Shown here: positions 1 through 42,947 of the stretch, one piece after another
Position numbering within the stretch: the first letter of the stretch is position 1
Layout: every line of letters starts with the position of its first letter
NCBI GenBank assembly: GCA_016840405.1
Contig: JAEOSK010000023.1
Location: 1 to 42,947, forward strand
Source: Candidatus Hermodarchaeum yapensis
GTDB taxonomy: Archaea; Asgardarchaeota; Hermodarchaeia; Hermodarchaeales; Hermodarchaeaceae
DNA length: 42,947 nucleotides
Direction of reading: 5' to 3'
Notes under the pieces: generated by a model
Database searches by the model: none
Told to the model about the DNA's origin: nothing
Seen by the model: only the letters and a program-made list of their open reading frames with translations
Position numbers and translations under genes: made by a program

Positions 1-7
1 GTTCAAT

Positions 8-1336
8 ATGTTGAAACCAAAAGTTGGTCTGATCACGCTCTCCTTAGAGCGCGAAAGAACTGATATCGCGGAGCAAGCCCATAAGGAACTGCTCAAGGCT
101 TTGAAAACTCAACCATTGGATGTTGTACCCCAGAAGAAACTCGTTTTGACCATGGAGGATACTGTTAGAGTAGCCGAAGACATGTTCCACAATCATATCC
201 AGTGCATCATCTATAATATCGGCACGTGGATTTACGCACCCATGGTTGTATCAGCTGTTCAAGCCTCTGGACTTCCGAGCATCGTTTATGGTTATCGAAG
301 TCCAGCAGCCTTTAGTCTTGTTGGTGCGGCCATTACTCATGGAAGCCTTGATGAGCTGGGACTGCAACACCGCTTTGTCTATGGTGAGCCAGATAATCCC
401 ACCATCCTCGCAGCTATTACGAGTTATTGTAGGGCTGCTATGACTTTTGATAATCTCAGTCGTAACAAAGCAGTTGTGATTGGTGGTAAGACCATGGGAA
501 TGGTTACCGCAGCAGTGGACTACAGTCAGATGAAAGATATCTTTGGCACCGAAATTGAGCATGTGGATATGTTACGATTGTATTTGGGGGCTCAAAATAT
601 CCCTCCCCAGCAGGTAAAGGACAAGATGGCATGGGTGAAGAAAACCTTTGGCTCAGTCAACGTGTCAGATGAGATTTTAGAACGAAGTGTCCGACTGTAT
701 TTTGCATTAAAAGATGTGATGGAAACAGAGGGGTATGCTTTTGGCGGGTTTAAATGTCAACCCGAATTCATCGAGAATTACGTTAGTGGATGCTTTCCTA
801 TTTCTTTGTTAATCAACGAAGGTATCATGATGTCCTGTGAAGCGGATATGAATGCTGCCTTTACTATGCGTATTCTTCACCTATTGACTGGTGAGCCTGT
901 GCTTTTCGCTGATGTCAACGATTTGGATATGGATACAGGCAACTTGCGGCTTGTTAACTGTGGCACCATAGCATCAGATATGGCGAAAACCCCTAAGGAT
1001 GTGGATTGGAACCCTCAGTATGAGTACATGGGGAAGGCAAGTGGAGCCTGTCCAACTTTTTGTTGCAAGGAAGGAGCGGTCACTCTAGCACGATTAAGCC
1101 GTGTGGCTGGAGAATATGTGATGCAGATAGCCAACGGAACAGCTTACGTTCAAGAAAAAGAAACGTTCAAGGAGGCCAGGGAACGATGGCCACACGCCTT
1201 TATTACTTTAGATGGTGACCCTGATCTCTTCGTACAACACCTGCGATCAAATCACATGCACATGGTGTACGGTGATGTTGTCGAAGAACTCTTCGACCTC
1301 TGTGAGATTCTGGGAATTGAACCCATCTATACCTAA
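8..1336 (+). CDS. L-fucose/L-arabinose isomerase-family protein
   Basis: 442 aa. KCQPEF, SCEAD (metal-ligand Glu), FADVND, NCG and C-terminal SNHMHMVYG match the FucI/AraA-like layout. Confidence 0.75.
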   Translation: MLKPKVGLITLSLERERTDIAEQAHKELLKALKTQPLDVVPQKKLVLTMEDTVRVAEDMFHNHIQCIIYNIGTWIYAPMVVSAVQASGLPSIVYGYRSPAAFSLVGAAITHGSLDELGLQHRFVYGEPDNPTILAAITSYCRAAMTFDNLSRNKAVVIGGKTMGMVTAAVDYSQMKDIFGTEIEHVDMLRLYLGAQNIPPQQVKDKMAWVKKTFGSVNVSDEILERSVRLYFALKDVMETEGYAFGGFKCQPEFIENYVSGCFPISLLINEGIMMSCEADMNAAFTMRILHLLTGEPVLFADVNDLDMDTGNLRLVNCGTIASDMAKTPKDVDWNPQYEYMGKASGACPTFCCKEGAVTLARLSRVAGEYVMQIANGTAYVQEKETFKEARERWPHAFITLDGDPDLFVQHLRSNHMHMVYGDVVEELFDLCEILGIEPIYT

Positions 1337-1348
1337 TCTTAACATGTC

Positions 1349-1816
1349 TTACTTGATGTGCGCTATAAAAGCTTCAAGATCGCTATTATAATCGCCTTCT
1401 TTGAAACGTTTCTCAGTGATGCCAAAGGTGCCTACAAGCTCTGATTCATGAGTCATTGCCTTCAATTGGGGGAAAATTTCCCTATATCCCTCGCTTTGTG
1501 AGCAGATATAAAACGCGACTCGTTTCCCTTTTAAATTGACTGAATTCAAGTAAGTGCGGAGAGGTGGTATGAGCCTACCTGCCCATATGGGGGATCCAAT
1601 TACGATGGTGTCATAGTCCTGAGGGTCTTTTTCGAACTCAATTTCAGTGAGCTTTTCCCCTATAGAGTCACGACCCGCTCGAAGCCAGTTAAGAAAGCCT
1701 TTACGTTTTTTCTTATCGATAATCACATCGATATCGGCAGAAAGTGCTTGAGCAATAGCGTCTCCAATGGTTTTGTTATTTCCAGTTCGAGAATAATATA
1801 CGACAAGATATTTCAT
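1349..1816 (-). CDS. Flavodoxin-family protein
   Basis: VVYYSRTGNN FMN-phosphate loop and YDTIVIGSPIWAG motif. Confidence 0.85.
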   Translation of the reverse strand: MKYLVVYYSRTGNNKTIGDAIAQALSADIDVIIDKKKRKGFLNWLRAGRDSIGEKLTEIEFEKDPQDYDTIVIGSPIWAGRLIPPLRTYLNSVNLKGKRVAFYICSQSEGYREIFPQLKAMTHESELVGTFGITEKRFKEGDYNSDLEAFIAHIK

Positions 1817-1950
1817 AGAACCACTAGATGGGCAATTTCCTAAGGCTTCTAAAAATATTGTGACCCCACTAATTATTGTTTGGACAAAGAGAGGTTTGGA
1901 TGCTTTAGGAAAGTAGTTTTCTGATCTGTAAAATTTGAAGTAAGAAGAAA

Positions 1951-3012
1951 TTATCTATTGGATTTCATGGCTTTTGCTTGTCTGTGTATTCGCCATGAAA
2001 TTAGGGCACTAATTATGAAACCTAAGATTCCTGCTACAGCTACGACTGGTAGAATTAGGTGAGATGTCAAAAATATACTGAGTCCAAAAAAGACATACGC
2101 CAAGGTTAGTGTAATACCTGTTATCAGATGATTGAGTATTGTGGAAACATTAGCAGATATCATAGCCATTGGATTATTGCACTCTTTGAGAGCATATCGT
2201 GCCCCAAGTATACCTAAGGGTATGGTGGAAAAAACAATGAGCGAAAAGGAATTAGTGAAACGAAGAAGTACAGCAAAGACCACTATCAAGTAGACTAGGA
2301 CCAGAAGCGCAACATAGAGTTTTGAAGCACGCTTCCGACCCAACCGAACGACCAATGTATGCTTTCCAGCATCACGATCTGCATTGAAATCAGCGAATTC
2401 ATTGATGTAAAGTATTCCAGAAACAAGAAGCGCAATAGGGAGAGAGACTATAATTGGTTCCAATGCAATGATTTGAGCTTGTGTGAAAAAAGCGCCCAAA
2501 GTTAGGAATATGCCAAAGCAAATTCCAATTATGATTTCTCCAACTCCTCGGCTGACAAATTTGAATGGAGGTGCGGTATAGAAGAAAGCGAGAAAAATTC
2601 CGAGAAGACCCAGAATCAGGATAAAGAATCCTCGAGTGAATGTGAGGTATATTCCAATGATTGCCCCGATGCTGAAAATGATTATTGAGCCAGCGAGAAC
2701 TGCACGGGGGGAGAGGAGACCCTCTTGAATCATTCGGCTTCCACCTGTAAAAGGTCGAATAAATTCAATGTTGATGTTATCTGACCCTTGATGATAATCC
2801 CAATAGTCATTGACGACATTTGCCCCCAGATGAATACTTACACCACCTAACAAAGTGAGAAGGAAGACATCCCAAAGAAAGAAACCCGTTGTTCCCCACG
2901 CGATTGCTGTTCCTAATATTATTGGTACTATTGAAGCTGTTGTAAATGGAAGACGTAGTTCTCTAATCCATACTCGAGCTTTACTCGGACGGTTTTCGTT
3001 AATTTCACGCAA
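1951..3012 (-). CDS. menA: 1,4-dihydroxy-2-naphthoate polyprenyltransferase (UbiA/MenA family)
   Basis: LRLPF, NVVNDYWDY-GSD, FTGGSR, YTAPPF-GVGE and INEFADFNADRDAGKHTLVVRLG motifs; multiple TM helices; TTG start. Confidence 0.8.
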   Translation of the reverse strand: MREINENRPSKARVWIRELRLPFTTASIVPIILGTAIAWGTTGFFLWDVFLLTLLGGVSIHLGANVVNDYWDYHQGSDNINIEFIRPFTGGSRMIQEGLLSPRAVLAGSIIIFSIGAIIGIYLTFTRGFFILILGLLGIFLAFFYTAPPFKFVSRGVGEIIIGICFGIFLTLGAFFTQAQIIALEPIIVSLPIALLVSGILYINEFADFNADRDAGKHTLVVRLGRKRASKLYVALLVLVYLIVVFAVLLRFTNSFSLIVFSTIPLGILGARYALKECNNPMAMISANVSTILNHLITGITLTLAYVFFGLSIFLTSHLILPVVAVAGILGFIISALISWRIHRQAKAMKSNR

Positions 3013-3045
3013 TCTTAGGGCTCCTACTTGTATCTTAAGGGAACT

Positions 3046-4107
3046 TTAGAATTCTCGTTGAACCACGAATTCAGCTAATCGTTCGAGGAGATCCTTGTTT
3101 TTGAACTTATATCCTTGAAGGGCCGCTTTAGCAAGATTAGCATAACTTTGGGCTAGTTGCATGGTATGTTCGATGGCCTCGTGTTGTTTGATTATTATCA
3201 GAACTTCGTTCCAATTGTTGGTATTTAATGCGTGAAGGCAGTTTTCACTCTGATCTTTCGAACATTGCTCTAAAGCAAACATGAGGGGATAATTTCCACG
3301 TTTCAATCTTAGATCTGACAACGTGGTTTTTTTAATTTCCTGATATTTGACCTGGATGTCAAGGATATCGTCTTTGAGTTGGTAGGCAATACCGATAAGA
3401 GTACCATATCTTGCAAGAGCCGTCTGTTGATCGCCTGTGGCTTCTCCGACAATTGACCCGTTACGTGCTGCTTCTTCCAGAAATACCGCTGTTTTCCGTT
3501 CAATCATTTTCAAATATTCTTTTGTTGTAAATTCTTTCTCCAGTGAAGGAGAGATGAGGAGATCAAAGACTTCACCTTCACACATACGCACGCCTCCAGC
3601 ACCGATGTTTGCAACAAGTTCTGGAGAGCCATGAGTACCGATTAAATGAAATGCTTGGGCGATTAGAAAATCACCTGCAAGAATTGCTAAATCGTGACCG
3701 AATTTTTTATGGACAGTAGGAACGTCACGTCGGAGTTCATCCTTATCGATGATATCATCATGAATAAGACTCGCTGTCTGTAGCAACTCAACAGCAACAG
3801 TGAACGGGAGGACTTTGTCAATTGATCCTCCAACTGCCTCACAACTGAGTAAAGTCAATAGTGACCGGAGCCGTTTTCCCCCTGCAATAATGAGGTGATG
3901 GGCAGCTTTGTACAGAACTTCTGGTTCTCCTTTTATGTTTTGAAGGTATTCAAGTATCGCTTGATTTATTAGAACAAGTCGTGCTTGGATTTGTTCACTT
4001 TCCAGGTAACCTTTGACATCACCTGTTGCTGTTCTTTTGCCTGGAGATACTGTTGATTGTGAAGTGGACGGAGGTTTATTGGTCGACATTGAGTCGCGAT
4101 TCGTCAT
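3046..4107 (-). CDS. Trans-polyprenyl diphosphate synthase, probably long-chain
   Basis: GGKRLR, first Asp-rich motif SLIHDDIIDKDELRR, AILAGD, KT and second motif QLKDDILD. Ala at position -5 before the first motif points to a product longer than C20. Confidence 0.85.
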   Translation of the reverse strand: MTNRDSMSTNKPPSTSQSTVSPGKRTATGDVKGYLESEQIQARLVLINQAILEYLQNIKGEPEVLYKAAHHLIIAGGKRLRSLLTLLSCEAVGGSIDKVLPFTVAVELLQTASLIHDDIIDKDELRRDVPTVHKKFGHDLAILAGDFLIAQAFHLIGTHGSPELVANIGAGGVRMCEGEVFDLLISPSLEKEFTTKEYLKMIERKTAVFLEEAARNGSIVGEATGDQQTALARYGTLIGIAYQLKDDILDIQVKYQEIKKTTLSDLRLKRGNYPLMFALEQCSKDQSENCLHALNTNNWNEVLIIIKQHEAIEHTMQLAQSYANLAKAALQGYKFKNKDLLERLAEFVVQREF

Positions 4108-4246
4108 TCATTAAAAGCCCCTTTGTACTAATTCATGGTGTTTGTTTATTATATTTAATCAAATTATGAGCATTAGTTTGCAAAAAGCCCTCGCCTAAGA
4201 ATATATTGTAGTTCTTAATGAATCGTCCTTTTGGATTAACTTGATT

Positions 4247-5452
4247 TCAAAATGAAGATAGTAACGCAAGTAGTTTTACAAACGTTTTGGAAGCAAATCT
4301 TACTGGAAATGGAAGTCGACAACGAATCAGTTTTTGTAAATATCTAGGTCCTGCTAGCCGCATACACCAGTCGGTAAGACTGTCAGAGATCATAATTTTG
4401 TCAGCAATTCGGAGAATACCTAAAGCGGATGATAATTCCTCTCCAAACTCGGTTTTCCAAGCTGCTTCATACCAGCATAGTGGTTGATTTTGATGTATAT
4501 GCTGAGCTGCGGCAATTCCAGCAAGTTCTCCGCCACCTAGCGCTGTTGGGATTCCGCCTCCATTTGAGGCCATTACATGACCTGCGGCATCACCAACAAG
4601 TAAGACCGAGTCAGAATAGGTCTTAGAAAGTGGTCCACCCATAGGGATGATTGCTCCAGATTTTCGGAGGATTTTTCCTTTTTTCATCCGTTGAATGTTG
4701 GCAGGATGTGAAGAAATGAACCGTTGAAGATAGGAAAAAGCGTTTTCTGAAGTGAATGTAAATGCTCGACGAAAACCCAGCCCAATGTTTACCATTGTTT
4801 CACTTTTGGGAATGACCCAAGCATAGCCGCCAGGGGCGATTTGATGACCGAAATACATCTCCGTCGTGTTTGGGTCACATTCAATATTCGTCATGACGAA
4901 CTGGATAGCTGGAGACAAATCATGAGCCTTATTTTGATAGGATGCCCCAATGGACTGGGCTATTCTCGATTGGGCTCCATCAGCTCCGATTATTACCTTT
5001 GCGTTGATTATTTGTCGTCCGGATTTATTGCGTAGAATGAGTAGGTTAGAGTCTGTTCGTCTAATCACAGTTGTTTGTAAGTGTATATGTGCGCCTTCGG
5101 CTTCGGCTTGCTCTGCAAGATAGGGATCATATTTTGCACGGTCAATAATATTCGAAATGAGACTGAACTCAAATTGGTGGTTGGAAGGAGATGAAAGCAT
5201 CAGCTTTGAAGTTCGATTGGTTATGAATTTTTTAGGCACATCCGCGAGCCGCGCAATCCGTGCCGAGTTAGGGAAGATATTCTTCAATTCTTCTGGAATG
5301 GGAAGGAATTCACCACATTGGACTGGCTTACCAATATGATTGCGACTATCAAACACAATGGTTTTCAAACCATGTTGTGTTGCCACTTTGGCTGCGATAC
5401 AACCAGCTGGTCCTGCTCCAACAATTGCAACATCGTACGAGCCAGTGGACAT
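4247..5452 (-). CDS. Geranylgeranyl reductase-family FAD-dependent oxidoreductase
   Basis: GAGPAG, PVQCGE, GADG, APGGYAWVIPK and VGDAAG motifs. ATG at 5452 preferred over TTG at 5461 on SD spacing. Confidence 0.85.
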   Translation of the reverse strand: MSTGSYDVAIVGAGPAGCIAAKVATQHGLKTIVFDSRNHIGKPVQCGEFLPIPEELKNIFPNSARIARLADVPKKFITNRTSKLMLSSPSNHQFEFSLISNIIDRAKYDPYLAEQAEAEGAHIHLQTTVIRRTDSNLLILRNKSGRQIINAKVIIGADGAQSRIAQSIGASYQNKAHDLSPAIQFVMTNIECDPNTTEMYFGHQIAPGGYAWVIPKSETMVNIGLGFRRAFTFTSENAFSYLQRFISSHPANIQRMKKGKILRKSGAIIPMGGPLSKTYSDSVLLVGDAAGHVMASNGGGIPTALGGGELAGIAAAQHIHQNQPLCWYEAAWKTEFGEELSSALGILRIADKIMISDSLTDWCMRLAGPRYLQKLIRCRLPFPVRFASKTFVKLLALLSSF

Positions 5453-5512
5453 ACGATTCAATTCCTCTTATATAAAAGGGTGATATTTGGACTTGTAAAG
5501 TAATTGTTTGGA

Positions 5513-6721
5513 TTAAATTGGTTCTTCGATGAAACACTCCCGCGCATCTTCACCGAAGTATCGATCAAACAGCCATTCGAGTGAACCGCCAACTGCAGTC
5601 CAATACATTTGAGCAAATGCTTTCTTCATCAGTAGGTTTCGTCGAGTTGGTTTAGCATCTTTAGCAGCTTTGTCATAAGTTGAGATGACAAACAGGGCTT
5701 TACCATATCCAACATCCATGGGACAATGAGTGCGTCCCGTAAATTTACATCGTTCTCCAGTTTGTCTGATATCTGCGATGATGTTCCGGGCAACTACGAC
5801 GGCTTCAAGGTGCGCAGTAACTCCAGACTTAGATGTTCGTAAATCAGCCACATCACCAATGGCATACACGTTTTTTTGACCGTTGACTAGCAATGTGTAT
5901 TTATCTGTTGGAATCCAACCATCTTCATCCCCAATTTTAGAATCAATAATTGCTTGAGGAGCTTTATGAGGGGGAACTACAAACATGGCTTCGAATTCTA
6001 AATCTGTGCCTTCCAAAGAGTAAATTATCTTTTTTTCAGAATCAACTCGGTCGATGTTGAAGAATGGATGGATAATAATTCCCCGTTCTTTGAAATGGCG
6101 CTCGATAGTATTACTGATTGTCGGATCAGGATAAGGTCGAGATATCGGTGTAATGAAATGAATCTCGACATTATCTTTTAATTTCCTTTTCTTGAAAAAT
6201 TCCTCGAGAAGAAAAGCCGCTTCAACGGGCGCTGGAGGGCACTTATGAGGAAATGCACTAACACCTACTACAACTTTGCCCTTCCTGATTTCTTGGATTC
6301 GTTCCCAAACTTTCAAAGCATTTTCCTGCGATGAGTGAAAATCCAAATTTGCTTCATCAAACCCAAGAATTTCATCCCGAGCAATTTTCGACCCTACTGC
6401 AATAATAAGATCATCGTAAATGTACGTCTTGTTAGATTCCGTTATCACCTTATTATTTGTGAAATTAATTTTAGTGACCCTATCAATGCTGAAGTTAATT
6501 CGCTTGTGAAGCAATTTCTTTTCCGGTCGCACAATCTTTTCTGGTTTCATCCCCTTGAAACTTGTATACAATAGATTTGGTTGAAAAACATGGTTTCCAT
6601 CTTCATCAAGCAATGTGATTTCCACATCACCCTTCATAATCTCAGCCCCGAGTTCACGAGCTAAAAGATTAGCTACTAGAGTTCCAGCTGTTCCTCCACC
6701 TAAAACGAGAATTCGTCGCAT
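5513..6721 (-). CDS. Sulfide:quinone oxidoreductase-like FAD-dependent oxidoreductase
   Basis: GGGTAG, HVFQP, KCPPAPVE (catalytic Cys), AIGDVA-SKSG and C-terminal FTGRTHCP Cys; directly downstream of tusA. Confidence 0.7.
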   Translation of the reverse strand: MRRILVLGGGTAGTLVANLLARELGAEIMKGDVEITLLDEDGNHVFQPNLLYTSFKGMKPEKIVRPEKKLLHKRINFSIDRVTKINFTNNKVITESNKTYIYDDLIIAVGSKIARDEILGFDEANLDFHSSQENALKVWERIQEIRKGKVVVGVSAFPHKCPPAPVEAAFLLEEFFKKRKLKDNVEIHFITPISRPYPDPTISNTIERHFKERGIIIHPFFNIDRVDSEKKIIYSLEGTDLEFEAMFVVPPHKAPQAIIDSKIGDEDGWIPTDKYTLLVNGQKNVYAIGDVADLRTSKSGVTAHLEAVVVARNIIADIRQTGERCKFTGRTHCPMDVGYGKALFVISTYDKAAKDAKPTRRNLLMKKAFAQMYWTAVGGSLEWLFDRYFGEDARECFIEEPI

Positions 6722-6731
6722 TGTTCGGCAC

Positions 6732-6977
6732 CTATTGTTTCTTCGCGGTGATTTTTACCGATGCCCGAATGACTCCTGCATTCTCCTCGAGGCCAATGAG
6801 TTCATTCTTGGTCGCCCGAACCCATGCGTTGATATCTGAGGTAAAAGCAGAATCTGTAGCCAAGATATCTAAAATATCGCCATTCTGAGCTTTTCTATAC
6901 GCTCGCGCTACTTCTGTTATTGGACCAGGACAAGCCATTCCACGGCAATCAACGAGTATAGTTCGGGGTTCAGTCAT
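6732..6977 (-). CDS. tusA: TusA/SirA-family sulfur carrier
   Basis: VDCRGMACPGP (CPxP) motif, about 81 aa; ATG at 6977 follows a GGTGG SD-like element. Confidence 0.85.
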   Translation of the reverse strand: MTEPRTILVDCRGMACPGPITEVARAYRKAQNGDILDILATDSAFTSDINAWVRATKNELIGLEENAGVIRASVKITAKKQ

Positions 6978-7116
6978 CTTTTTCCACCAATTTTTCTGTG
7001 CCCGCATCAGAAATTCTCATATAACAACTTTCTCCACTTGCATTATTGGAATTTTTCTCATATAATTAAACGGGGAAAACCATTTTTCACCTCGAATGCT
7101 CGAAAGAAATCGCGAA

Positions 7117-7884
7117 TCAATTGAACAGAGTATTATAAAAAGTAATGAGAAGAAATCCGAGTAAAACTATGCCTAGCATAAATGGGATTAGTAACATCGT
7201 CCAAAACGCAAAGCCGGACCAAAAGGTTAGTGTAAAAAATAAACTAATCGCAACTGTAATCGGTATCTTTGGAAAATCTTTGATTTCCATTTTTAATGAA
7301 ATCACCAAAACCGTAGAAACACCAAAACCAGTAAAAAACCAACCAGCAAAATTGGATAACGGCACTCCATAATAGAATCTTGGAGTTATCCATATCTAAA
7401 TACCAAGGTAAACAAGAATCGGATCGATTATGAAATCAATTATTACAAGAAGGAACGCACTGAGGAGAATGATTTTCCAAGGCTTCTGTAAATACTGAGT
7501 TACTATTGTCACTGTTCCCAAGACAAGTGGAAAAAAGGCAAAAGGGACTGCAAATGGAACTACCCCTAGAATCTTAATTCCAAGTAAATCAGAGTAAAAA
7601 AAATGCCCATAAGGAAACCCCGTTAAAACTCCCATCCCCTCGATGAATAAAGTAAGTATTACGAGAGTTGAAATAATCACAGATGAGTTTTTTGCACCTG
7701 CCTATTAGTAGAAAAAGTGCAAAGAGGGTGGAGCTACAATAACCACAATAGAGTTGAATAAAACCAAGGGAACCATGACTGGAAGAAAAAAGAAGAAATA
7801 GCTTATTACATATGACCCAAGAATGAATAAACCAAACCGAAAAATGATCGGTGTGAAGAATAGCTTTCTTGTTAATGTTGTAAT
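7117..7884 (-). pseudogene. cruF: CruF-family carotenoid hydratase (bisanhydrobacterioruberin hydratase), interrupted
   Basis: Three track ORFs (7705-7965, 7396-7680, 7117-7365) share one frame. Joined, they give IEGMGVLTGFPYGHFFYSDLLGIKILGVVP, DFIIDP and YYGVPLSNFAGW. In-frame stops are TAA 7705-7707, TAG 7702-7704 and TAG 7396-7398. An ATT at 7882-7884 overlaps the lyeJ stop where a coupled ATG would sit. Confidence 0.85.
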
Positions 7885-8744
7885 TAGAGTATCACTATTT
7901 TTGGTATGGTAATTGTGAAGAAGAGAATTAATCCGAAAATCGCGTTCCAGTAGGGAAATAGCCAATAAATCCTCTCAAGATTAGCACTTCGTCGAAGCAA
8001 GAGGTAGAATGGAATAGCGGGATAAACGAACATTAGTACACTCCAAGGAGGATTCCATGGTACAATGAACACAAGGATAATTGCAAATATAAGCCAGAAT
8101 GTAAAGCAGAGAATGAGAGAGGGAATCAAATTAATTAGAACTGCAGTTGTTGTAACATTTGCTCGTTTATCTGCTTCGATGTCTGGAACTGCTGAGAAAA
8201 GGTGCATGGCTGAGGTCCACATAAAAGCAGCAAAAAGTGGAAGAATCGGTGGAATAAATAATTGTAGTTGGTAGAAGGCGAGAATTGCTGGGATGACATA
8301 GAGGAAATTTGACATAAAGTCAAGGAATGGACGAGCCTTGAACCGAATAGGTTTGGCACTATACAAGAAGGAAAGTATCAAGAAGATGACAAAGAGAAGT
8401 CGGGCTATGTTATCCGGTTGAAAAACCATGAGAATAAGTCCATAAACGAAAGCGATGATAATTAACGATATCAGGTTGCGTCTATCTTTCGTTGTCACTC
8501 GATATTCTTTATCATCCTTTTTCGGGTTGAAAATATCAGTATCTTCATCATAGTAATCATTAACACCATAAAGGAAGATATTCGCAGGGAACATGAAAAA
8601 GAAAAGATGGAATGCAAAGAACGGTGTAAGAAATTGACCAACTGTGGTCAACCCGATAACGAAGCCAATAAGATAAGTTCCACCAAGATATAGCCAAAAC
8701 CGTGGACGAGAGATCCGAAAAGCAAGGCGAGTAATACTACTCAA
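7884..8744 (-). CDS. lyeJ: Lycopene elongase/hydratase (UbiA-family prenyltransferase, LyeJ/CrtEb type)
   Basis: ISRPRFWLYLGG, YGVNDYYDEDTD-NPKK, YSAKPIRFKARPFLD and AMHLFSAVPDIEAD motifs; lies between crtD and cruF as in haloarchaea. Confidence 0.85.
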   Translation of the reverse strand: MSSITRLAFRISRPRFWLYLGGTYLIGFVIGLTTVGQFLTPFFAFHLFFFMFPANIFLYGVNDYYDEDTDIFNPKKDDKEYRVTTKDRRNLISLIIIAFVYGLILMVFQPDNIARLLFVIFLILSFLYSAKPIRFKARPFLDFMSNFLYVIPAILAFYQLQLFIPPILPLFAAFMWTSAMHLFSAVPDIEADKRANVTTTAVLINLIPSLILCFTFWLIFAIILVFIVPWNPPWSVLMFVYPAIPFYLLLRRSANLERIYWLFPYWNAIFGLILFFTITIPKIVIL

Positions 8745-8754
8745 TATTTTTTCC

Positions 8755-10233
8755 TCATGAACTATTTTCTTTGGCTATTTGATCTGCAACAATTTGTGAA
8801 GATACAAGAGCCATTGGAACTCCAATTCCTGGATGAGTGTATTGTCCCGTGTAATAGAGGTTTTTCACCTTCTTACTTTTATGGCGTGGTCGAAAGAAGG
8901 CGGATTGACGAAATGTATGGGTAAGCCCCACAGCTGTGCCTTTGTAGGCATGATAATCATTGGCAAAATCGTTCAAAGCGAAGATGCGTTTAACGGTGAT
9001 TGAATCTTGAAACGATTCTCCAATTGATTCCTCCATGTGTGTGATGATTTTGGTGAAGTATTTTTCTCGAATCTGTGGTGTATCTTCAATTCCCGGAGAA
9101 ATAGGGACAGTGACAAAAATATTCTCTTTACCTTTCGGTGCCACAGACGAATCGTATCGTGAGGGACAGCAGACATAATAAGCTGGTTCGTCAGGCCATG
9201 CGGGTTGATCAAAGATTTGGTTGAAATGTTTCACCCAGTCATATTCGAGAAAGCAATTATGGTGAGTTAATTGTGGTAATTTCTGGTCGACTCCAAGATA
9301 CAGCACAAAGGCTGAAGGCGCAATGATTTTCTTTTCCCAGTATTTTGCTGAGTAAGTTTGATATTTTTTATCAAGCAATTCCATTTCAGAAAACGGATAA
9401 TCCGCATTGACAATTACTATATCGGCATCAGTTACTCCCTCAGAGGTCTGCACATGGTGTGCTTGACGATTCTTTACATCAATATGAGTGGCATCAACTT
9501 CAAATTGAAAAACCGCACCATAAGATTCGGCAAGTTTCATAATTCCTTCAGGAATCATCCCAAGGCCACCTCGAGGGTACCAGACACCAAGATTGTAATC
9601 GATATGTGAAATAATCGAGTAGAGTGCAGGAGTATTGGTTGGGTTTCCTCCGAGGAATACAATAGGATATTCTAGGATTTTTCGGGCACGATCACTTTTG
9701 AAGAATTTACGGACCCATTTGTCAATGTTACTTAAGATGTGCAATTTTTGTCCAGCTTTTATGAGCTTAGGGCTAAACATGGACCAGATACTGCTCAAAT
9801 CCTCGTACATAACACCCTCCATCATGAAAGTGTAGGTTTCTTCAGCTTTGTCCAAATATTTCTGTAATTTTTCGCCACCTTTTTCTTCAAAGCTATCAAA
9901 AGTCTTCAAATTGGGTTCTAAGTCAGCTGAAATATCGACAACATCATCTGCTCCAAAAAAGATACGATAATTTGGATCGAGTCGAATTAATTCATAATAA
10001 TCAGCTACTGATTTTTCAAATTGAGCAAAGAAATTTTCAAAGATTTCTGGCATAAGATACCAAGAGGGGCCCATATCAAAGACAAACCCCTCGGTTTTCC
10101 AAACTCGGGCACGTCCTCCAACTTCAGTGTTTCTTTCAATCACTTCTACATCGAAGCCATTTTTCGCAAGAAGCGCAGCAGCAGCTAGACCGCCTACACC
10201 AGCACCAATAATCAGAACTTTTTGGTTCTTCAT
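8755..10233 (-). CDS. crtD: Phytoene desaturase-family protein, carotenoid 3,4-desaturase by context
   Basis: GAGVGG, FDMGPSWYLMP and C-terminal GQYTHPGIGVPMALVS motifs; first gene of the crtD-lyeJ-cruF order. Confidence 0.7.
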   Translation of the reverse strand: MKNQKVLIIGAGVGGLAAAALLAKNGFDVEVIERNTEVGGRARVWKTEGFVFDMGPSWYLMPEIFENFFAQFEKSVADYYELIRLDPNYRIFFGADDVVDISADLEPNLKTFDSFEEKGGEKLQKYLDKAEETYTFMMEGVMYEDLSSIWSMFSPKLIKAGQKLHILSNIDKWVRKFFKSDRARKILEYPIVFLGGNPTNTPALYSIISHIDYNLGVWYPRGGLGMIPEGIMKLAESYGAVFQFEVDATHIDVKNRQAHHVQTSEGVTDADIVIVNADYPFSEMELLDKKYQTYSAKYWEKKIIAPSAFVLYLGVDQKLPQLTHHNCFLEYDWVKHFNQIFDQPAWPDEPAYYVCCPSRYDSSVAPKGKENIFVTVPISPGIEDTPQIREKYFTKIITHMEESIGESFQDSITVKRIFALNDFANDYHAYKGTAVGLTHTFRQSAFFRPRHKSKKVKNLYYTGQYTHPGIGVPMALVSSQIVADQIAKENSS

Positions 10234-10323
10234 GGAAAATTTTCCCCTAAAGAGACTCAATTTTTCATTTCTTGATATTTAATAATATGGTATAAATTCA
10301 TACAACGATTTTTTAATTAGTCA

Positions 10324-10343
10324 TGTCTTATAATAATAAGACA
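10324..10343. promoter_or_regulatory. Perfect 8-bp inverted repeat (TGTCTTAT-aata-ATAAGACA) in the divergent crtD/crtB promoter region; candidate operator
   Basis: Read directly; lies roughly midway between the two starts in an AT-rich spacer. Confidence 0.45.
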
Positions 10344-10436
10344 GTTATGATAGAAAGAGAGAAGCTTTTAAAAACTGAAATAGGAATTCCTTCAAAACTT
10401 AACGGCGTTTAAAAAAATATTTGGAGCTTTATTATA

Positions 10437-11375
10437 TTGCTTAGGGGAGAGAATTACCATTTAGAAGTTATCCCTACAACAATTCGTCCCAAGGAAAAGT
10501 TAAGCCAGGGTGAATTAAAACGGGCTTATAGTTATTGTTTGGGTTTATTTGGTAAACATGCAAAATCCTTTCATTTTGCTTCACGGTATCTTGAAACTGA
10601 CCAACGAAGAAGTATAGCTGCCCTTTATGCCTTTTGCCGTTTAACAGATGATTTTGTAGACGAAGTAGACATGAAGCCGAGCCAAATTGACACTGAGCTT
10701 AATGTTCTGACTGATATTGTACTTCGTTTAAGTGAAGGGGAATCCTTCAATCACCCGATTTTCCAAGCATTTGGCGATACATTAGTGAAATATCAAATTC
10801 CTGTTCAATATCTCAATGAATTAATTGAAGGCGTGAGGATGGATGTTCACCAAAAAGAACTCCAAAACCAACAAGAACTCGATCTTTACTGTTTCCGAGT
10901 TGCGTCCACTGTTGGTTTATCGATGTGCCACATATGGCGGTCTATTCACCCCGAGACACTCCAACGGGCATCCGAACTTGGCATAGCGATGCAGCAAACA
11001 AATATTCTTCGAGATATTGCTGAGGACTATGATAAGGGGCGAATCTACATACCCTTGGAAACCCGTAAAAAGTTCAGGGTGTCAGTTGCAGATTTCGAAG
11101 CCAGGCAAATTACACCGAATTTCCGATTTTTATTAAAACATGAGATTGCCAAGGCAAGAGCCAACTATGCCAGTGCAGAAATCGGTATGATGGACCTTCC
11201 TTCTGCAGCGGCTTTTACCATCAAGGTTGCATCAAGAGTATATGCAAATATCTTGAATCAAATCGAGAAGATGGACTATCAAGTGTTCAAGGCGCGAGCA
11301 GTGGTTCCTAAATGGAAGAAACTCTGGATAGCCTATCAGTGTCGCCGTGAGTACAAACGCGACCTTCGAAAATAA
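10437..11375 (+). CDS. crtB: Phytoene synthase
   Basis: HAKSFHFAS, ALYAFCRLTDDFVD, YCFRVASTVG and TNILRDIAEDYDKGRIYIP motifs; TTG start uncertain. Confidence 0.9.
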   Translation: MLRGENYHLEVIPTTIRPKEKLSQGELKRAYSYCLGLFGKHAKSFHFASRYLETDQRRSIAALYAFCRLTDDFVDEVDMKPSQIDTELNVLTDIVLRLSEGESFNHPIFQAFGDTLVKYQIPVQYLNELIEGVRMDVHQKELQNQQELDLYCFRVASTVGLSMCHIWRSIHPETLQRASELGIAMQQTNILRDIAEDYDKGRIYIPLETRKKFRVSVADFEARQITPNFRFLLKHEIAKARANYASAEIGMMDLPSAAAFTIKVASRVYANILNQIEKMDYQVFKARAVVPKWKKLWIAYQCRREYKRDLRK

Positions 11376-11426
11376 ATTTTGTACCGATTATTTGAGGCAA
11401 ATGAAAATTCCCTAAAGTGACTTAGA

Positions 11427-12935
11427 GTGACCCCAAAAAACACACAAAACATTGTCATAATAGGCGGAGGTTTTGGTGGCTTATCAGCAGCAGTACGATT
11501 GCAAGCCAATGGTTACAATGTAACAGTATTGGAAAAACGTAACCAGCTTGGAGGTCGAGCTGGACTCATTGAACGAAAAGGTTTCCGATTTGACACAGGC
11601 CCTACGATAATTACTCCACCTTCCGTAGTAGAAGATATCTTTCTCGAAGCAGGACGCGATCCCCAGGACTATGTTGAACTAGTTTCAATTCATCCGCACT
11701 ATCGCCTCCATTATGCCGATGGAACACACTTCGATATTGGCACTTTCGAAGAGGTTGCACAGCAAATTCAACAACTGAGTCCTAATGATTTGAAAGGGTA
11801 TCAGAAATGGCTCGAAATTCTTGAACCCATCTATAAACTCGGCTTCGAAAAATTCGCAAACACACCCTTTGATAGCCTTTGGAGTATGGCCAAGATTGTG
11901 CCATCAGCTATTCGTCTGAAATCTTACAAAAGTGTCTATGGACTTGTCGCTAGTTATATGAAAAACGAGAAGCTTCGTATGGCATTTTCATTTGTTCCCC
12001 TCTTTATTGGCGGAAATCCCTTCACGACAACAAGTGTTTATTCACTGATTGCCTATCTCGAAAATAAGTATGGTATGCTTTGGGTTCGGGGTGGAACCCA
12101 TCGATTCGTTGAAGCCTTAGAGAAGTTATACTTAGAACTTGGGGGAACTATCAAACTAAATTCAGAAGTGACTAAAATTGAGGTCGATGAGAAAGACCGG
12201 AGGGTCACTGGTGTATTCACCGCAAGTGGAGATCACTTTCCCACTAACATTGTTATTAGTAACGCCGATGTTGCCATGACCTACATGAAACTCATTGATA
12301 AACGATTTCGTCGGAAAAACACAGATCGCCGATTCAAAAAGGCTAATTTTAGTATGAGTTTATTCATGGTTTATTTTGGAACTAAAAAGAAATATCCAGA
12401 TATGCCGCACCACAACGTCATTTTTGGCCCTCGATATAAAGAACTTATTAAAGACATCTTTGACCGTCATATCCTCCCTGATGATTTTTCCATTTATTTG
12501 CATGTACCAACAAGGACAGATCCAGAACTTGCACCTCCTGGTTGTGAAACCTTTTATGCATGTGTTCCGGTCACGCATCAAGACTCTGGAATCGATTGGG
12601 AAGAAATGAAAGAACCGTTTAAGAATCGAATTTTGCAGTACCTGAATGACCATTATCTTCCTGATTTATTAAATAACCTTGAGGTATGTGAGGTCTTTAC
12701 CCCCCAAGATTTTGAAAAAGAGCTGAACGCTTACAAAGGAAATGCATTCCAATTACAGCCTCTTATGACTCAATCTGGATGGTTCCGACCACACAATCGT
12801 TCACGTGATATAAAGGGCTTATACATAGTTGGTGCTGGAACTCATCCAGGTGCGGGAGTGCCGAGTGTCTTACTTAGTGGAAAAATTACTTCAGAGATCA
12901 TTTTCAGCGACTATGGGAAACCATCAATTGAATAA
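11427..12935 (+). CDS. crtI: Phytoene desaturase
   Basis: IGGGFGGL, FDTGPTIIT, GGNPF, QSGWFRPHN and VGAGTHPGAGVPSV motifs. Confidence 0.9.
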   Translation: MTPKNTQNIVIIGGGFGGLSAAVRLQANGYNVTVLEKRNQLGGRAGLIERKGFRFDTGPTIITPPSVVEDIFLEAGRDPQDYVELVSIHPHYRLHYADGTHFDIGTFEEVAQQIQQLSPNDLKGYQKWLEILEPIYKLGFEKFANTPFDSLWSMAKIVPSAIRLKSYKSVYGLVASYMKNEKLRMAFSFVPLFIGGNPFTTTSVYSLIAYLENKYGMLWVRGGTHRFVEALEKLYLELGGTIKLNSEVTKIEVDEKDRRVTGVFTASGDHFPTNIVISNADVAMTYMKLIDKRFRRKNTDRRFKKANFSMSLFMVYFGTKKKYPDMPHHNVIFGPRYKELIKDIFDRHILPDDFSIYLHVPTRTDPELAPPGCETFYACVPVTHQDSGIDWEEMKEPFKNRILQYLNDHYLPDLLNNLEVCEVFTPQDFEKELNAYKGNAFQLQPLMTQSGWFRPHNRSRDIKGLYIVGAGTHPGAGVPSVLLSGKITSEIIFSDYGKPSIE

Positions 12936-12976
12936 TCTGAGAAACTACTTTTTTTCGCTAATACCCTCGACAATTA

Positions 12977-13213
12977 TTACTTGAAAAGTTCTGTTGCTAG
13001 ATCCAAAGCGGATCTCGCATCAGGAGCATAACCATCAGCCCCAATCTTCTTCCAAAGCTCTTGATCAATCATAAATGCCCTACGGCCAACGACTATTTTC
13101 AAATCTTTAATATTGTCATTCTTTCTTATCGTAGTGATGACTTTCTCTACTTCAACGACATGCAGAGGAAAAGTTACTAAAAGGGCTAACAGATTAGCAT
13201 TCTGTTTTACTTG
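12977..13213 (-). pseudogene. C-terminal remnant of a cobalamin (B12)-binding domain protein
   Basis: Manual translation: QVKQNANLLALLVTFPLHVVEVEKVITTIRKNDNIKDLKIVVGRRAFMIDQELWKKIGADGYAPDARSALDLATELFK*. An upstream TAG at 13214-13216 closes the frame; no full-length start and no ExH/DxH ligand motif. Confidence 0.75.
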
Positions 13214-13304
13214 CTATATGAAAATTCTTGAAATATCAGAACTTCTGAGTACTTTGTTGATTTAAACCTTAGAGCAAATAGCAGAAAATGATGGCGCTTC
13301 ATTA

Positions 13305-13778
13305 CTATGGTGATCCCAATGCGATAGTTTCAATTATCTCCTTTAATTTCACAATAACGAGAGGTTTCTCTGGAGAAAGAGAAGCCCAGCTATCTGTGGT
13401 TTTCAATCCATGAGCTGCAAGGAAGTTTGTGGATAATTTTTTTGCACCAACTTCAGACATTTGCCTAATCACATTAGTTCTTTCCGCAGAATCCGTTACT
13501 ATTTCCAATTCTCCACGGAATACAACAAAGCAATATTGATGTAAATCAGGTTGGTAGGATTCGATTTCAACGGCTACACGATTATCTTCCTCGATGAGCT
13601 TCATTTTCTTCCCGTAGCGTGTGAAATGAAAATAGAGGTTTCCATTGATGTAGGCATACTGAAATGGAGCCATATACGGGTATTCTTCTCCCCTGAAAGC
13701 AATTCGACAAATTACCTGTTGTTTGAGTAGCTCTTCAACTCTTTGTCGCTCCATTTTAGGCAATTTAACAATAGACAT
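13305..13778 (-). CDS. Pyridoxamine 5'-phosphate oxidase-like (NimA-type) flavin-binding protein
   Basis: CRIAF-YPYMAP-LYFH-GKKM-RVAVEI split-barrel pattern; GAGGTG upstream of ATG 13778. Confidence 0.8.
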   Translation of the reverse strand: MSIVKLPKMERQRVEELLKQQVICRIAFRGEEYPYMAPFQYAYINGNLYFHFTRYGKKMKLIEEDNRVAVEIESYQPDLHQYCFVVFRGELEIVTDSAERTNVIRQMSEVGAKKLSTNFLAAHGLKTTDSWASLSPEKPLVIVKLKEIIETIALGSP

Positions 13779-13852
13779 TAGAAACACCTCTTACATACCT
13801 GAAGAAGCCTTCCCAAATAAATGCAATACGGATTCTTAACTGGGTGGTGAAC

Positions 13853-15244
13853 ATGGAAAGAGCCTATGAAAACTCATTATTTATTTTTCGACGTGATCTA
13901 CGACTCGAGGACAATTTAGGGTTGATTAATGCACTCACCAACTCTTCGGAAGTTGTTCCATGTTTTTTCTTCGACCATAGACTACTAGCTACCAAGCAAC
14001 AGCATCATAATGCTATCCAATTTATGGTTGAAGCGCTGAAAGATTTGGATGATCAATTGACTCAGAAGAATGGCCAACTTTTTTGTTTTTCCGACTTTCC
14101 TGAAAAAAAAGTTCCAAGTTTAATTAGTTCACTTCATATTGATGCTATCTTTGTGAATCGTGATTATACCCCATTTAGTCAGCGACGAGATTCCCGGTTG
14201 AGAAAAATATGCGACCAGGCAAGTGTAGACTTTCACCAATTTGCTGATTTGCTTCTTAATGAGCCTGAAATGGTTCATAAATCGAATGCTGAACCGTATA
14301 AGGTCTTTACACCATTTTTCCAAAAAGCGGAGCAGATTCCTGTAGCGTCTTCGAAGGCGAATCCTCATCGGAATTATTCATCGCCAAAGATTTTGCGAAA
14401 AAAGATTCTCACCTCAGTTCTTAAGAAATATCAATTTCAGACCAACGAAAGGTTGCTTTTTCAAGGCAATAGATCTTCCTGCCTAAGAATACTCGAGGAT
14501 TTGAGTCCTTTTCGAGATTATGAAACCAAGCGTGATCTTCCCTTTGAGCATGGAACCACTCAACTATCACCGTATCTAAAATTTGGACTTTGTTCAATTC
14601 GAGAGGTCCATGCAGCTGTTTCGAACCAGTTAGGAGCAACACATCCTTTAATTCGACAACTATACTGGCGTGATTTCTATACTCATATTGCCTTTCATTA
14701 TTCCTATGTGTTTAAACGGGCATTCAAAGCCCGATACGAAAATCTTCAATGGAACAAGAGTAAAACACTCTTTCAAGCCTGGTGTGAAGGAAAAACTGGA
14801 TTTCCGATTGTAGATGCTGGGATGCGTCAACTCAATACGACTGGCTGGATGCATAATCGGGTTCGTATGATTGTCGCCTCATTTCTGACCAAGGATCTTC
14901 ACATAGACTGGCGTTCAGGAGAAAGGTATTTTGCTAAACATTTAGTCGACTATGATCCTGCAGTGAATAATGGAAATTGGCAATGGGCCGCTTCAACAGG
15001 TGTTGATGCACAGCCTTACTTCCGAATCTTCAATCCCTGGCGCCAACAAGAAAAATATGATTCCAACTGTGAATACATTAAACATTGGATTCCCGAATTA
15101 TCACAAGTCGAACCCAAGATAATTCACCGATGGTTTAAGCCAACAAAGTGGGATTCCCAACTCAATTACCCTAAACCCCTTGTTGATCATAAGCAAGAAA
15201 GCCAATTTTCAAAGGAACTTTTCGCGAAAACTTACTCAACTTAA
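13853..15244 (+). CDS. phrB: Deoxyribodipyrimidine (CPD) photolyase
   Basis: FRRDLRLEDN, LSPYLKFG, QLYWRDFY, GKTGFPIVDAGMRQL, WMHNRVRM, DYDPAVNNGNWQW and YFRIFNP motifs; Trp triad positions present. Confidence 0.92.
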   Translation: MERAYENSLFIFRRDLRLEDNLGLINALTNSSEVVPCFFFDHRLLATKQQHHNAIQFMVEALKDLDDQLTQKNGQLFCFSDFPEKKVPSLISSLHIDAIFVNRDYTPFSQRRDSRLRKICDQASVDFHQFADLLLNEPEMVHKSNAEPYKVFTPFFQKAEQIPVASSKANPHRNYSSPKILRKKILTSVLKKYQFQTNERLLFQGNRSSCLRILEDLSPFRDYETKRDLPFEHGTTQLSPYLKFGLCSIREVHAAVSNQLGATHPLIRQLYWRDFYTHIAFHYSYVFKRAFKARYENLQWNKSKTLFQAWCEGKTGFPIVDAGMRQLNTTGWMHNRVRMIVASFLTKDLHIDWRSGERYFAKHLVDYDPAVNNGNWQWAASTGVDAQPYFRIFNPWRQQEKYDSNCEYIKHWIPELSQVEPKIIHRWFKPTKWDSQLNYPKPLVDHKQESQFSKELFAKTYST

Positions 15245-15703
15245 TTACTGTGTGTACTTACTGATGGGTCCCCAATTTTCAATACAGTCATTTTCTGGTT
15301 TCTTTGTACAAAAATGAATTAAAACAGGTGATTCATCCAATTCTTGTTCTTTGTCAAAGAATTCACGATCCCCATAACGGATAGCTTCTAAAACGAGGTC
15401 TAATTCCCGGCGAAAAATAGCTTCTCGAAAGCTTCGAGAGCCAAGTCCGCGAACAACCTGACAATAAACATGAAGAGCAGTACCATCTTCATCTATAGTC
15501 AATTCAGCAAGAACCTCATCCCGCATGAGTCGGGTGTACAAACCCTTGATTTGTTTGTAGTCGTAATCAGAGCCTATAGTGAGAAAAAGATTTCCCGTCC
15601 TATCTGAATGAGTAAGGGTATATCGACGGGGGAATTTTTGATTATTGGGTGATAGTGAATCGAGATAGCGAACTTTCAGTTTTTCAGGTCTCAATCTTGC
15701 CAT
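15245..15703 (-). CDS. Staygreen (SGR) family protein, Mg-dechelatase homolog
   Basis: PRRYTLTHSDRTGNLFLTIG, MRDEVLAE, LHVYC, IFRRELDLVLEAIRYGD and ENWG motifs. Confidence 0.9.
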   Translation of the reverse strand: MARLRPEKLKVRYLDSLSPNNQKFPRRYTLTHSDRTGNLFLTIGSDYDYKQIKGLYTRLMRDEVLAELTIDEDGTALHVYCQVVRGLGSRSFREAIFRRELDLVLEAIRYGDREFFDKEQELDESPVLIHFCTKKPENDCIENWGPISKYTQ

Positions 15704-15728
15704 TTAAAACCCCAACACATGAAGTTCC

Positions 15729-16184
15729 TTAGAGTTTTAATTCATCAATCTTTGATATAATTTCATCAACGTGCCCTGGGACTCGAACCTTTGGCCATAC
15801 AAAGCGAATTATTCCTTCACGATCTATGAGAAACGTTGATCGTTGGGCAGAACCGGTTTCAGGTTTAAGCACATCGTAAAGTTTGACTACTTTTAGTTCC
15901 TTATCTGCGATTAGAGGAAACTGTAATGCATTTTTCGCTTTGAAACCAGATTGTCGTTTGACACTATCGGTGCTTACCCCAACGACTTTCACACCCATTC
16001 CTGTTAGACGAATCATATTATCACGAAAAGAGCATGCTTCCTTTGTACAACTTGGAGTACCCGCACGTGGATAGAAGTATAACACAATGATATTTCCACG
16101 AAGATCACTTAGTGTTAGTTCTGATCCATCATCGATAGGAGCGGTAAAATCAGGGGCATTTTGTCCTATTTCTGGTAAAGCCAT
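15729..16184 (-). CDS. bcp: Peroxiredoxin, BCP/PrxQ family
   Basis: VLYFYPRAGTPSCTKEACSFRD (CxxxxC) and RSTFLID motifs. Confidence 0.9.
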   Translation of the reverse strand: MALPEIGQNAPDFTAPIDDGSELTLSDLRGNIIVLYFYPRAGTPSCTKEACSFRDNMIRLTGMGVKVVGVSTDSVKRQSGFKAKNALQFPLIADKELKVVKLYDVLKPETGSAQRSTFLIDREGIIRFVWPKVRVPGHVDEIISKIDELKL

Positions 16185-16282
16185 TTGTATCACCTCATTT
16201 AATTTTCAAGCCAATCTATGGTATTTAGAAGAGACAAGAAATGAGGGAAAAAACCCCTCATTTGATTGTAATTACTAGAATC

Positions 16283-16684
16283 CTAATTGGGCAAAATCAC
16301 TTTATCAATGACGTGGATCACGCCGTTCTCAGCTTCAATGTCAGCTTTGATAACGTGGGCATCATCGACTTTAACACCGTCCGAGGTGTCAATATGGATA
16401 CTTTGGCCCTGGACCGTTTTTATTTCGCCTTTGCTGATGACGTCTTCGGCCTTGTATTTTCCTGCTACAACGTGGTAGAGGAGAATCGCTTTCAGCTTTT
16501 CCGTGTCTTTTAGAAGAGCTTCGACCGTACCCTCTGGGAGCGCATTAAAGGCATCATCAGTTGGGGCGAACACAGTAAAGGGTCCATCACTCGACAAGGT
16601 TTCGGCTAATCCAGCCGCGGTAGCAGCCGTTAATAGAGTATTAAACTGGCCTGCATCTTTTGCAATTTTTACAATATTTTCCAT
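16283..16684 (-). CDS. Single-domain fasciclin (FAS1) protein without signal peptide
   Basis: [19 protein letters not shown] and [11 protein letters not shown] motifs. Confidence 0.92.
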
Positions 16685-16929
16685 GTTTCATCAATCCTTG
16701 AATTTATGGACCCGGGGATGATTGTATTCAATCATTCTCGGAATTAACACTGTTAAGATTCTAAGCAGTATATAAATATTATCCTTAATTAAAAAATTAT
16801 CTAAGTAAATAGTACAAGTCATTGATTACTATAAAATCCCCCCTAACCAGTCAAAACGCACTAAATTGAAAGGTGGTAATTCCACCAGCACAAGTCACCA
16901 GTGATTAGGAAATGATTTAATCCAACAAA

Positions 16930-17568
16930 TCATGCCTTTTTTACCCGGAAAAGGATGATAAGTCCGTAGATGAGTTTTGTGATTACATCTAAAGCAGCGT
17001 AGAGTATTGCGGCGATGAATGTCGTAATGAGACCGAACCCTGTTGGTGCAAGGAGGAATACTAGTGGGAAGAGTGACCAGAAGATTATAATGAACCACAT
17101 AAGTTGTGAATTCATTCCTTCTCTTGGAACACCTTTGAATAAGGTGATGAGTAGAGCGATATAGGCAATGGAACTGAAAGCGAAAAACCACCACCGTTCG
17201 ATGCCTGTAATAAAAGCGGCCAGAAATCCACAGAACATCACGAGCATCGTCAGGATAGGAATTTTCGCAAGGGCGACTGGTTGTGTATGTCTCAGAACAA
17301 CTGCAACCGACACGGTTAGTAAACTACAGCTAGCCATGTAAAAGAGCCATCGGCTCCAATAAATTGGTTCACCAAAAATTGATGTGACTGTCAGGAAACC
17401 AAGTGCCATCAGAACATACGAAATTGTGGTAACGAAGGCAACTATGATATCAACGAACGAAAGGAATTCATCGGCTCCAGATCGAAACGAAAGCAATGAA
17501 AACATTATTGAAGAAATGCCAAAGATTGCAGCCATAATCCAAAAGACGAGTAATTCTTCTCCAGCCAT
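16930..17568 (-). CDS. Microbial rhodopsin, schizorhodopsin-like
   Basis: 212 aa with seven hydrophobic segments. Helix C YWSRWLFYMASCSLL, helix F WSLFPLVFLLAPTGFG, helix G LDVITK with retinal Lys198 and Asp194. Confidence 0.88.
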   Translation of the reverse strand: MAGEELLVFWIMAAIFGISSIMFSLLSFRSGADEFLSFVDIIVAFVTTISYVLMALGFLTVTSIFGEPIYWSRWLFYMASCSLLTVSVAVVLRHTQPVALAKIPILTMLVMFCGFLAAFITGIERWWFFAFSSIAYIALLITLFKGVPREGMNSQLMWFIIIFWSLFPLVFLLAPTGFGLITTFIAAILYAALDVITKLIYGLIILFRVKKA

Positions 17569-17668
17569 TTTTCATATCTCCTTTTGGTTAGGTAAGGAAT
17601 AATAGAGTACGAACTTATTATAAAAATCTACCAACAGGACGGAGTGAATGTGAAAATTACGAAAAGTA

Positions 17669-18133
17669 TTAGGACTCGTCTTCAAATTTCGAGATTGCGT
17701 TTAAGACTGCAGTCTCTTTTTCCTCTGAAAACACTCCAGTGTCTCGCCAGAGGATATTGCCATCACAATCGACTAAGAAGAGGTAGATCGTGTCTTCAGT
17801 GGGAATATCTAATGCTTTGGTAAATTCACTTTTGTCAATATAGAGAGTAATTGTACGAGCTCGCATTACTTTGTCATGTATTCCGCCTCTCATACCACTG
17901 TCAATTATCCATTGAGAAAGCACATTGAATTTCCGAAGCGTAGGTAATTCATAGAATTGGATTTGCGGATGTTCTGTCACGAGTGTTTGGAGAAATGGTA
18001 CCCAAGTTTCAATGGGTCGTACTTGCCATTGTTGAAATGCTACTACGAGAAAATTAAGTTTGCCTTCTAATTTTTCTGGGATGATGTGGGAAACACCATT
18101 TAGGTCTTTTCCAGCGACTTGGGGAAATTTCAT
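17669..18133 (-). CDS. Conserved thioredoxin-like fold protein lacking CxxC (ATP10-like)
   Basis: FPxxxGxDLNG start, LVVAF strand, YELP, IDSGMRGGI and YLFLVDxDGNILWR end. Confidence 0.55.
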   Translation of the reverse strand: MKFPQVAGKDLNGVSHIIPEKLEGKLNFLVVAFQQWQVRPIETWVPFLQTLVTEHPQIQFYELPTLRKFNVLSQWIIDSGMRGGIHDKVMRARTITLYIDKSEFTKALDIPTEDTIYLFLVDCDGNILWRDTGVFSEEKETAVLNAISKFEDES

Positions 18134-18271
18134 CTAATATCACGATTCTAATTATGTTTTGTGTGTTTTATTAGAGAGTTTAAAGGCTTGCGCTTTTGTG
18201 ACACGTTTTTTGATAATATTTAATTTCAAGAAATTCAGTGAAATAGATTACCTAACGAGTTCTGTAGCATC

Positions 18272-18541
18272 TTATCCATATCTGAATGCCATACCAAAAG
18301 TCCCGCGGGGGTAGCTCCATTCGATGACTCGTTTGGGACATATGATTTTGCAAGTTCCACATTCGATGCAGTCTTCATATTGAAACAAGAATTTGTTTTC
18401 TTCGATTTTGAAGCAGCCTGCCGGGCATCCAACTATGCAAGGCTTGGTTCGACATTTTTCACATTTTTCAGTATTGACAATGATGTGAGGTTCTTTATCG
18501 AGATTGTAGCGGATGAGTCCGAGTTTTTCTTCGAGTTTCAT
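18272..18541 (-). CDS. fixX: FixX-type ferredoxin
   Basis: CEKC-PC-CPAGC and CIECGTCKIICP clusters, WSYPRG-YG terminus; ATGA overlap with fixC. Confidence 0.88.
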   Translation of the reverse strand: MKLEEKLGLIRYNLDKEPHIIVNTEKCEKCRTKPCIVGCPAGCFKIEENKFLFQYEDCIECGTCKIICPKRVIEWSYPRGTFGMAFRYG

Positions 18542-19821
18542 AATCCTCTTACCACTTGAAGACCATCCCGAATTAAGGAAGGTATTGTTACATTTCCGAG
18601 AACATGACGAATGAGGAGTTGTACTAGCTTCTGTCTCGGAACAGCTTTAGATGTGAAAAGATCATGAGCAAATGTATTTACCAGTTTAGGATAGGTTGAG
18701 TGCAGGCGCGGATTATTGAACAGATTATGGGCTCGTTTGAACGTTTTCATATCCTTTAGTACAAAACTATCTCTAAGTACCTGTTCATAACGTTTCAGAC
18801 TCCGTTTTGAAAAATCTCCTGTTTTAGTGGCTGCGATTACGGTTTCAGCGGCAGCTATTCCTGAAGCAATAGCGAAGTTCATTCCTTCTAATGCATATCC
18901 GATGTTAAAAGCTAGCCCCGCAGCGTCGCCAGTGACTAGAAATCCATTGGTGTAGAGTTTAGTTATTTTTGAATAGCCTCCTTCTGGAACTAAATGGGCG
19001 GAATATTCTTTGAGTTCACCATCTCGGATCAATCGTTGGATGAAAGCGTGGGATTTGTAGTGTTCCATGAGGTCAGGGGCTGTATCTTTGGTGACTTCAA
19101 ATGCAGGAAGAAAAATGACAAGCCCTAATGAAAGGGTGTCTTGGTTTGTGTAGAGAAATCCACCACCTGGATGGCCTTTCGTACATCCTATGAAGTGATA
19201 GGCTGCGCCTTCATTTCCGATGAGATTAAACCGTTCTTCAATAATTTTGCGAGGTAGTTTGTATACCTCTTTGATTCCGAGCCCCATTTGTTCAGATGTG
19301 TGTTCTTTTCGCATGTGGGCTTTTGCAGCGAGTTGCGAGTTAACACCATCAGCAGCAATGACAACATTAGCTTGAACTTCATCGGTTCCCGCTTTTACTC
19401 CGATAATTCGGTTCTTTTTCCATAATAAATCATCGACTCGAATCCCAGGAGCGAGAAGTGCACCTGCGTTTTCCGCTTGTTCAGCAAACCATTGATCGAA
19501 TTTGTACCGATTTATTGAATATCCATCATTCGGAACTGGCGAGCGTTTACCTGATGAAAAATCTAATGTGAATGCAGATTCATTGGAGAGGAGTGAGAGT
19601 CGGTGTGTTGTAATTCGGCGTTCAAGCGGTGCCTTTTCCCAATAATTTGGAATTAGATTATGGAGAACCTGCCCATAGAGAACGCCACCTGATACGTTTT
19701 TTTCACCTGGCGTTTTAGCACGTTCAACGAGCATTACCTCTAATCCATTTTTTGCTAATGAATATGCTGCGGCACTTCCCGCAGGACCTGCTCCAACAAC
19801 GATAGCATCTAAATTTTCCAT
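18538..19821 (-). CDS. fixC: FixC-family FAD-dependent (ETF:quinone) oxidoreductase
   Basis: GAGPAG, GEKNVSGG, GGGFLYTN, EYSAHLVPEGG and GDAAG motifs. Confidence 0.88.
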   Translation of the reverse strand: MENLDAIVVGAGPAGSAAAYSLAKNGLEVMLVERAKTPGEKNVSGGVLYGQVLHNLIPNYWEKAPLERRITTHRLSLLSNESAFTLDFSSGKRSPVPNDGYSINRYKFDQWFAEQAENAGALLAPGIRVDDLLWKKNRIIGVKAGTDEVQANVVIAADGVNSQLAAKAHMRKEHTSEQMGLGIKEVYKLPRKIIEERFNLIGNEGAAYHFIGCTKGHPGGGFLYTNQDTLSLGLVIFLPAFEVTKDTAPDLMEHYKSHAFIQRLIRDGELKEYSAHLVPEGGYSKITKLYTNGFLVTGDAAGLAFNIGYALEGMNFAIASGIAAAETVIAATKTGDFSKRSLKRYEQVLRDSFVLKDMKTFKRAHNLFNNPRLHSTYPKLVNTFAHDLFTSKAVPRQKLVQLLIRHVLGNVTIPSLIRDGLQVVRGL

Positions 19822-20068
19822 TAATTTGCCTTCCTTTACTGAAGTTTCATTGGAACATTAGGGCGCATCTTAAATTTTAATGAAATTTTCTCGTATTTCG
19901 ATTGAACTGACAAATATGTTGTGAAACCACTATATCCTAATTTTTCTAGCTTGCGAAGAGCTTCTAGGGCGATTTTGAGAGAAGCCGAGAAGAACTCTAT
20001 AAGGGCATTAGATCGCTCAGTGAGATAAACGAGGATCTTCTTTAATGATGAGTAAAATTTCCTTTTTC

Positions 20069-21355
20069 TTAATGTTTAGCGGCATTGAATGCGATAAAAG
20101 GTGTTAATAGCTCGTCCGAAGTGAGTGATCCGTGACTAGCCAAGAATCCTTGATTAGGAAGAAGCCCCCAAGGCTTAGTTGAATCATCTTCTCTTTCGAC
20201 TATTAGTTGCGCACCTTCGCGAGCGATGAGCAACAGATCTCCAAGTCGTTGGGTTATTCGTTTTGAACTTTGAACTGGAAGAAGGCGAGCTTGGTCAAGA
20301 TCTTTTGCGTCAAAAATTAGTGCCTTATCCTCAACCTGTTTCAAGAGCCACTGTTTTAGTTTTCGTCGTTTGCTGGGGGATTGACAATAGAAGTGGGTAA
20401 CACGACCTGAATGACCTGGTGGAACTTTGAGAGTGCCCTTGACTTCTTCAAGTTGGCCTTGAGTAAAGAGAATTGTTTGGTTTTTTCGAAGTGGGTTTTG
20501 ACCATGATCAGAACATAAGATGATGGTGGTACGTTTTGCTTCAGATGCAGGGAAGCTTTCTAGGAAGGCATGGAATTGTTGATGAAAGGCATTACATCCA
20601 GCTTTGTATTCAGGAGAACTAGGCCCGTATTTGTGTGTCAGGTTATCGATTTGGGGGAAATAGAGGGTCATAAAGAGCTTGTGATTTTGATAGTGATTGA
20701 AGACGCGGCGTGCCATTCCAAAGGCGTCTATGAATCCGTTAAAAGAGACAATGTTTTCTCTTTGAACGTAGAACCGTCCTAGTCCAGTCCCTGGAATTGC
20801 TCCTGGCAAGCCTTCTGCGACGACAATGGAGGGATGCCGTTTTTGGAGGATTTCTGGAATTCCTTCAGCCCAAAGAAGTGCTCGAACATCGATACCAGCA
20901 TACGGAATCGCATCGCGATATCGGAGTTTGTATCCTGACATTCTAAGGGTGTCAATGAGCGCCCCGTATTCTGAGAAATAAATTACATGACCAAGGATTC
21001 CATGGGTAGTTGGAGGTACTCCGAAATTGATACTGGGAATGGCCGCTGATGTAATCGTTGGAAAAGTACTGCTCAACGACACAGCGTTCATATCCTTGAG
21101 GAAGGTTTCAAGTTTTGTTCCGACAACATTCTGAGAGCCTAGACTGTCTATGATACATACGACGACTCTTTCTGCGCCTAAGGCATTATTCTGTTTGAGA
21201 TGATTCATCACATTGGGTTGGTCGAAAAGATCGTCTCGCGCAACATTTACCCCCATGCACCGCAAGGCAGTAGGCAATACGCGATAGATATTCAGCTGGT
21301 AATTTGGTTCAAAGAGATCATCAGTACCCGCCAGTGGTGTGTGAAACAACGACAT
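20069..21355 (-). CDS. Alkaline phosphatase superfamily nucleotide pyrophosphatase/phosphodiesterase
   Basis: IIDSLG, STFPTIT (Thr nucleophile), DNLTHKYG, SDHG and SHGS metal-ligand motifs. Confidence 0.85.
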   Translation of the reverse strand: MSLFHTPLAGTDDLFEPNYQLNIYRVLPTALRCMGVNVARDDLFDQPNVMNHLKQNNALGAERVVVCIIDSLGSQNVVGTKLETFLKDMNAVSLSSTFPTITSAAIPSINFGVPPTTHGILGHVIYFSEYGALIDTLRMSGYKLRYRDAIPYAGIDVRALLWAEGIPEILQKRHPSIVVAEGLPGAIPGTGLGRFYVQRENIVSFNGFIDAFGMARRVFNHYQNHKLFMTLYFPQIDNLTHKYGPSSPEYKAGCNAFHQQFHAFLESFPASEAKRTTIILCSDHGQNPLRKNQTILFTQGQLEEVKGTLKVPPGHSGRVTHFYCQSPSKRRKLKQWLLKQVEDKALIFDAKDLDQARLLPVQSSKRITQRLGDLLLIAREGAQLIVEREDDSTKPWGLLPNQGFLASHGSLTSDELLTPFIAFNAAKH

Positions 21356-21552
21356 AATGGAAGTCCCCTTTCAAGTCAACTTGGTTGTAAGCAATATGTG
21401 TGAATGATTTAAGTGTACAGCATAAAGTGAAAATACTTGAATTACTGAAAAAACGGAATTCTATCCTTGGAGAATCTTGGGACGAAAGACTCTTTATTAG
21501 ACTTTGTACAAGTGTCTAGGAAAGGAGTTTACGGTACAGGGGAATACTGACC

Positions 21553-22455
21553 GTGATAAAAGGATTCGCAGTCTTCCGTATGGACCCTAAAATTGGACCA
21601 CAGCACGTCTATCGAAGTGACAGTATCGGTGAGGTCACCCATCAGGAAGTACTCGCAATTTTTGCAACTCACAACTTATTCCGTGAAGGTTTTCGTGGTG
21701 TCCATGTCAGTAACCGAACATGGGCAACTTACGTCTTTCCACCCTGGATTGTTGCACTTCTCCTTGGACCTGATGAGCCCATCGGCCCGCTCAGAGAGCC
21801 CATGAAAAAAACCTTGCACTCAAATAAACTGGGTGACAACCCGAAAGCCGAAGACTGGAAGAACCTTCATCGTGAGCTCATTGTAGAAATTCAAAGTTCA
21901 CCAGTTGCAGACTTTCTCACGTCGAAAAAAACAACTGATTTTCTGAAAGAGATGATTGACCTAGAAATCAATTTCTTTGACCCTCAGTTCAACTTTGAAA
22001 TTGGCACAACGTATCCTGCAGCAGATCATTTGACTGGACTCGATAGCTACGATACCCGACTCTTTCTTGAGAAACTGACTCTTGCAGGGATCTTCACGAG
22101 CGAGCCGGTAGTGGGCGTTACCCATTGTCCGATTTGTCTTGGATTTAAAGTCGTTAGTCGCCTTGCCTGTCCCAAGTGCAGCGTTACCGCCTTGGATGTC
22201 GTTCGATTTCCTGCTTCACCTGACTCAGACGAGGCGGAGAGTAGTGCTTCAAAGAAGCCCATGGAACTTTTCTATTCATGTATGACCTGTCAGCACACAA
22301 CTAGTGAACCCGTCGTTACCCTTCTTTGCACTGAATGTGGTTCACAATTTCAACCTGATGAAGCAGCCTATCGCAATATGGATAGACTCGTTCTAAATCG
22401 ACCTATCGCAGAATCCCTCATCAAGAAAGTTGAAGGAACAACTCCAAAAAAATGA
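21553..22455 (+). CDS. Longin-like N-terminal domain fused to a TackOD1-like multi-Zn-ribbon domain
   Basis: N-terminal FAVFRMDPKIGP hairpin with apparent bb-a-bbb-aa order; C-terminal FLEKLxxAG helix plus four CxxC pairs (CPIC, CPKC, CMTC, CTEC). Confidence 0.55.
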   Translation: MIKGFAVFRMDPKIGPQHVYRSDSIGEVTHQEVLAIFATHNLFREGFRGVHVSNRTWATYVFPPWIVALLLGPDEPIGPLREPMKKTLHSNKLGDNPKAEDWKNLHRELIVEIQSSPVADFLTSKKTTDFLKEMIDLEINFFDPQFNFEIGTTYPAADHLTGLDSYDTRLFLEKLTLAGIFTSEPVVGVTHCPICLGFKVVSRLACPKCSVTALDVVRFPASPDSDEAESSASKKPMELFYSCMTCQHTTSEPVVTLLCTECGSQFQPDEAAYRNMDRLVLNRPIAESLIKKVEGTTPKK

Positions 22456-22470
22456 ACTTGTGATGGGATC

Positions 22471-23022
22471 CTAAATTTTGTCCCAGGGTTTTCCGGACTT
22501 TTCGAAAGATTCCCAGATTTTCTCAGCAAGTGAAGTGAATACATCACTTACGTGAATATCGTCCTTGGCACTGCTTTCAAGGAAAATCATATTTTCCGCT
22601 TTAGATCGTTTTTCACCTTCTTCCTTGGTGACTACTCGTTTTTCTTCTAAATCTGTTTTACAGGCTACAAGAAGGAGGGGAATCCCCTCACAGCGTTGAT
22701 AGACTTGCTGGATCCAATGATCAATCCTGTCAAATGATTGTCGGTGTGTGATATCATAGGCAATAACAGCCCCAGCCGCACCCTCAAAGTATAGTCCGCG
22801 GATGAAGTCAAATCGCTCTTGACCTCCGGTATCATAGATGACAAGTTTGATATTGAATTTCTCTTTCAGTGTGATTTGTTTTGTGAAAAAGTCTACACCT
22901 AGTGTAAAGAGGTAGCTTTCATCAAATTGGCCAGTGGTGTATCGGCGTGCAAGGGAAGTCTTTCCAACTCCTGCATCGCCCACAACTATGACTTTATAGA
23001 CGACTTCGGCGATTTCTTCCAT
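22471..23022 (-). CDS. Rab-like small GTPase (Ras superfamily)
   Basis: G1 GDAGVGKT, TLGVDF, G3 DTGGQERF, YFEGA, YDIT, G4 CKTD and G5 SAK; no C-terminal Cys. Confidence 0.92.
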   Translation of the reverse strand: MEEIAEVVYKVIVVGDAGVGKTSLARRYTTGQFDESYLFTLGVDFFTKQITLKEKFNIKLVIYDTGGQERFDFIRGLYFEGAAGAVIAYDITHRQSFDRIDHWIQQVYQRCEGIPLLLVACKTDLEEKRVVTKEEGEKRSKAENMIFLESSAKDDIHVSDVFTSLAEKIWESFEKSGKPWDKI

Positions 23023-23201
23023 TCAGATTTCACCCTCGGGGTTCCTAATCTACCACTTGCACATTTACCTTTAAGTGCTTCGTGTAGAATTCTAGGCAGG
23101 TACTGAAGTTTTTGATATCATTAAGATTTTGAACGGTCCGCTATTGAAGAAGAGGTGTTGAACCGGGGTTTTTCGTTCAAGGCGAAAGTCCTTTTTAGTG
23201 A

Positions 23202-24563
23202 ATGGATGCAGTAGGGGAGAAGAAATTCAATTTCAGTATGAAGGCGTTAGTCATGCCCAAAATTATGAATCAGTTTAATTTACCTGTAGATGAGCTACCA
23301 CGACGATGGTATAATCTTGCTGCTGACCTACCTGAGCCCTTACCGCCCCCCAAGGACCCCGAGGAAGGCCCTTCACGGTTGGAAATGTTACCGACGTTCC
23401 TGTTAAAAACTGTTCTCGGACAGGAGAATTCGACGGAACGCTGGATTGATATTCCCCAAGGGATTCGGGAATTGTTTATTCAAGCGGGTCGCCCTCGCCC
23501 ACTTATGCGGGCATTGCGTTTAGAAGAAGCACTGAAATTACCTGATACCATTCGTCTGTATTACAAACGAGAGGATCTTTCTCCCACGGGTTCGCATAAG
23601 GTTAACACAGCATTGGCTCAGACCTATTATGCTGCCGAGGAGGGATTTTCAGAAGTTACAACAGAGACCGGTGCGGGTCAGTGGGGTTCAGCTCTATCTT
23701 ATGCTGCTTCACTGAATGGACTAAAATGCCGGGTCTTTTGGGTACGGGCGGCTTATCGCTGGAAACCGGGTCGACGAACGCTCATGCAACTGTACGGTTC
23801 AGATGTTTTTGCGTCCCCTAGCAAAGAAACCGAATTTGGTAAGAAACTCCTGAAAGAGAATCCGCAACATGTTGGCAGTCTCGGCATTGCTATTAGTGAA
23901 GGAATTGAAGATGCCTTGAACAGAGATGGAAGCATCTATTGTCTGGGAAGTGTTCTCAGTCACGTGTTACTCCATCAAACAGTCATCGGTCTCGAAACAA
24001 TAGAACAATTCAAACTAGCGGAAGACACACCAACCCTGCTCATTGGCTGTTTTGGTGGTGGCAGTAATTTTGGTGGATTTAGCCTGCCTTTCATCGGCGA
24101 AGTCCTCCAAGGAAAACGTGAATGCAAGTTCCTGGCAGCTCAAAGCGAGGCTTCACCCAACCTCGTGGAAGGAAAATACATCTACGATCATGGGGACCAT
24201 GCTGGACTGACACCGTTGCTGAAAATGTATTCACTCGGACATGATGTAGAAATGCCAGAGATTTGGGCAGAAGGGATTCGATATTCCGCTGCGGCTCCAA
24301 TAATGAGCGCTGTCCGGAAGCTCGGAATGTTGGATGCCATTGCATATCCTGTCGATGAGGTGCATGTCTATTCTCAGGCCCGACGGTTCATCCAAGCTGA
24401 AGGATTTATTCCAGCACCAGAATCTTCGTATGGTGTTGCAGCATCGATTGACAAAGCCCTTGAATATAAGAAGAATGGTGAAGACGCTGTTATTGCATTT
24501 AACGTATCAGGACATGGTTTTCTGGATATGCAAGCGTATGCGAAACCTTTGAAACTTGAATGA
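23202..24563 (+). CDS. trpB2: Tryptophan synthase beta chain-like PLP enzyme, TrpB2
   Basis: LPRRWYNL, SPTGSHK (PLP Lys), TETGAGQWG, GGGSNF, PAPES and SGHG motifs; the true start may be at 23238 or 23253. Confidence 0.9.
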   Translation: MDAVGEKKFNFSMKALVMPKIMNQFNLPVDELPRRWYNLAADLPEPLPPPKDPEEGPSRLEMLPTFLLKTVLGQENSTERWIDIPQGIRELFIQAGRPRPLMRALRLEEALKLPDTIRLYYKREDLSPTGSHKVNTALAQTYYAAEEGFSEVTTETGAGQWGSALSYAASLNGLKCRVFWVRAAYRWKPGRRTLMQLYGSDVFASPSKETEFGKKLLKENPQHVGSLGIAISEGIEDALNRDGSIYCLGSVLSHVLLHQTVIGLETIEQFKLAEDTPTLLIGCFGGGSNFGGFSLPFIGEVLQGKRECKFLAAQSEASPNLVEGKYIYDHGDHAGLTPLLKMYSLGHDVEMPEIWAEGIRYSAAAPIMSAVRKLGMLDAIAYPVDEVHVYSQARRFIQAEGFIPAPESSYGVAASIDKALEYKKNGEDAVIAFNVSGHGFLDMQAYAKPLKLE

Positions 24564-24651
24564 TATGCGAACGCGTGATACAGAGCTGTTAAACCAAATT
24601 AATTTCTATCATGAATAATTGACAGAAGGACTCTCATAAATAGAAGTTTGC

Positions 24652-25050
24652 TTAGGTTTTTGTCTTGTATTCTTTGATTACTTGTTCAACCTTGTAACGT
24701 AATTCATCAACTTGAGGACCCAGATACTGGTAGCGTGCTGGAAGTTCGACCAACTTTTCACTCATGCCCTCTAGATCAAGATAGTTGAGTTCACGAATTT
24801 GTTCTAAAAAGGAGTGATTACGTTTTTCGAGTGTGCTGATCATATCCTCTAATCGATGGTGAACATCAACCATCATGGCTGCAGCTTCTTTTGTGGTTTG
24901 ACCTTGACGGGCAAACTCGCCAAAGGGAAAAAAAACTCGCCAAAGGACATTGGAACCTTTTGGTCGGCCAATGTCGTCCATTTTGTCCAAAATTGTATTT
25001 AGCAAGTCTAGAATGTACTCTAATTGTTTGAGGATTGGATCGTCTCCCAA
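24652..25050 (-). CDS. Hypothetical alpha-helical protein
   Basis: 132-aa ORF co-oriented directly downstream of oppF; amphipathic helical composition; no motif recognised. Confidence 0.65.
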   Translation of the reverse strand: MGDDPILKQLEYILDLLNTILDKMDDIGRPKGSNVLWRVFFPFGEFARQGQTTKEAAAMMVDVHHRLEDMISTLEKRNHSFLEQIRELNYLDLEGMSEKLVELPARYQYLGPQVDELRYKVEQVIKEYKTKT

Positions 25051-25083
25051 AGTGACCTCACAACCAGTGAAGGAATAGGGCTG

Positions 25084-26136
25084 TTAGGTTTTAGCCTTTG
25101 CCTTAAGTTCATGGGCCAGGTCGTAGCTGATTTGCAAAGGTTCTCGTGGGAACCAGCAAGATACCCAGTGGCCAGGGCTAACCTCTTCCAAGGGCGGTTC
25201 GTCTTGTCGGCATTTATCTTGGGCGTATTCACAGCGAGGAGCAAATAAACAACCTGGTGGAGTATTAATTGGGCTTCCGGGTTCACCAGGTAAGATTTTG
25301 CGTTTGCGGTCAACAGTTGGGTCTGGGGATGGAACAGCAGAAATGAGGGCTTGGCTGTAAGGATGAACCGCGTTATGGATAACTTCTTTAATGGTACCCT
25401 TTTCCATGATTTTACCTAAGTACATGATGGCGATTTTATCGCCGATGTAGCTTGCCACAGAGAGATCGTGGGTGACGTAGATATAGGCAATGTGGAATTC
25501 CCGGCGAATGTTTTCCAATAGGTTAAGGATTTCTGACCGAATTGATACGTCGAGCATAGACACAGGTTCGTCAGCGACAATGAATGCTGGATTCACAACG
25601 ATTGCACGGGCAATAGCAACACGCTGACGTTGTCCACCGCTAAGCTCGTGAGGGTAGCGGAAGGTAAATTCTTCGGGTGGAACCAATTGTACAGCTTCCA
25701 GTGCTCTGATTACACGGGCTTCTTCGTCTTCACCGGAGGTGGCAATTTTGTTCAATCGTAGGGGTTCTGAGACTGTGTCATAGAGGCTTAATCGAGGATT
25801 TAGCGACGAATAGGGATCCTGAAAGATGGTTTGCATTCGGGCCCGTAAAGTTCGAAGTCCTCCCCGACTAATTTCGTTGAGATCATGACCTTCAAATTCC
25901 ACTATTCCATCGGTGGGTTCGAGGAGCCCAATGAGTAATTTACCAGTAGTAGTTTTTCCACACCCGGATTCACCGGCTAGACAGTAGAGCTCTTCAGGGT
26001 AGATGTCTAAGTCGACTCCGTCGACGGCTTTGAGCCAGACTTCGCCTCCCATCAGTTGGGAGAAGAAACCCGCGCTCACGGGGAACCATTTCCTGAGACC
26101 CCGACATGAAACGATAGGCTCTTGTCCATTGCTCAT
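25084..26136 (-). CDS. oppF: Oligopeptide/dipeptide ABC ATP-binding subunit (OppF/DppF)
   Basis: GESGCGKT, FQDP, LSGGQRQR, ADEP, HPYS and Cys-rich C-terminus; ATGA overlap with the oppD stop. Confidence 0.9.
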   Translation of the reverse strand: MSNGQEPIVSCRGLRKWFPVSAGFFSQLMGGEVWLKAVDGVDLDIYPEELYCLAGESGCGKTTTGKLLIGLLEPTDGIVEFEGHDLNEISRGGLRTLRARMQTIFQDPYSSLNPRLSLYDTVSEPLRLNKIATSGEDEEARVIRALEAVQLVPPEEFTFRYPHELSGGQRQRVAIARAIVVNPAFIVADEPVSMLDVSIRSEILNLLENIRREFHIAYIYVTHDLSVASYIGDKIAIMYLGKIMEKGTIKEVIHNAVHPYSQALISAVPSPDPTVDRKRKILPGEPGSPINTPPGCLFAPRCEYAQDKCRQDEPPLEEVSPGHWVSCWFPREPLQISYDLAHELKAKAKT

Positions 26137-27140
26137 AGTAATGCAACCTCCTTTCCAGGACGCCATTTACTATCCTTGATTTTTCCAGTTGCCAGATGGC
26201 AAGCTGCTTTGTGACCAGGACTCACCTCGAGTAAGACCGGATCTTCCTTTATACACAGGTCTCGGGCAAATTTACATCTAGGATGGAAACGACACCCTTG
26301 TGGTGGGTCTAATAGGTTGGGTGGAGAGCCTGGAATTGACGCTAAGGTTTGATCACGGGATCGTTCGATTGAAGGAATTGATGCGATGAGTCCTTGTGCG
26401 TAAGGGTGCCAGGGTTTTTGGAAGATTTCAACTACTGCGCCAGTTTCCACGATTTTTCCAGCATACATGATGATTACGTTACGACAGGTTTCGGCCACGA
26501 CTGAGAGGTCATGCGTGATGAGCATGAGGGTGATACCTAATTCGTCAGAAAGTCGGCGTAATAGTTGCATAATTTGCGCCTGAACAGTAACATCAAGCGC
26601 AGTGGTAGGTTCATCAGCAATGAGGAATTTGGGATCACATGCCAGGGCCATCACAATCATAGCACGTTGTTTCATTCCACCACTAAATTCGAAAGGATAA
26701 TGGTTAATTCGGTCGGGATCCATGCCGACGAGTTTGAAGAGTTCTCGAGTTTTTTCAATAGCTTCATCCTTGGATAATTCTCTGTTATGTTTGAGCATGG
26801 CTTCAGTGATTTGGTCGCTGACACGGAGAATAGGATTGAGAGCATTCATTGCGCCTTGGAAGACCATTGCGATTTGAGTCCAACGAAATTCACGAATCGC
26901 ATCATCATCCATGGTAGCAATATCTTCGCCTTCGAAATAGATGTGGCCGCCCATGATTTCACCGGGCGAAGGTAACATGCGCAGGATAGCAAAGGCAACG
27001 GTACTTTTTCCGCAGCCAGATTCACCGACGAGTCCGACAGCATCTCCTTTCTCAATTTCGAAGGTTACATCTTCGACTGCGCGGCAATCACCACGTCGCA
27101 TACAGTAGTAGACTTTAAGATCTTCAATTTTCAATGACAT
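26133..27140 (-). CDS. oppD: Oligopeptide/dipeptide ABC ATP-binding subunit (OppD/DppD)
   Basis: GESGCGKS, FSGGMKQR, ADEPTTALD and GCRFHPRC motifs. Confidence 0.92.
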   Translation of the reverse strand: MSLKIEDLKVYYCMRRGDCRAVEDVTFEIEKGDAVGLVGESGCGKSTVAFAILRMLPSPGEIMGGHIYFEGEDIATMDDDAIREFRWTQIAMVFQGAMNALNPILRVSDQITEAMLKHNRELSKDEAIEKTRELFKLVGMDPDRINHYPFEFSGGMKQRAMIVMALACDPKFLIADEPTTALDVTVQAQIMQLLRRLSDELGITLMLITHDLSVVAETCRNVIIMYAGKIVETGAVVEIFQKPWHPYAQGLIASIPSIERSRDQTLASIPGSPPNLLDPPQGCRFHPRCKFARDLCIKEDPVLLEVSPGHKAACHLATGKIKDSKWRPGKEVALL

Positions 27141-27152
27141 TCTCGTTTTCTC

Positions 27153-28670
27153 CTACAATCTCCTTAATCGTGGATTCAATGCTTTATCCACAGCATATCC
27201 CACGAAGACAAACCCCATGGAAATCAATCCAATACACAATCCTGGAGGCACAAAGAACCACCAAGCAGGCGGGATCTGTCCCATTGCTCCATTTATATAG
27301 GCAGACTGAAGCATTCGACCCCAAGAGACTAAGTGGGGTGGCGTTAAGCCTAGGAAAGCAAGACCAGCTTCAGAGAGAATTGCACCTGAAACACCAGTGG
27401 CCAATTGCACAAACACTAGTGTAAGAACGTTAGGAAAGACATGTCGAAATATCAAGTAGACATCGCCAGCTCCTGCAGCCTTTGCGGCTTCCACATAGGC
27501 CTTTTCCTTTTCAACGAGTACTTGTGACCGAATTACCCTTGCTGGAGCAGGCCAAGCGAAGAGTGCGAGGACGAAAACCACGATTCCTAGACTACTCCCC
27601 ATTAGTGCTGCTAATATCATCATGATAGGAAGTCCAGGCATGATGATAAAGAAGTCCACTACACGCATGATAACTTCATCCACATAACCACCAAAGTATC
27701 CAGAAGAAAGTCCAAGAAGAAGACCAACTGCTACTCCGAGGAAAGTAGCAATAAATCCTATGAACAGCGAGATTTGAGCACCCCAGAATAGTTGAGCCAT
27801 GGCATCTAATCCTTCATCACCGGTCCCCAACATCCCCCAGAAGTTACCATAGGGTGTCAACTGTATATCACTCAAAGACCACCTGACCTCGCCCACACGT
27901 GATGGGTTAGTCTCGGATATGTTCAAGGTTATTTGCCACCCAATGGTTTGGCCAGGTCGAAACGCGCGAGTCATTACAGGCGACACGATAAATCCGCGGA
28001 ATAGCTGCCACTCTTCTGGCAATGGTTGGTACACTCGATATTGATACCACACGGGTGAAGGGGGGCTAGACCCATTGTAAAGATTGGGGTTGAGAAGCTC
28101 GAAATAAGGAGTAATCGATTGTGAGGTGATATTGCCTGTAATCTCGAATTCGACTGTCCAATATACATAGGTTAGTGCAGGTGAGCTGTAATTCCACTCA
28201 AAATAGGTTGTTGCTGTTATCTGCTCACCCCTATAGGTCTCGCTGGTATTGGTATCTGTAAATGTAAGAACTAGTGAATGACCCGGACTTGGTTCGTCCT
28301 GATATATCGTTTGTGATGGGGGACCCCACTCCCACGATGTGGCAAGGCTTGAGTTATCAATTATCCATGCATCATCGGTTTCAAAAAAGGGGTCTGGGAT
28401 AAAATTCATGGTCGGCGCATTAATATGATTCGTCATATCGCTTGGGTACGTCCACGACATCCATTGGGGTGCTGCGAAGTTTGGTCCAATACGATTTTCA
28501 AATCCTTCAGGATACTGGGGAAACAAGACCGGTGCGAGTACGGCCATACCAATGAAAATCACTACTAATGCAAGACCAAAAACACCCTGTTTAACTTCTC
28601 GGTAACGTTTCCAAACGCCGCTTGCCCGTTCAAGCCAGCTTAGTCGATGCTTATATGATCGTTCACTCAT
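27153..28670 (-). CDS. oppC: Oligopeptide/dipeptide ABC permease (OppC/DppC) with a large extracytoplasmic insertion
   Basis: LGTGDEGLD, YVEAAKAAGA, RHVFPN, EAGLAFLG and NPRLR motifs; roughly 190 extra residues after TM1. Confidence 0.88.
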   Translation of the reverse strand: MSERSYKHRLSWLERASGVWKRYREVKQGVFGLALVVIFIGMAVLAPVLFPQYPEGFENRIGPNFAAPQWMSWTYPSDMTNHINAPTMNFIPDPFFETDDAWIIDNSSLATSWEWGPPSQTIYQDEPSPGHSLVLTFTDTNTSETYRGEQITATTYFEWNYSSPALTYVYWTVEFEITGNITSQSITPYFELLNPNLYNGSSPPSPVWYQYRVYQPLPEEWQLFRGFIVSPVMTRAFRPGQTIGWQITLNISETNPSRVGEVRWSLSDIQLTPYGNFWGMLGTGDEGLDAMAQLFWGAQISLFIGFIATFLGVAVGLLLGLSSGYFGGYVDEVIMRVVDFFIIMPGLPIMMILAALMGSSLGIVVFVLALFAWPAPARVIRSQVLVEKEKAYVEAAKAAGAGDVYLIFRHVFPNVLTLVFVQLATGVSGAILSEAGLAFLGLTPPHLVSWGRMLQSAYINGAMGQIPPAWWFFVPPGLCIGLISMGFVFVGYAVDKALNPRLRRL

Positions 28671-28861
28671 ATCTAGACCACCCGGAAGTCTTCCTAATAG
28701 TTTCTATTTTTTGGGCATTACTGGGGGCAATTCCCTTAAAAGTTATATTAACTTGACGGTACGAGCAGGAAAAAAAAGTTGCCAACACCAATGGATTAAA
28801 ATATTCTAGCAACCTCGCACTCGCACAGTATCTCGAGGGTGGATTTGTCCTGATTCGAAAA

Positions 28862-29353
28862 GTGAGCACCACACTCTTCCTGGCAATCATCTTAAGTTCA
28901 ACTGTGTTACTGGGAGTTTCCACCTTTTACGCTGTTGATACGTATCGTGCCTTCGGCTTTTCCGTAGAAATCACTGAAGTCCGTGTATACTACAATGAAA
29001 CTAGCAGTGAATATACACGAGTTCAGGTTGATATCCGCATCTACAATCCCTCTCTTACACTAGAATTGGAATACTTATGGTCTGATACCTATACGGTGCT
29101 CAATGATCAGCCACTCGAATATGGGCAGGGGGAAAAATACCATCACGTGTGGATTTCTCCTGGAGATTTTGATGAAACAGGTTGGTCCCATGATCTTGTT
29201 GAAGAAGACCAGGCATTGTTTCAAGCCGCTGAGGCAAGTGGCACGTGGATGTGGTTTGAATTCCTTCAACCCTATCTGAGTTCAGGTTTTCTTGGGCGAA
29301 ATCAAGTGAGTCGACCAATAACTTTTGAGGGTGTCGTACTAATTTCTATCTGA
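28862..29353 (+). CDS. Membrane-anchored beta-rich hypothetical protein (possibly LEA-2/WHy-like fold)
   Basis: N-terminal TM followed by alternating beta pattern with IYNPS. Confidence 0.6.
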   Translation: MSTTLFLAIILSSTVLLGVSTFYAVDTYRAFGFSVEITEVRVYYNETSSEYTRVQVDIRIYNPSLTLELEYLWSDTYTVLNDQPLEYGQGEKYHHVWISPGDFDETGWSHDLVEEDQALFQAAEASGTWMWFEFLQPYLSSGFLGRNQVSRPITFEGVVLISI

Positions 29354-29365
29354 TTTTTTTCTCAG

Positions 29366-29620
29366 CTAGCGCCTCGGAATAGGGTGTCTTTGGGGTTGGG
29401 CTAGAAACCGATCAGTTAACCACAGGTATAAGAGAGCAATAAGGGAAAACGCTGTCAGAAGTAGCCCAATCCAAAATAAGACTAATCCACCAACAATGAA
29501 AAACGAGAGAATTATACCAATGATTGTAATGACAACCCCGATTATAACAAACCATTTCAAAGTGGGCTTTGTCACCATCAGTGCCCGAAAACCCATTTGT
29601 TGACCCATGACAAGAAACAC
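29366..29620 (-). CDS. Small two-TM membrane protein
   Basis: Two hydrophobic segments and a basic tail; start uncertain. Confidence 0.6.
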   Translation of the reverse strand: MFLVMGQQMGFRALMVTKPTLKWFVIIGVVITIIGIILSFFIVGGLVLFWIGLLLTAFSLIALLYLWLTDRFLAQPQRHPIPRR

Positions 29621-29739
29621 ACCTGAATTCAGTAGCCTGATGTTCTAATCCATTGAACAATTAAACATTTACTCCCCATTAGATAATTTTATTAAGCTTC
29701 ACCTTTAAAACGTTCAGTCGTTTAGAATTCATATATGAT

Positions 29740-30771
29740 GTGACATCAATGGGTTTACGTCAATATCTGATCAAGCGGGTTTTCATTGCGATTATCCTGT
29801 TCCTTGCTGTCCTGATTTTTAATTTCTTTATCTTTCGTCTTCCGGTTTTCGTTCTAGGAATGGATCCTGCAAGCCTCTATATCACTCCTGAGATGGATAT
29901 TGACGATATTGAAAGGATTCGAATCCTGTATCAACTTCCACCTGAGAATGCTACTTGGTTTGATTGGTGGCTCCATTTCCTCTCATACATGCAGAATATG
30001 CTGACAGGTAACTTTGGCAATAGCTTTGTAACCTTCCGACCTGTCGTCATGGAAATCATGGAGCGACTACCAAATACGCTCCTGTTAATGGGTACCTCCA
30101 TGATTTTTGCCGTTATACTTGGTATAGTAACCGGGATTGTTGCTGCCAGCCGACATGGTGGCGTGTTGGACACCAGCCTGATTACAGCTAGTCTGACTTT
30201 GTATAGCTTACCAGTTTTTTGGATGGGTATGATCTTTCTTTTGGTGTTTGCCATTCTTCCTCAGATGCTATGGGGCCTCAGTCTCTTCCCATTGGGCCAC
30301 ACAGTTAGTGCCCCAGGAAGCGTTCCCAATGATCCCATCTCTTATGCGTTGGATGTAGCATGGCACTTGTTCCTCCCCACAATGGTATTAACGTTAGGTT
30401 TCTTTGGAGGTTACATGCTACTAATGAGAAATACTCTCGTGGATGTACTCACTGAAGACTATATCCTTACAGCACGGGCAAAAGGATTGGACGAACGGAC
30501 TGTCCTCTACAAGCATGGAGTCCGTAACGCATTCCTACCTCTGATATCTATTGTCGCCATCAACTTTGCATTTATCATAAGCGGAGCCGTACTTACAGAA
30601 ACGGTCTTTGCATGGCATGGGATAGGGAGGCTCTTATACCGGTCGCTGCTTTCCAATGATTGGCCTGTTGCGCAAGCGATATTTTGGATGATAGCATTGA
30701 CTGTAATTATTGCTAATATTCTCGCTGACCTCCTCTACGGAGTTTTAGACCCTCGCGTCAGATATGGATAG
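29740..30771 (+). CDS. oppB: Oligopeptide/dipeptide ABC permease (OppB/DppB)
   Basis: GNFGNSF, RLPNT, EDYILTARAKG, ETVFAWHGIG and LDPRVR motifs. Confidence 0.92.
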   Translation: MTSMGLRQYLIKRVFIAIILFLAVLIFNFFIFRLPVFVLGMDPASLYITPEMDIDDIERIRILYQLPPENATWFDWWLHFLSYMQNMLTGNFGNSFVTFRPVVMEIMERLPNTLLLMGTSMIFAVILGIVTGIVAASRHGGVLDTSLITASLTLYSLPVFWMGMIFLLVFAILPQMLWGLSLFPLGHTVSAPGSVPNDPISYALDVAWHLFLPTMVLTLGFFGGYMLLMRNTLVDVLTEDYILTARAKGLDERTVLYKHGVRNAFLPLISIVAINFAFIISGAVLTETVFAWHGIGRLLYRSLLSNDWPVAQAIFWMIALTVIIANILADLLYGVLDPRVRYG

Positions 30772-30822
30772 AGTGATTAATAGTTAGACGGTGTCATTTT
30801 AAGTTCGAGGGCAGGTGCAAGC

Positions 30823-31239
30823 ATGAAATTGGAAATGAAACGGGTAAGGACTTTTCTCTTCGTAACTATTGGATCGACTATTATTAGCACGGCAGTTCTC
30901 CATGCGACCTACACAGAGATCTTCTCGGTTTTAGCAATCTTTTCTATCTTCATCCTCTTCTTTTCTGCCTTCTTTATTGGAGTGCTTTGTCACGAGTTTA
31001 AGGATGCTCTTATCGCTATGTTCATCTCGTTAACCCTTTCTATCGTCATCTTGGTTGTTCTCCGCTCCCTTCCAGCGTTCTTGGGCATTATCACATCAGG
31101 AGCGGTCTTTTTCGTCATCTCCCAATTTGCCCTTTCCCTTCCCCTCATCTTTCCCCTCATTATGGTGTATGTCCTTGGAGTCCTTGCAGGACTCATCTTC
31201 AGTACATTTGCTTTTGACCCGTATACTAAAGACCTTTAG
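30823..31239 (+). CDS. Hypothetical four-TM membrane protein
   Basis: Four hydrophobic segments; SD-like AGGTG upstream. Confidence 0.65.
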   Translation: MKLEMKRVRTFLFVTIGSTIISTAVLHATYTEIFSVLAIFSIFILFFSAFFIGVLCHEFKDALIAMFISLTLSIVILVVLRSLPAFLGIITSGAVFFVISQFALSLPLIFPLIMVYVLGVLAGLIFSTFAFDPYTKDL

Positions 31240-31292
31240 GCACACACCAATCTGATATTTCTGGATCCTTTGAATAACCTGGTGAAGTACAA

Positions 31293-31604
31293 ATGAATGA
31301 AGAACGAAAGATAGAAATCATTTATCGCCGATGGGTGCTCCTAATTCCCATCATCATGATTATCATTGGATTTTTCTTTGTATACTTTTTCTGGGTTTTA
31401 AACCCTTTTTTGGGGATACTGGGTGGCGCGCTTATTCTCGTGGGCGTCATGGTGTTTGGGATACTCCTCGTCTTAGTCATTGGTTTTTACGTCAGCGTAC
31501 GTTCGCTGAAAAAGTCACGACCTGTCCCTCCACCACTGAGTGAAGAACTCGATACTGCAGAACGAGACCATCCATCATCTGAAGAACAGGACGAAGAATC
31601 CTAA
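31293..31604 (+). CDS. Hypothetical two-TM membrane protein with acidic tail
   Basis: Two TM segments and a Glu/Asp-rich C-terminus; GGTGA upstream. Confidence 0.65.
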   Translation: MNEERKIEIIYRRWVLLIPIIMIIIGFFFVYFFWVLNPFLGILGGALILVGVMVFGILLVLVIGFYVSVRSLKKSRPVPPPLSEELDTAERDHPSSEEQDEES

Positions 31605-31797
31605 ACTTAGTGATTAACCCTTTCTAACCTCTAAACACTAAGTAATAGATAGTGCAAAGGTCCATTGACTGCGAAATACAGAGGCTTCCACCTCACAACA
31701 AAGAACAAACGACTAATATCAAGTAAAAAATCCGTCAATTGTTGACTGTTTCGCCCCAACCATAGTGTATTTATATCTCTTTGTACCATCGTGGCTA

Positions 31798-31834
31798 ACC
31801 CTTAGCGGCTATGCTAAATGGCAGCTGCTAGGGT
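31798..31834 (+). promoter_or_regulatory. 5'-leader stem-loop upstream of the first solute-binding protein
   Basis: ACCC-t-TAGCGGCT pairs with AGCTGCTA-GGGT. TTTATAT TATA-like box at about 31770-31776; hairpin ends 14 nt before the ATG. Confidence 0.45.
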
Positions 31835-31848
31835 AGATAACGGAAGGA

Positions 31849-33732
31849 ATGAAAAATAAATTGAGTAATTTTAAGAAACTAACTTTAGTGTCTGCTATTG
31901 CACTAGTGGGTCTCTTCCTTTCTCTTGCGTACGTAAGCCCGATTCAAACTGCTTCTGTCCGAGCACTTGTCTATGCTGACGGGTATGATCCGCACGGTGG
32001 ATACCTTGACAAAGTGACCTTTGTCGTCTATCCTCCTGAGGATGAACAGCTCGGTTTACAAGCCTTACAAGCGAACATCATCTACGCATGGGACGAGCGA
32101 GTACCTGCAGATAACATTGCTGAACTCGAAGCGACAGCCGGTGTAGAAGTCACTACTGAACCTGGTGACATGTACCGGATGTTTTGTTTGAACGGCAATC
32201 GCTTCCCGACCAACCACACTGGTTATCGGCGGGCTATTGCTTTTGCTATGGATAAAGCTGCTGTCGTCCAAGCCTCAACGGGCGGCTTAGCCTTTTTGCA
32301 GGACTGTGCGATTCCCATAGCATTGGGTAACTGGACCTATGAAGATGAGTTAACCGATACCTACTATGCCCAAGACATCGCCTCAGCCAATGCCACCTTG
32401 GAAGCTGAAGGCTTCCAAGACCTTGATGGTGATGGCTGGCGTGAATTTGATGTCAACGACAACGATACTTGGGATGCTGGTGTCGACCTCGATGATATGG
32501 ATATCAATGTTCAGCTCTACCACACAGCGGGTCACGCACCATCCGGCAACGCAGTTATACTTGCTGTAGATGGTCTTACACTCTGTGGTATTCGGGCTGA
32601 GGTATCTCCCCAAGACTTCTACGCAATGTTGGATATGATCGAAATTGGTGATTACTGGCTTAGCTGTTTCACCTTCACAAACATGGTCTCAGCTGACTTG
32701 CTCTATGACCTCTTCCACAGTTCCACTGGTAACAACCAATGGTACTTCGGAGGATGGACCAACGCCACCTATGACGCTGCCGCTGAAGCCTTGATGGCTT
32801 CTGCAACCCAACAGGAGGCAAACGATTGGGCTTGGGAATGCCAGAAACTGCTCTGGTATGAACAGATCATGATCGTCTGCTACAACGACGTCTACACCCA
32901 CGCCTACCGGACTGACATCTGGGAAGGCTATGTCAACATGCAAGGCCGCAACCGTATCGGTAACGGCTACAGTCTCGTTCAACTTCACTTGACGGATGCC
33001 GCTGGTGGACCATTCGGCTGCTATCCAACCGAGTATATCATGAGCCTCAACGAAGGACTCGATACGACCAACTGGCTGATGAGCAACTCCGGTTACACAA
33101 CAACCGTGTTCCAGCTCGTCTACGAATCACTATCAACCCTTTCGCCATACGGCTGGAACTATGAACCAGCATTAGCCTATGACTGGGAAACTGAAGCAAC
33201 CGTTGCTAACGGTGACATTCAAGACGGTGAGAAACACACATTCTATCTGTATGAAAACGCCACCTGGCACGACGGTGAAGCGTTTACCTCCGAAGACGTA
33301 GTATTTAGTTATGAAGTCCTTGCTCCTCAGGACCCATACAACGCTGAGAACTATGAGAACGTATACAAGGTTGAAGCTCCTGATGACTACACTGTTGAAA
33401 TCTACACCAACAAGACTGGTTACTTCGAATGGACACGTTCCACTGGATTTACTATCTTTCCAGAACACATCTGGTCCGTACCTTCCAACGCTACGACCTT
33501 TGTGCCAACCCCAGCTGAATGTGTGGGCACTGGCTCATACTGGTTCAGCGCTCACGTTCCTGGCCAATACGTTGTCCTTGAACGCCACGCTGACTGGCAC
33601 TTTGGTATCGAGCACCCTGAACGACCTGCATGTACTATACCAACCAACCCACTCCTACTCATCGGCATTGGTGTCGTTGTAGTCGTCATCATCATCATTG
33701 CTGGCGTCTACTTCTTCCGAATTCGAAAGTAG
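31849..33732 (+). CDS. ABC peptide/nickel solute-binding protein (family 5), circularly permuted, C-terminal TM anchor
   Basis: Signal peptide; YLDKVTF and YRRAIAFAMDK precede TWHDGEAFTSEDV and VGTGSY; ends in TM plus FRIRK. Confidence 0.88.
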   Translation: MKNKLSNFKKLTLVSAIALVGLFLSLAYVSPIQTASVRALVYADGYDPHGGYLDKVTFVVYPPEDEQLGLQALQANIIYAWDERVPADNIAELEATAGVEVTTEPGDMYRMFCLNGNRFPTNHTGYRRAIAFAMDKAAVVQASTGGLAFLQDCAIPIALGNWTYEDELTDTYYAQDIASANATLEAEGFQDLDGDGWREFDVNDNDTWDAGVDLDDMDINVQLYHTAGHAPSGNAVILAVDGLTLCGIRAEVSPQDFYAMLDMIEIGDYWLSCFTFTNMVSADLLYDLFHSSTGNNQWYFGGWTNATYDAAAEALMASATQQEANDWAWECQKLLWYEQIMIVCYNDVYTHAYRTDIWEGYVNMQGRNRIGNGYSLVQLHLTDAAGGPFGCYPTEYIMSLNEGLDTTNWLMSNSGYTTTVFQLVYESLSTLSPYGWNYEPALAYDWETEATVANGDIQDGEKHTFYLYENATWHDGEAFTSEDVVFSYEVLAPQDPYNAENYENVYKVEAPDDYTVEIYTNKTGYFEWTRSTGFTIFPEHIWSVPSNATTFVPTPAECVGTGSYWFSAHVPGQYVVLERHADWHFGIEHPERPACTIPTNPLLLIGIGVVVVVIIIIAGVYFFRIRK

Positions 33733-33744
33733 GTTAGAATAAAC

Positions 33745-33778
33745 GTAGGGCTTCGGCCCTACAACCTTCCTTTTTTTT
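33745..33778 (+). terminator. Hairpin plus U-tract terminator
   Basis: GTAGGGC-TTCG-GCCCTAC (33745-33762), pyrimidine spacer, then T8 (33771-33778). Confidence 0.75.
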
Positions 33779-33785
33779 CACTGAG

Positions 33786-34649
33786 GTGCAAGGTGTGAGT
33801 GTTGATACGCCTCTCCGGCGATACATGACTATCATCATACAGGTTGCTGTAGCAGCCGCATATAGTGGATTTCTAGCATTTGTACTAATTTCCACCACCG
33901 ACCTACGATACATCTCCCTTGGTCTTGCTTATCCTTTCCCCCTCAACGTGATTATGGTTCTCCTCTATGCAGGAGTCGGCCTTGGAATCGTATTCGTTTT
34001 GAACCTCTTCTTTCGATTCACCAAACTCCGACCCGACAGGTTATTTATAACAATCCTTTTGTCTCCCCTCATTTTCCTAGCAACACTTCTATTTGGACAC
34101 ATGATTCTCATGTTCTTCTTTCAGGGAGTGCAAAACTTCTTCCTCTATTCAGTATTCACCTTTGCTTCACTCTACTTCTCCATGTTTGCCATCCTCTTTA
34201 TCATCATGGATGCCCTCCCCAACTGGGGAAAAATGGTCCTAGTCCTTTGGTATGGCGGAAGCATTGGCGCTTTCCTTGGCGTTGCCATTCCATCGGTGTT
34301 CCTTTTCATGCTATTCATCGCTTTAGCTGGAATCGATATCTTCACTGCACGAGCAGTACAACCAGACTGGCAAGATCGAGCCGAAGGGTTTGAGGTGTTA
34401 GGCACCATGATAGGAGGAACCTTCATGGGTGTCGGTGACATCGTATCATATGCAGCCATTATCTCGCATTCCCTTACGTACTTTGGAATTTTTGCAGCAA
34501 TTGCCTCATTGACAATGCTCTTTTTAGGAGCCTGTGTGCTGGTATGGGGCTACAAAGACCGTATCGATAAACCAATTCCCGGTCTCATAGTCGTGTTATT
34601 TGGAATCCTCCCATGGATTCCGTTCATCATACTCGAAATCCTATTCTAG
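33786..34649 (+). CDS. Presenilin/signal-peptide-peptidase-like GxGD intramembrane aspartyl protease
   Basis: About nine TM segments. GIDIF (YD-equivalent), MGVGDIV (GxGD) and PIPGL (PAL-equivalent) occur in the expected order. Confidence 0.72.
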   Translation: MQGVSVDTPLRRYMTIIIQVAVAAAYSGFLAFVLISTTDLRYISLGLAYPFPLNVIMVLLYAGVGLGIVFVLNLFFRFTKLRPDRLFITILLSPLIFLATLLFGHMILMFFFQGVQNFFLYSVFTFASLYFSMFAILFIIMDALPNWGKMVLVLWYGGSIGAFLGVAIPSVFLFMLFIALAGIDIFTARAVQPDWQDRAEGFEVLGTMIGGTFMGVGDIVSYAAIISHSLTYFGIFAAIASLTMLFLGACVLVWGYKDRIDKPIPGLIVVLFGILPWIPFIILEILF

Positions 34650-34821
34650 TCAGTTAAATCAGAACCGACCCGTCAAGAACGGAATCCTGACTTTTTGCGT
34701 ATTTCCTTGAACCCTCAAAAGGACCCATGGGTCAACCTTTTGTTCTTTACCAACAGCTGATGAACTATAGGAAAGGTAACCTTAATTGAATTTGGAGGCG
34801 ATTACAGGATTCTGACAACTT

Positions 34822-36060
34822 CTAATTGGAGGGAAAGTGCTGAAGCGCTTCAGCCAGGGGTGAATGGGATTTTGCATAGTTACTCAGTGTTTGCCCCTCA
34901 AGAACTGCGTCTACTGCTTGGCGCATCGCGGTTGCACCTATCTCCGTTCCTCTTGGGTGGCCATGAATGCCCCCACCTGCTTGGATAACGACATCTTTGC
35001 CAAAAATGTCAATTAATTGCGGAACATGTCGTGGATGGAGACCGCCTGAAGCCACGGGTAAGGTGGGTAAAAGCCCCTGGAGTGGTTGTGTACATTCTCG
35101 AATATTGGTTTCAACTTCCTGGCGATCTTCCGACATTTTCCCTACTGCGGTTCCAACGTGTAATTGATCTATTCCAAGTAATCGAGACACAACGGCAATA
35201 ACTGGCATTGCGATTCCATGCTCAGGCAATTTGGTGAACGCAGCATGCATCGCGCGATGTCCATGGAGGATGAGATTGAATCCCTGGTTCCGTAGTGTAG
35301 CGACTGCAGAAAACCCACAGGTCAAAATATCAATCATCGCTACACGCCCTCCATGGTCTTCAACGAATTCAGCCCGACGAAGCATCTCTTTAGTTTCAGC
35401 AGTAACGTTAATCAGATACACTTTACGATCACCGGTTTCCTCTTCAGCGCGATCTCGTTTATCGAGGGTTTCGATTACACGCTTCTCAAAGGGATTGAAC
35501 TTTTGGCTGGACAAATTCTCATCGTCTTTGACAATATCACACCCACCAACCCATGCCGAATAAGCGACTGCAGCATGATCTTTGGTTCGCAACCCTAGTT
35601 TGGGTTTAATTATCGTTCCGACCAAGGGTCGTTTGGGAACCTTCAGAACCTTTCGAATGCCGGGAATGCCAAAAGCGGGACCCGGAAAACTCTTGATGAG
35701 TTGAGGAGCCAACTGGATATCAAGTAGCCGGAGATACTTCAGATCACCAAGTCCGAAAACATTGCCCGCAATTGAACTCATGATATTTGGGAGGTTACCC
35801 GGCTCGAAGAGCTCAATAGGATAGGCAATCCGGGCAATCTGGTTGCTCAGTTCAAATACCGTTGCCGCTAGTTGTTTCATGTACGGTTTTTCAGTAGTGA
35901 GTTCGGTCCACGTTCCGATGGAGCTTTCGGCGGCTACACCTCCTGCAGCCCACTGCATACTCCTCTTAGAATCGAGAGGTTCTATCCGAAAAGTGCAGAT
36001 AGTGTCAGAAGGGGCAGGCTTGTATTTTGGATTAAAGAAGTCCTCATACTTCATTGGCAT
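34822..36060 (-). CDS. rbcL: RuBisCO large subunit, form III
   Basis: AAESSIGTW, SIAGNVFG, IIKPKLG, DIVKDDE, HRAMH, VGKM, SGG and QAGGG motifs; 412 aa; no small subunit nearby. Confidence 0.93.
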   Translation of the reverse strand: MPMKYEDFFNPKYKPAPSDTICTFRIEPLDSKRSMQWAAGGVAAESSIGTWTELTTEKPYMKQLAATVFELSNQIARIAYPIELFEPGNLPNIMSSIAGNVFGLGDLKYLRLLDIQLAPQLIKSFPGPAFGIPGIRKVLKVPKRPLVGTIIKPKLGLRTKDHAAVAYSAWVGGCDIVKDDENLSSQKFNPFEKRVIETLDKRDRAEEETGDRKVYLINVTAETKEMLRRAEFVEDHGGRVAMIDILTCGFSAVATLRNQGFNLILHGHRAMHAAFTKLPEHGIAMPVIAVVSRLLGIDQLHVGTAVGKMSEDRQEVETNIRECTQPLQGLLPTLPVASGGLHPRHVPQLIDIFGKDVVIQAGGGIHGHPRGTEIGATAMRQAVDAVLEGQTLSNYAKSHSPLAEALQHFPSN

Positions 36061-36238
36061 CCCTCAAAATGTAATAGCGCCGTTTACAATGGATGACTTT
36101 TTGCGCTCTTAAAGTGTTCTCAATAGCCGATTATCGATATACCATGAATTCTAACGCTAGAATCCTTCACCATTCGAGACACCCTGTATGGTGAATCTTA
36201 AAAAAGATGAATAGAAATTCTGAACTAGGTTGAATTGA

Positions 36239-36625
36239 ATGCGTCTCGAAGCTATCGGAAAGAACATTAAGCTTTCAGTCTTTTGTGACATAGTGGAGAG
36301 ATTTTTGACTGAACAGACCTACCAGTCATCACGCCATCTAATAAAAAATGGATATTTTGTTGTCGGGCGACCCCTCTCACCCAAGGATAAACGCCCAAAT
36401 GTAGCCGTGATTGTAGAAGGGGAGCCTAATAAGTTCACAATCGAAATAATGCCCGTTAACCCGGATTCTGTGAGCGCAGGAATGAGAATCGGCGCCTTTT
36501 TCATTGGTACTGTTGCCGGCTTAGAGATTAGAAAGGCAGCGGAAAAACAGGATCAATTCATTGCGTTTGAAAAACTGTTTTGGGATTTTGTAAGGAAATC
36601 AATTGCAGAACATTCGAAGACTTAG
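36239..36625 (+). CDS. Hypothetical protein
   Basis: 128-aa ORF with ATG start filling the interval; no motif recognised. Confidence 0.6.
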   Translation: MRLEAIGKNIKLSVFCDIVERFLTEQTYQSSRHLIKNGYFVVGRPLSPKDKRPNVAVIVEGEPNKFTIEIMPVNPDSVSAGMRIGAFFIGTVAGLEIRKAAEKQDQFIAFEKLFWDFVRKSIAEHSKT

Positions 36626-36735
36626 TACCAACCTGAAATTAAAGATCGTACAAGCATACTGGTTGGGGTGGTTCGAGGAACGCTTTCGGAACTATTAATA
36701 ATAGCAATTAGCCATTCTCACAAACGTGAACAGCG

Positions 36736-37074
36736 TTGGATAAACAAAAGGCGATTTCGACTATTGTGTGGGCAATGATTGGTTTGGGAGTAATTCTTGT
36801 CATTAATCTTCTGATATTTCTCATTATGGGAATTTGGCATCCAATTTTGTTATTAATTGCCATGAGTAGTTTGACCTTTTTCGAAGCGGGAATAATCATG
36901 GTCATTGGGGGTCTTACATTAATGATAGGGGGTTTTCCATCTATTGGTAGAACAATCTATAATGAATGGAATCCAGAAAAAGCTAAGGAAACACGTGAAA
37001 TGAGCTACACGCCCCTTCTTCTTTCTGTTTTTCTATTCTTTGTTTCTATTACCACGTCACTGGTTTTCTTCTAA
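36736..37074 (+). CDS. Hypothetical three-TM membrane protein
   Basis: Three hydrophobic segments; TTG start. Confidence 0.6.
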   Translation: MDKQKAISTIVWAMIGLGVILVINLLIFLIMGIWHPILLLIAMSSLTFFEAGIIMVIGGLTLMIGGFPSIGRTIYNEWNPEKAKETREMSYTPLLLSVFLFFVSITTSLVFF

Positions 37075-37128
37075 CACGTGGGAATCAAAAACCGTCGTAG
37101 TGAGATGGCATTTCCTCTCATTCAGATG

Positions 37129-37175
37129 AAAAAAAAGGGGAGGGGGTAGGCTAAACGTTGATGAACGTCGCCTAC
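37129..37175 (-). terminator. Hairpin plus U-tract terminator of the second solute-binding protein gene
   Basis: On the minus strand, directly after the TAA: GTAGGC-GACGTT-catc-AACGTT-ta-GCCTAC, a C-rich spacer, then T8. Confidence 0.7.
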
Positions 37176-39089
37176 TTACCTTTTCCTCCAAAGATAGATT
37201 GCAATGACTGCAATCACAATGGCTGTGACAGCCACGCCAACCGCTGCGTACAAGGCAATCGGTGGTGGTGGAATAAATTCAGCAATCTCGTATCCTGCCA
37301 ACCGTAGTAGCCTTTTAGCCTCCTCTGTGTCATACCTGTAAGGTGTGATGTCATCGTTGAAGGCCGCAAGACTCGGTGGCATATACTCGTTTCCAGGTAC
37401 ACCATACCCATCGAGGATTTGATCGACGATAGCTTCTCTTGGAATCAAGTAGTTGAGAGCTTGTCGAACATACTTCGCGTACAAAGCAGCATTGTCAGGA
37501 TCAGTGATTCCGTTCGGTGTAGCTTCACCAGTTCCAAAAATGGGATGCATCATGTTCAAGCCGAAGGATTGGAAGCCAATCTCAGCATCGAACAACAGTG
37601 TACCCCAAGCAGGATCAACAGTTGATCGGAGGGGCGCAATGGCAAAGTTCGTGTCAACGAGGTCAATTTCACCAGTCTGCAAAGCTGTAATCGCCGAAGC
37701 CGCACCGTCGATGGCCCTATAGACCCATTGATCGGGCATTGCTGTAGTCATCCAACCGTTAACACCCTTGTAGTATGGGTACACGGTTGTATTGGCGATT
37801 CCAGGGTCGTTGGGTCCACCACGAATATCAGCGATGAAGGTGCGTGAGCCAAGATCCCAACCAGATTGCGGAATTCGGCACACGTAGGGTCCAAGACCCA
37901 TCGGACCATAAATAGTCATAGAATCGTTGTTAACATCATACGCAGTCCATGAAGCGCCGGTGGTGATGCCGTGAGTTCGCCATTCATCAAATGGTACGCT
38001 GTTCAATTGGGCATAGGGTAAGGGTGTGACGAGATTCAGTAGTTGCGGTGTCCAGGCATAGAGTGGTAAGCTCTCGTTGAAATGCACCCGAACCGTGTGT
38101 TCATCAAGAATGATGAAGCTCTCATTGGTCAAACCTACAGTGTAATAGTCGCCATATCGAACGGACGCTACGTCAGGTGTTACAATAGCCTTCCAGGTCA
38201 TAACGACATCGCTGGCGTTGAATAGGTGACCTGTAGGCCAGTACACATCATCACGAAGGGTAAGAGTCCAGTTATAACCGTTGTTTTCAACTACCCAATC
38301 ACTAGCTGCTAGTTGGGGAGTATAGGTGAACGTGGACATGGCATTGTTGTCCTCATAGTAGAAAAGAGAGTCGAAACAAACACCATAGGCGATGCCATCG
38401 TAGTAGGCAGTGGACATCATGTTATTGAAGTGTTTGGGATCGGTGTTCACACCGATGATAATCTCGTCAGCCCCTGGAATCCGAACCATTGGATCGCTTC
38501 CAGTAGGAAAGATTTGAGAGATATCTGGGAAGCCAACCATATCGGGATCATAAGCCCAGGTTTCATTTTCGTAGAGAAGAACTTGTAGGGCACTGATGTC
38601 ATGGGTGAGTACCTGTAATTCTTTTTGGTAGAGGATTCGTTGCGTTGCGTTGAGTTCGCTTCGAATGTTAACCAGAAGCTCTTCTACTTGAGGATCGTTG
38701 ATGAGACACCAGTTATAGATGGGGATCGAATCGTTGTCATACAGGGAGGTGGGATCAATCCAAGAGCTACCCCAATTCCACCCAATGAAAATGGAGTCCC
38801 AACCACCTTCAACGAAGGTGGCTCCAAGATCATCAGGAAGTGGAAAGAGAACTCGGTCAAGCCAGCCACCCCAGGTACCAATCGATACACGTGAATCGAT
38901 GCCGATACGTCTTAACGAATCTGAAATAACACCGGCCCATGCAATCCGGGCGGGGTTATTATCGCCGACACCGATATAGATTGTAAACAATGGAGCTTGT
39001 GCATTTACTGTTCCAATTGCAACAATCGGTGCAGCAGTAAAAAGCGAAATCGCTAGTATGGCTGTAATTTTCATTAGTTTTTTATTCAT
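37176..39089 (-). CDS. ABC peptide/nickel solute-binding protein (family 5), circularly permuted, C-terminal TM anchor
   Basis: Signal peptide; SLRRIGID and DPQVEELL precede LRDDVYWPTGHLFNASDV, GLGPY, VRQALNY and YDTEEAKRLL; ends in TM plus WRKR. Confidence 0.88.
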   Translation of the reverse strand: MNKKLMKITAILAISLFTAAPIVAIGTVNAQAPLFTIYIGVGDNNPARIAWAGVISDSLRRIGIDSRVSIGTWGGWLDRVLFPLPDDLGATFVEGGWDSIFIGWNWGSSWIDPTSLYDNDSIPIYNWCLINDPQVEELLVNIRSELNATQRILYQKELQVLTHDISALQVLLYENETWAYDPDMVGFPDISQIFPTGSDPMVRIPGADEIIIGVNTDPKHFNNMMSTAYYDGIAYGVCFDSLFYYEDNNAMSTFTYTPQLAASDWVVENNGYNWTLTLRDDVYWPTGHLFNASDVVMTWKAIVTPDVASVRYGDYYTVGLTNESFIILDEHTVRVHFNESLPLYAWTPQLLNLVTPLPYAQLNSVPFDEWRTHGITTGASWTAYDVNNDSMTIYGPMGLGPYVCRIPQSGWDLGSRTFIADIRGGPNDPGIANTTVYPYYKGVNGWMTTAMPDQWVYRAIDGAASAITALQTGEIDLVDTNFAIAPLRSTVDPAWGTLLFDAEIGFQSFGLNMMHPIFGTGEATPNGITDPDNAALYAKYVRQALNYLIPREAIVDQILDGYGVPGNEYMPPSLAAFNDDITPYRYDTEEAKRLLRLAGYEIAEFIPPPPIALYAAVGVAVTAIVIAVIAIYLWRKR

Positions 39090-39102
39090 TTTATTTCACA
39101 AA

Positions 39103-39139
39103 TCGGTTTTTCCGTGCTTTAAAAGTACACGGATACCGA
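39103..39139 (-). promoter_or_regulatory. 5'-leader stem-loop upstream of the second solute-binding protein
   Basis: TCGGT/ACCGA and TCCGTG/CACGGA arms; ends 13 nt before the ATG at 39089. Confidence 0.4.
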
Positions 39140-39306
39140 ATTTAGTTTGCTTCCCATTAATATTCATTACCGTATATGCAATTTATCGACTTTAATAGGG
39201 CGTTTAAATATGTAGACTGTAATTACAAGGCATAATTTAGAGTATAGTTGCCTCAAACCTAAATGATAAAAAATAAAACAGAGAATGGGCTGTATCTATC
39301 CAAGGA

Positions 39307-40338
39307 TTGGTTGCAAGGATGATTGAGATTACACGGTTGGCTCGGTTTCTGATTCGACGAATTTTGTTTAGTATTCCAGTCTTTTTTGGCGTAACGATTA
39401 TTGTATGGGCTTTAATGTATGCCGCAGGTGATCCAGTCCGACTCTTGCTGGCAGGCGTACCCTATATTACACCAGAAGTTGTGGAAAACCTGCGACGCTA
39501 TTATCATTTAGATCGACCCGTTTGGGAACAATACCTATTCTGGGTGTTTAATCTAGTTCAAGGAAACCTTGGAGAATCGTTTGTCTATAATCAACCAGTA
39601 TTACAACTCGTTATACCCTGGACAATTGAAACAGTCAAGCTACAGCTTTCCGCATTAGCTCTTGCATTGTTTCTTGCGATATTCATCGGAGTGTATTCTG
39701 CAAGGCATCCATATTCAATCACAGATATGGCGGTAACAACTCTAGCCTTATTAGGTGTCTCCATGCCAATCTTTGTGTGGGGAATTTTTGGCATCCTCAT
39801 CTTCTCATCTTATGCCCATTCAGCGACTACAGCCCTATTTGGTTTTCCAATCTATTTTCCACCCGTTGGAGCTCATGCTTGGAATTATCGCACATTCCCA
39901 TTTCCATTATTCCTCGCAGATGCCATCTGGCATATGATATTACCGATGTGTGTTCTAGCAATTACCTACATGGCGTTGTATGTACGCCTTGTGAGGTCGG
40001 GAATGCGGGAAACGCTTGAACAAGACTATGTTCTCGCAGCACGAGCAAGTGGCTTAAGTGACCGAAAAGTCGTGTACAAACATGCCCTGAGGAATGCACT
40101 CATCCCACTCATAACCTATGTAGGATTAGCAATCGCTACATCCTTTGCTGGTGCGCCTATTACAGAAACGGTGTTTACTTGGCCGGGGATGGGATACTAT
40201 TACGTCCAAGCATTGTATAGCCTTGACTTTCCCCTCATTATGGCAGTAATATCCATTCTGACGATTCTGATATTAGCTGCTAATATCATTGTCGATATGA
40301 CCTACGGGTTTATTGATCCAAGGATAACTGTGGAGTAA
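39307..40338 (+). CDS. oppB: Oligopeptide/dipeptide ABC permease (OppB/DppB)
   Basis: GDPV, GNLGESF, DYVLAARASG, ETVFTWPGMG and IDPRI motifs; the true start may be TTG 39337. Confidence 0.92.
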   Translation: MVARMIEITRLARFLIRRILFSIPVFFGVTIIVWALMYAAGDPVRLLLAGVPYITPEVVENLRRYYHLDRPVWEQYLFWVFNLVQGNLGESFVYNQPVLQLVIPWTIETVKLQLSALALALFLAIFIGVYSARHPYSITDMAVTTLALLGVSMPIFVWGIFGILIFSSYAHSATTALFGFPIYFPPVGAHAWNYRTFPFPLFLADAIWHMILPMCVLAITYMALYVRLVRSGMRETLEQDYVLAARASGLSDRKVVYKHALRNALIPLITYVGLAIATSFAGAPITETVFTWPGMGYYYVQALYSLDFPLIMAVISILTILILAANIIVDMTYGFIDPRITVE

Positions 40339-40345
40339 GATATCA

Positions 40346-41332
40346 ATGGAAGACGCTGAATATATTCGCGAATTAGAAACACGCGAGAGAGAAGCTGAAA
40401 AGAGACGAGAACGAATCGAAGAAGAAGTTGAAACACGGGGAGCCAGTCAGTGGCAACTAGTGTGGCGCCGATTCAGGAAAAACAAACCGGCACTTGTTGG
40501 TGCCGGAATCCTCATAATAATTTTATTTATGGCAGTTAGTGCACCATTCCTCACTTACATAGGAATCTTGGCTGATCCAAATAGTACCCAGTTCCTAATT
40601 GACCCTCCGGAACTTGGTGGTGGGGCAAGAGCACTACCCTCAATATTTCATCTATTGGGAACGGATAAATTGGGACGCGATGTTCTCAGTAGGATCTTTT
40701 GGGGAGCCCAAACAGCTCTTATTGTTGGAATAGTTGCCATGATCATATCAACACTCATAGCCTTTACAATTGGCGGATTAGCAGGCTATTTTGGAGGACG
40801 AGTCGATGCTGGTTTGATGGTGGTAACTGATGTCTTTCTCGTAATGCCTGTTTTCCTAATTATGCTACTGATGATTAAAATATTGACAGTCGTCGTGGTT
40901 TCTGGATTTGGCCTTTGGGTTGTAATAGGCGTACTTGGGATATTTGGCTGGCCGCAGATGGCACGAATGATACGCGCTGAATTCTTCAGACTCAAAACTC
41001 TAGATTACGTCGAAGCAGCCCGTGAACTCGGTGCTTCTAATCCACGAATCATGATTCGTCACATCCTCCCTAACGCCTTGGGACCCATCATCGTTGTGTT
41101 CACATTGGGCATAGCCTATAATATCCTCGCTGAAGCCGGATTGAGTTTCCTTGGCTTTGGTGACGCCTCAACTGTTTCGTGGGGCTGGATGATAAACATG
41201 GAATTAGAGATTGTATCAGTCCACCCCTTGCTCGTATTATTCCCAGCAATTTCAATTTTTTTCACAGTGCTCGCGTTCAACCTCATGGGTGATGGACTCG
41301 CCGACGCTTTAGATCCACGATTATGGAGATAG
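40346..41332 (+). CDS. oppC: Oligopeptide/dipeptide ABC permease (OppC/DppC)
   Basis: HLLGTDKLGRD, YVEAARELGA, RHILPN and GDGLADALDPR motifs. Confidence 0.92.
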   Translation: MEDAEYIRELETREREAEKRRERIEEEVETRGASQWQLVWRRFRKNKPALVGAGILIIILFMAVSAPFLTYIGILADPNSTQFLIDPPELGGGARALPSIFHLLGTDKLGRDVLSRIFWGAQTALIVGIVAMIISTLIAFTIGGLAGYFGGRVDAGLMVVTDVFLVMPVFLIMLLMIKILTVVVVSGFGLWVVIGVLGIFGWPQMARMIRAEFFRLKTLDYVEAARELGASNPRIMIRHILPNALGPIIVVFTLGIAYNILAEAGLSFLGFGDASTVSWGWMINMELEIVSVHPLLVLFPAISIFFTVLAFNLMGDGLADALDPRLWR

Positions 41333-41344
41333 GAGAAGGAACAC

Positions 41345-42367
41345 ATGGCAAATATAATGGAAATTGAAAATCTGAAGACCTACTTCTATACTGAAGCGGG
41401 GGTCGTAAAAGCGCTTGATGGCATCTCCTTTAACATTGAAGAGGACGTTACTCATGGACTTGTAGGAGAATCGGGATCAGGTAAAACTGTAACAGCCCTT
41501 TCAGTTCTTGGCATTGTCCCGAATCCAGGAAGGATCGTTGATGGTCGTGTCATATTCGAAGGCGAGAACCTCTTGGAAAAAAGCGACAAGGAAATGCAGA
41601 AACTACGAGGAGATAAAATCGCGATATCCTTTCAAGACCCTAGTACATCACTAAACCCAGTATTCACAGTAGGGAGTCAAATAGCAGAGGTTATTATGCG
41701 ACATCAAGATGTAACAAAAGAAGAAGCAAAGCAAGCTGTTATAGAAATAATGGAAGCCGTAAGAATACCTGAAGCAGAACAGCGATATTACGAGTATCCA
41801 CACCAATTCAGTACAGGGATGCGCCAGCGAATGGCTATTGCTAGATCCCTCTCTGCCCGTCCAGACATTCTCTTTGCTGATGAACCAACAACAGCGCTAG
41901 ATGTGACGATAGAAGCACAGGTCCTCAACCTCATGCAGGAGCTCCAAGATAAATTTGGTATGGATTTAGTTATGATTACTCATGATATGGGAGTCATTGC
42001 TGAGATGTGCAAGCGTGTCACGGTCCTTTATGCGGGTCGTGTCTGTGAAACAGCCAATGTAGATTCAGTTTTCCATGAACCTAAACACCCGTATACTCAG
42101 GCATTGTTGACATCAGTACCCTCAGTTCTTGGGAAAATCAAGAGATTATCAGTAATTCCAGGCACGATTCCTGACCTAATTCATCCACCATCGGGTTGTC
42201 GATTTCATCCTCGCTGTGCATTTGCAAAAGATGTTTGCAAGAAGGAAATGCCAGATGCGGTGGAAGTTGCTAAGGGACATGAGAGTGCATGTGTTCGAAT
42301 CGATGAAATCAACGATGAACTTCAAGCCCGATTGAAAAAAGCCCGGGAGGAACAGGCAAGTGACTAA
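41345..42367 (+). CDS. oppD: Oligopeptide/dipeptide ABC ATP-binding subunit (OppD/DppD)
   Basis: GESGSGKT, FSTGMRQR, ADEPTTALD and GCRFHPRC motifs. Confidence 0.92.
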   Translation: MANIMEIENLKTYFYTEAGVVKALDGISFNIEEDVTHGLVGESGSGKTVTALSVLGIVPNPGRIVDGRVIFEGENLLEKSDKEMQKLRGDKIAISFQDPSTSLNPVFTVGSQIAEVIMRHQDVTKEEAKQAVIEIMEAVRIPEAEQRYYEYPHQFSTGMRQRMAIARSLSARPDILFADEPTTALDVTIEAQVLNLMQELQDKFGMDLVMITHDMGVIAEMCKRVTVLYAGRVCETANVDSVFHEPKHPYTQALLTSVPSVLGKIKRLSVIPGTIPDLIHPPSGCRFHPRCAFAKDVCKKEMPDAVEVAKGHESACVRIDEINDELQARLKKAREEQASD

Positions 42368-42947
42368 TAAAGATGTTATTCTTAACGTGAACGATTTACA
42401 GAAATATTTCGAAGTAACCACAAAGCAAATCATTGGATCAAAGAAAACCGGAGTAGTTCATGCGGTTGACCATGTTAGCTTTGATGTCTTTCGTGGTGAA
42501 ACACTGGGGCTTGTAGGCGAAAGCGGCTGTGGAAAGACTACAACAGCACGTACCATTCTTGGACTAACTCCAGCCTCTGGAGGAGAAGTCCTGTACAATG
42601 GTGAGAACCTTCTTGCAGTCTGGAAAGAGGGAAGCCGTGACGAAAAAATGAAATACCGTCGGAAAATGAAACTCGTTTTCCAAAACCCTTGGACATCCTT
42701 GAATCCCAGGATGCCAGTCAAAGACATCGTATCTGAAGGATTCCAAATTCATGACATTATAGAAAAAGAGGACGAACGAGACCGTCTTTATGATCTACTC
42801 GGCGAGGTTGGTCTTGAGCCTTATCACGCTGAACGGTTTCCTCATCAATTTAGTGGGGGACAACGCCAGCGTATCGTGATCGCCCGAGCGTTATCAGTTG
42901 ACCCCGAATTTATTTTCGCAGATGAACCTGTAGCTTCATTAGACGTT
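42360..42947 (+). CDS. oppF: Oligopeptide/dipeptide ABC ATP-binding subunit (OppF/DppF), truncated by the window end
   Basis: Absent from the ORF track. GTG at 42360 after GGAGG reads MTNKDVILNVNDLQKYF-HAVDHVSF-GESGCGKT-FSGGQRQR-ADEP and stays open to the window edge. Confidence 0.9.
   Translation, partial: MTNKDVILNVNDLQKYFEVTTKQIIGSKKTGVVHAVDHVSFDVFRGETLGLVGESGCGKTTTARTILGLTPASGGEVLYNGENLLAVWKEGSRDEKMKYRRKMKLVFQNPWTSLNPRMPVKDIVSEGFQIHDIIEKEDERDRLYDLLGEVGLEPYHAERFPHQFSGGQRQRIVIARALSVDPEFIFADEPVASLDV

Follow-up and report, generated by a model that had tools for sequence, protein, structure and literature searches.

Clustered genes for pigments, DNA repair, antioxidants and an opsin kept across a genus of Hermodarchaeia

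In a sediment archaeon of the Hermodarchaeia (Asgard), genes for pigments, DNA repair, antioxidants and an opsin lie clustered, and the cluster is kept across the genus. We read this island as a native, AT-rich, genus-specific toolkit for photoprotection and against photo-oxidative stress, organised in separate transcription units; we put the probability of this reading at about 0.6, and light would be the trigger. In the window (the whole stretch of 42,947 nucleotides analysed here) the unbroken gene run at 7117-18133 proposed in the preliminary description is real, Pfam and NCBIfam profile searches found every gene that it listed in its place, and the gene identities (carotenoid, photolyase, peroxiredoxin, opsin) are coherent with photoprotection. 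The natural right end is at about 19821 and not at 18133, because FixX and FixC (18272-19821) are island members in most congeners. The features are as follows.

7117..7974, minus strand: cruF (C50 carotenoid hydratase), pseudogene as assembled; PF04240 on both pieces, TIGR03460 CruF
7884..8744, minus strand: lyeJ-type lycopene elongase (UbiA prenyltransferase); PF01040, NF009516 equivalog at 290 bits (cut-off 205)
8755..10260, minus strand: crtD / CrtID-type carotenoid desaturase; NF058655 CrtID equivalog at 681.5 bits (cut-off 640), PF01593
10261..10436, no strand: divergent crtD/crtB promoter region, with palindrome-like box TTAACGGCGTTTA at 10399-10411
10437..11375, plus strand: crtB phytoene synthase; PF00494, E 1e-67
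11427..12935, plus strand: crtI phytoene desaturase; TIGR02734 at 585 bits (cut-off 238)
12977..13213, minus strand: putative photocobilin-type B12/bilin photoreceptor gene, non-functional 3' stump (~71 codons); 59% identity to orthologue C-terminus
13305..13787, minus strand: PNPOx-like FMN-binding split-barrel protein; PF12900, E 5e-21
13844..15244, plus strand: class I CPD photolyase (phr); PF00875 and PF03441
15245..15703, minus strand: Staygreen (SGR, Mg-dechelatase) homologue; PF12638, E 7.5e-45
15729..16193, minus strand: BCP/PrxQ-type peroxiredoxin; PF00578, E 4.5e-38, TPSC...C motif
16283..16684, minus strand: single-domain, cytoplasmic fasciclin (FAS1); PF02469, E 1e-41
16744..16756, no strand: exact palindrome TTAACACTGTTAA in the fasciclin-BCP-SGR promoter, downstream of the TATA box
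16930..17568, minus strand: schizorhodopsin-family opsin, F-S-S subtype; PF01036
17669..18133, minus strand: ATP10-like thioredoxin-fold protein, 154 aa, no CxxC; PF05176 at 23.4 bits (cut-off 22.3)
18272..19821, minus strand: fixX-fixC, ferredoxin-like protein and ETF-QO-like flavoprotein; Pfam

The closest relatives of every island gene are from Hermod or other Asgard MAGs, and for Staygreen and the opsin the nearest database entries carry Hermodarchaeota/Hermodarchaeia names. Both flanks have orthologues in the genus at 63-86% identity, including a SQR-like gene on the left with 70-74% identity in five congeners, and a Ras GTPase and a TackOD1 protein are encoded on the same contig. In congener G014 the identical order from cruF to opsin-ATP10-like, followed later by FixX-FixC and phosphodiesterase-TackOD1-Ras, matches the window across 19.9 kb, and congener G011 has related gene orders at this junction. 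The island thus lies on native Hermodarchaeia DNA. The GC shift near 20 kb (about 0.40 to 0.44-0.48) and the 4.4% estimated contamination of the source MAG, which is 86% complete, could point to an assembly chimera or to a misbinned bacterial or haloarchaeal segment, but this explanation is already contradicted by the synteny, the flank orthologues and the Asgard affinities, and we regard it as extremely improbable.

A search for the same synteny showed that the neighbourhood is kept in relatives in modular form. Ten loci from eight congeners place phr-PNPOx beside crtI-crtB / crtD-lyeJ-cruF and/or ATP10-like-opsin(-fasciclin-BCP-SGR), and the PNPOx-like gene is divergent from phr in every genus locus covering the region. 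Modules were gained, lost and moved between species of the genus: the opsin gene is present in 10 of 14 congeners and the Staygreen gene in 7 of the 14, while in G011 opsin and crt genes are on different contigs. The order crtB-crtI-fixC-fixX on a single strand was found at L009, L112, L114, L115 and L119; fixX-fixC follows crtB-crtI in most congeners and is relocated in this genome. Around the schizorhodopsin genes of 15 genomes from other Asgard families, none of the island genes lies within about 10 kb, and the island is a genus-specific accessory neighbourhood. The shuffling of modules, the decay of two genes in this genome and the GC content of 0.397, in the lowest 0.6% of the genome's 12.7-kb windows, are compatible with a recombination-prone accessory hotspot that collects unrelated small modules with no functional integration, so that the common theme would be pattern-matching. 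We consider this quite unlikely, given that the same functional classes re-associate in the ten loci despite rearrangement, that two units share an operator whose sequence and promoter position are both conserved (see below), and that Staygreen independently adjoins crtB-crtI, BCP or photolyase genes in Chloroflexota, Bathyarchaeia, and Thor-, Hod- and Heimdallarchaeota loci.

Judged from gene content, crtB-crtI would produce lycopene, which the divergent crtD-lyeJ unit would elongate and desaturate to a C50 bacterioruberin-series pigment. The NCBIfam CrtB and HpnD models both match crtB under their cut-offs. The nearest relatives of lyeJ outside the genus are from Thor- and Lokiarchaeota (57-65% identity), and remoter ones carry the name lycopene elongase/hydratase. 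The cruF gene is a single frame with three in-frame stops, TAA-TAG at 7702-7707 (for Arg-Trp) and TAG at 7396-7398 (for Trp), as read from the sequence, its translation and a codon alignment with six uninterrupted genes from congeners. Internal stops in cruF (two TAG, one TAA) occur only in this genome within the genus, TAG terminates 29% of long ORFs and no PylS was found in the genome; as assembled, cruF is a pseudogene. Since cruF is broken, the pathway is expected to end at bisanhydrobacterioruberin, and neither a lycopene cyclase nor a brp/blh partner was found for the island carotenoid genes. As far as the bacterioruberin operon of haloarchaea is described in PMC9258230, which cites Yang et al. 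2015, the island has the same three families in the same crtD-lyeJ-cruF order, with CrtID and LyeJ-type models above their equivalog cut-offs; unlike that operon, its cruF is a pseudogene, its genes are Asgard-type and not haloarchaeal, and most congeners append fixC-fixX to crtB-crtI.

The crtB and fasciclin promoters have a common palindrome, TTAAC-N3-GTTAA, across the genus. The box at 10399-10411, found by motif search, lies 38 nt upstream of crtB, and equivalent boxes are 22-38 nt upstream of crtB in seven of eight genus loci, an eighth copy lying where a contig is cut off on the crtB side; the exact palindrome is found 59-72 nt upstream of fasciclin in all six genus loci (6/6). A scan of 178 kb of genus loci with up to 1 mismatch gave 21 matches, 14 of them at these fixed distances upstream of crtB and fasciclin, and none in the phr/PNPOx, ATP10-like and opsin promoters. 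In the whole genome there are six exact copies, all intergenic, against a compositional expectation of 4.6, so it is the placement and conservation of the motif, and not its enrichment, that make the case. One copy precedes an ArsR/HTH_5 regulator gene (80 aa). Of 12 congeners searched, ten have an orthologue that retains the exact motif, placed after the TATA box and ahead of the start codon. These data suggest that at least the crtB and fasciclin units are co-regulated, probably through binding of the predicted operator by the conserved ArsR-type protein, a candidate repressor with the same site in its own promoter. Downstream of the remaining copies lie genes for an XRE-type regulator and a ferredoxin-like protein, and a hydrogenase/complex-I-like gene that neighbours catalase; a redox regulon therefore fits as well as a light regulon. 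In Corynebacterium glutamicum, light-inducible carotenogenesis is repressed by the MarR-type CrtR (PMC6739363); the Hermod candidate would likewise be a small winged-helix repressor without a B12 domain at a divergent crt promoter, but it belongs to the ArsR/HTH_5 family and is a predicted binder.

The B12-binding remnant noted earlier is present at 12977-13213, but a CarH/LitR-type reading did not hold. Alone, the stump has zero Pfam matches, and it is recognisable only through the C-terminus of an intact 349-aa orthologue (L009:4367-5416), with 59% identity at residues 277-347; the genome has just one other B12-domain match, at 19% identity. This orthologue contains PF02607 and PF02310, the W-x9-E-H and E-x-H-x-x-G motifs and a globin-like domain, and its best PDB matches are the photocobilins 8j2y and 8j2w; the similarity to 8j2y covers its B12-binding region (E 1.6e-26) as well as its globin-like domain. 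With full-length genes in three of 14 congeners, a photocobilin-type photoreceptor appears to have belonged to the ancestral island; here the gene has been deleted to a stump. CarH/LitR identity was rejected because the protein is photocobilin-type by sequence and has no DNA-binding domain. CarH/LitR B12 photoreceptors control light-induced carotenoid/photolyase regulons in Myxococcus, Thermus and Streptomyces. Like these regulons (for the field of bacterial light-induced carotenogenesis regulation see PMC6739363), the island combines crt genes, a photolyase, ancestrally an AdoCbl-type photoreceptor with W-x9-E-H and a His ligand, and predicted repressor-type operators at crt promoters. It differs in that the photoreceptor carries a globin-like domain where the bacterial ones have MerR for DNA binding, and is only a stump in this genome; in that DNA binding would fall to a distinct protein of ArsR type; and in that opsin, Staygreen, BCP and fasciclin genes are added. 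Photocobilins are B12 plus biliverdin photoreceptors (PDB 8J2W/8J2Y), and the family includes described members whose B12 domain is C-terminal (PMC10979010); the Hermod protein, a putative bilin binder, is archaeal and stand-alone, and is encoded inside a carotenoid/photolyase island.

The photolyase, closest among solved structures to that of Sulfolobus tokodaii (2e0i, E 6e-109), would carry out blue-light-driven repair of UV dimers, always paired with the PNPOx-like flavoprotein. The Staygreen sequence has intact catalytic residues (R-x-Y-T-x-T-H-S-D and R-D-E), corresponding to D34 and D62 of AbSGR-h (PMC8531759), and homologues from non-phototrophs dechelate chlorophyll in vitro (PMC8531759, PMC11006732). 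No signal peptide is present in the fasciclin, since the ORF start is the domain start; among single-domain structures it is nearest to Fdp (1w7d) and CupS, and carotenoid-binding AstaP is a distant match only (E 1e-9). The fasciclin-BCP-Staygreen unit would remove peroxide and probably strip Mg from detritus-derived chlorophyll-type pigments.

The schizorhodopsin-like opsin named earlier does belong to this family, with schizorhodopsin 4 (7e4g, E 2.7e-32 in the alignment) as best solved relative, but it is without the carboxylate that defines pumping schizorhodopsins, a family named from Asgard archaea (PMC7148096). As in SzR1, SzR4, AntR and MtSzR, its best sequence matches, the protein has about 200 aa, Phe at the BR-D85 position, Ser-Cys in helix C and Asp and Lys in helix G (Phe76, Ser80, Cys81, Asp194, Lys198). 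In place of the cytoplasmic Glu/Asp (SzR4 E81, MtSzR D87) it has Ser87, and Ser occupies this position in 38 of 38 Hermod-clade sequences in a motif census of 110 homologues. E/D is kept in 58 of 63 published SzRs, and E81Q in SzR1 abolishes pumping (PMC7148096; bioRxiv 10.1101/2020.07.28.224907; bioRxiv 10.1101/2025.10.20.683367). Because this carboxylate is absent, the opsin probably does not work as a standard inward proton pump. Retinal-synthesis families PF15461, PF03055 and PF18916 had no match in the genome, whose 86% completeness leaves their absence unproven, and the opsin would have to use scavenged retinal. The adjacent ATP10-like gene occurs in nine congeners, all opsin-bearing (the G010 contig terminates within its opsin), and is absent in the four without opsin. 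PF05176 is matched by 29 of 48 members of its family; the AlphaFold (AF2) model (pLDDT 97.6) and its Foldseek matches to TlpA/ResA/DsbE indicate a TlpA/ResA thioredoxin fold without redox cysteines.

The proposal of one integrated light system is overstated: the phr/PNPOx and ATP10-like/opsin promoters do not have the common palindrome, and modules vary between species. In this genome the photoreceptor is a stump, cruF is broken and no retinal route was found. The island could also be a general oxygen or oxidative-stress defence of a microaerobic sediment archaeon, with light incidental, carotenoids as membrane antioxidants, BCP as peroxidase and the operator in a redox-responsive ArsR-type regulon. 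The other palindrome-bearing promoters, the MenA-like, GGPPS, SQR-like and FixCX redox genes in the flanks, and a photoreceptor gene dispensable in most congeners agree with this. We find it rather unlikely, since photolyase, opsin and the ancestral B12/bilin photoreceptor are strictly light-requiring and kept together across species, and since chlorophyll-type pigments are the only known substrates of Staygreen (PMC8531759). We favour the photoprotection toolkit.

The premise that Asgard archaea are a dark lineage is outdated, as schizorhodopsins were named from them and published work describes rhodopsins of Heimdallarchaeia that use scavenged retinal, together with crt genes of the bacterioruberin series (bioRxiv 10.1101/2024.09.18.613612; PMC12137139). 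Like the Hermod lineage, Ca. Kariarchaeum (Heimdallarchaeia) has an Asgard rhodopsin with crtB/crtI/lyeJ/crtD only (the 'bacterioruberin series'), and its chromophore is scavenged because it has no retinal pathway. Its outward-pump rhodopsins, xanthophyll antennas and pelagic cells are its own, and its rhodopsins are not clustered with photolyase, Staygreen, BCP or fasciclin genes, whereas in the Hermod lineage, which comes from sediment, the genes form a single compact island. For Heimdallarchaeia the literature thus already covers rhodopsins, genes of the bacterioruberin series and retinal scavenging; the new evidence here is the TTAAC-N3-GTTAA motif in the crtB, fasciclin and ArsR-type regulator promoters.

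The window is the complete contig C64 (42,947 bp) of a MAG that comprises 2.7 Mb in 77 contigs, with 86% completeness and 4.4% contamination. All genes named in the preliminary description were found in the window by ORF listing and Pfam/NCBIfam scans. The genes crtD (CrtID equivalog), cruF and that of a LyeJ-type prenyltransferase lie on the minus strand, and crtB-crtI is divergent from them. After crtB-crtI come a short B12-like piece and a PNPOx-like split-barrel gene divergent from the class I CPD photolyase gene (phr), followed in order by the genes for Staygreen, BCP, fasciclin, the opsin and a 154-aa ATP10-like protein, each on the minus strand. The photolyase has the photolyase N-terminal and FAD-binding domains, its closest relatives are CPD class I enzymes, and the best solved match is 2e0i.

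Features of the window
1951-7007: left flank, with genes for a MenA-like naphthoate prenyltransferase, a GGPP-type polyprenyl synthase, a geranylgeranyl reductase, an SQR-like flavoprotein and TusA
7117-19821: the island
7974 to 7117, minus strand: cruF, one reading frame
10399-10411: palindrome TTAAC-N3-GTTAA, one mismatch
12977-13213: B12 remnant
16744-16756: palindrome, exact
18272-19821: fixX-fixC, beyond the opsin
21553-23022: TackOD1-domain protein and Ras-family small GTPase (PF00071, E 1e-50), convergent
25084-33732 and 37176-42947: oligopeptide/dipeptide ABC transporter sets
34822-36060: form III-like RuBisCO large subunit, flanked by these sets

The preliminary description had named a chimeric assembly or a misbinned segment among the dangers to its reading, and either is very unlikely, because gene order, flanking orthologues and nearest relatives all point to native Asgard DNA. 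The congener G014 has all genes between cruF and the ATP10-like gene, these two included, in the identical order; its FixX-FixC lies about 5.6 kb beyond the ATP10-like gene and is followed by phosphodiesterase-TackOD1-Ras, the same order as across the 19.9-kb junction of the window. In another congener, G011, TackOD1-phosphodiesterase is joined directly to the part with ATP10-like-phr-PNPOx-fixXC-crt. The left-flank SQR-like gene has orthologues at 70-74% identity in five congeners, and the closest relatives of Staygreen, the opsin and LyeJ come from records labelled Hermodarchaeota/Hermodarchaeia or from other Asgard archaea. Despite a GC content of 0.397, against 0.445 +/- 0.015 for the genome and within the lowest 0.6% of equal-sized windows, synteny shows that the island is native to the genus. 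The contig also encodes the Ras-family GTPase, the TackOD1 protein and form III RuBisCO; the TackOD1-Ras pair is beside a phosphodiesterase gene in G014 too. The left flank brings isoprenoid/quinone and sulfur chemistry next to the carotenoid genes, an adjacency that is not kept in G014.

The neighbourhood is conserved in relatives, as the preliminary description required: all ten fetched loci, from eight congeners, carry parts of it, in a modular fashion. In the genus loci, phr-PNPOx adjoins crtI-crtB and the divergent crtD-lyeJ-cruF, with ATP10-like-opsin on the opposite side, and the intervening fasciclin-BCP-Staygreen unit is present or absent according to the locus.

Occurrence of island genes among 14 congeners
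Opsin: 10
ATP10-like gene: 9, each also with the opsin; absent in the 4 that lack the opsin; the G010 contig stops inside its opsin
Staygreen: 7
Intact cruF: 6

Type-1/SzR (schizorhodopsin) rhodopsins score above the Pfam cut-off in only 27 of 400 Asgard genomes, with this genus as the richest lineage, and none of the island genes was found within about 10 kb of 15 SzR loci from other Asgard families. The island arrangement is therefore an invention at the level of the genus and not Asgard-wide. The pair fixC-fixX, encoding an ETF-QO-like flavoprotein and a ferredoxin-like protein, usually follows crtB-crtI on the same strand, and is displaced in the window and in G014. At five congener loci (L009:5422-9511, L112, L114, L115 and L119) it follows with short gaps and resembles a member of the carotenoid operon; FixC-FixX may serve the desaturases as an outlet for electrons at low oxygen. 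In G011 (contig C34, 10547-14588; loci L011/L113) a relocated opsin-fasciclin-BCP-Staygreen module adjoins genes for a PolX-type DNA polymerase with a PHP domain and an Fpg/Nei-type glycosylase, with a uracil-DNA glycosylase-family gene upstream, so that the relocated module is again next to DNA-repair genes.

The LyeJ-type elongase and the CrtD-type desaturase of the C50 bacterioruberin pathway are present, with NF009516 and NF058655 above cut-offs. The window shares these with the haloarchaeal-type pathway but differs from it in CruF, the hydratase, whose gene is disrupted by three in-frame stops (TAA-TAG at 7702-7707 and TAG at 7396-7398). Codon alignment with six intact congener genes revealed that the stops stand in place of Arg-Trp and Trp, and that both TAGs are single G-to-A changes from TGG. 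These are true nonsense codons, as assembled, since no PylS above cut-off was found in the genome and TAG terminates 29% of its long ORFs; rescue by reading TAG as pyrrolysine was rejected on the same grounds, one of the stops being TAA in any case. The rest of cruF has diverged no further than the intact orthologues have among themselves, which suggests that the inactivation is recent. A cruF with TAG/TAA stops in the genome G038 turned out on inspection to be a diverged 175-aa ORF and is no case of parallel recoding.

The B12 remnant has zero Pfam matches by itself. It aligns at 59% identity with residues 277-347 of a 349-aa protein; congeners have this protein intact, with B12-binding_2 and B12-binding domains. 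In the orthologues at L009 and L119 this protein carries the W-x9-E-H adenosyl cap and the lower-ligand His in E-x-H-x-x-G. About 276 codons are deleted in this genome, both motifs fall within the lost part, and the window keeps a non-functional stump of residues ~277-347. The preliminary description had cited the bacterial CarH/LitR regulons as known, but the intact orthologue is not of the CarH/LitR kind: it has no N-terminal MerR-type DNA-binding domain, and its residues 1-140 gave no HTH match, just a weak phycobilisome/globin-like signal. These 140 residues align to the globin-like bilin domain of the photocobilin 8j2y, and photocobilins are the best solved relatives of the protein (8j2y, E 1.6e-26). 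A subgroup of photocobilins that has its B12 domain at the C-terminus has been described (PMC10979010), and the congener protein conforms to it in sequence. Because of its domains, its globin-like N-terminus and these relatives, the receptor of the ancestral island is best read as a photocobilin-type photoreceptor and not a CarH/LitR repressor. Among 14 species of the genus, 3 have the gene at full length and 2 have part of it; here it is a stump, and in 8 it was not found. One partial copy (G013:C159:180-473) retains only residues ~249-346 and has an in-frame TAG; this decay may be independent or shared.

The Staygreen translation has the motifs P-R-R-Y-T-L-T-H-S-D-R-T and M-R-D-E, which correspond to catalytic D34 and D62 and structural R26/Y28/T29 of AbSGR-h, a characterised Anaerolineae enzyme in which these residues were shown to be essential or structural (PMC8531759). 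The homologue thus keeps the Mg-dechelatase residues, and its activity is putative. Staygreen homologues occur widely in Bathyarchaeia, in Chloroflexota and in other Asgard lineages, repeatedly near crtB-crtI, BCP or photolyase genes. We observed them a few kb from such genes in Bathyarchaeota, Anaerolineae and Pseudolabrys records (L034, L035, L038, L065), with the same linkage in Thorarchaeota (L013, L020, L023, L049) and Hod-/Heimdallarchaeota (L039, L081). This hints at a general, undescribed tie of non-phototroph Staygreen homologues to photo-oxidative defence. The BCP has the TPxC...C pair. No signal peptide was found in the fasciclin protein, which matches AstaP at E 1e-9 versus 1e-36 for Fdp and 4e-35 for CupS; an AstaP-like carotenoid carrier, being a distant family-level match, was kept as a weak idea. 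For the ATP10-like protein, the earlier label of thioredoxin-fold protein is right as a fold, since an AlphaFold model (pLDDT 97.6) has the TlpA/ResA thioredoxin fold, but the protein is predicted to be redox-dead because CxxC is missing and the active-site position reads F-Q-Q-W-Q. Within its family, P4, P19, W44, E62, P64 and M81 are invariant.

Alignment of promoter regions of the genus uncovered the palindrome TTAAC-N3-GTTAA. Seven of 8 crtB loci have it 22-38 nt upstream of the gene (an eighth copy is at a cut contig end, on the crtB side), and all six fasciclin loci have it 59-72 nt upstream of the gene, downstream of a TATA box. Of 21 matches in 178 kb of genus loci, 14 are at these positions. 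Genome-wide, the six exact copies observed do not differ significantly from the 4.6 expected, and enrichment was set aside as evidence, so that the weight is on position and conservation; all six are intergenic and promoter-proximal. One exact copy belongs to the promoter of a gene for an 80-aa ArsR/HTH_5 winged-helix protein, where it follows the TATA box and precedes the start codon (G000:C12:14217-14473 in the window's own genome, with the protein encoded at 14234-14473; L168:435-677). Gene and site are conserved together in this genome and in 10 of the 12 congeners that the search covered; in 8 other Asgard families they were not found. Since its own promoter carries the conserved exact palindrome, the ArsR-type protein is the best candidate to bind the island boxes, as an autoregulated repressor would.

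The palindrome is absent from the phr, ATP10-like and opsin promoters in the genus loci, and other exact copies stand ahead of the genes for an XRE-type regulator, a ferredoxin-like protein and, beside catalase, a hydrogenase/complex-I-like protein. For these reasons the boxes support co-regulation of the crtB and fasciclin modules, which may be part of a broader redox regulon, but do not support one light regulon that spans the island; of the integrated light system proposed in the preliminary description, they speak for joint control of these two modules. The copies at the ferredoxin-like gene and by catalase also fit the main rival, an island for oxidative stress rather than for light. A hotspot without functional integration is less likely. 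A second motif (TACGGATT), apparently shared by the phr/PNPOx and ATP10-like promoters, was seen by eye in few loci and was not relied on.

By its matches (7e4g, E 2.7e-32; AntR, E 3e-29; versus 1e-11 for sensory rhodopsin II and bacteriorhodopsin), the opsin clearly falls in the schizorhodopsin family. In helix G, the Schiff-base Lys for retinal (K198) and the Asp counterion four positions earlier (D194) are invariant in alignments, and helix C keeps F76 (at BR-D85), S80 (at BR-T89) and the adjacent conserved C81. These are shared with the characterised inward-pumping SzRs, but the cytoplasmic Glu/Asp of those pumps is replaced by Ser87, at the position of BR-D96, SzR4 E81 and MtSzR D87, in the window opsin and throughout its clade (38 of 38 sequences). 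Among the remaining 72 homologues, a single one has Val at this site and all others have D, E or N. [quoted passage not shown] We therefore would not file this opsin as a standard inward proton pump; it may be a sensor, a regulator, or a pump that has been rewired.

Blh/Brp, an RPE65-type oxygenase and a heterodimeric lycopene cyclase were all not found in a search of the 86%-complete genome. Matches to PF05834, a lycopene-cyclase family, were judged to be cross-matches of geranylgeranyl-reductase-type flavoproteins, as the control also matches E. coli and methanogens. Retinal is probably scavenged, by analogy with Ca. Kariarchaeum, which likewise has crt genes of the bacterioruberin series only and for which scavenging was concluded (bioRxiv 10.1101/2024.09.18.613612).

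We propose a working in which products, substrates, the identity of the regulator and light as the trigger are all presumptive. CrtB and CrtI would make lycopene, and LyeJ and CrtD would convert it to a C50 pigment that should end at bisanhydrobacterioruberin in the absence of CruF. The photolyase would repair dimers, BCP would remove peroxide, and Staygreen would take Mg from chlorophyll-type pigments taken up with detritus. The opsin would bind scavenged retinal and report or use light unlike the characterised SzRs, and the ArsR-type repressor would gate at least the pigment and fasciclin-BCP-Staygreen units. In Halobacterium, apo-bacterioopsin regulates lycopene elongase and with it carotenoid flux. 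We give about one chance in five to the reading that the Ser-type (F-S-S) SzR clade is a non-pumping photosensor or carotenoid-flux regulator that forms, with an ArsR-type repressor on the TTAAC-N3-GTTAA boxes, a regulon for photoprotection that is triggered by light and has no described precedent; on this reading the Asgard genus, which lives in sediment, would scavenge its retinal and use Staygreen to detoxify the chlorophyll that it ingests.

Light-responsive crt/photolyase/B12 clusters are textbook matter in bacteria. SzRs, Asgard rhodopsins, bacterioruberin-series genes and retinal scavenging have been published in other Asgard lineages, and our literature search found no paper that connects Hermodarchaeota with rhodopsins or describes the island. 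What appears to be new is the genus-wide linkage of these particular modules, the Ser-type SzR clade, a photocobilin-type receptor within an archaeal carotenoid/photolyase island, and the operator/ArsR pair.

No known organisms are more closely related to eukaryotes than the Asgard archaea, and their ways of handling light and oxygen inform models of their ecology. Here, a sediment genus of Hermodarchaeia maintains a linked kit for pigment, DNA repair, peroxide removal, predicted removal of Mg from chlorophyll, and an opsin. It offers a natural SzR clade without the residue thought indispensable to inward pumping, a candidate archaeal repressor/operator pair at carotenoid genes, and a recurrent link of Staygreen to carotenoid or light genes in non-phototrophs. 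Additionally, the photoreceptor stump and the freshly broken cruF indicate ongoing gene loss, and could help to date when lineages left the light.

Follow-up and report, generated by a model that had tools for sequence, protein, structure and literature searches.

An in vitro activity of prokaryotic homologues of the Staygreen (SGR) proteins has been established since 2019. The locus described here raises the question of what such a protein does in an archaeon, where its gene lies among genes for a rhodopsin, a photolyase, carotenoid synthesis and a peroxiredoxin. It is situated in a 42,947-nucleotide stretch of Candidatus Hermodarchaeum yapensis (GenBank assembly GCA_016840405.1, contig JAEOSK010000023.1), which was analysed as a whole and which we refer to as the window. 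Archaeal and bacterial SGR homologues as such were already known, as Obata et al. (2019) is cited in PMC8531759, PMC11006732 and a bioRxiv preprint.

The SGR protein and its host

We regard it as virtually certain that the open reading frame belongs to the Staygreen family. It matches the Pfam Staygreen profile PF12638 at positions 2-147 of 147 (E 7.5e-45, 152.8 bits at a cut-off of 27) and, over residues 2-150, the SGR from an Anaerolineae bacterium in PDB entry 7y5y (E 1e-47, 52% identity); a search of NCBIfam gave no model matching the protein. Its AF2 model (pLDDT 81.5) is closest to 7y5y_A in Foldseek (E 1.7e-20, TM 0.89), the second-best PDB match having a TM of only 0.37. No second domain, signal peptide or transmembrane segment was found in the protein, i.e. 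the first-pass annotation was right in describing a complete stand-alone SGR domain.

The Anaerolineae protein, AbSGR-h (7Y5Y; PMC8531759, PMC11006732), is the closest characterised counterpart, and the two proteins are alike in length, single-domain build, sequence and fold, both of them coming from non-photosynthetic hosts. Up to about residue 85 the window SGR and AbSGR-h can be numbered alike; hence, the motifs T-H32-S-D34 and R61-D62, which had been listed as retained, are found at exactly those numbers (T31-H32-S33-D34 and R61-D62). In the alignment all three catalytic residues of AbSGR-h, H32, D34 and D62, occupy identical positions, as do R26, Y28 and T29, and T36, E63, R93 (R95 in AbSGR-h) and D112 (D114 in AbSGR-h) are retained as well. 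Thus, the residues at which mutation causes AbSGR-h to unfold or to lose its activity (R26, Y28, T29, D34, D62 and D114; PMC8531759) are without exception found in the window protein. The proteins differ in that the host of the window SGR is archaeal (Asgard), that W55, predicted to line the pigment cavity of AbSGR-h, is aligned with L55, and that the window gene is coupled to a peroxiredoxin gene in a schizorhodopsin block. In its predicted fold and its aligned catalytic residues the window SGR agrees with this characterised Mg-dechelatase homologue.

Removal of Mg from chlorins and porphyrins is the sole activity demonstrated for the SGR family (PMC8531759, PMC11006732), and AbSGR-h removes Mg in vitro from Chl a, Chl b, Chl c, chlorophyllide and protochlorophyllide (PMC11006732). 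The window SGR is present as a single copy in the host assembly (2.7 Mb, 86% complete), and dN/dS values of 0.10-0.16 against seven orthologues identify it as a working gene. The purifying selection on its catalytic residues points to an enzyme.

That the host is an Asgard archaeon is apparent from the closest SGR proteins (72-87% identity), which belong to metagenome-assembled genomes under the names Hermod-, Thor-, Hod- or Promethearchaeota, and from two further products of the window, a Ras-family GTPase (E 1e-50) and a TackOD1 protein. Neither ALAD (porphobilinogen synthase) nor PBG deaminase was found in its genome (86% complete), and none of the 19 genomes of the host family gave a match for ALAD, whereas 11 of 14 control genomes did. 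The genomes thus show a lineage without tetrapyrrole synthesis, i.e. a predicted tetrapyrrole auxotroph, which renders an endogenous tetrapyrrole substrate of SGR unlikely; any such substrate would have to come from outside the cell. A PaO-domain oxygenase (PF08417) was likewise not found in the host genome at its 86% completeness, which argues against a plant-like breakdown pathway. This sets the host apart from plants, whose chlorophyll a Mg-dechelatases SGR1, SGR2 and SGRL belong to the same Pfam family and have the same catalytic residues, but are longer and plastid-targeted, act on the chlorophyll of their own cells and feed the PAO/phyllobilin pathway, whereas we find neither chlorophyll or tetrapyrrole synthesis nor PAO in the host of the window SGR.

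The light island and its variants in the genus

The genes around SGR (Table 1) follow the order prenyltransferase, CrtD/CrtID, CrtB, CrtI, PNPOx-like protein, photolyase, SGR, Bcp, FAS1 and rhodopsin, the crtB, crtI, crtD, prenyltransferase and photolyase genes being clustered within 8 kb. According to tblastn against the whole assembly rhodopsin, photolyase, crtB, crtI and SGR are each present in a single copy, and all of them lie together in one 10-kb stretch, which is therefore the one light island of this genome and holds its sole rhodopsin and its sole photolyase. The carotenoid/rhodopsin cluster in an archaeon that had been noticed at first sight is thus confirmed, with crt, photolyase and rhodopsin genes in an Asgard host.

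Table 1. Features in and around the light island, in coordinates of the window
Feature	Position	Strand	Evidence or remark
CruF-like (Caroten_synth) gene, three in-frame stops	7117..7883	-	tblastn 59% identity over 220 aa to intact L017 gene
UbiA-family prenyltransferase	7884..8744	-	PF01040; NF009516 290 bits (cut-off 205)
CrtID/CrtD-type carotenoid desaturase	8755..10260	-	NF058655 681 bits (cut-off 640)
Phytoene synthase CrtB	10437..11375	+	PF00494 E 1.2e-67
Phytoene desaturase CrtI	11427..12935	+	Pfam
77-aa relic of B12-binding (CarH-like sensor module) gene	12980..13210	-	tblastn 77% identity over 77/364 aa
PNPOx-like split-barrel flavoprotein (Pyridox_ox_2), divergent from photolyase	13305..13787	-	Pfam
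Class I CPD photolyase, convergent on SGR	13844..15244	+	PF03441 E 3.9e-82, PF00875 E 7.6e-41
Staygreen-family gene (Mg-dechelatase homologue)	15245..15703	-	intact, ATG start, 152 aa; PF12638, 7y5y, AF2 model
PrxQ/Bcp-type peroxiredoxin (CxxxxC)	15729..16193	-	AhpC-TSA E 4.5e-38; closest NCBIfam models PrxQ, thiol peroxidase
G+C-rich hairpin (10-pair stem) then T-rich tract, 3' of FAS1 gene	16239..16263	-	consensus scan only
Single FAS1 (fasciclin) domain protein, without signal peptide	16283..16684	-	PF02469 E 1e-41
Schizorhodopsin-like microbial rhodopsin	16930..17568	-	PF01036 E 3.7e-22; best PDB match schizorhodopsin 4 (SzR4), 7e4g, E 2.7e-32
Conserved 154-aa protein, weak ATP10 match	17669..18133	-	always directly upstream of rhodopsin

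On the minus strand rhodopsin, FAS1, Bcp and SGR form a co-directional block with gaps of 245, 89 and 25 nt, SGR being the last gene. Bcp, the likely true start of which is the ATG at 16184, ends 25 nt upstream of the SGR start, and the shortness of this gap makes co-transcription of the two genes probable. The hairpin and T-rich tract that follow the FAS1 gene may possibly act as terminator or attenuator ahead of the Bcp-SGR pair, which would mark this pair as the tightest of the block. On its other side SGR faces the photolyase gene, which ends one base before the SGR stop codon, i.e. the two genes are convergent. The first-pass annotation had correctly placed SGR downstream of bcp and convergent on the photolyase gene, but it missed that the tightest linkage of SGR is to the peroxiredoxin rather than to either of these.

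The FAS1 protein has PDB relatives in Fdp and CupS and, more weakly, in the carotenoid-binding AstaP (E 1e-9), and its gene always lies between rhodopsin and Bcp in those genus loci that carry the block. Within the crt cluster, the prenyltransferase may be lycopene-elongase-like, as its place suggests, and the CruF-like gene is probably a pseudogene, given its in-frame stops. The reading frame of the B12-binding relic is full of stops, and an intact gene (349-364 aa) is present in related genomes and loci (L012, L016, G009 and G010), its product comprising B12-binding_2 and B12-binding domains without a recognisable DNA-binding domain. A search of the intergenic regions of the island for operators or palindromes revealed no shared motif, the matches being A+T-rich and attributable to chance; one perfect palindrome (10324-10343) occurs just once in the window and in none of the 115 loci that were fetched. 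Peptide ABC importers are encoded next door in the window.

The block recurs. In orthologous loci the order rhodopsin-FAS1-Bcp-SGR is maintained with SGR identities of 64-87% and a Bcp-SGR spacing of 25-31 nt, and in one of these loci (L013) PolX and Fpg genes lie beside the four genes. Four states can be distinguished in the genus. The full arrangement is found in the host genome (G000) and in G010, G014 and G008, and contig fragments of G006 and G013 hold its SGR-proximal part. In G007 and G001 the arrangement lacks SGR, the SGR copy of G001 being relocated among unrelated genes with no light gene nearby. In G003, G012 and G009 the rhodopsin gene is directly convergent on the photolyase gene, FAS1, Bcp and SGR being absent from between them; SGR was not found anywhere in these three genomes, and G009 retains a 24-aa Bcp relic. 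Finally, G011 carries the four-gene block and the phr/crt genes on different contigs. As SGR was not found in 7 of the 14 other genomes of the genus, it is dispensable within the genus. Thus, the block is a unit, no other member of it is as easily spared as SGR, and the rhodopsin is independent of SGR.

Retinal supply was considered separately. A role of SGR in providing the retinal chromophore was dropped, since genus members retain the rhodopsin without SGR. In the search for genes of retinal supply the PF18916 lycopene cyclase was not found, and the search for PF15461 (beta-carotene dioxygenase) was uninformative, as the control genomes likewise gave no match.

The genus variants also bear on a nutritional role, in which SGR would start the breakdown of ingested chlorophyll for phytol, Mg or nitrogen. 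The predicted auxotrophy of the host and the neighbouring peptide importers would fit such a role, and a bioRxiv preprint on prokaryotic chlorophyll catabolism describes one Asgard genome with a full set of enzymes. However, no PaO-domain oxygenase was found in the host genome (86% complete), the block contains no esterase, the conserved neighbours are protective and repair genes instead of catabolic ones, and SGR is expendable in the genus, so that we consider chlorophyll catabolism for nutrition distinctly improbable.

Neighbourhoods of SGR genes across phyla

SGR relatives were sought by pattern matching in 185,579 species genomes, which gave at least 480 of them; the 80 best loci were retrieved together with flanks of up to 10 kb on either side. 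As the patterns derive from a narrow 11-sequence alignment (a 26-sequence alignment was too diverse), these 80 loci represent the nearest relatives of the window protein and not the family at large; their sources are Asgard, Bathyarchaeia, Hadarchaeota, Anaerolineae, Dehalococcoidia and Planctomycetota. The 1208 neighbouring open reading frames were clustered without prior labels, and the largest clusters were then named by Pfam. Among these best 80 of at least 480 loci the commonest neighbours are heliorhodopsin (HeR; 13), ABC ATPase (13), photolyase (12), Bcp (12) and DegV (12), followed by a TspO/MBR-like membrane protein (9), MFS (8), MsrB (7), UvdE (7) and crtB (6). The photolyases of the 80 loci are of two classes, class I and a PF00875-only class II, and genes for MsrA, CrtI, MerR-B12 CarH, a RudS-like desulfurase, an ABC-2 permease and a PNPOx-like protein recur beside SGR as well, the latter lying between SGR and a class II photolyase gene in Dehalococcoidia.

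Outside the clade of the window protein 26 of 73 loci contain heliorhodopsin, photolyase, UvdE, crtB/I or rhodopsin within 10 kb, and such light genes are present in 12 of the 27 outside loci that span at least 15 kb. We compared the co-location in 50 genomes with that expected from random placement at whole-genome copy numbers. Heliorhodopsin was observed in 9 SGR loci versus 0.21 expected, PF03441 photolyase in 4 versus 0.027 and TspO-like protein in 7 versus 0.20, i.e. enrichment is 35- to 150-fold, the corresponding Poisson P values overstating the evidence because related genomes are not independent. The enrichment is real despite this kinship, since the gene orders are many (HeR>SGR, SGR>HeR, TspO>SGR>MsrB, MFS>SGR, SGR>PNPOx<PHR and crtI>crtB>..SGR) and the links to light genes, seen in Asgard, Bathyarchaeia, Anaerolineae and Dehalococcoidia, are dispersed across the SGR tree. 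A lack of enrichment of light genes around SGR homologues had been named beforehand as a result that would speak against the first-pass reading; these counts go the other way. Co-occurrence of SGR and heliorhodopsin at the level of genomes (16/31 versus 13/120 in 151 Asgard genomes; 12/15 versus 5/10 within family f9) was set aside as main evidence, as it mostly tracks family membership.

About half of the SGR loci have no light gene within reach, the relocated copy in the same genus being one of them, and the linkage to the schizorhodopsin block amounts to one evolutionary event. One might thus suppose that SGR has no functional tie to its neighbours and that the context reflects chance or hitch-hiking. 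Yet, enrichments of this size in several phyla and gene orders, together with the independent recruitment of different peroxiredoxin paralogues and of two photolyase classes, already disfavour such an explanation, which we hold to be very improbable.

The peroxiredoxins are instructive in this respect. The Asgard SGR proteins form one supported clade on the SGR tree, and in a second sub-clade, labelled Thorarchaeota, a different peroxiredoxin paralogue is encoded just upstream of SGR, which is 36-38% identical to the window Bcp and 42-44% identical to the C67 paralogue of the host genome, the window Bcp being 70% identical to the C45 copy. A Bathyarchaeia SGR locus has a third peroxiredoxin type. 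Judged by these identities, peroxiredoxin recruitment beside SGR is independent between lineages, and the recruitment of different peroxiredoxins argues for a functional coupling of SGR to peroxide stress.

In heliorhodopsin partner operons, as in the window, SGR is part of a rhodopsin-headed, co-directional cluster among light-damage genes. SGR could be a soluble protein that acts as partner or effector of the rhodopsin beside it, which would be schizorhodopsin here and heliorhodopsin elsewhere, and the activity of SGR would be light-gated by protein-protein contact. HeR directly adjoins SGR in many Chloroflexota and in 7 Asgard genomes, and the host family, in which HeR was found neither in the host genome (tblastn; PF18761) nor in any of the other genomes (0/18), has SGR in a schizorhodopsin block instead. 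However, in this block SGR is separated from the schizorhodopsin-like gene by FAS1 and Bcp, there are genus members with a rhodopsin and no SGR and one with SGR away from the rhodopsin, and most SGR loci contain no rhodopsin. Moreover, schizorhodopsins are generally known as inward proton pumps, not sensors. We therefore judge a rhodopsin partner function improbable. A full-text literature search found no paper that links heliorhodopsin or rhodopsin with staygreen or dechelatase.

A non-enzymatic role had been suggested from the outset, namely that SGR regulates CrtB and thereby tunes carotenoid synthesis, as tomato SGR1 reportedly binds the phytoene synthase PSY1. The crtB and crtI genes are indeed less than 5 kb from SGR in the window, and three unrelated bacterial loci (L060, L063 and L094) have them immediately upstream of SGR. 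On the other hand, crtB is present in only 3 of the 73 outside loci, most SGR loci lack crt genes altogether, the block and the crt genes of G011 are on different contigs, and crt genes typically belong to light regulons in any case. Furthermore, the CruF gene of the cluster is a probable pseudogene while SGR is intact, and it is the catalytic residues of SGR that are under purifying selection. The suggestion thus gains no specific support from the loci, and we rate it as very improbable.

A probable role in light and photo-oxidative stress

That SGR serves in light stress is, in our view, highly probable. That it does so by removing Mg from chlorophyll-type pigments acquired from outside, i.e. 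as an enzyme of light and photo-oxidative stress, is a proposal for which belief and doubt are in balance, and we put forward chlorophyll-type pigments as its substrate tentatively, with slightly more doubt than belief. According to this proposal Bcp and SGR would be co-transcribed as part of the response to light and photo-oxidative stress. Chlorophyll-type pigments may enter the cell or its membrane from phototrophic neighbours or their debris, and SGR would strip the Mg from these acquired lipophilic Mg-chlorins, while the peroxiredoxin and the carotenoids would handle the peroxides and the singlet oxygen that the pigments generate in the light. Dechelation might conceivably also prepare the pigments for binding by a TspO-like protein or for export via MFS or ABC-2 transporters. 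The benefit of dechelation itself is the weak step of this mechanism, since removal of Mg alone does not end photosensitisation, pheophytin and pheophorbide being phototoxic as well. The first-pass annotation had argued for the detoxification of pigments from phototroph debris; the exogenous origin of the substrate agrees, indirectly, with the absence of ALAD from the 19 family genomes, whereas a detoxification by Mg removal would have to be reconciled with the sensitising free-base pigments and with the lack of a PAO-type enzyme.

The cavity exchange of W55 for Leu in the window SGR leaves room for a light-stress enzyme with another native substrate, e.g. another metallo-tetrapyrrole, a hydrophobic chromophore or a lipid-soluble photoproduct, chlorophyll Mg-dechelation being a side activity. 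Promiscuity has in fact been proposed by the authors of the bacterial work, as Obata et al. (2019) is cited in PMC8531759 and a bioRxiv preprint, for Mg-dechelation by the bacterial homologue. Moreover, DegV and PlsY, which relate to lipid handling, and MFS or ABC-2 exporters are frequent neighbours, and many host lineages are, judging by their names, anaerobic sediment taxa. Nevertheless, the only activity demonstrated for the family remains the one on chlorins and porphyrins (PMC8531759, PMC11006732), the catalytic H/D/D set is strictly retained, and the recurrent neighbours of the TspO-like family, which binds tetrapyrroles, point to tetrapyrroles. Hence, we consider another native substrate unlikely and prefer the removal of Mg from acquired chlorophyll-type pigments.

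The setting of SGR is a variant of the light-inducible photoprotection clusters, and its induction by light is predicted. In non-phototrophic bacteria CarH/LitR clusters comprise crt, photolyase and RudS-type genes under the control of an AdoCbl photoreceptor. The island of the window resembles them in combining crtB and crtI with a photolyase gene; moreover, the islands of its relatives contain a gene for a B12-binding sensor module, and a true MerR-B12 CarH as well as RudS-like genes occur in bacterial SGR loci. The archaeal B12 protein differs in having no MerR domain, and only the 77-aa relic of its gene is left in the window. To our knowledge, SGR, Bcp, FAS1 and rhodopsin are not among the known members of CarH/LitR clusters. 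What the window adds is the schizorhodopsin version of the cluster in a family without a heliorhodopsin match, the coupling to Bcp with its independent recruitment of paralogues, the auxotrophy of the family, the variants of the cassette, and counts of observed versus expected neighbours.

Taken together, their gene neighbourhoods tie the prokaryotic SGR homologues to the defence against light and photo-oxidative damage, which turns an orphan enzyme family into one with a testable light-defence hypothesis. The case is especially clean here, as the host family gives no sign of tetrapyrrole synthesis, SGR is coupled to a peroxiredoxin, and a single genus comprises both natural variants that have the FAS1-Bcp-SGR cassette and others from which it is missing. 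In more general terms, and this we regard as possible though rather doubtful, Staygreen homologues may be the missing enzymatic arm of the light-stress response in non-phototrophic prokaryotes, i.e. a Mg-dechelatase that would be expressed with rhodopsins, photolyases, carotenoid genes and peroxiredoxins and would disarm foreign chlorophyll-type pigments. The finding contributes to the view that some Asgard archaea inhabit lit niches rich in phototrophs, and, if the proposal is true, a tetrapyrrole-auxotrophic Asgard archaeon would regularly meet foreign chlorophyll in its lit habitats.

SGR and its neighbours in other lineages

Staygreen (SGR), the Mg-dechelatase homologue encoded in the window, differs from most of its orthologues at position 55, i.e. 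W55, which lines the predicted pigment cavity of the Anaerolineae homologue AbSGR-h and is kept in most orthologues, is replaced by leucine both in the window and in the orthologue of the related locus L017. The genes next to SGR vary between lineages. In Dehalococcoidia (L057, L069) SGR occurs together with a PNPOx-like flavoprotein and a photolyase, a counterpart of the window's PNPOx-photolyase-SGR trio with another gene order and a photolyase of the class II type. On a Thorarchaeota chromosome (CP070658; L021, 7713-10461) two genes of the URO-D family are followed by SGR after a gap of 38 nt, and no light genes are found near SGR at this locus. The URO-D family comprises uroporphyrinogen decarboxylases and corrinoid methyltransferases, and this arrangement is another tetrapyrrole-flavoured SGR context.

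The FAS1-Bcp-SGR cassette

FAS1 proteins include AstaP, a carotenoid carrier in photo-oxidative stress, and cyanobacterial CupS. The FAS1 protein of the window is cytoplasmic, consists of a single FAS1 domain and has an invariable position between the rhodopsin and the peroxiredoxin Bcp. It matches AstaP weakly (E 1e-9) and might serve as soluble carrier of carotenoid or retinal. Three other genomes of the genus (G003:C29, G012:C110 and G009:C38; loci L102-L104) do not contain the FAS1-Bcp-SGR cassette, their rhodopsin gene being directly convergent with the photolyase gene. As a Bcp fragment of 24 aa has been left behind in G009, the cassette was deleted at this locus.

The 154-aa protein is encoded immediately upstream of the schizorhodopsin in all genus members examined. 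Ras-family small GTPase and TackOD1-type genes are commonly taken as Asgard signatures, and the pair in the window is kept in the closest relative (L012).

Features of the window
Feature	Position	Strand	Remark
SQR-like flavoprotein (sulfide:quinone-reductase-like) + TusA sulfur carrier	5513-7007	-	
CruF-like gene (Caroten_synth, C50-carotenoid hydratase family)	7117-7883	-	59% identity to relative's intact gene
B12-binding protein relic	12980-13210	-	77 aa; remnant of 349-364-aa protein
FAS1 protein	16283-16684	-	
Conserved 154-aa protein	17669-18133	-	weak ATP10 match only
Ras-family small GTPase, adjoining TackOD1-domain protein	21553-23022		GTPase, E 1e-50

A gene relic and a probable pseudogene in the host genome

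The CruF-like gene, which closes the carotenoid cluster, is interrupted by three in-frame stops (one double, one single) and is probably a pseudogene, or else reflects an assembly error. The SQR-like flavoprotein and TusA are flanked by this cluster and by lipid genes (GGR, polyprenyl synthase, UbiA), an order also present in L012.

In related genomes the full-length B12-binding protein comprises an N-terminal part, a B12-binding_2 and a B12-binding domain, i.e. a CarH-like sensor module, and its intact gene adjoins the PNPOx-like gene on the crtI side. A candidate sensor of light in the island seems to have been lost from the host genome.

Follow-up and report, generated by a model that had tools for sequence, protein, structure and literature searches.

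The opsin gene and its surroundings

The window (the whole 42,947-nt stretch of DNA analysed here) carries on its minus strand a schizorhodopsin (SzR) gene, with a GGAG on the same strand (17578-17581) 9 nt upstream of its ATG (Table 1). The protein matches the Pfam family Bac_rhodopsin (PF01036) with an E-value of 3.7e-22, and is the only match to that family in the 2.7-Mb, 86%-complete genome. In translation, its helix C reads R73-W-L-F76-Y-M-A-S80-C81-S-L-L-T-V-S87. The first-pass annotation had described it as an F-S-S schizorhodopsin (F76, S80, and S87), and the open reading frame, Pfam, and HMMER bear this out in all details, including residue numbering and codons.

Table 1. Positions in the window of the opsin gene, its key residues, and its neighbours.
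Feature	Position	Strand	Remarks
Schizorhodopsin gene (P0001)	16930..17568	(-)	ORF, 212 aa + stop, ATG start
Glu34 codon	17467..17469	(-)	Clade-specific acid, cytoplasmic start of helix B
Asp40 codon, GAT	17449..17451	(-)	Helix B; BR T46 / SzR4 N34 / MtSzR D40 position
Helix C, F76 to S80	17329..17343	(-)	Phe at BR D85 position, Ser at T89 position
Ser87 codon, TCG	17308..17310	(-)	BR D96 / SzR4 E81 / MtSzR D87 position
D194-V-I-T-K198, helix G	16975..16989	(-)	Single counterion Asp and retinal Schiff-base Lys
Asp194 codon, GAT	16987-16989	(-)	Read from window sequence
Lys198 codon, AAA	16975-16977	(-)	Read from window sequence
Tyr201 codon, TAC	16966..16968	(-)	Clade-specific F-to-Y; Schiff-base Lys +3, BR F219 position
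Conserved neighbourhood	7884..16684	.	Pfam: UbiA prenyltransferase, two CrtI/CrtD-type desaturases, phytoene synthase, PNPOx-like protein, photolyase, Staygreen, peroxiredoxin, fasciclin
Carotenoid cluster	7884-12935		UbiA prenyltransferase, two CrtI/CrtD-type desaturases, phytoene synthase
Staygreen gene	15245-15703	(-)
Fasciclin gene	16283-16684	(-)	Directly downstream of opsin
154-aa protein gene	17669-18133	(-)	Directly upstream of opsin
FixC/FixX pair	18272-19821
TackOD1-domain protein and small GTPase	21553-23022		Convergent

The surroundings of the gene are conserved: the order opsin-fasciclin-peroxiredoxin is kept in all four relatives examined, and the whole carotenoid/photolyase block in three of the four. 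The 86%-complete genome yielded no CrtYcd-type lycopene cyclase and no RPE65-type dioxygenase. Searches of it for Brp/Blh and for heliorhodopsin also returned nothing; these two matched no control genome either, so they do not show absence.

Several of the neighbours deserve comment in their own right. The fasciclin protein (133 aa; PF02469, 1e-41) has no N-terminal hydrophobic signal sequence, and is 89-94% conserved and syntenic in the four relatives examined. Algal AstaP, which belongs to the fasciclin family, is a water-soluble carotenoid binder; by analogy, the protein encoded here could be a carotenoid or retinal carrier. Between the photolyase and peroxiredoxin genes is a stand-alone Staygreen gene (chlorophyll Mg-dechelatase family; PF12638, 7.5e-45), found here in a non-photosynthetic archaeon and kept in three of the four relatives. 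The 154-aa protein has a marginal Pfam match to ATP10 (23.4 bits; cut-off 22.3). In two of four relatives its gene is syntenic and the protein 75-85% conserved; in a third the contig ends inside the opsin gene, short of this position.

A FixC/FixX pair is found downstream of the opsin both in the window and in the related locus L014. In two others (L015, 2960-4434, and L016, 12476-13962) a second, more divergent FixC/FixX-like pair, with about 60% identity, is inserted between crtI and the PNPOx gene; the island has therefore been rearranged within the genus. Farther along the window, a TackOD1-domain protein is encoded convergently with a Ras/Rab-like small GTPase (PF00071, 1.1e-50), both of them typical Asgard “eukaryotic signature” genes.

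Family membership and the authenticity of Ser87

The best solved relatives by sequence (HMMER) are SzR4 (7e4g, 2.7e-32) and AntR (Antarctic rhodopsin; 9or2, 3e-29); no other solved rhodopsin scores better than about 1e-11. The AF2 model, computed from an alignment of 142 sequences, is confident (pLDDT 94.4, pTM 0.91) and has seven helices, and its top Foldseek match is 7e4g (TM 0.89/0.95, rmsd 1.6 Å), followed by the 9or* AntR entries. The RWxF(Y) feature of schizorhodopsins, with Phe at the BR D85 site and a lone helix-G Asp (10.1101/385732; PMC8040798), is present as R73-W74-L75-F76-Y77 with D194 as the single counterion. Two further SzR-typical residues, S80 and C81, match SzR4 S74 and C75; in a down-weighted family alignment, all 107 rows have Cys at position 81, and at position 80 there are 82 with Ser and 25 with Ala. 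The earlier reading that Asp194 and Lys198 are intact holds both at the level of the codons and in the family alignment, where the two residues are almost invariant.

More generally, the residues with an ascribed function in SzR1 or SzR4 (roles as given in PMC7148096, PMC8040798, and 10.1101/2025.10.20.683367) are all present except at position 87: R73, F76, Y77, S80, C81, L84, W164, P168, D194, T197, and K198. The hydrophobic barrier is present as well (L36/V91, equivalent to SzR4 L30/L85). What is absent is the helix-C carboxylate of the FSE/FSD motif: the HMMER alignment pairs Ser87 with Glu81 of both SzR4 and AntR, and Asp40 with SzR4 N34. SzR4, like SzR1 a Lokiarchaeial FSE schizorhodopsin, is about 35% identical, has the same fold, and shares R, F, Y, S, C, and L in helix C and D...TK in helix G. 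Members of the family are typically compact, the cytoplasmic ends of TM2, TM6, and TM7 being short. The 212-aa window protein exceeds SzR4 by 3 residues at the cytoplasmic end of TM2 and by another 3 in the E-F loop. TM6 (residues 151-173, with P168) is intermediate, with about 17 residues from the Pro to the helix end by DSSP on the model, against 13 in SzR4 and about 21 in other type-1 rhodopsins. The gene encodes a schizorhodopsin, presumably a functional one that binds retinal.

A maximum-likelihood tree of 142 rows, computed with columns 40 and 87 removed and rooted on three DTD/DTF rhodopsins, places the protein inside a 38-row clade (SH-aLRT 99) within a 139-row SzR group (SH-aLRT 100). 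The 38 rows, counting the query, are the full-length F-S-S proteins, which are therefore monophyletic, and the suggestion of a distinct subclade made from the single sequence is borne out. A search over 5.8 billion proteins had yielded 115 homologues. The nearest of these (P0002-P0039) are 74-99% identical to the query, and come from metagenome-assembled genomes labelled Hermodarchaeia, Hodarchaeota, Thorarchaeota, or Promethearchaeota. Every one of these is F-S-S, so that Ser87 is invariant in 38 clustered homologues; all have Asp40 as well, except P0035, with Glu (37 D and 1 E of 38).

Among species-representative genomes, exactly one rhodopsin was found in the window genome and in each of 10 of the 14 other species of the genus, and none in the four sister-genus genomes searched. 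All 11 of the genus genes are F-S-S with Asp40. Across these 11 genomes Ser87 is written with all four TCN codons (TCG, TCC, TCT, and TCA), and the pairwise Nei-Gojobori dN/dS has a median of 0.056, with dS about 1-3 (10 of the 55 pairs are saturated). The opsin is therefore strongly conserved, intact, and under strong purifying selection. Among the species genomes searched, loss of the carboxylate with fixation of Ser is confined to this one genus.

These observations also dispose of a trivial explanation, that the unusual residue stems from faulty sequencing or assembly, or from decay of the gene. The codon of the window gene is two changes away from GAG and three from GAA, and it had been argued on similar grounds that a single-base error was unlikely; the 38 homologues and the four TCN codons in 11 genomes now establish that the motif is due neither to chance nor to error. 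Together with the low dN/dS (about 0.06), the intact reading frame, and the confident AF2 model, they reduce this explanation to a negligible one.

Position 40 and the missing helix-C carboxylate

The closest characterised counterpart is MtSzR of Methanoculleus taiwanensis (P0045), known from a cryo-EM preprint (bioRxiv 10.1101/2025.10.20.683367), which falls in the same unresolved archaeal SzR group on the tree. The two proteins are 54% identical by BLASTP and align without gaps over residues 1-90, so that Asp40 and Ser87 correspond to MtSzR D40 and D87 with the same numbering. They also share the longer TM2, the barrier positions 35/36/91, and I205. MtSzR differs in being Y-S-D, and in having F201, S44, and S118, where the window protein has Y201, A44, and A118, as well as an acidic residue 34. 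The preprint identifies D87 of MtSzR as the acceptor facing the cytoplasm and D40 as the counterpart of SzR4 N34, with two waters bridging the pair. In SzR4 itself, N34 and T195 hydrogen-bond E81, and the protein is inactive as E81Q but active as E81D (PMC8040798).

Asp40 had been assigned to helix B from the translation alone. The assignment stands, and can be extended: the residue sits on what is predicted to be the core-facing side of the helix, within the acceptor cavity, at the site whose occupant touches the helix-C carboxylate in structures of relatives (N34-E81 in SzR4, D40-water-D87 in MtSzR). By conservation moment and helical periodicity, it is 42 degrees off the conserved TM2 face, grouped with L36, V43, T47, S50, and M54.

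The first-pass annotation had gone on to propose that the acceptor moved from helix C to helix B, Asp40 being a relocated carboxylate. This can be ruled out, since an acid at position 40 predates the loss at 87: neighbouring FSD, YSD, FSE, and FSN lineages have D, E, H, or N there, and D or E at 40 stands alongside D or E at 87 in sister lineages including MtSzR, P0040, P0047, P0057, and the FAD group (E40 with D87). With an acid at 40 already present in the neighbours, the parsimonious history is a D40/D87 pair followed by D87S. A pair that already existed has lost one of its members, with Asp87, as in MtSzR, the ancestral residue.

The tree and the wider family give some idea of how often this has happened. 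Schizorhodopsins were found in 26 of 400 species genomes of the phylum, always in single copy, and these fall into three types: Ser87 with Asp40 in the window genus (11 genomes); F-S-D with Glu40 in two genomes of another family; and F-S-E with Asn40, like SzR1 and SzR4, in thirteen genomes of families f9 and f28. Three acceptor pairs (E81/N34, D87/E40, and S87/D40) are thereby mapped within Asgard genomes. An FSD-type gene of another Asgard family (L028, at G308:C12:1781-2407) contains one in-frame TAG, while that of its congener (L029) is intact; the TAG could mean that the gene is a pseudogene, that the assembly is at fault, or that the stop codon is recoded.

Across the family tree, parsimony requires at least 8 changes at position 87 and at least 5 at position 40. 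D or E is found at both positions in 39 sequences, at 87 only in 37, at 40 only in 47, and at neither in 16. In an exhaustive search at the level of 50%-identity representatives, a deep, mostly bacterial AntR-like branch was found to carry the motifs FST, FSS, GSS, GST, GSV, GSH, FSH, CSS, and VST; these variants all have Ala or Pro at position 40, as do the 16 carboxylate-less sequences of this branch in the counts above. In the archaeal part of the tree, the carboxylate at 87 has been lost three times independently, in the FSS clade, in an eight-row FSN clade (P0053, P0059-61, P0063, P0065, P0071, and P0117), and in an FSV protein (P0076), each time on a D/E40 background. Like the window protein, the FSN and FSV proteins have thus kept the acid at 40, but they have Asn or Val at 87, are 45-52% identical to it, and lack Y201; no characterisation of them was found. 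That an acid at 40 was kept through all three archaeal losses is suggestive, though they are only three events. A test of whether Ser87 and Asp40 co-vary had been proposed; an independent-pairs test on the tree detects no such association, with only two pairs on supported branches and hence no power. The same test gave no signal for positions 87 and 201, again with two independent pairs on supported branches and no power.

The published record points in the same direction as these counts. E or D was reported at the helix-C site in 58 of 63 schizorhodopsins (PMC7148096). Of the exceptions, SzR2 has His82, which is dispensable, and its pumping depends instead on the helix-G residue D197 (PMC7148096). 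AntR (PDB 9or2/9ork), which does have the carboxylate, pumps about like wild type as E81Q, with the helix-B residue D30 proposed as a substitute (PMC8040798). The list of characterised bacterial schizorhodopsins in 10.1101/2025.10.15.682728 includes a GSS_AntR, whose name suggests that it carries G-S-S. In these proteins, as in the window protein, the helix-C carboxylate is dispensable or absent; they belong, however, to the separate deep branch, with 30-40% identity and Ala or Pro at 40, and the alternative groups proposed for them (AntR D30 and Y193, SzR2 D197) lie at positions other than that of Asp40.

Is FSS, then, common among characterised schizorhodopsins? Not literally: no paper was found that combines “FSS motif” with rhodopsin, and the SzR papers searched do not use “FSS” in their main texts. 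The missing carboxylate itself, on the other hand, was already known from bacteria and is not rare. Loss at this site is common in the family and has characterised bacterial precedents, while the version found here, in an archaeal SzR, is uncharacterised: neither an archaeal F-S-S clade nor a characterised archaeal SzR lacking the carboxylate is mentioned in the literature searched, which also reports no functional data on any member of the FSS clade.

Possible modes of action

Other substitutions were fixed together with D87S, a set that is new here. They emerged when the clade (38 members) was set against the 37 archaeal schizorhodopsins closest to it, a substitution being counted when at least 90% of clade members have it and no more than 15% of the neighbours do. 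F201Y is found in 37 of 38 clade members and in none of the 37 neighbours. F37S is also fixed, and with F201Y adds hydroxyls beside the cavity, while S44A and S118A remove them; position 38 changes from a polar residue to Phe. All but one of the 38 clade members have E or D at residue 34, and P0041 is the only one of the 37 neighbours with an acid there; HMMER aligns Glu34 with AntR D30, across an uncertain gap. E102K, W171F, L191A, and a few lipid-facing changes complete the list.

Tyr201 occupies the position of BR F219, a residue in the wall of the cytoplasmic channel that joins the Schiff base to D96/T46. Tyr201 is 3 degrees off the conserved TM7 face, in line with D194. The hydrogen-bond donor on this helix in SzR4, T195, is replaced in the window protein by I205, so that the TM7 hydroxyl would in effect have been shifted one turn toward the Schiff base. 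In SzR4 the essential E81 is hydrogen-bonded by N34 and T195; the window protein has S87, D40, and I205 at these three positions, with a Tyr at K+3.

Inward proton pumping of one kind or another is the probable function of the protein. The particular version favoured here, to which about an even chance may be given, is an inward pump in which Asp40 supplies the cytoplasmic negative charge, stabilised by Ser87 and Tyr201; the geometry of these three residues is projected from homology and helical periodicity. Protons would move inward by the “untrapped release” mechanism of the family. After retinal isomerisation the Leu84 gate would open, and a buried negative charge, supplied by Asp40 in place of residue 87, would pull the Schiff-base proton toward the cytoplasm. 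Asp40 would be the sole carboxylate of the cavity occupied by N34-E81-T195 in SzR4 and by D40-water-D87 in MtSzR, and would be kept deprotonated by hydrogen bonds from Ser87 on helix C and Tyr201 on helix G in a mirror of the SzR4 triad; Ser37, Glu34, and Asp33 would extend the polar path to the surface. Since the L84 gate and the L36/V91 barrier are retained, light-induced opening could still uncover this charge and so pull the Schiff-base proton inward. SzR2, AntR E81Q, and (as listed in 10.1101/2025.10.15.682728) GSS_AntR offer precedents, by analogy, for pumping without a helix-C carboxylate, and the position of the opsin within a conserved island of carotenoid and photolyase genes is also consistent with a pump. 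Against a specific part for Asp40 are the lack of co-variation between 87 and 40 and the Ala or Pro found at 40 in the 16 carboxylate-less members, which indicate that a helix-B carboxylate is not generally required. Against the pump as such stand the E81Q mutants of SzR1 and SzR4, which no longer transport (PMC7148096; PMC8040798), and the searches of the 86%-complete genome for lycopene cyclase, Brp/Blh, and RPE65-type dioxygenase, which turned up no candidate source of retinal.

One alternative is an inward pump that needs no specific cytoplasmic carboxylate at all, relying on transient water wires as in AntR E81Q, with Asp40 dispensable or merely structural. Many representatives of the AntR-like branch have S, T, V, or H at 87 together with Ala or Pro at 40, the AntR mutant pumps about as well as its parent (PMC8040798), and FTIR of SzR1 showed no stage at which E81 traps the proton (PMC7148096). 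The archaeal proteins argue otherwise: the charge is essential in those tested, where E81Q is dead and E81D active (PMC8040798); every loss at 87 in the archaeal part of the tree retained D or E at 40; and Asp40 is invariant across the 11 genus genes, whose synonymous sites are near saturation. A pump of this kind is accordingly an unlikely reading of the window protein.

As a further possibility, loss of the acceptor may have turned the pump into a slow-cycling photosensor or regulator, signalling to the adjacent photoprotection genes or co-regulated with them. E81Q abolishes transport in both of the archaeal schizorhodopsins tested, SzR1 and SzR4 (PMC7148096; PMC8040798), so that pumping may have been lost in the FSS clade as well; SzR4, it should be added, has Asn rather than Asp at 34. 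An island with photolyase, peroxiredoxin, and carotenoid genes surrounds the opsin, and the small conserved protein with the weak ATP10 match is encoded directly upstream of it. Known sensory rhodopsins have no carboxylate at the position of BR D96; that of Anabaena, for instance, has Ser. It is less easy to reconcile with such a role that Pfam scans of the flanking ORFs show no transducer gene (HAMP/MCP or ASRT-type), only peroxiredoxin, fasciclin, the weak ATP10-like match, and FixX/FixC; that no second rhodopsin was found in this genome or in any relative, so that the opsin is not a sensory paralogue beside a pump; and that all of the pump-associated residues apart from position 87 are retained. 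That the FSS clade represents the first non-pumping schizorhodopsin, a photosensor reporting light to the photoprotection island, perhaps via the small upstream protein, therefore seems rather doubtful.

Transport of another ion, or another proton mode (an outward pump or a light-gated leak), could be imagined from the remodelling of the cytoplasmic half (D87S, F201Y, S44A, S118A, and E102K). The Schiff-base region, however, is identical to that of characterised inward proton pumps at R73, F76, S80, C81, D194, and T197, and Phe at the BR D85 site leaves neither an extracellular acceptor nor an anion site, making any of these highly improbable.

For the inward pump with Asp40 as its charge, as for its competitors, the wider interest lies in a question of mechanism. 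How schizorhodopsins push protons inward without trapping them on a residue is still debated, and the helix-C glutamate is indispensable in the archaeal members tested but not in the bacterial AntR. The FSS clade is a natural and strongly selected archaeal variant in which the helix-C acid is gone, its helix-B partner is kept, and few nearby changes have been made. The small set of these changes (F201Y, S44A, S118A, F37S, and the acidic residue 34) amounts to a short list of reciprocal mutants with MtSzR, which could show whether a buried negative charge alone suffices for inward pumping, and where it may be placed.
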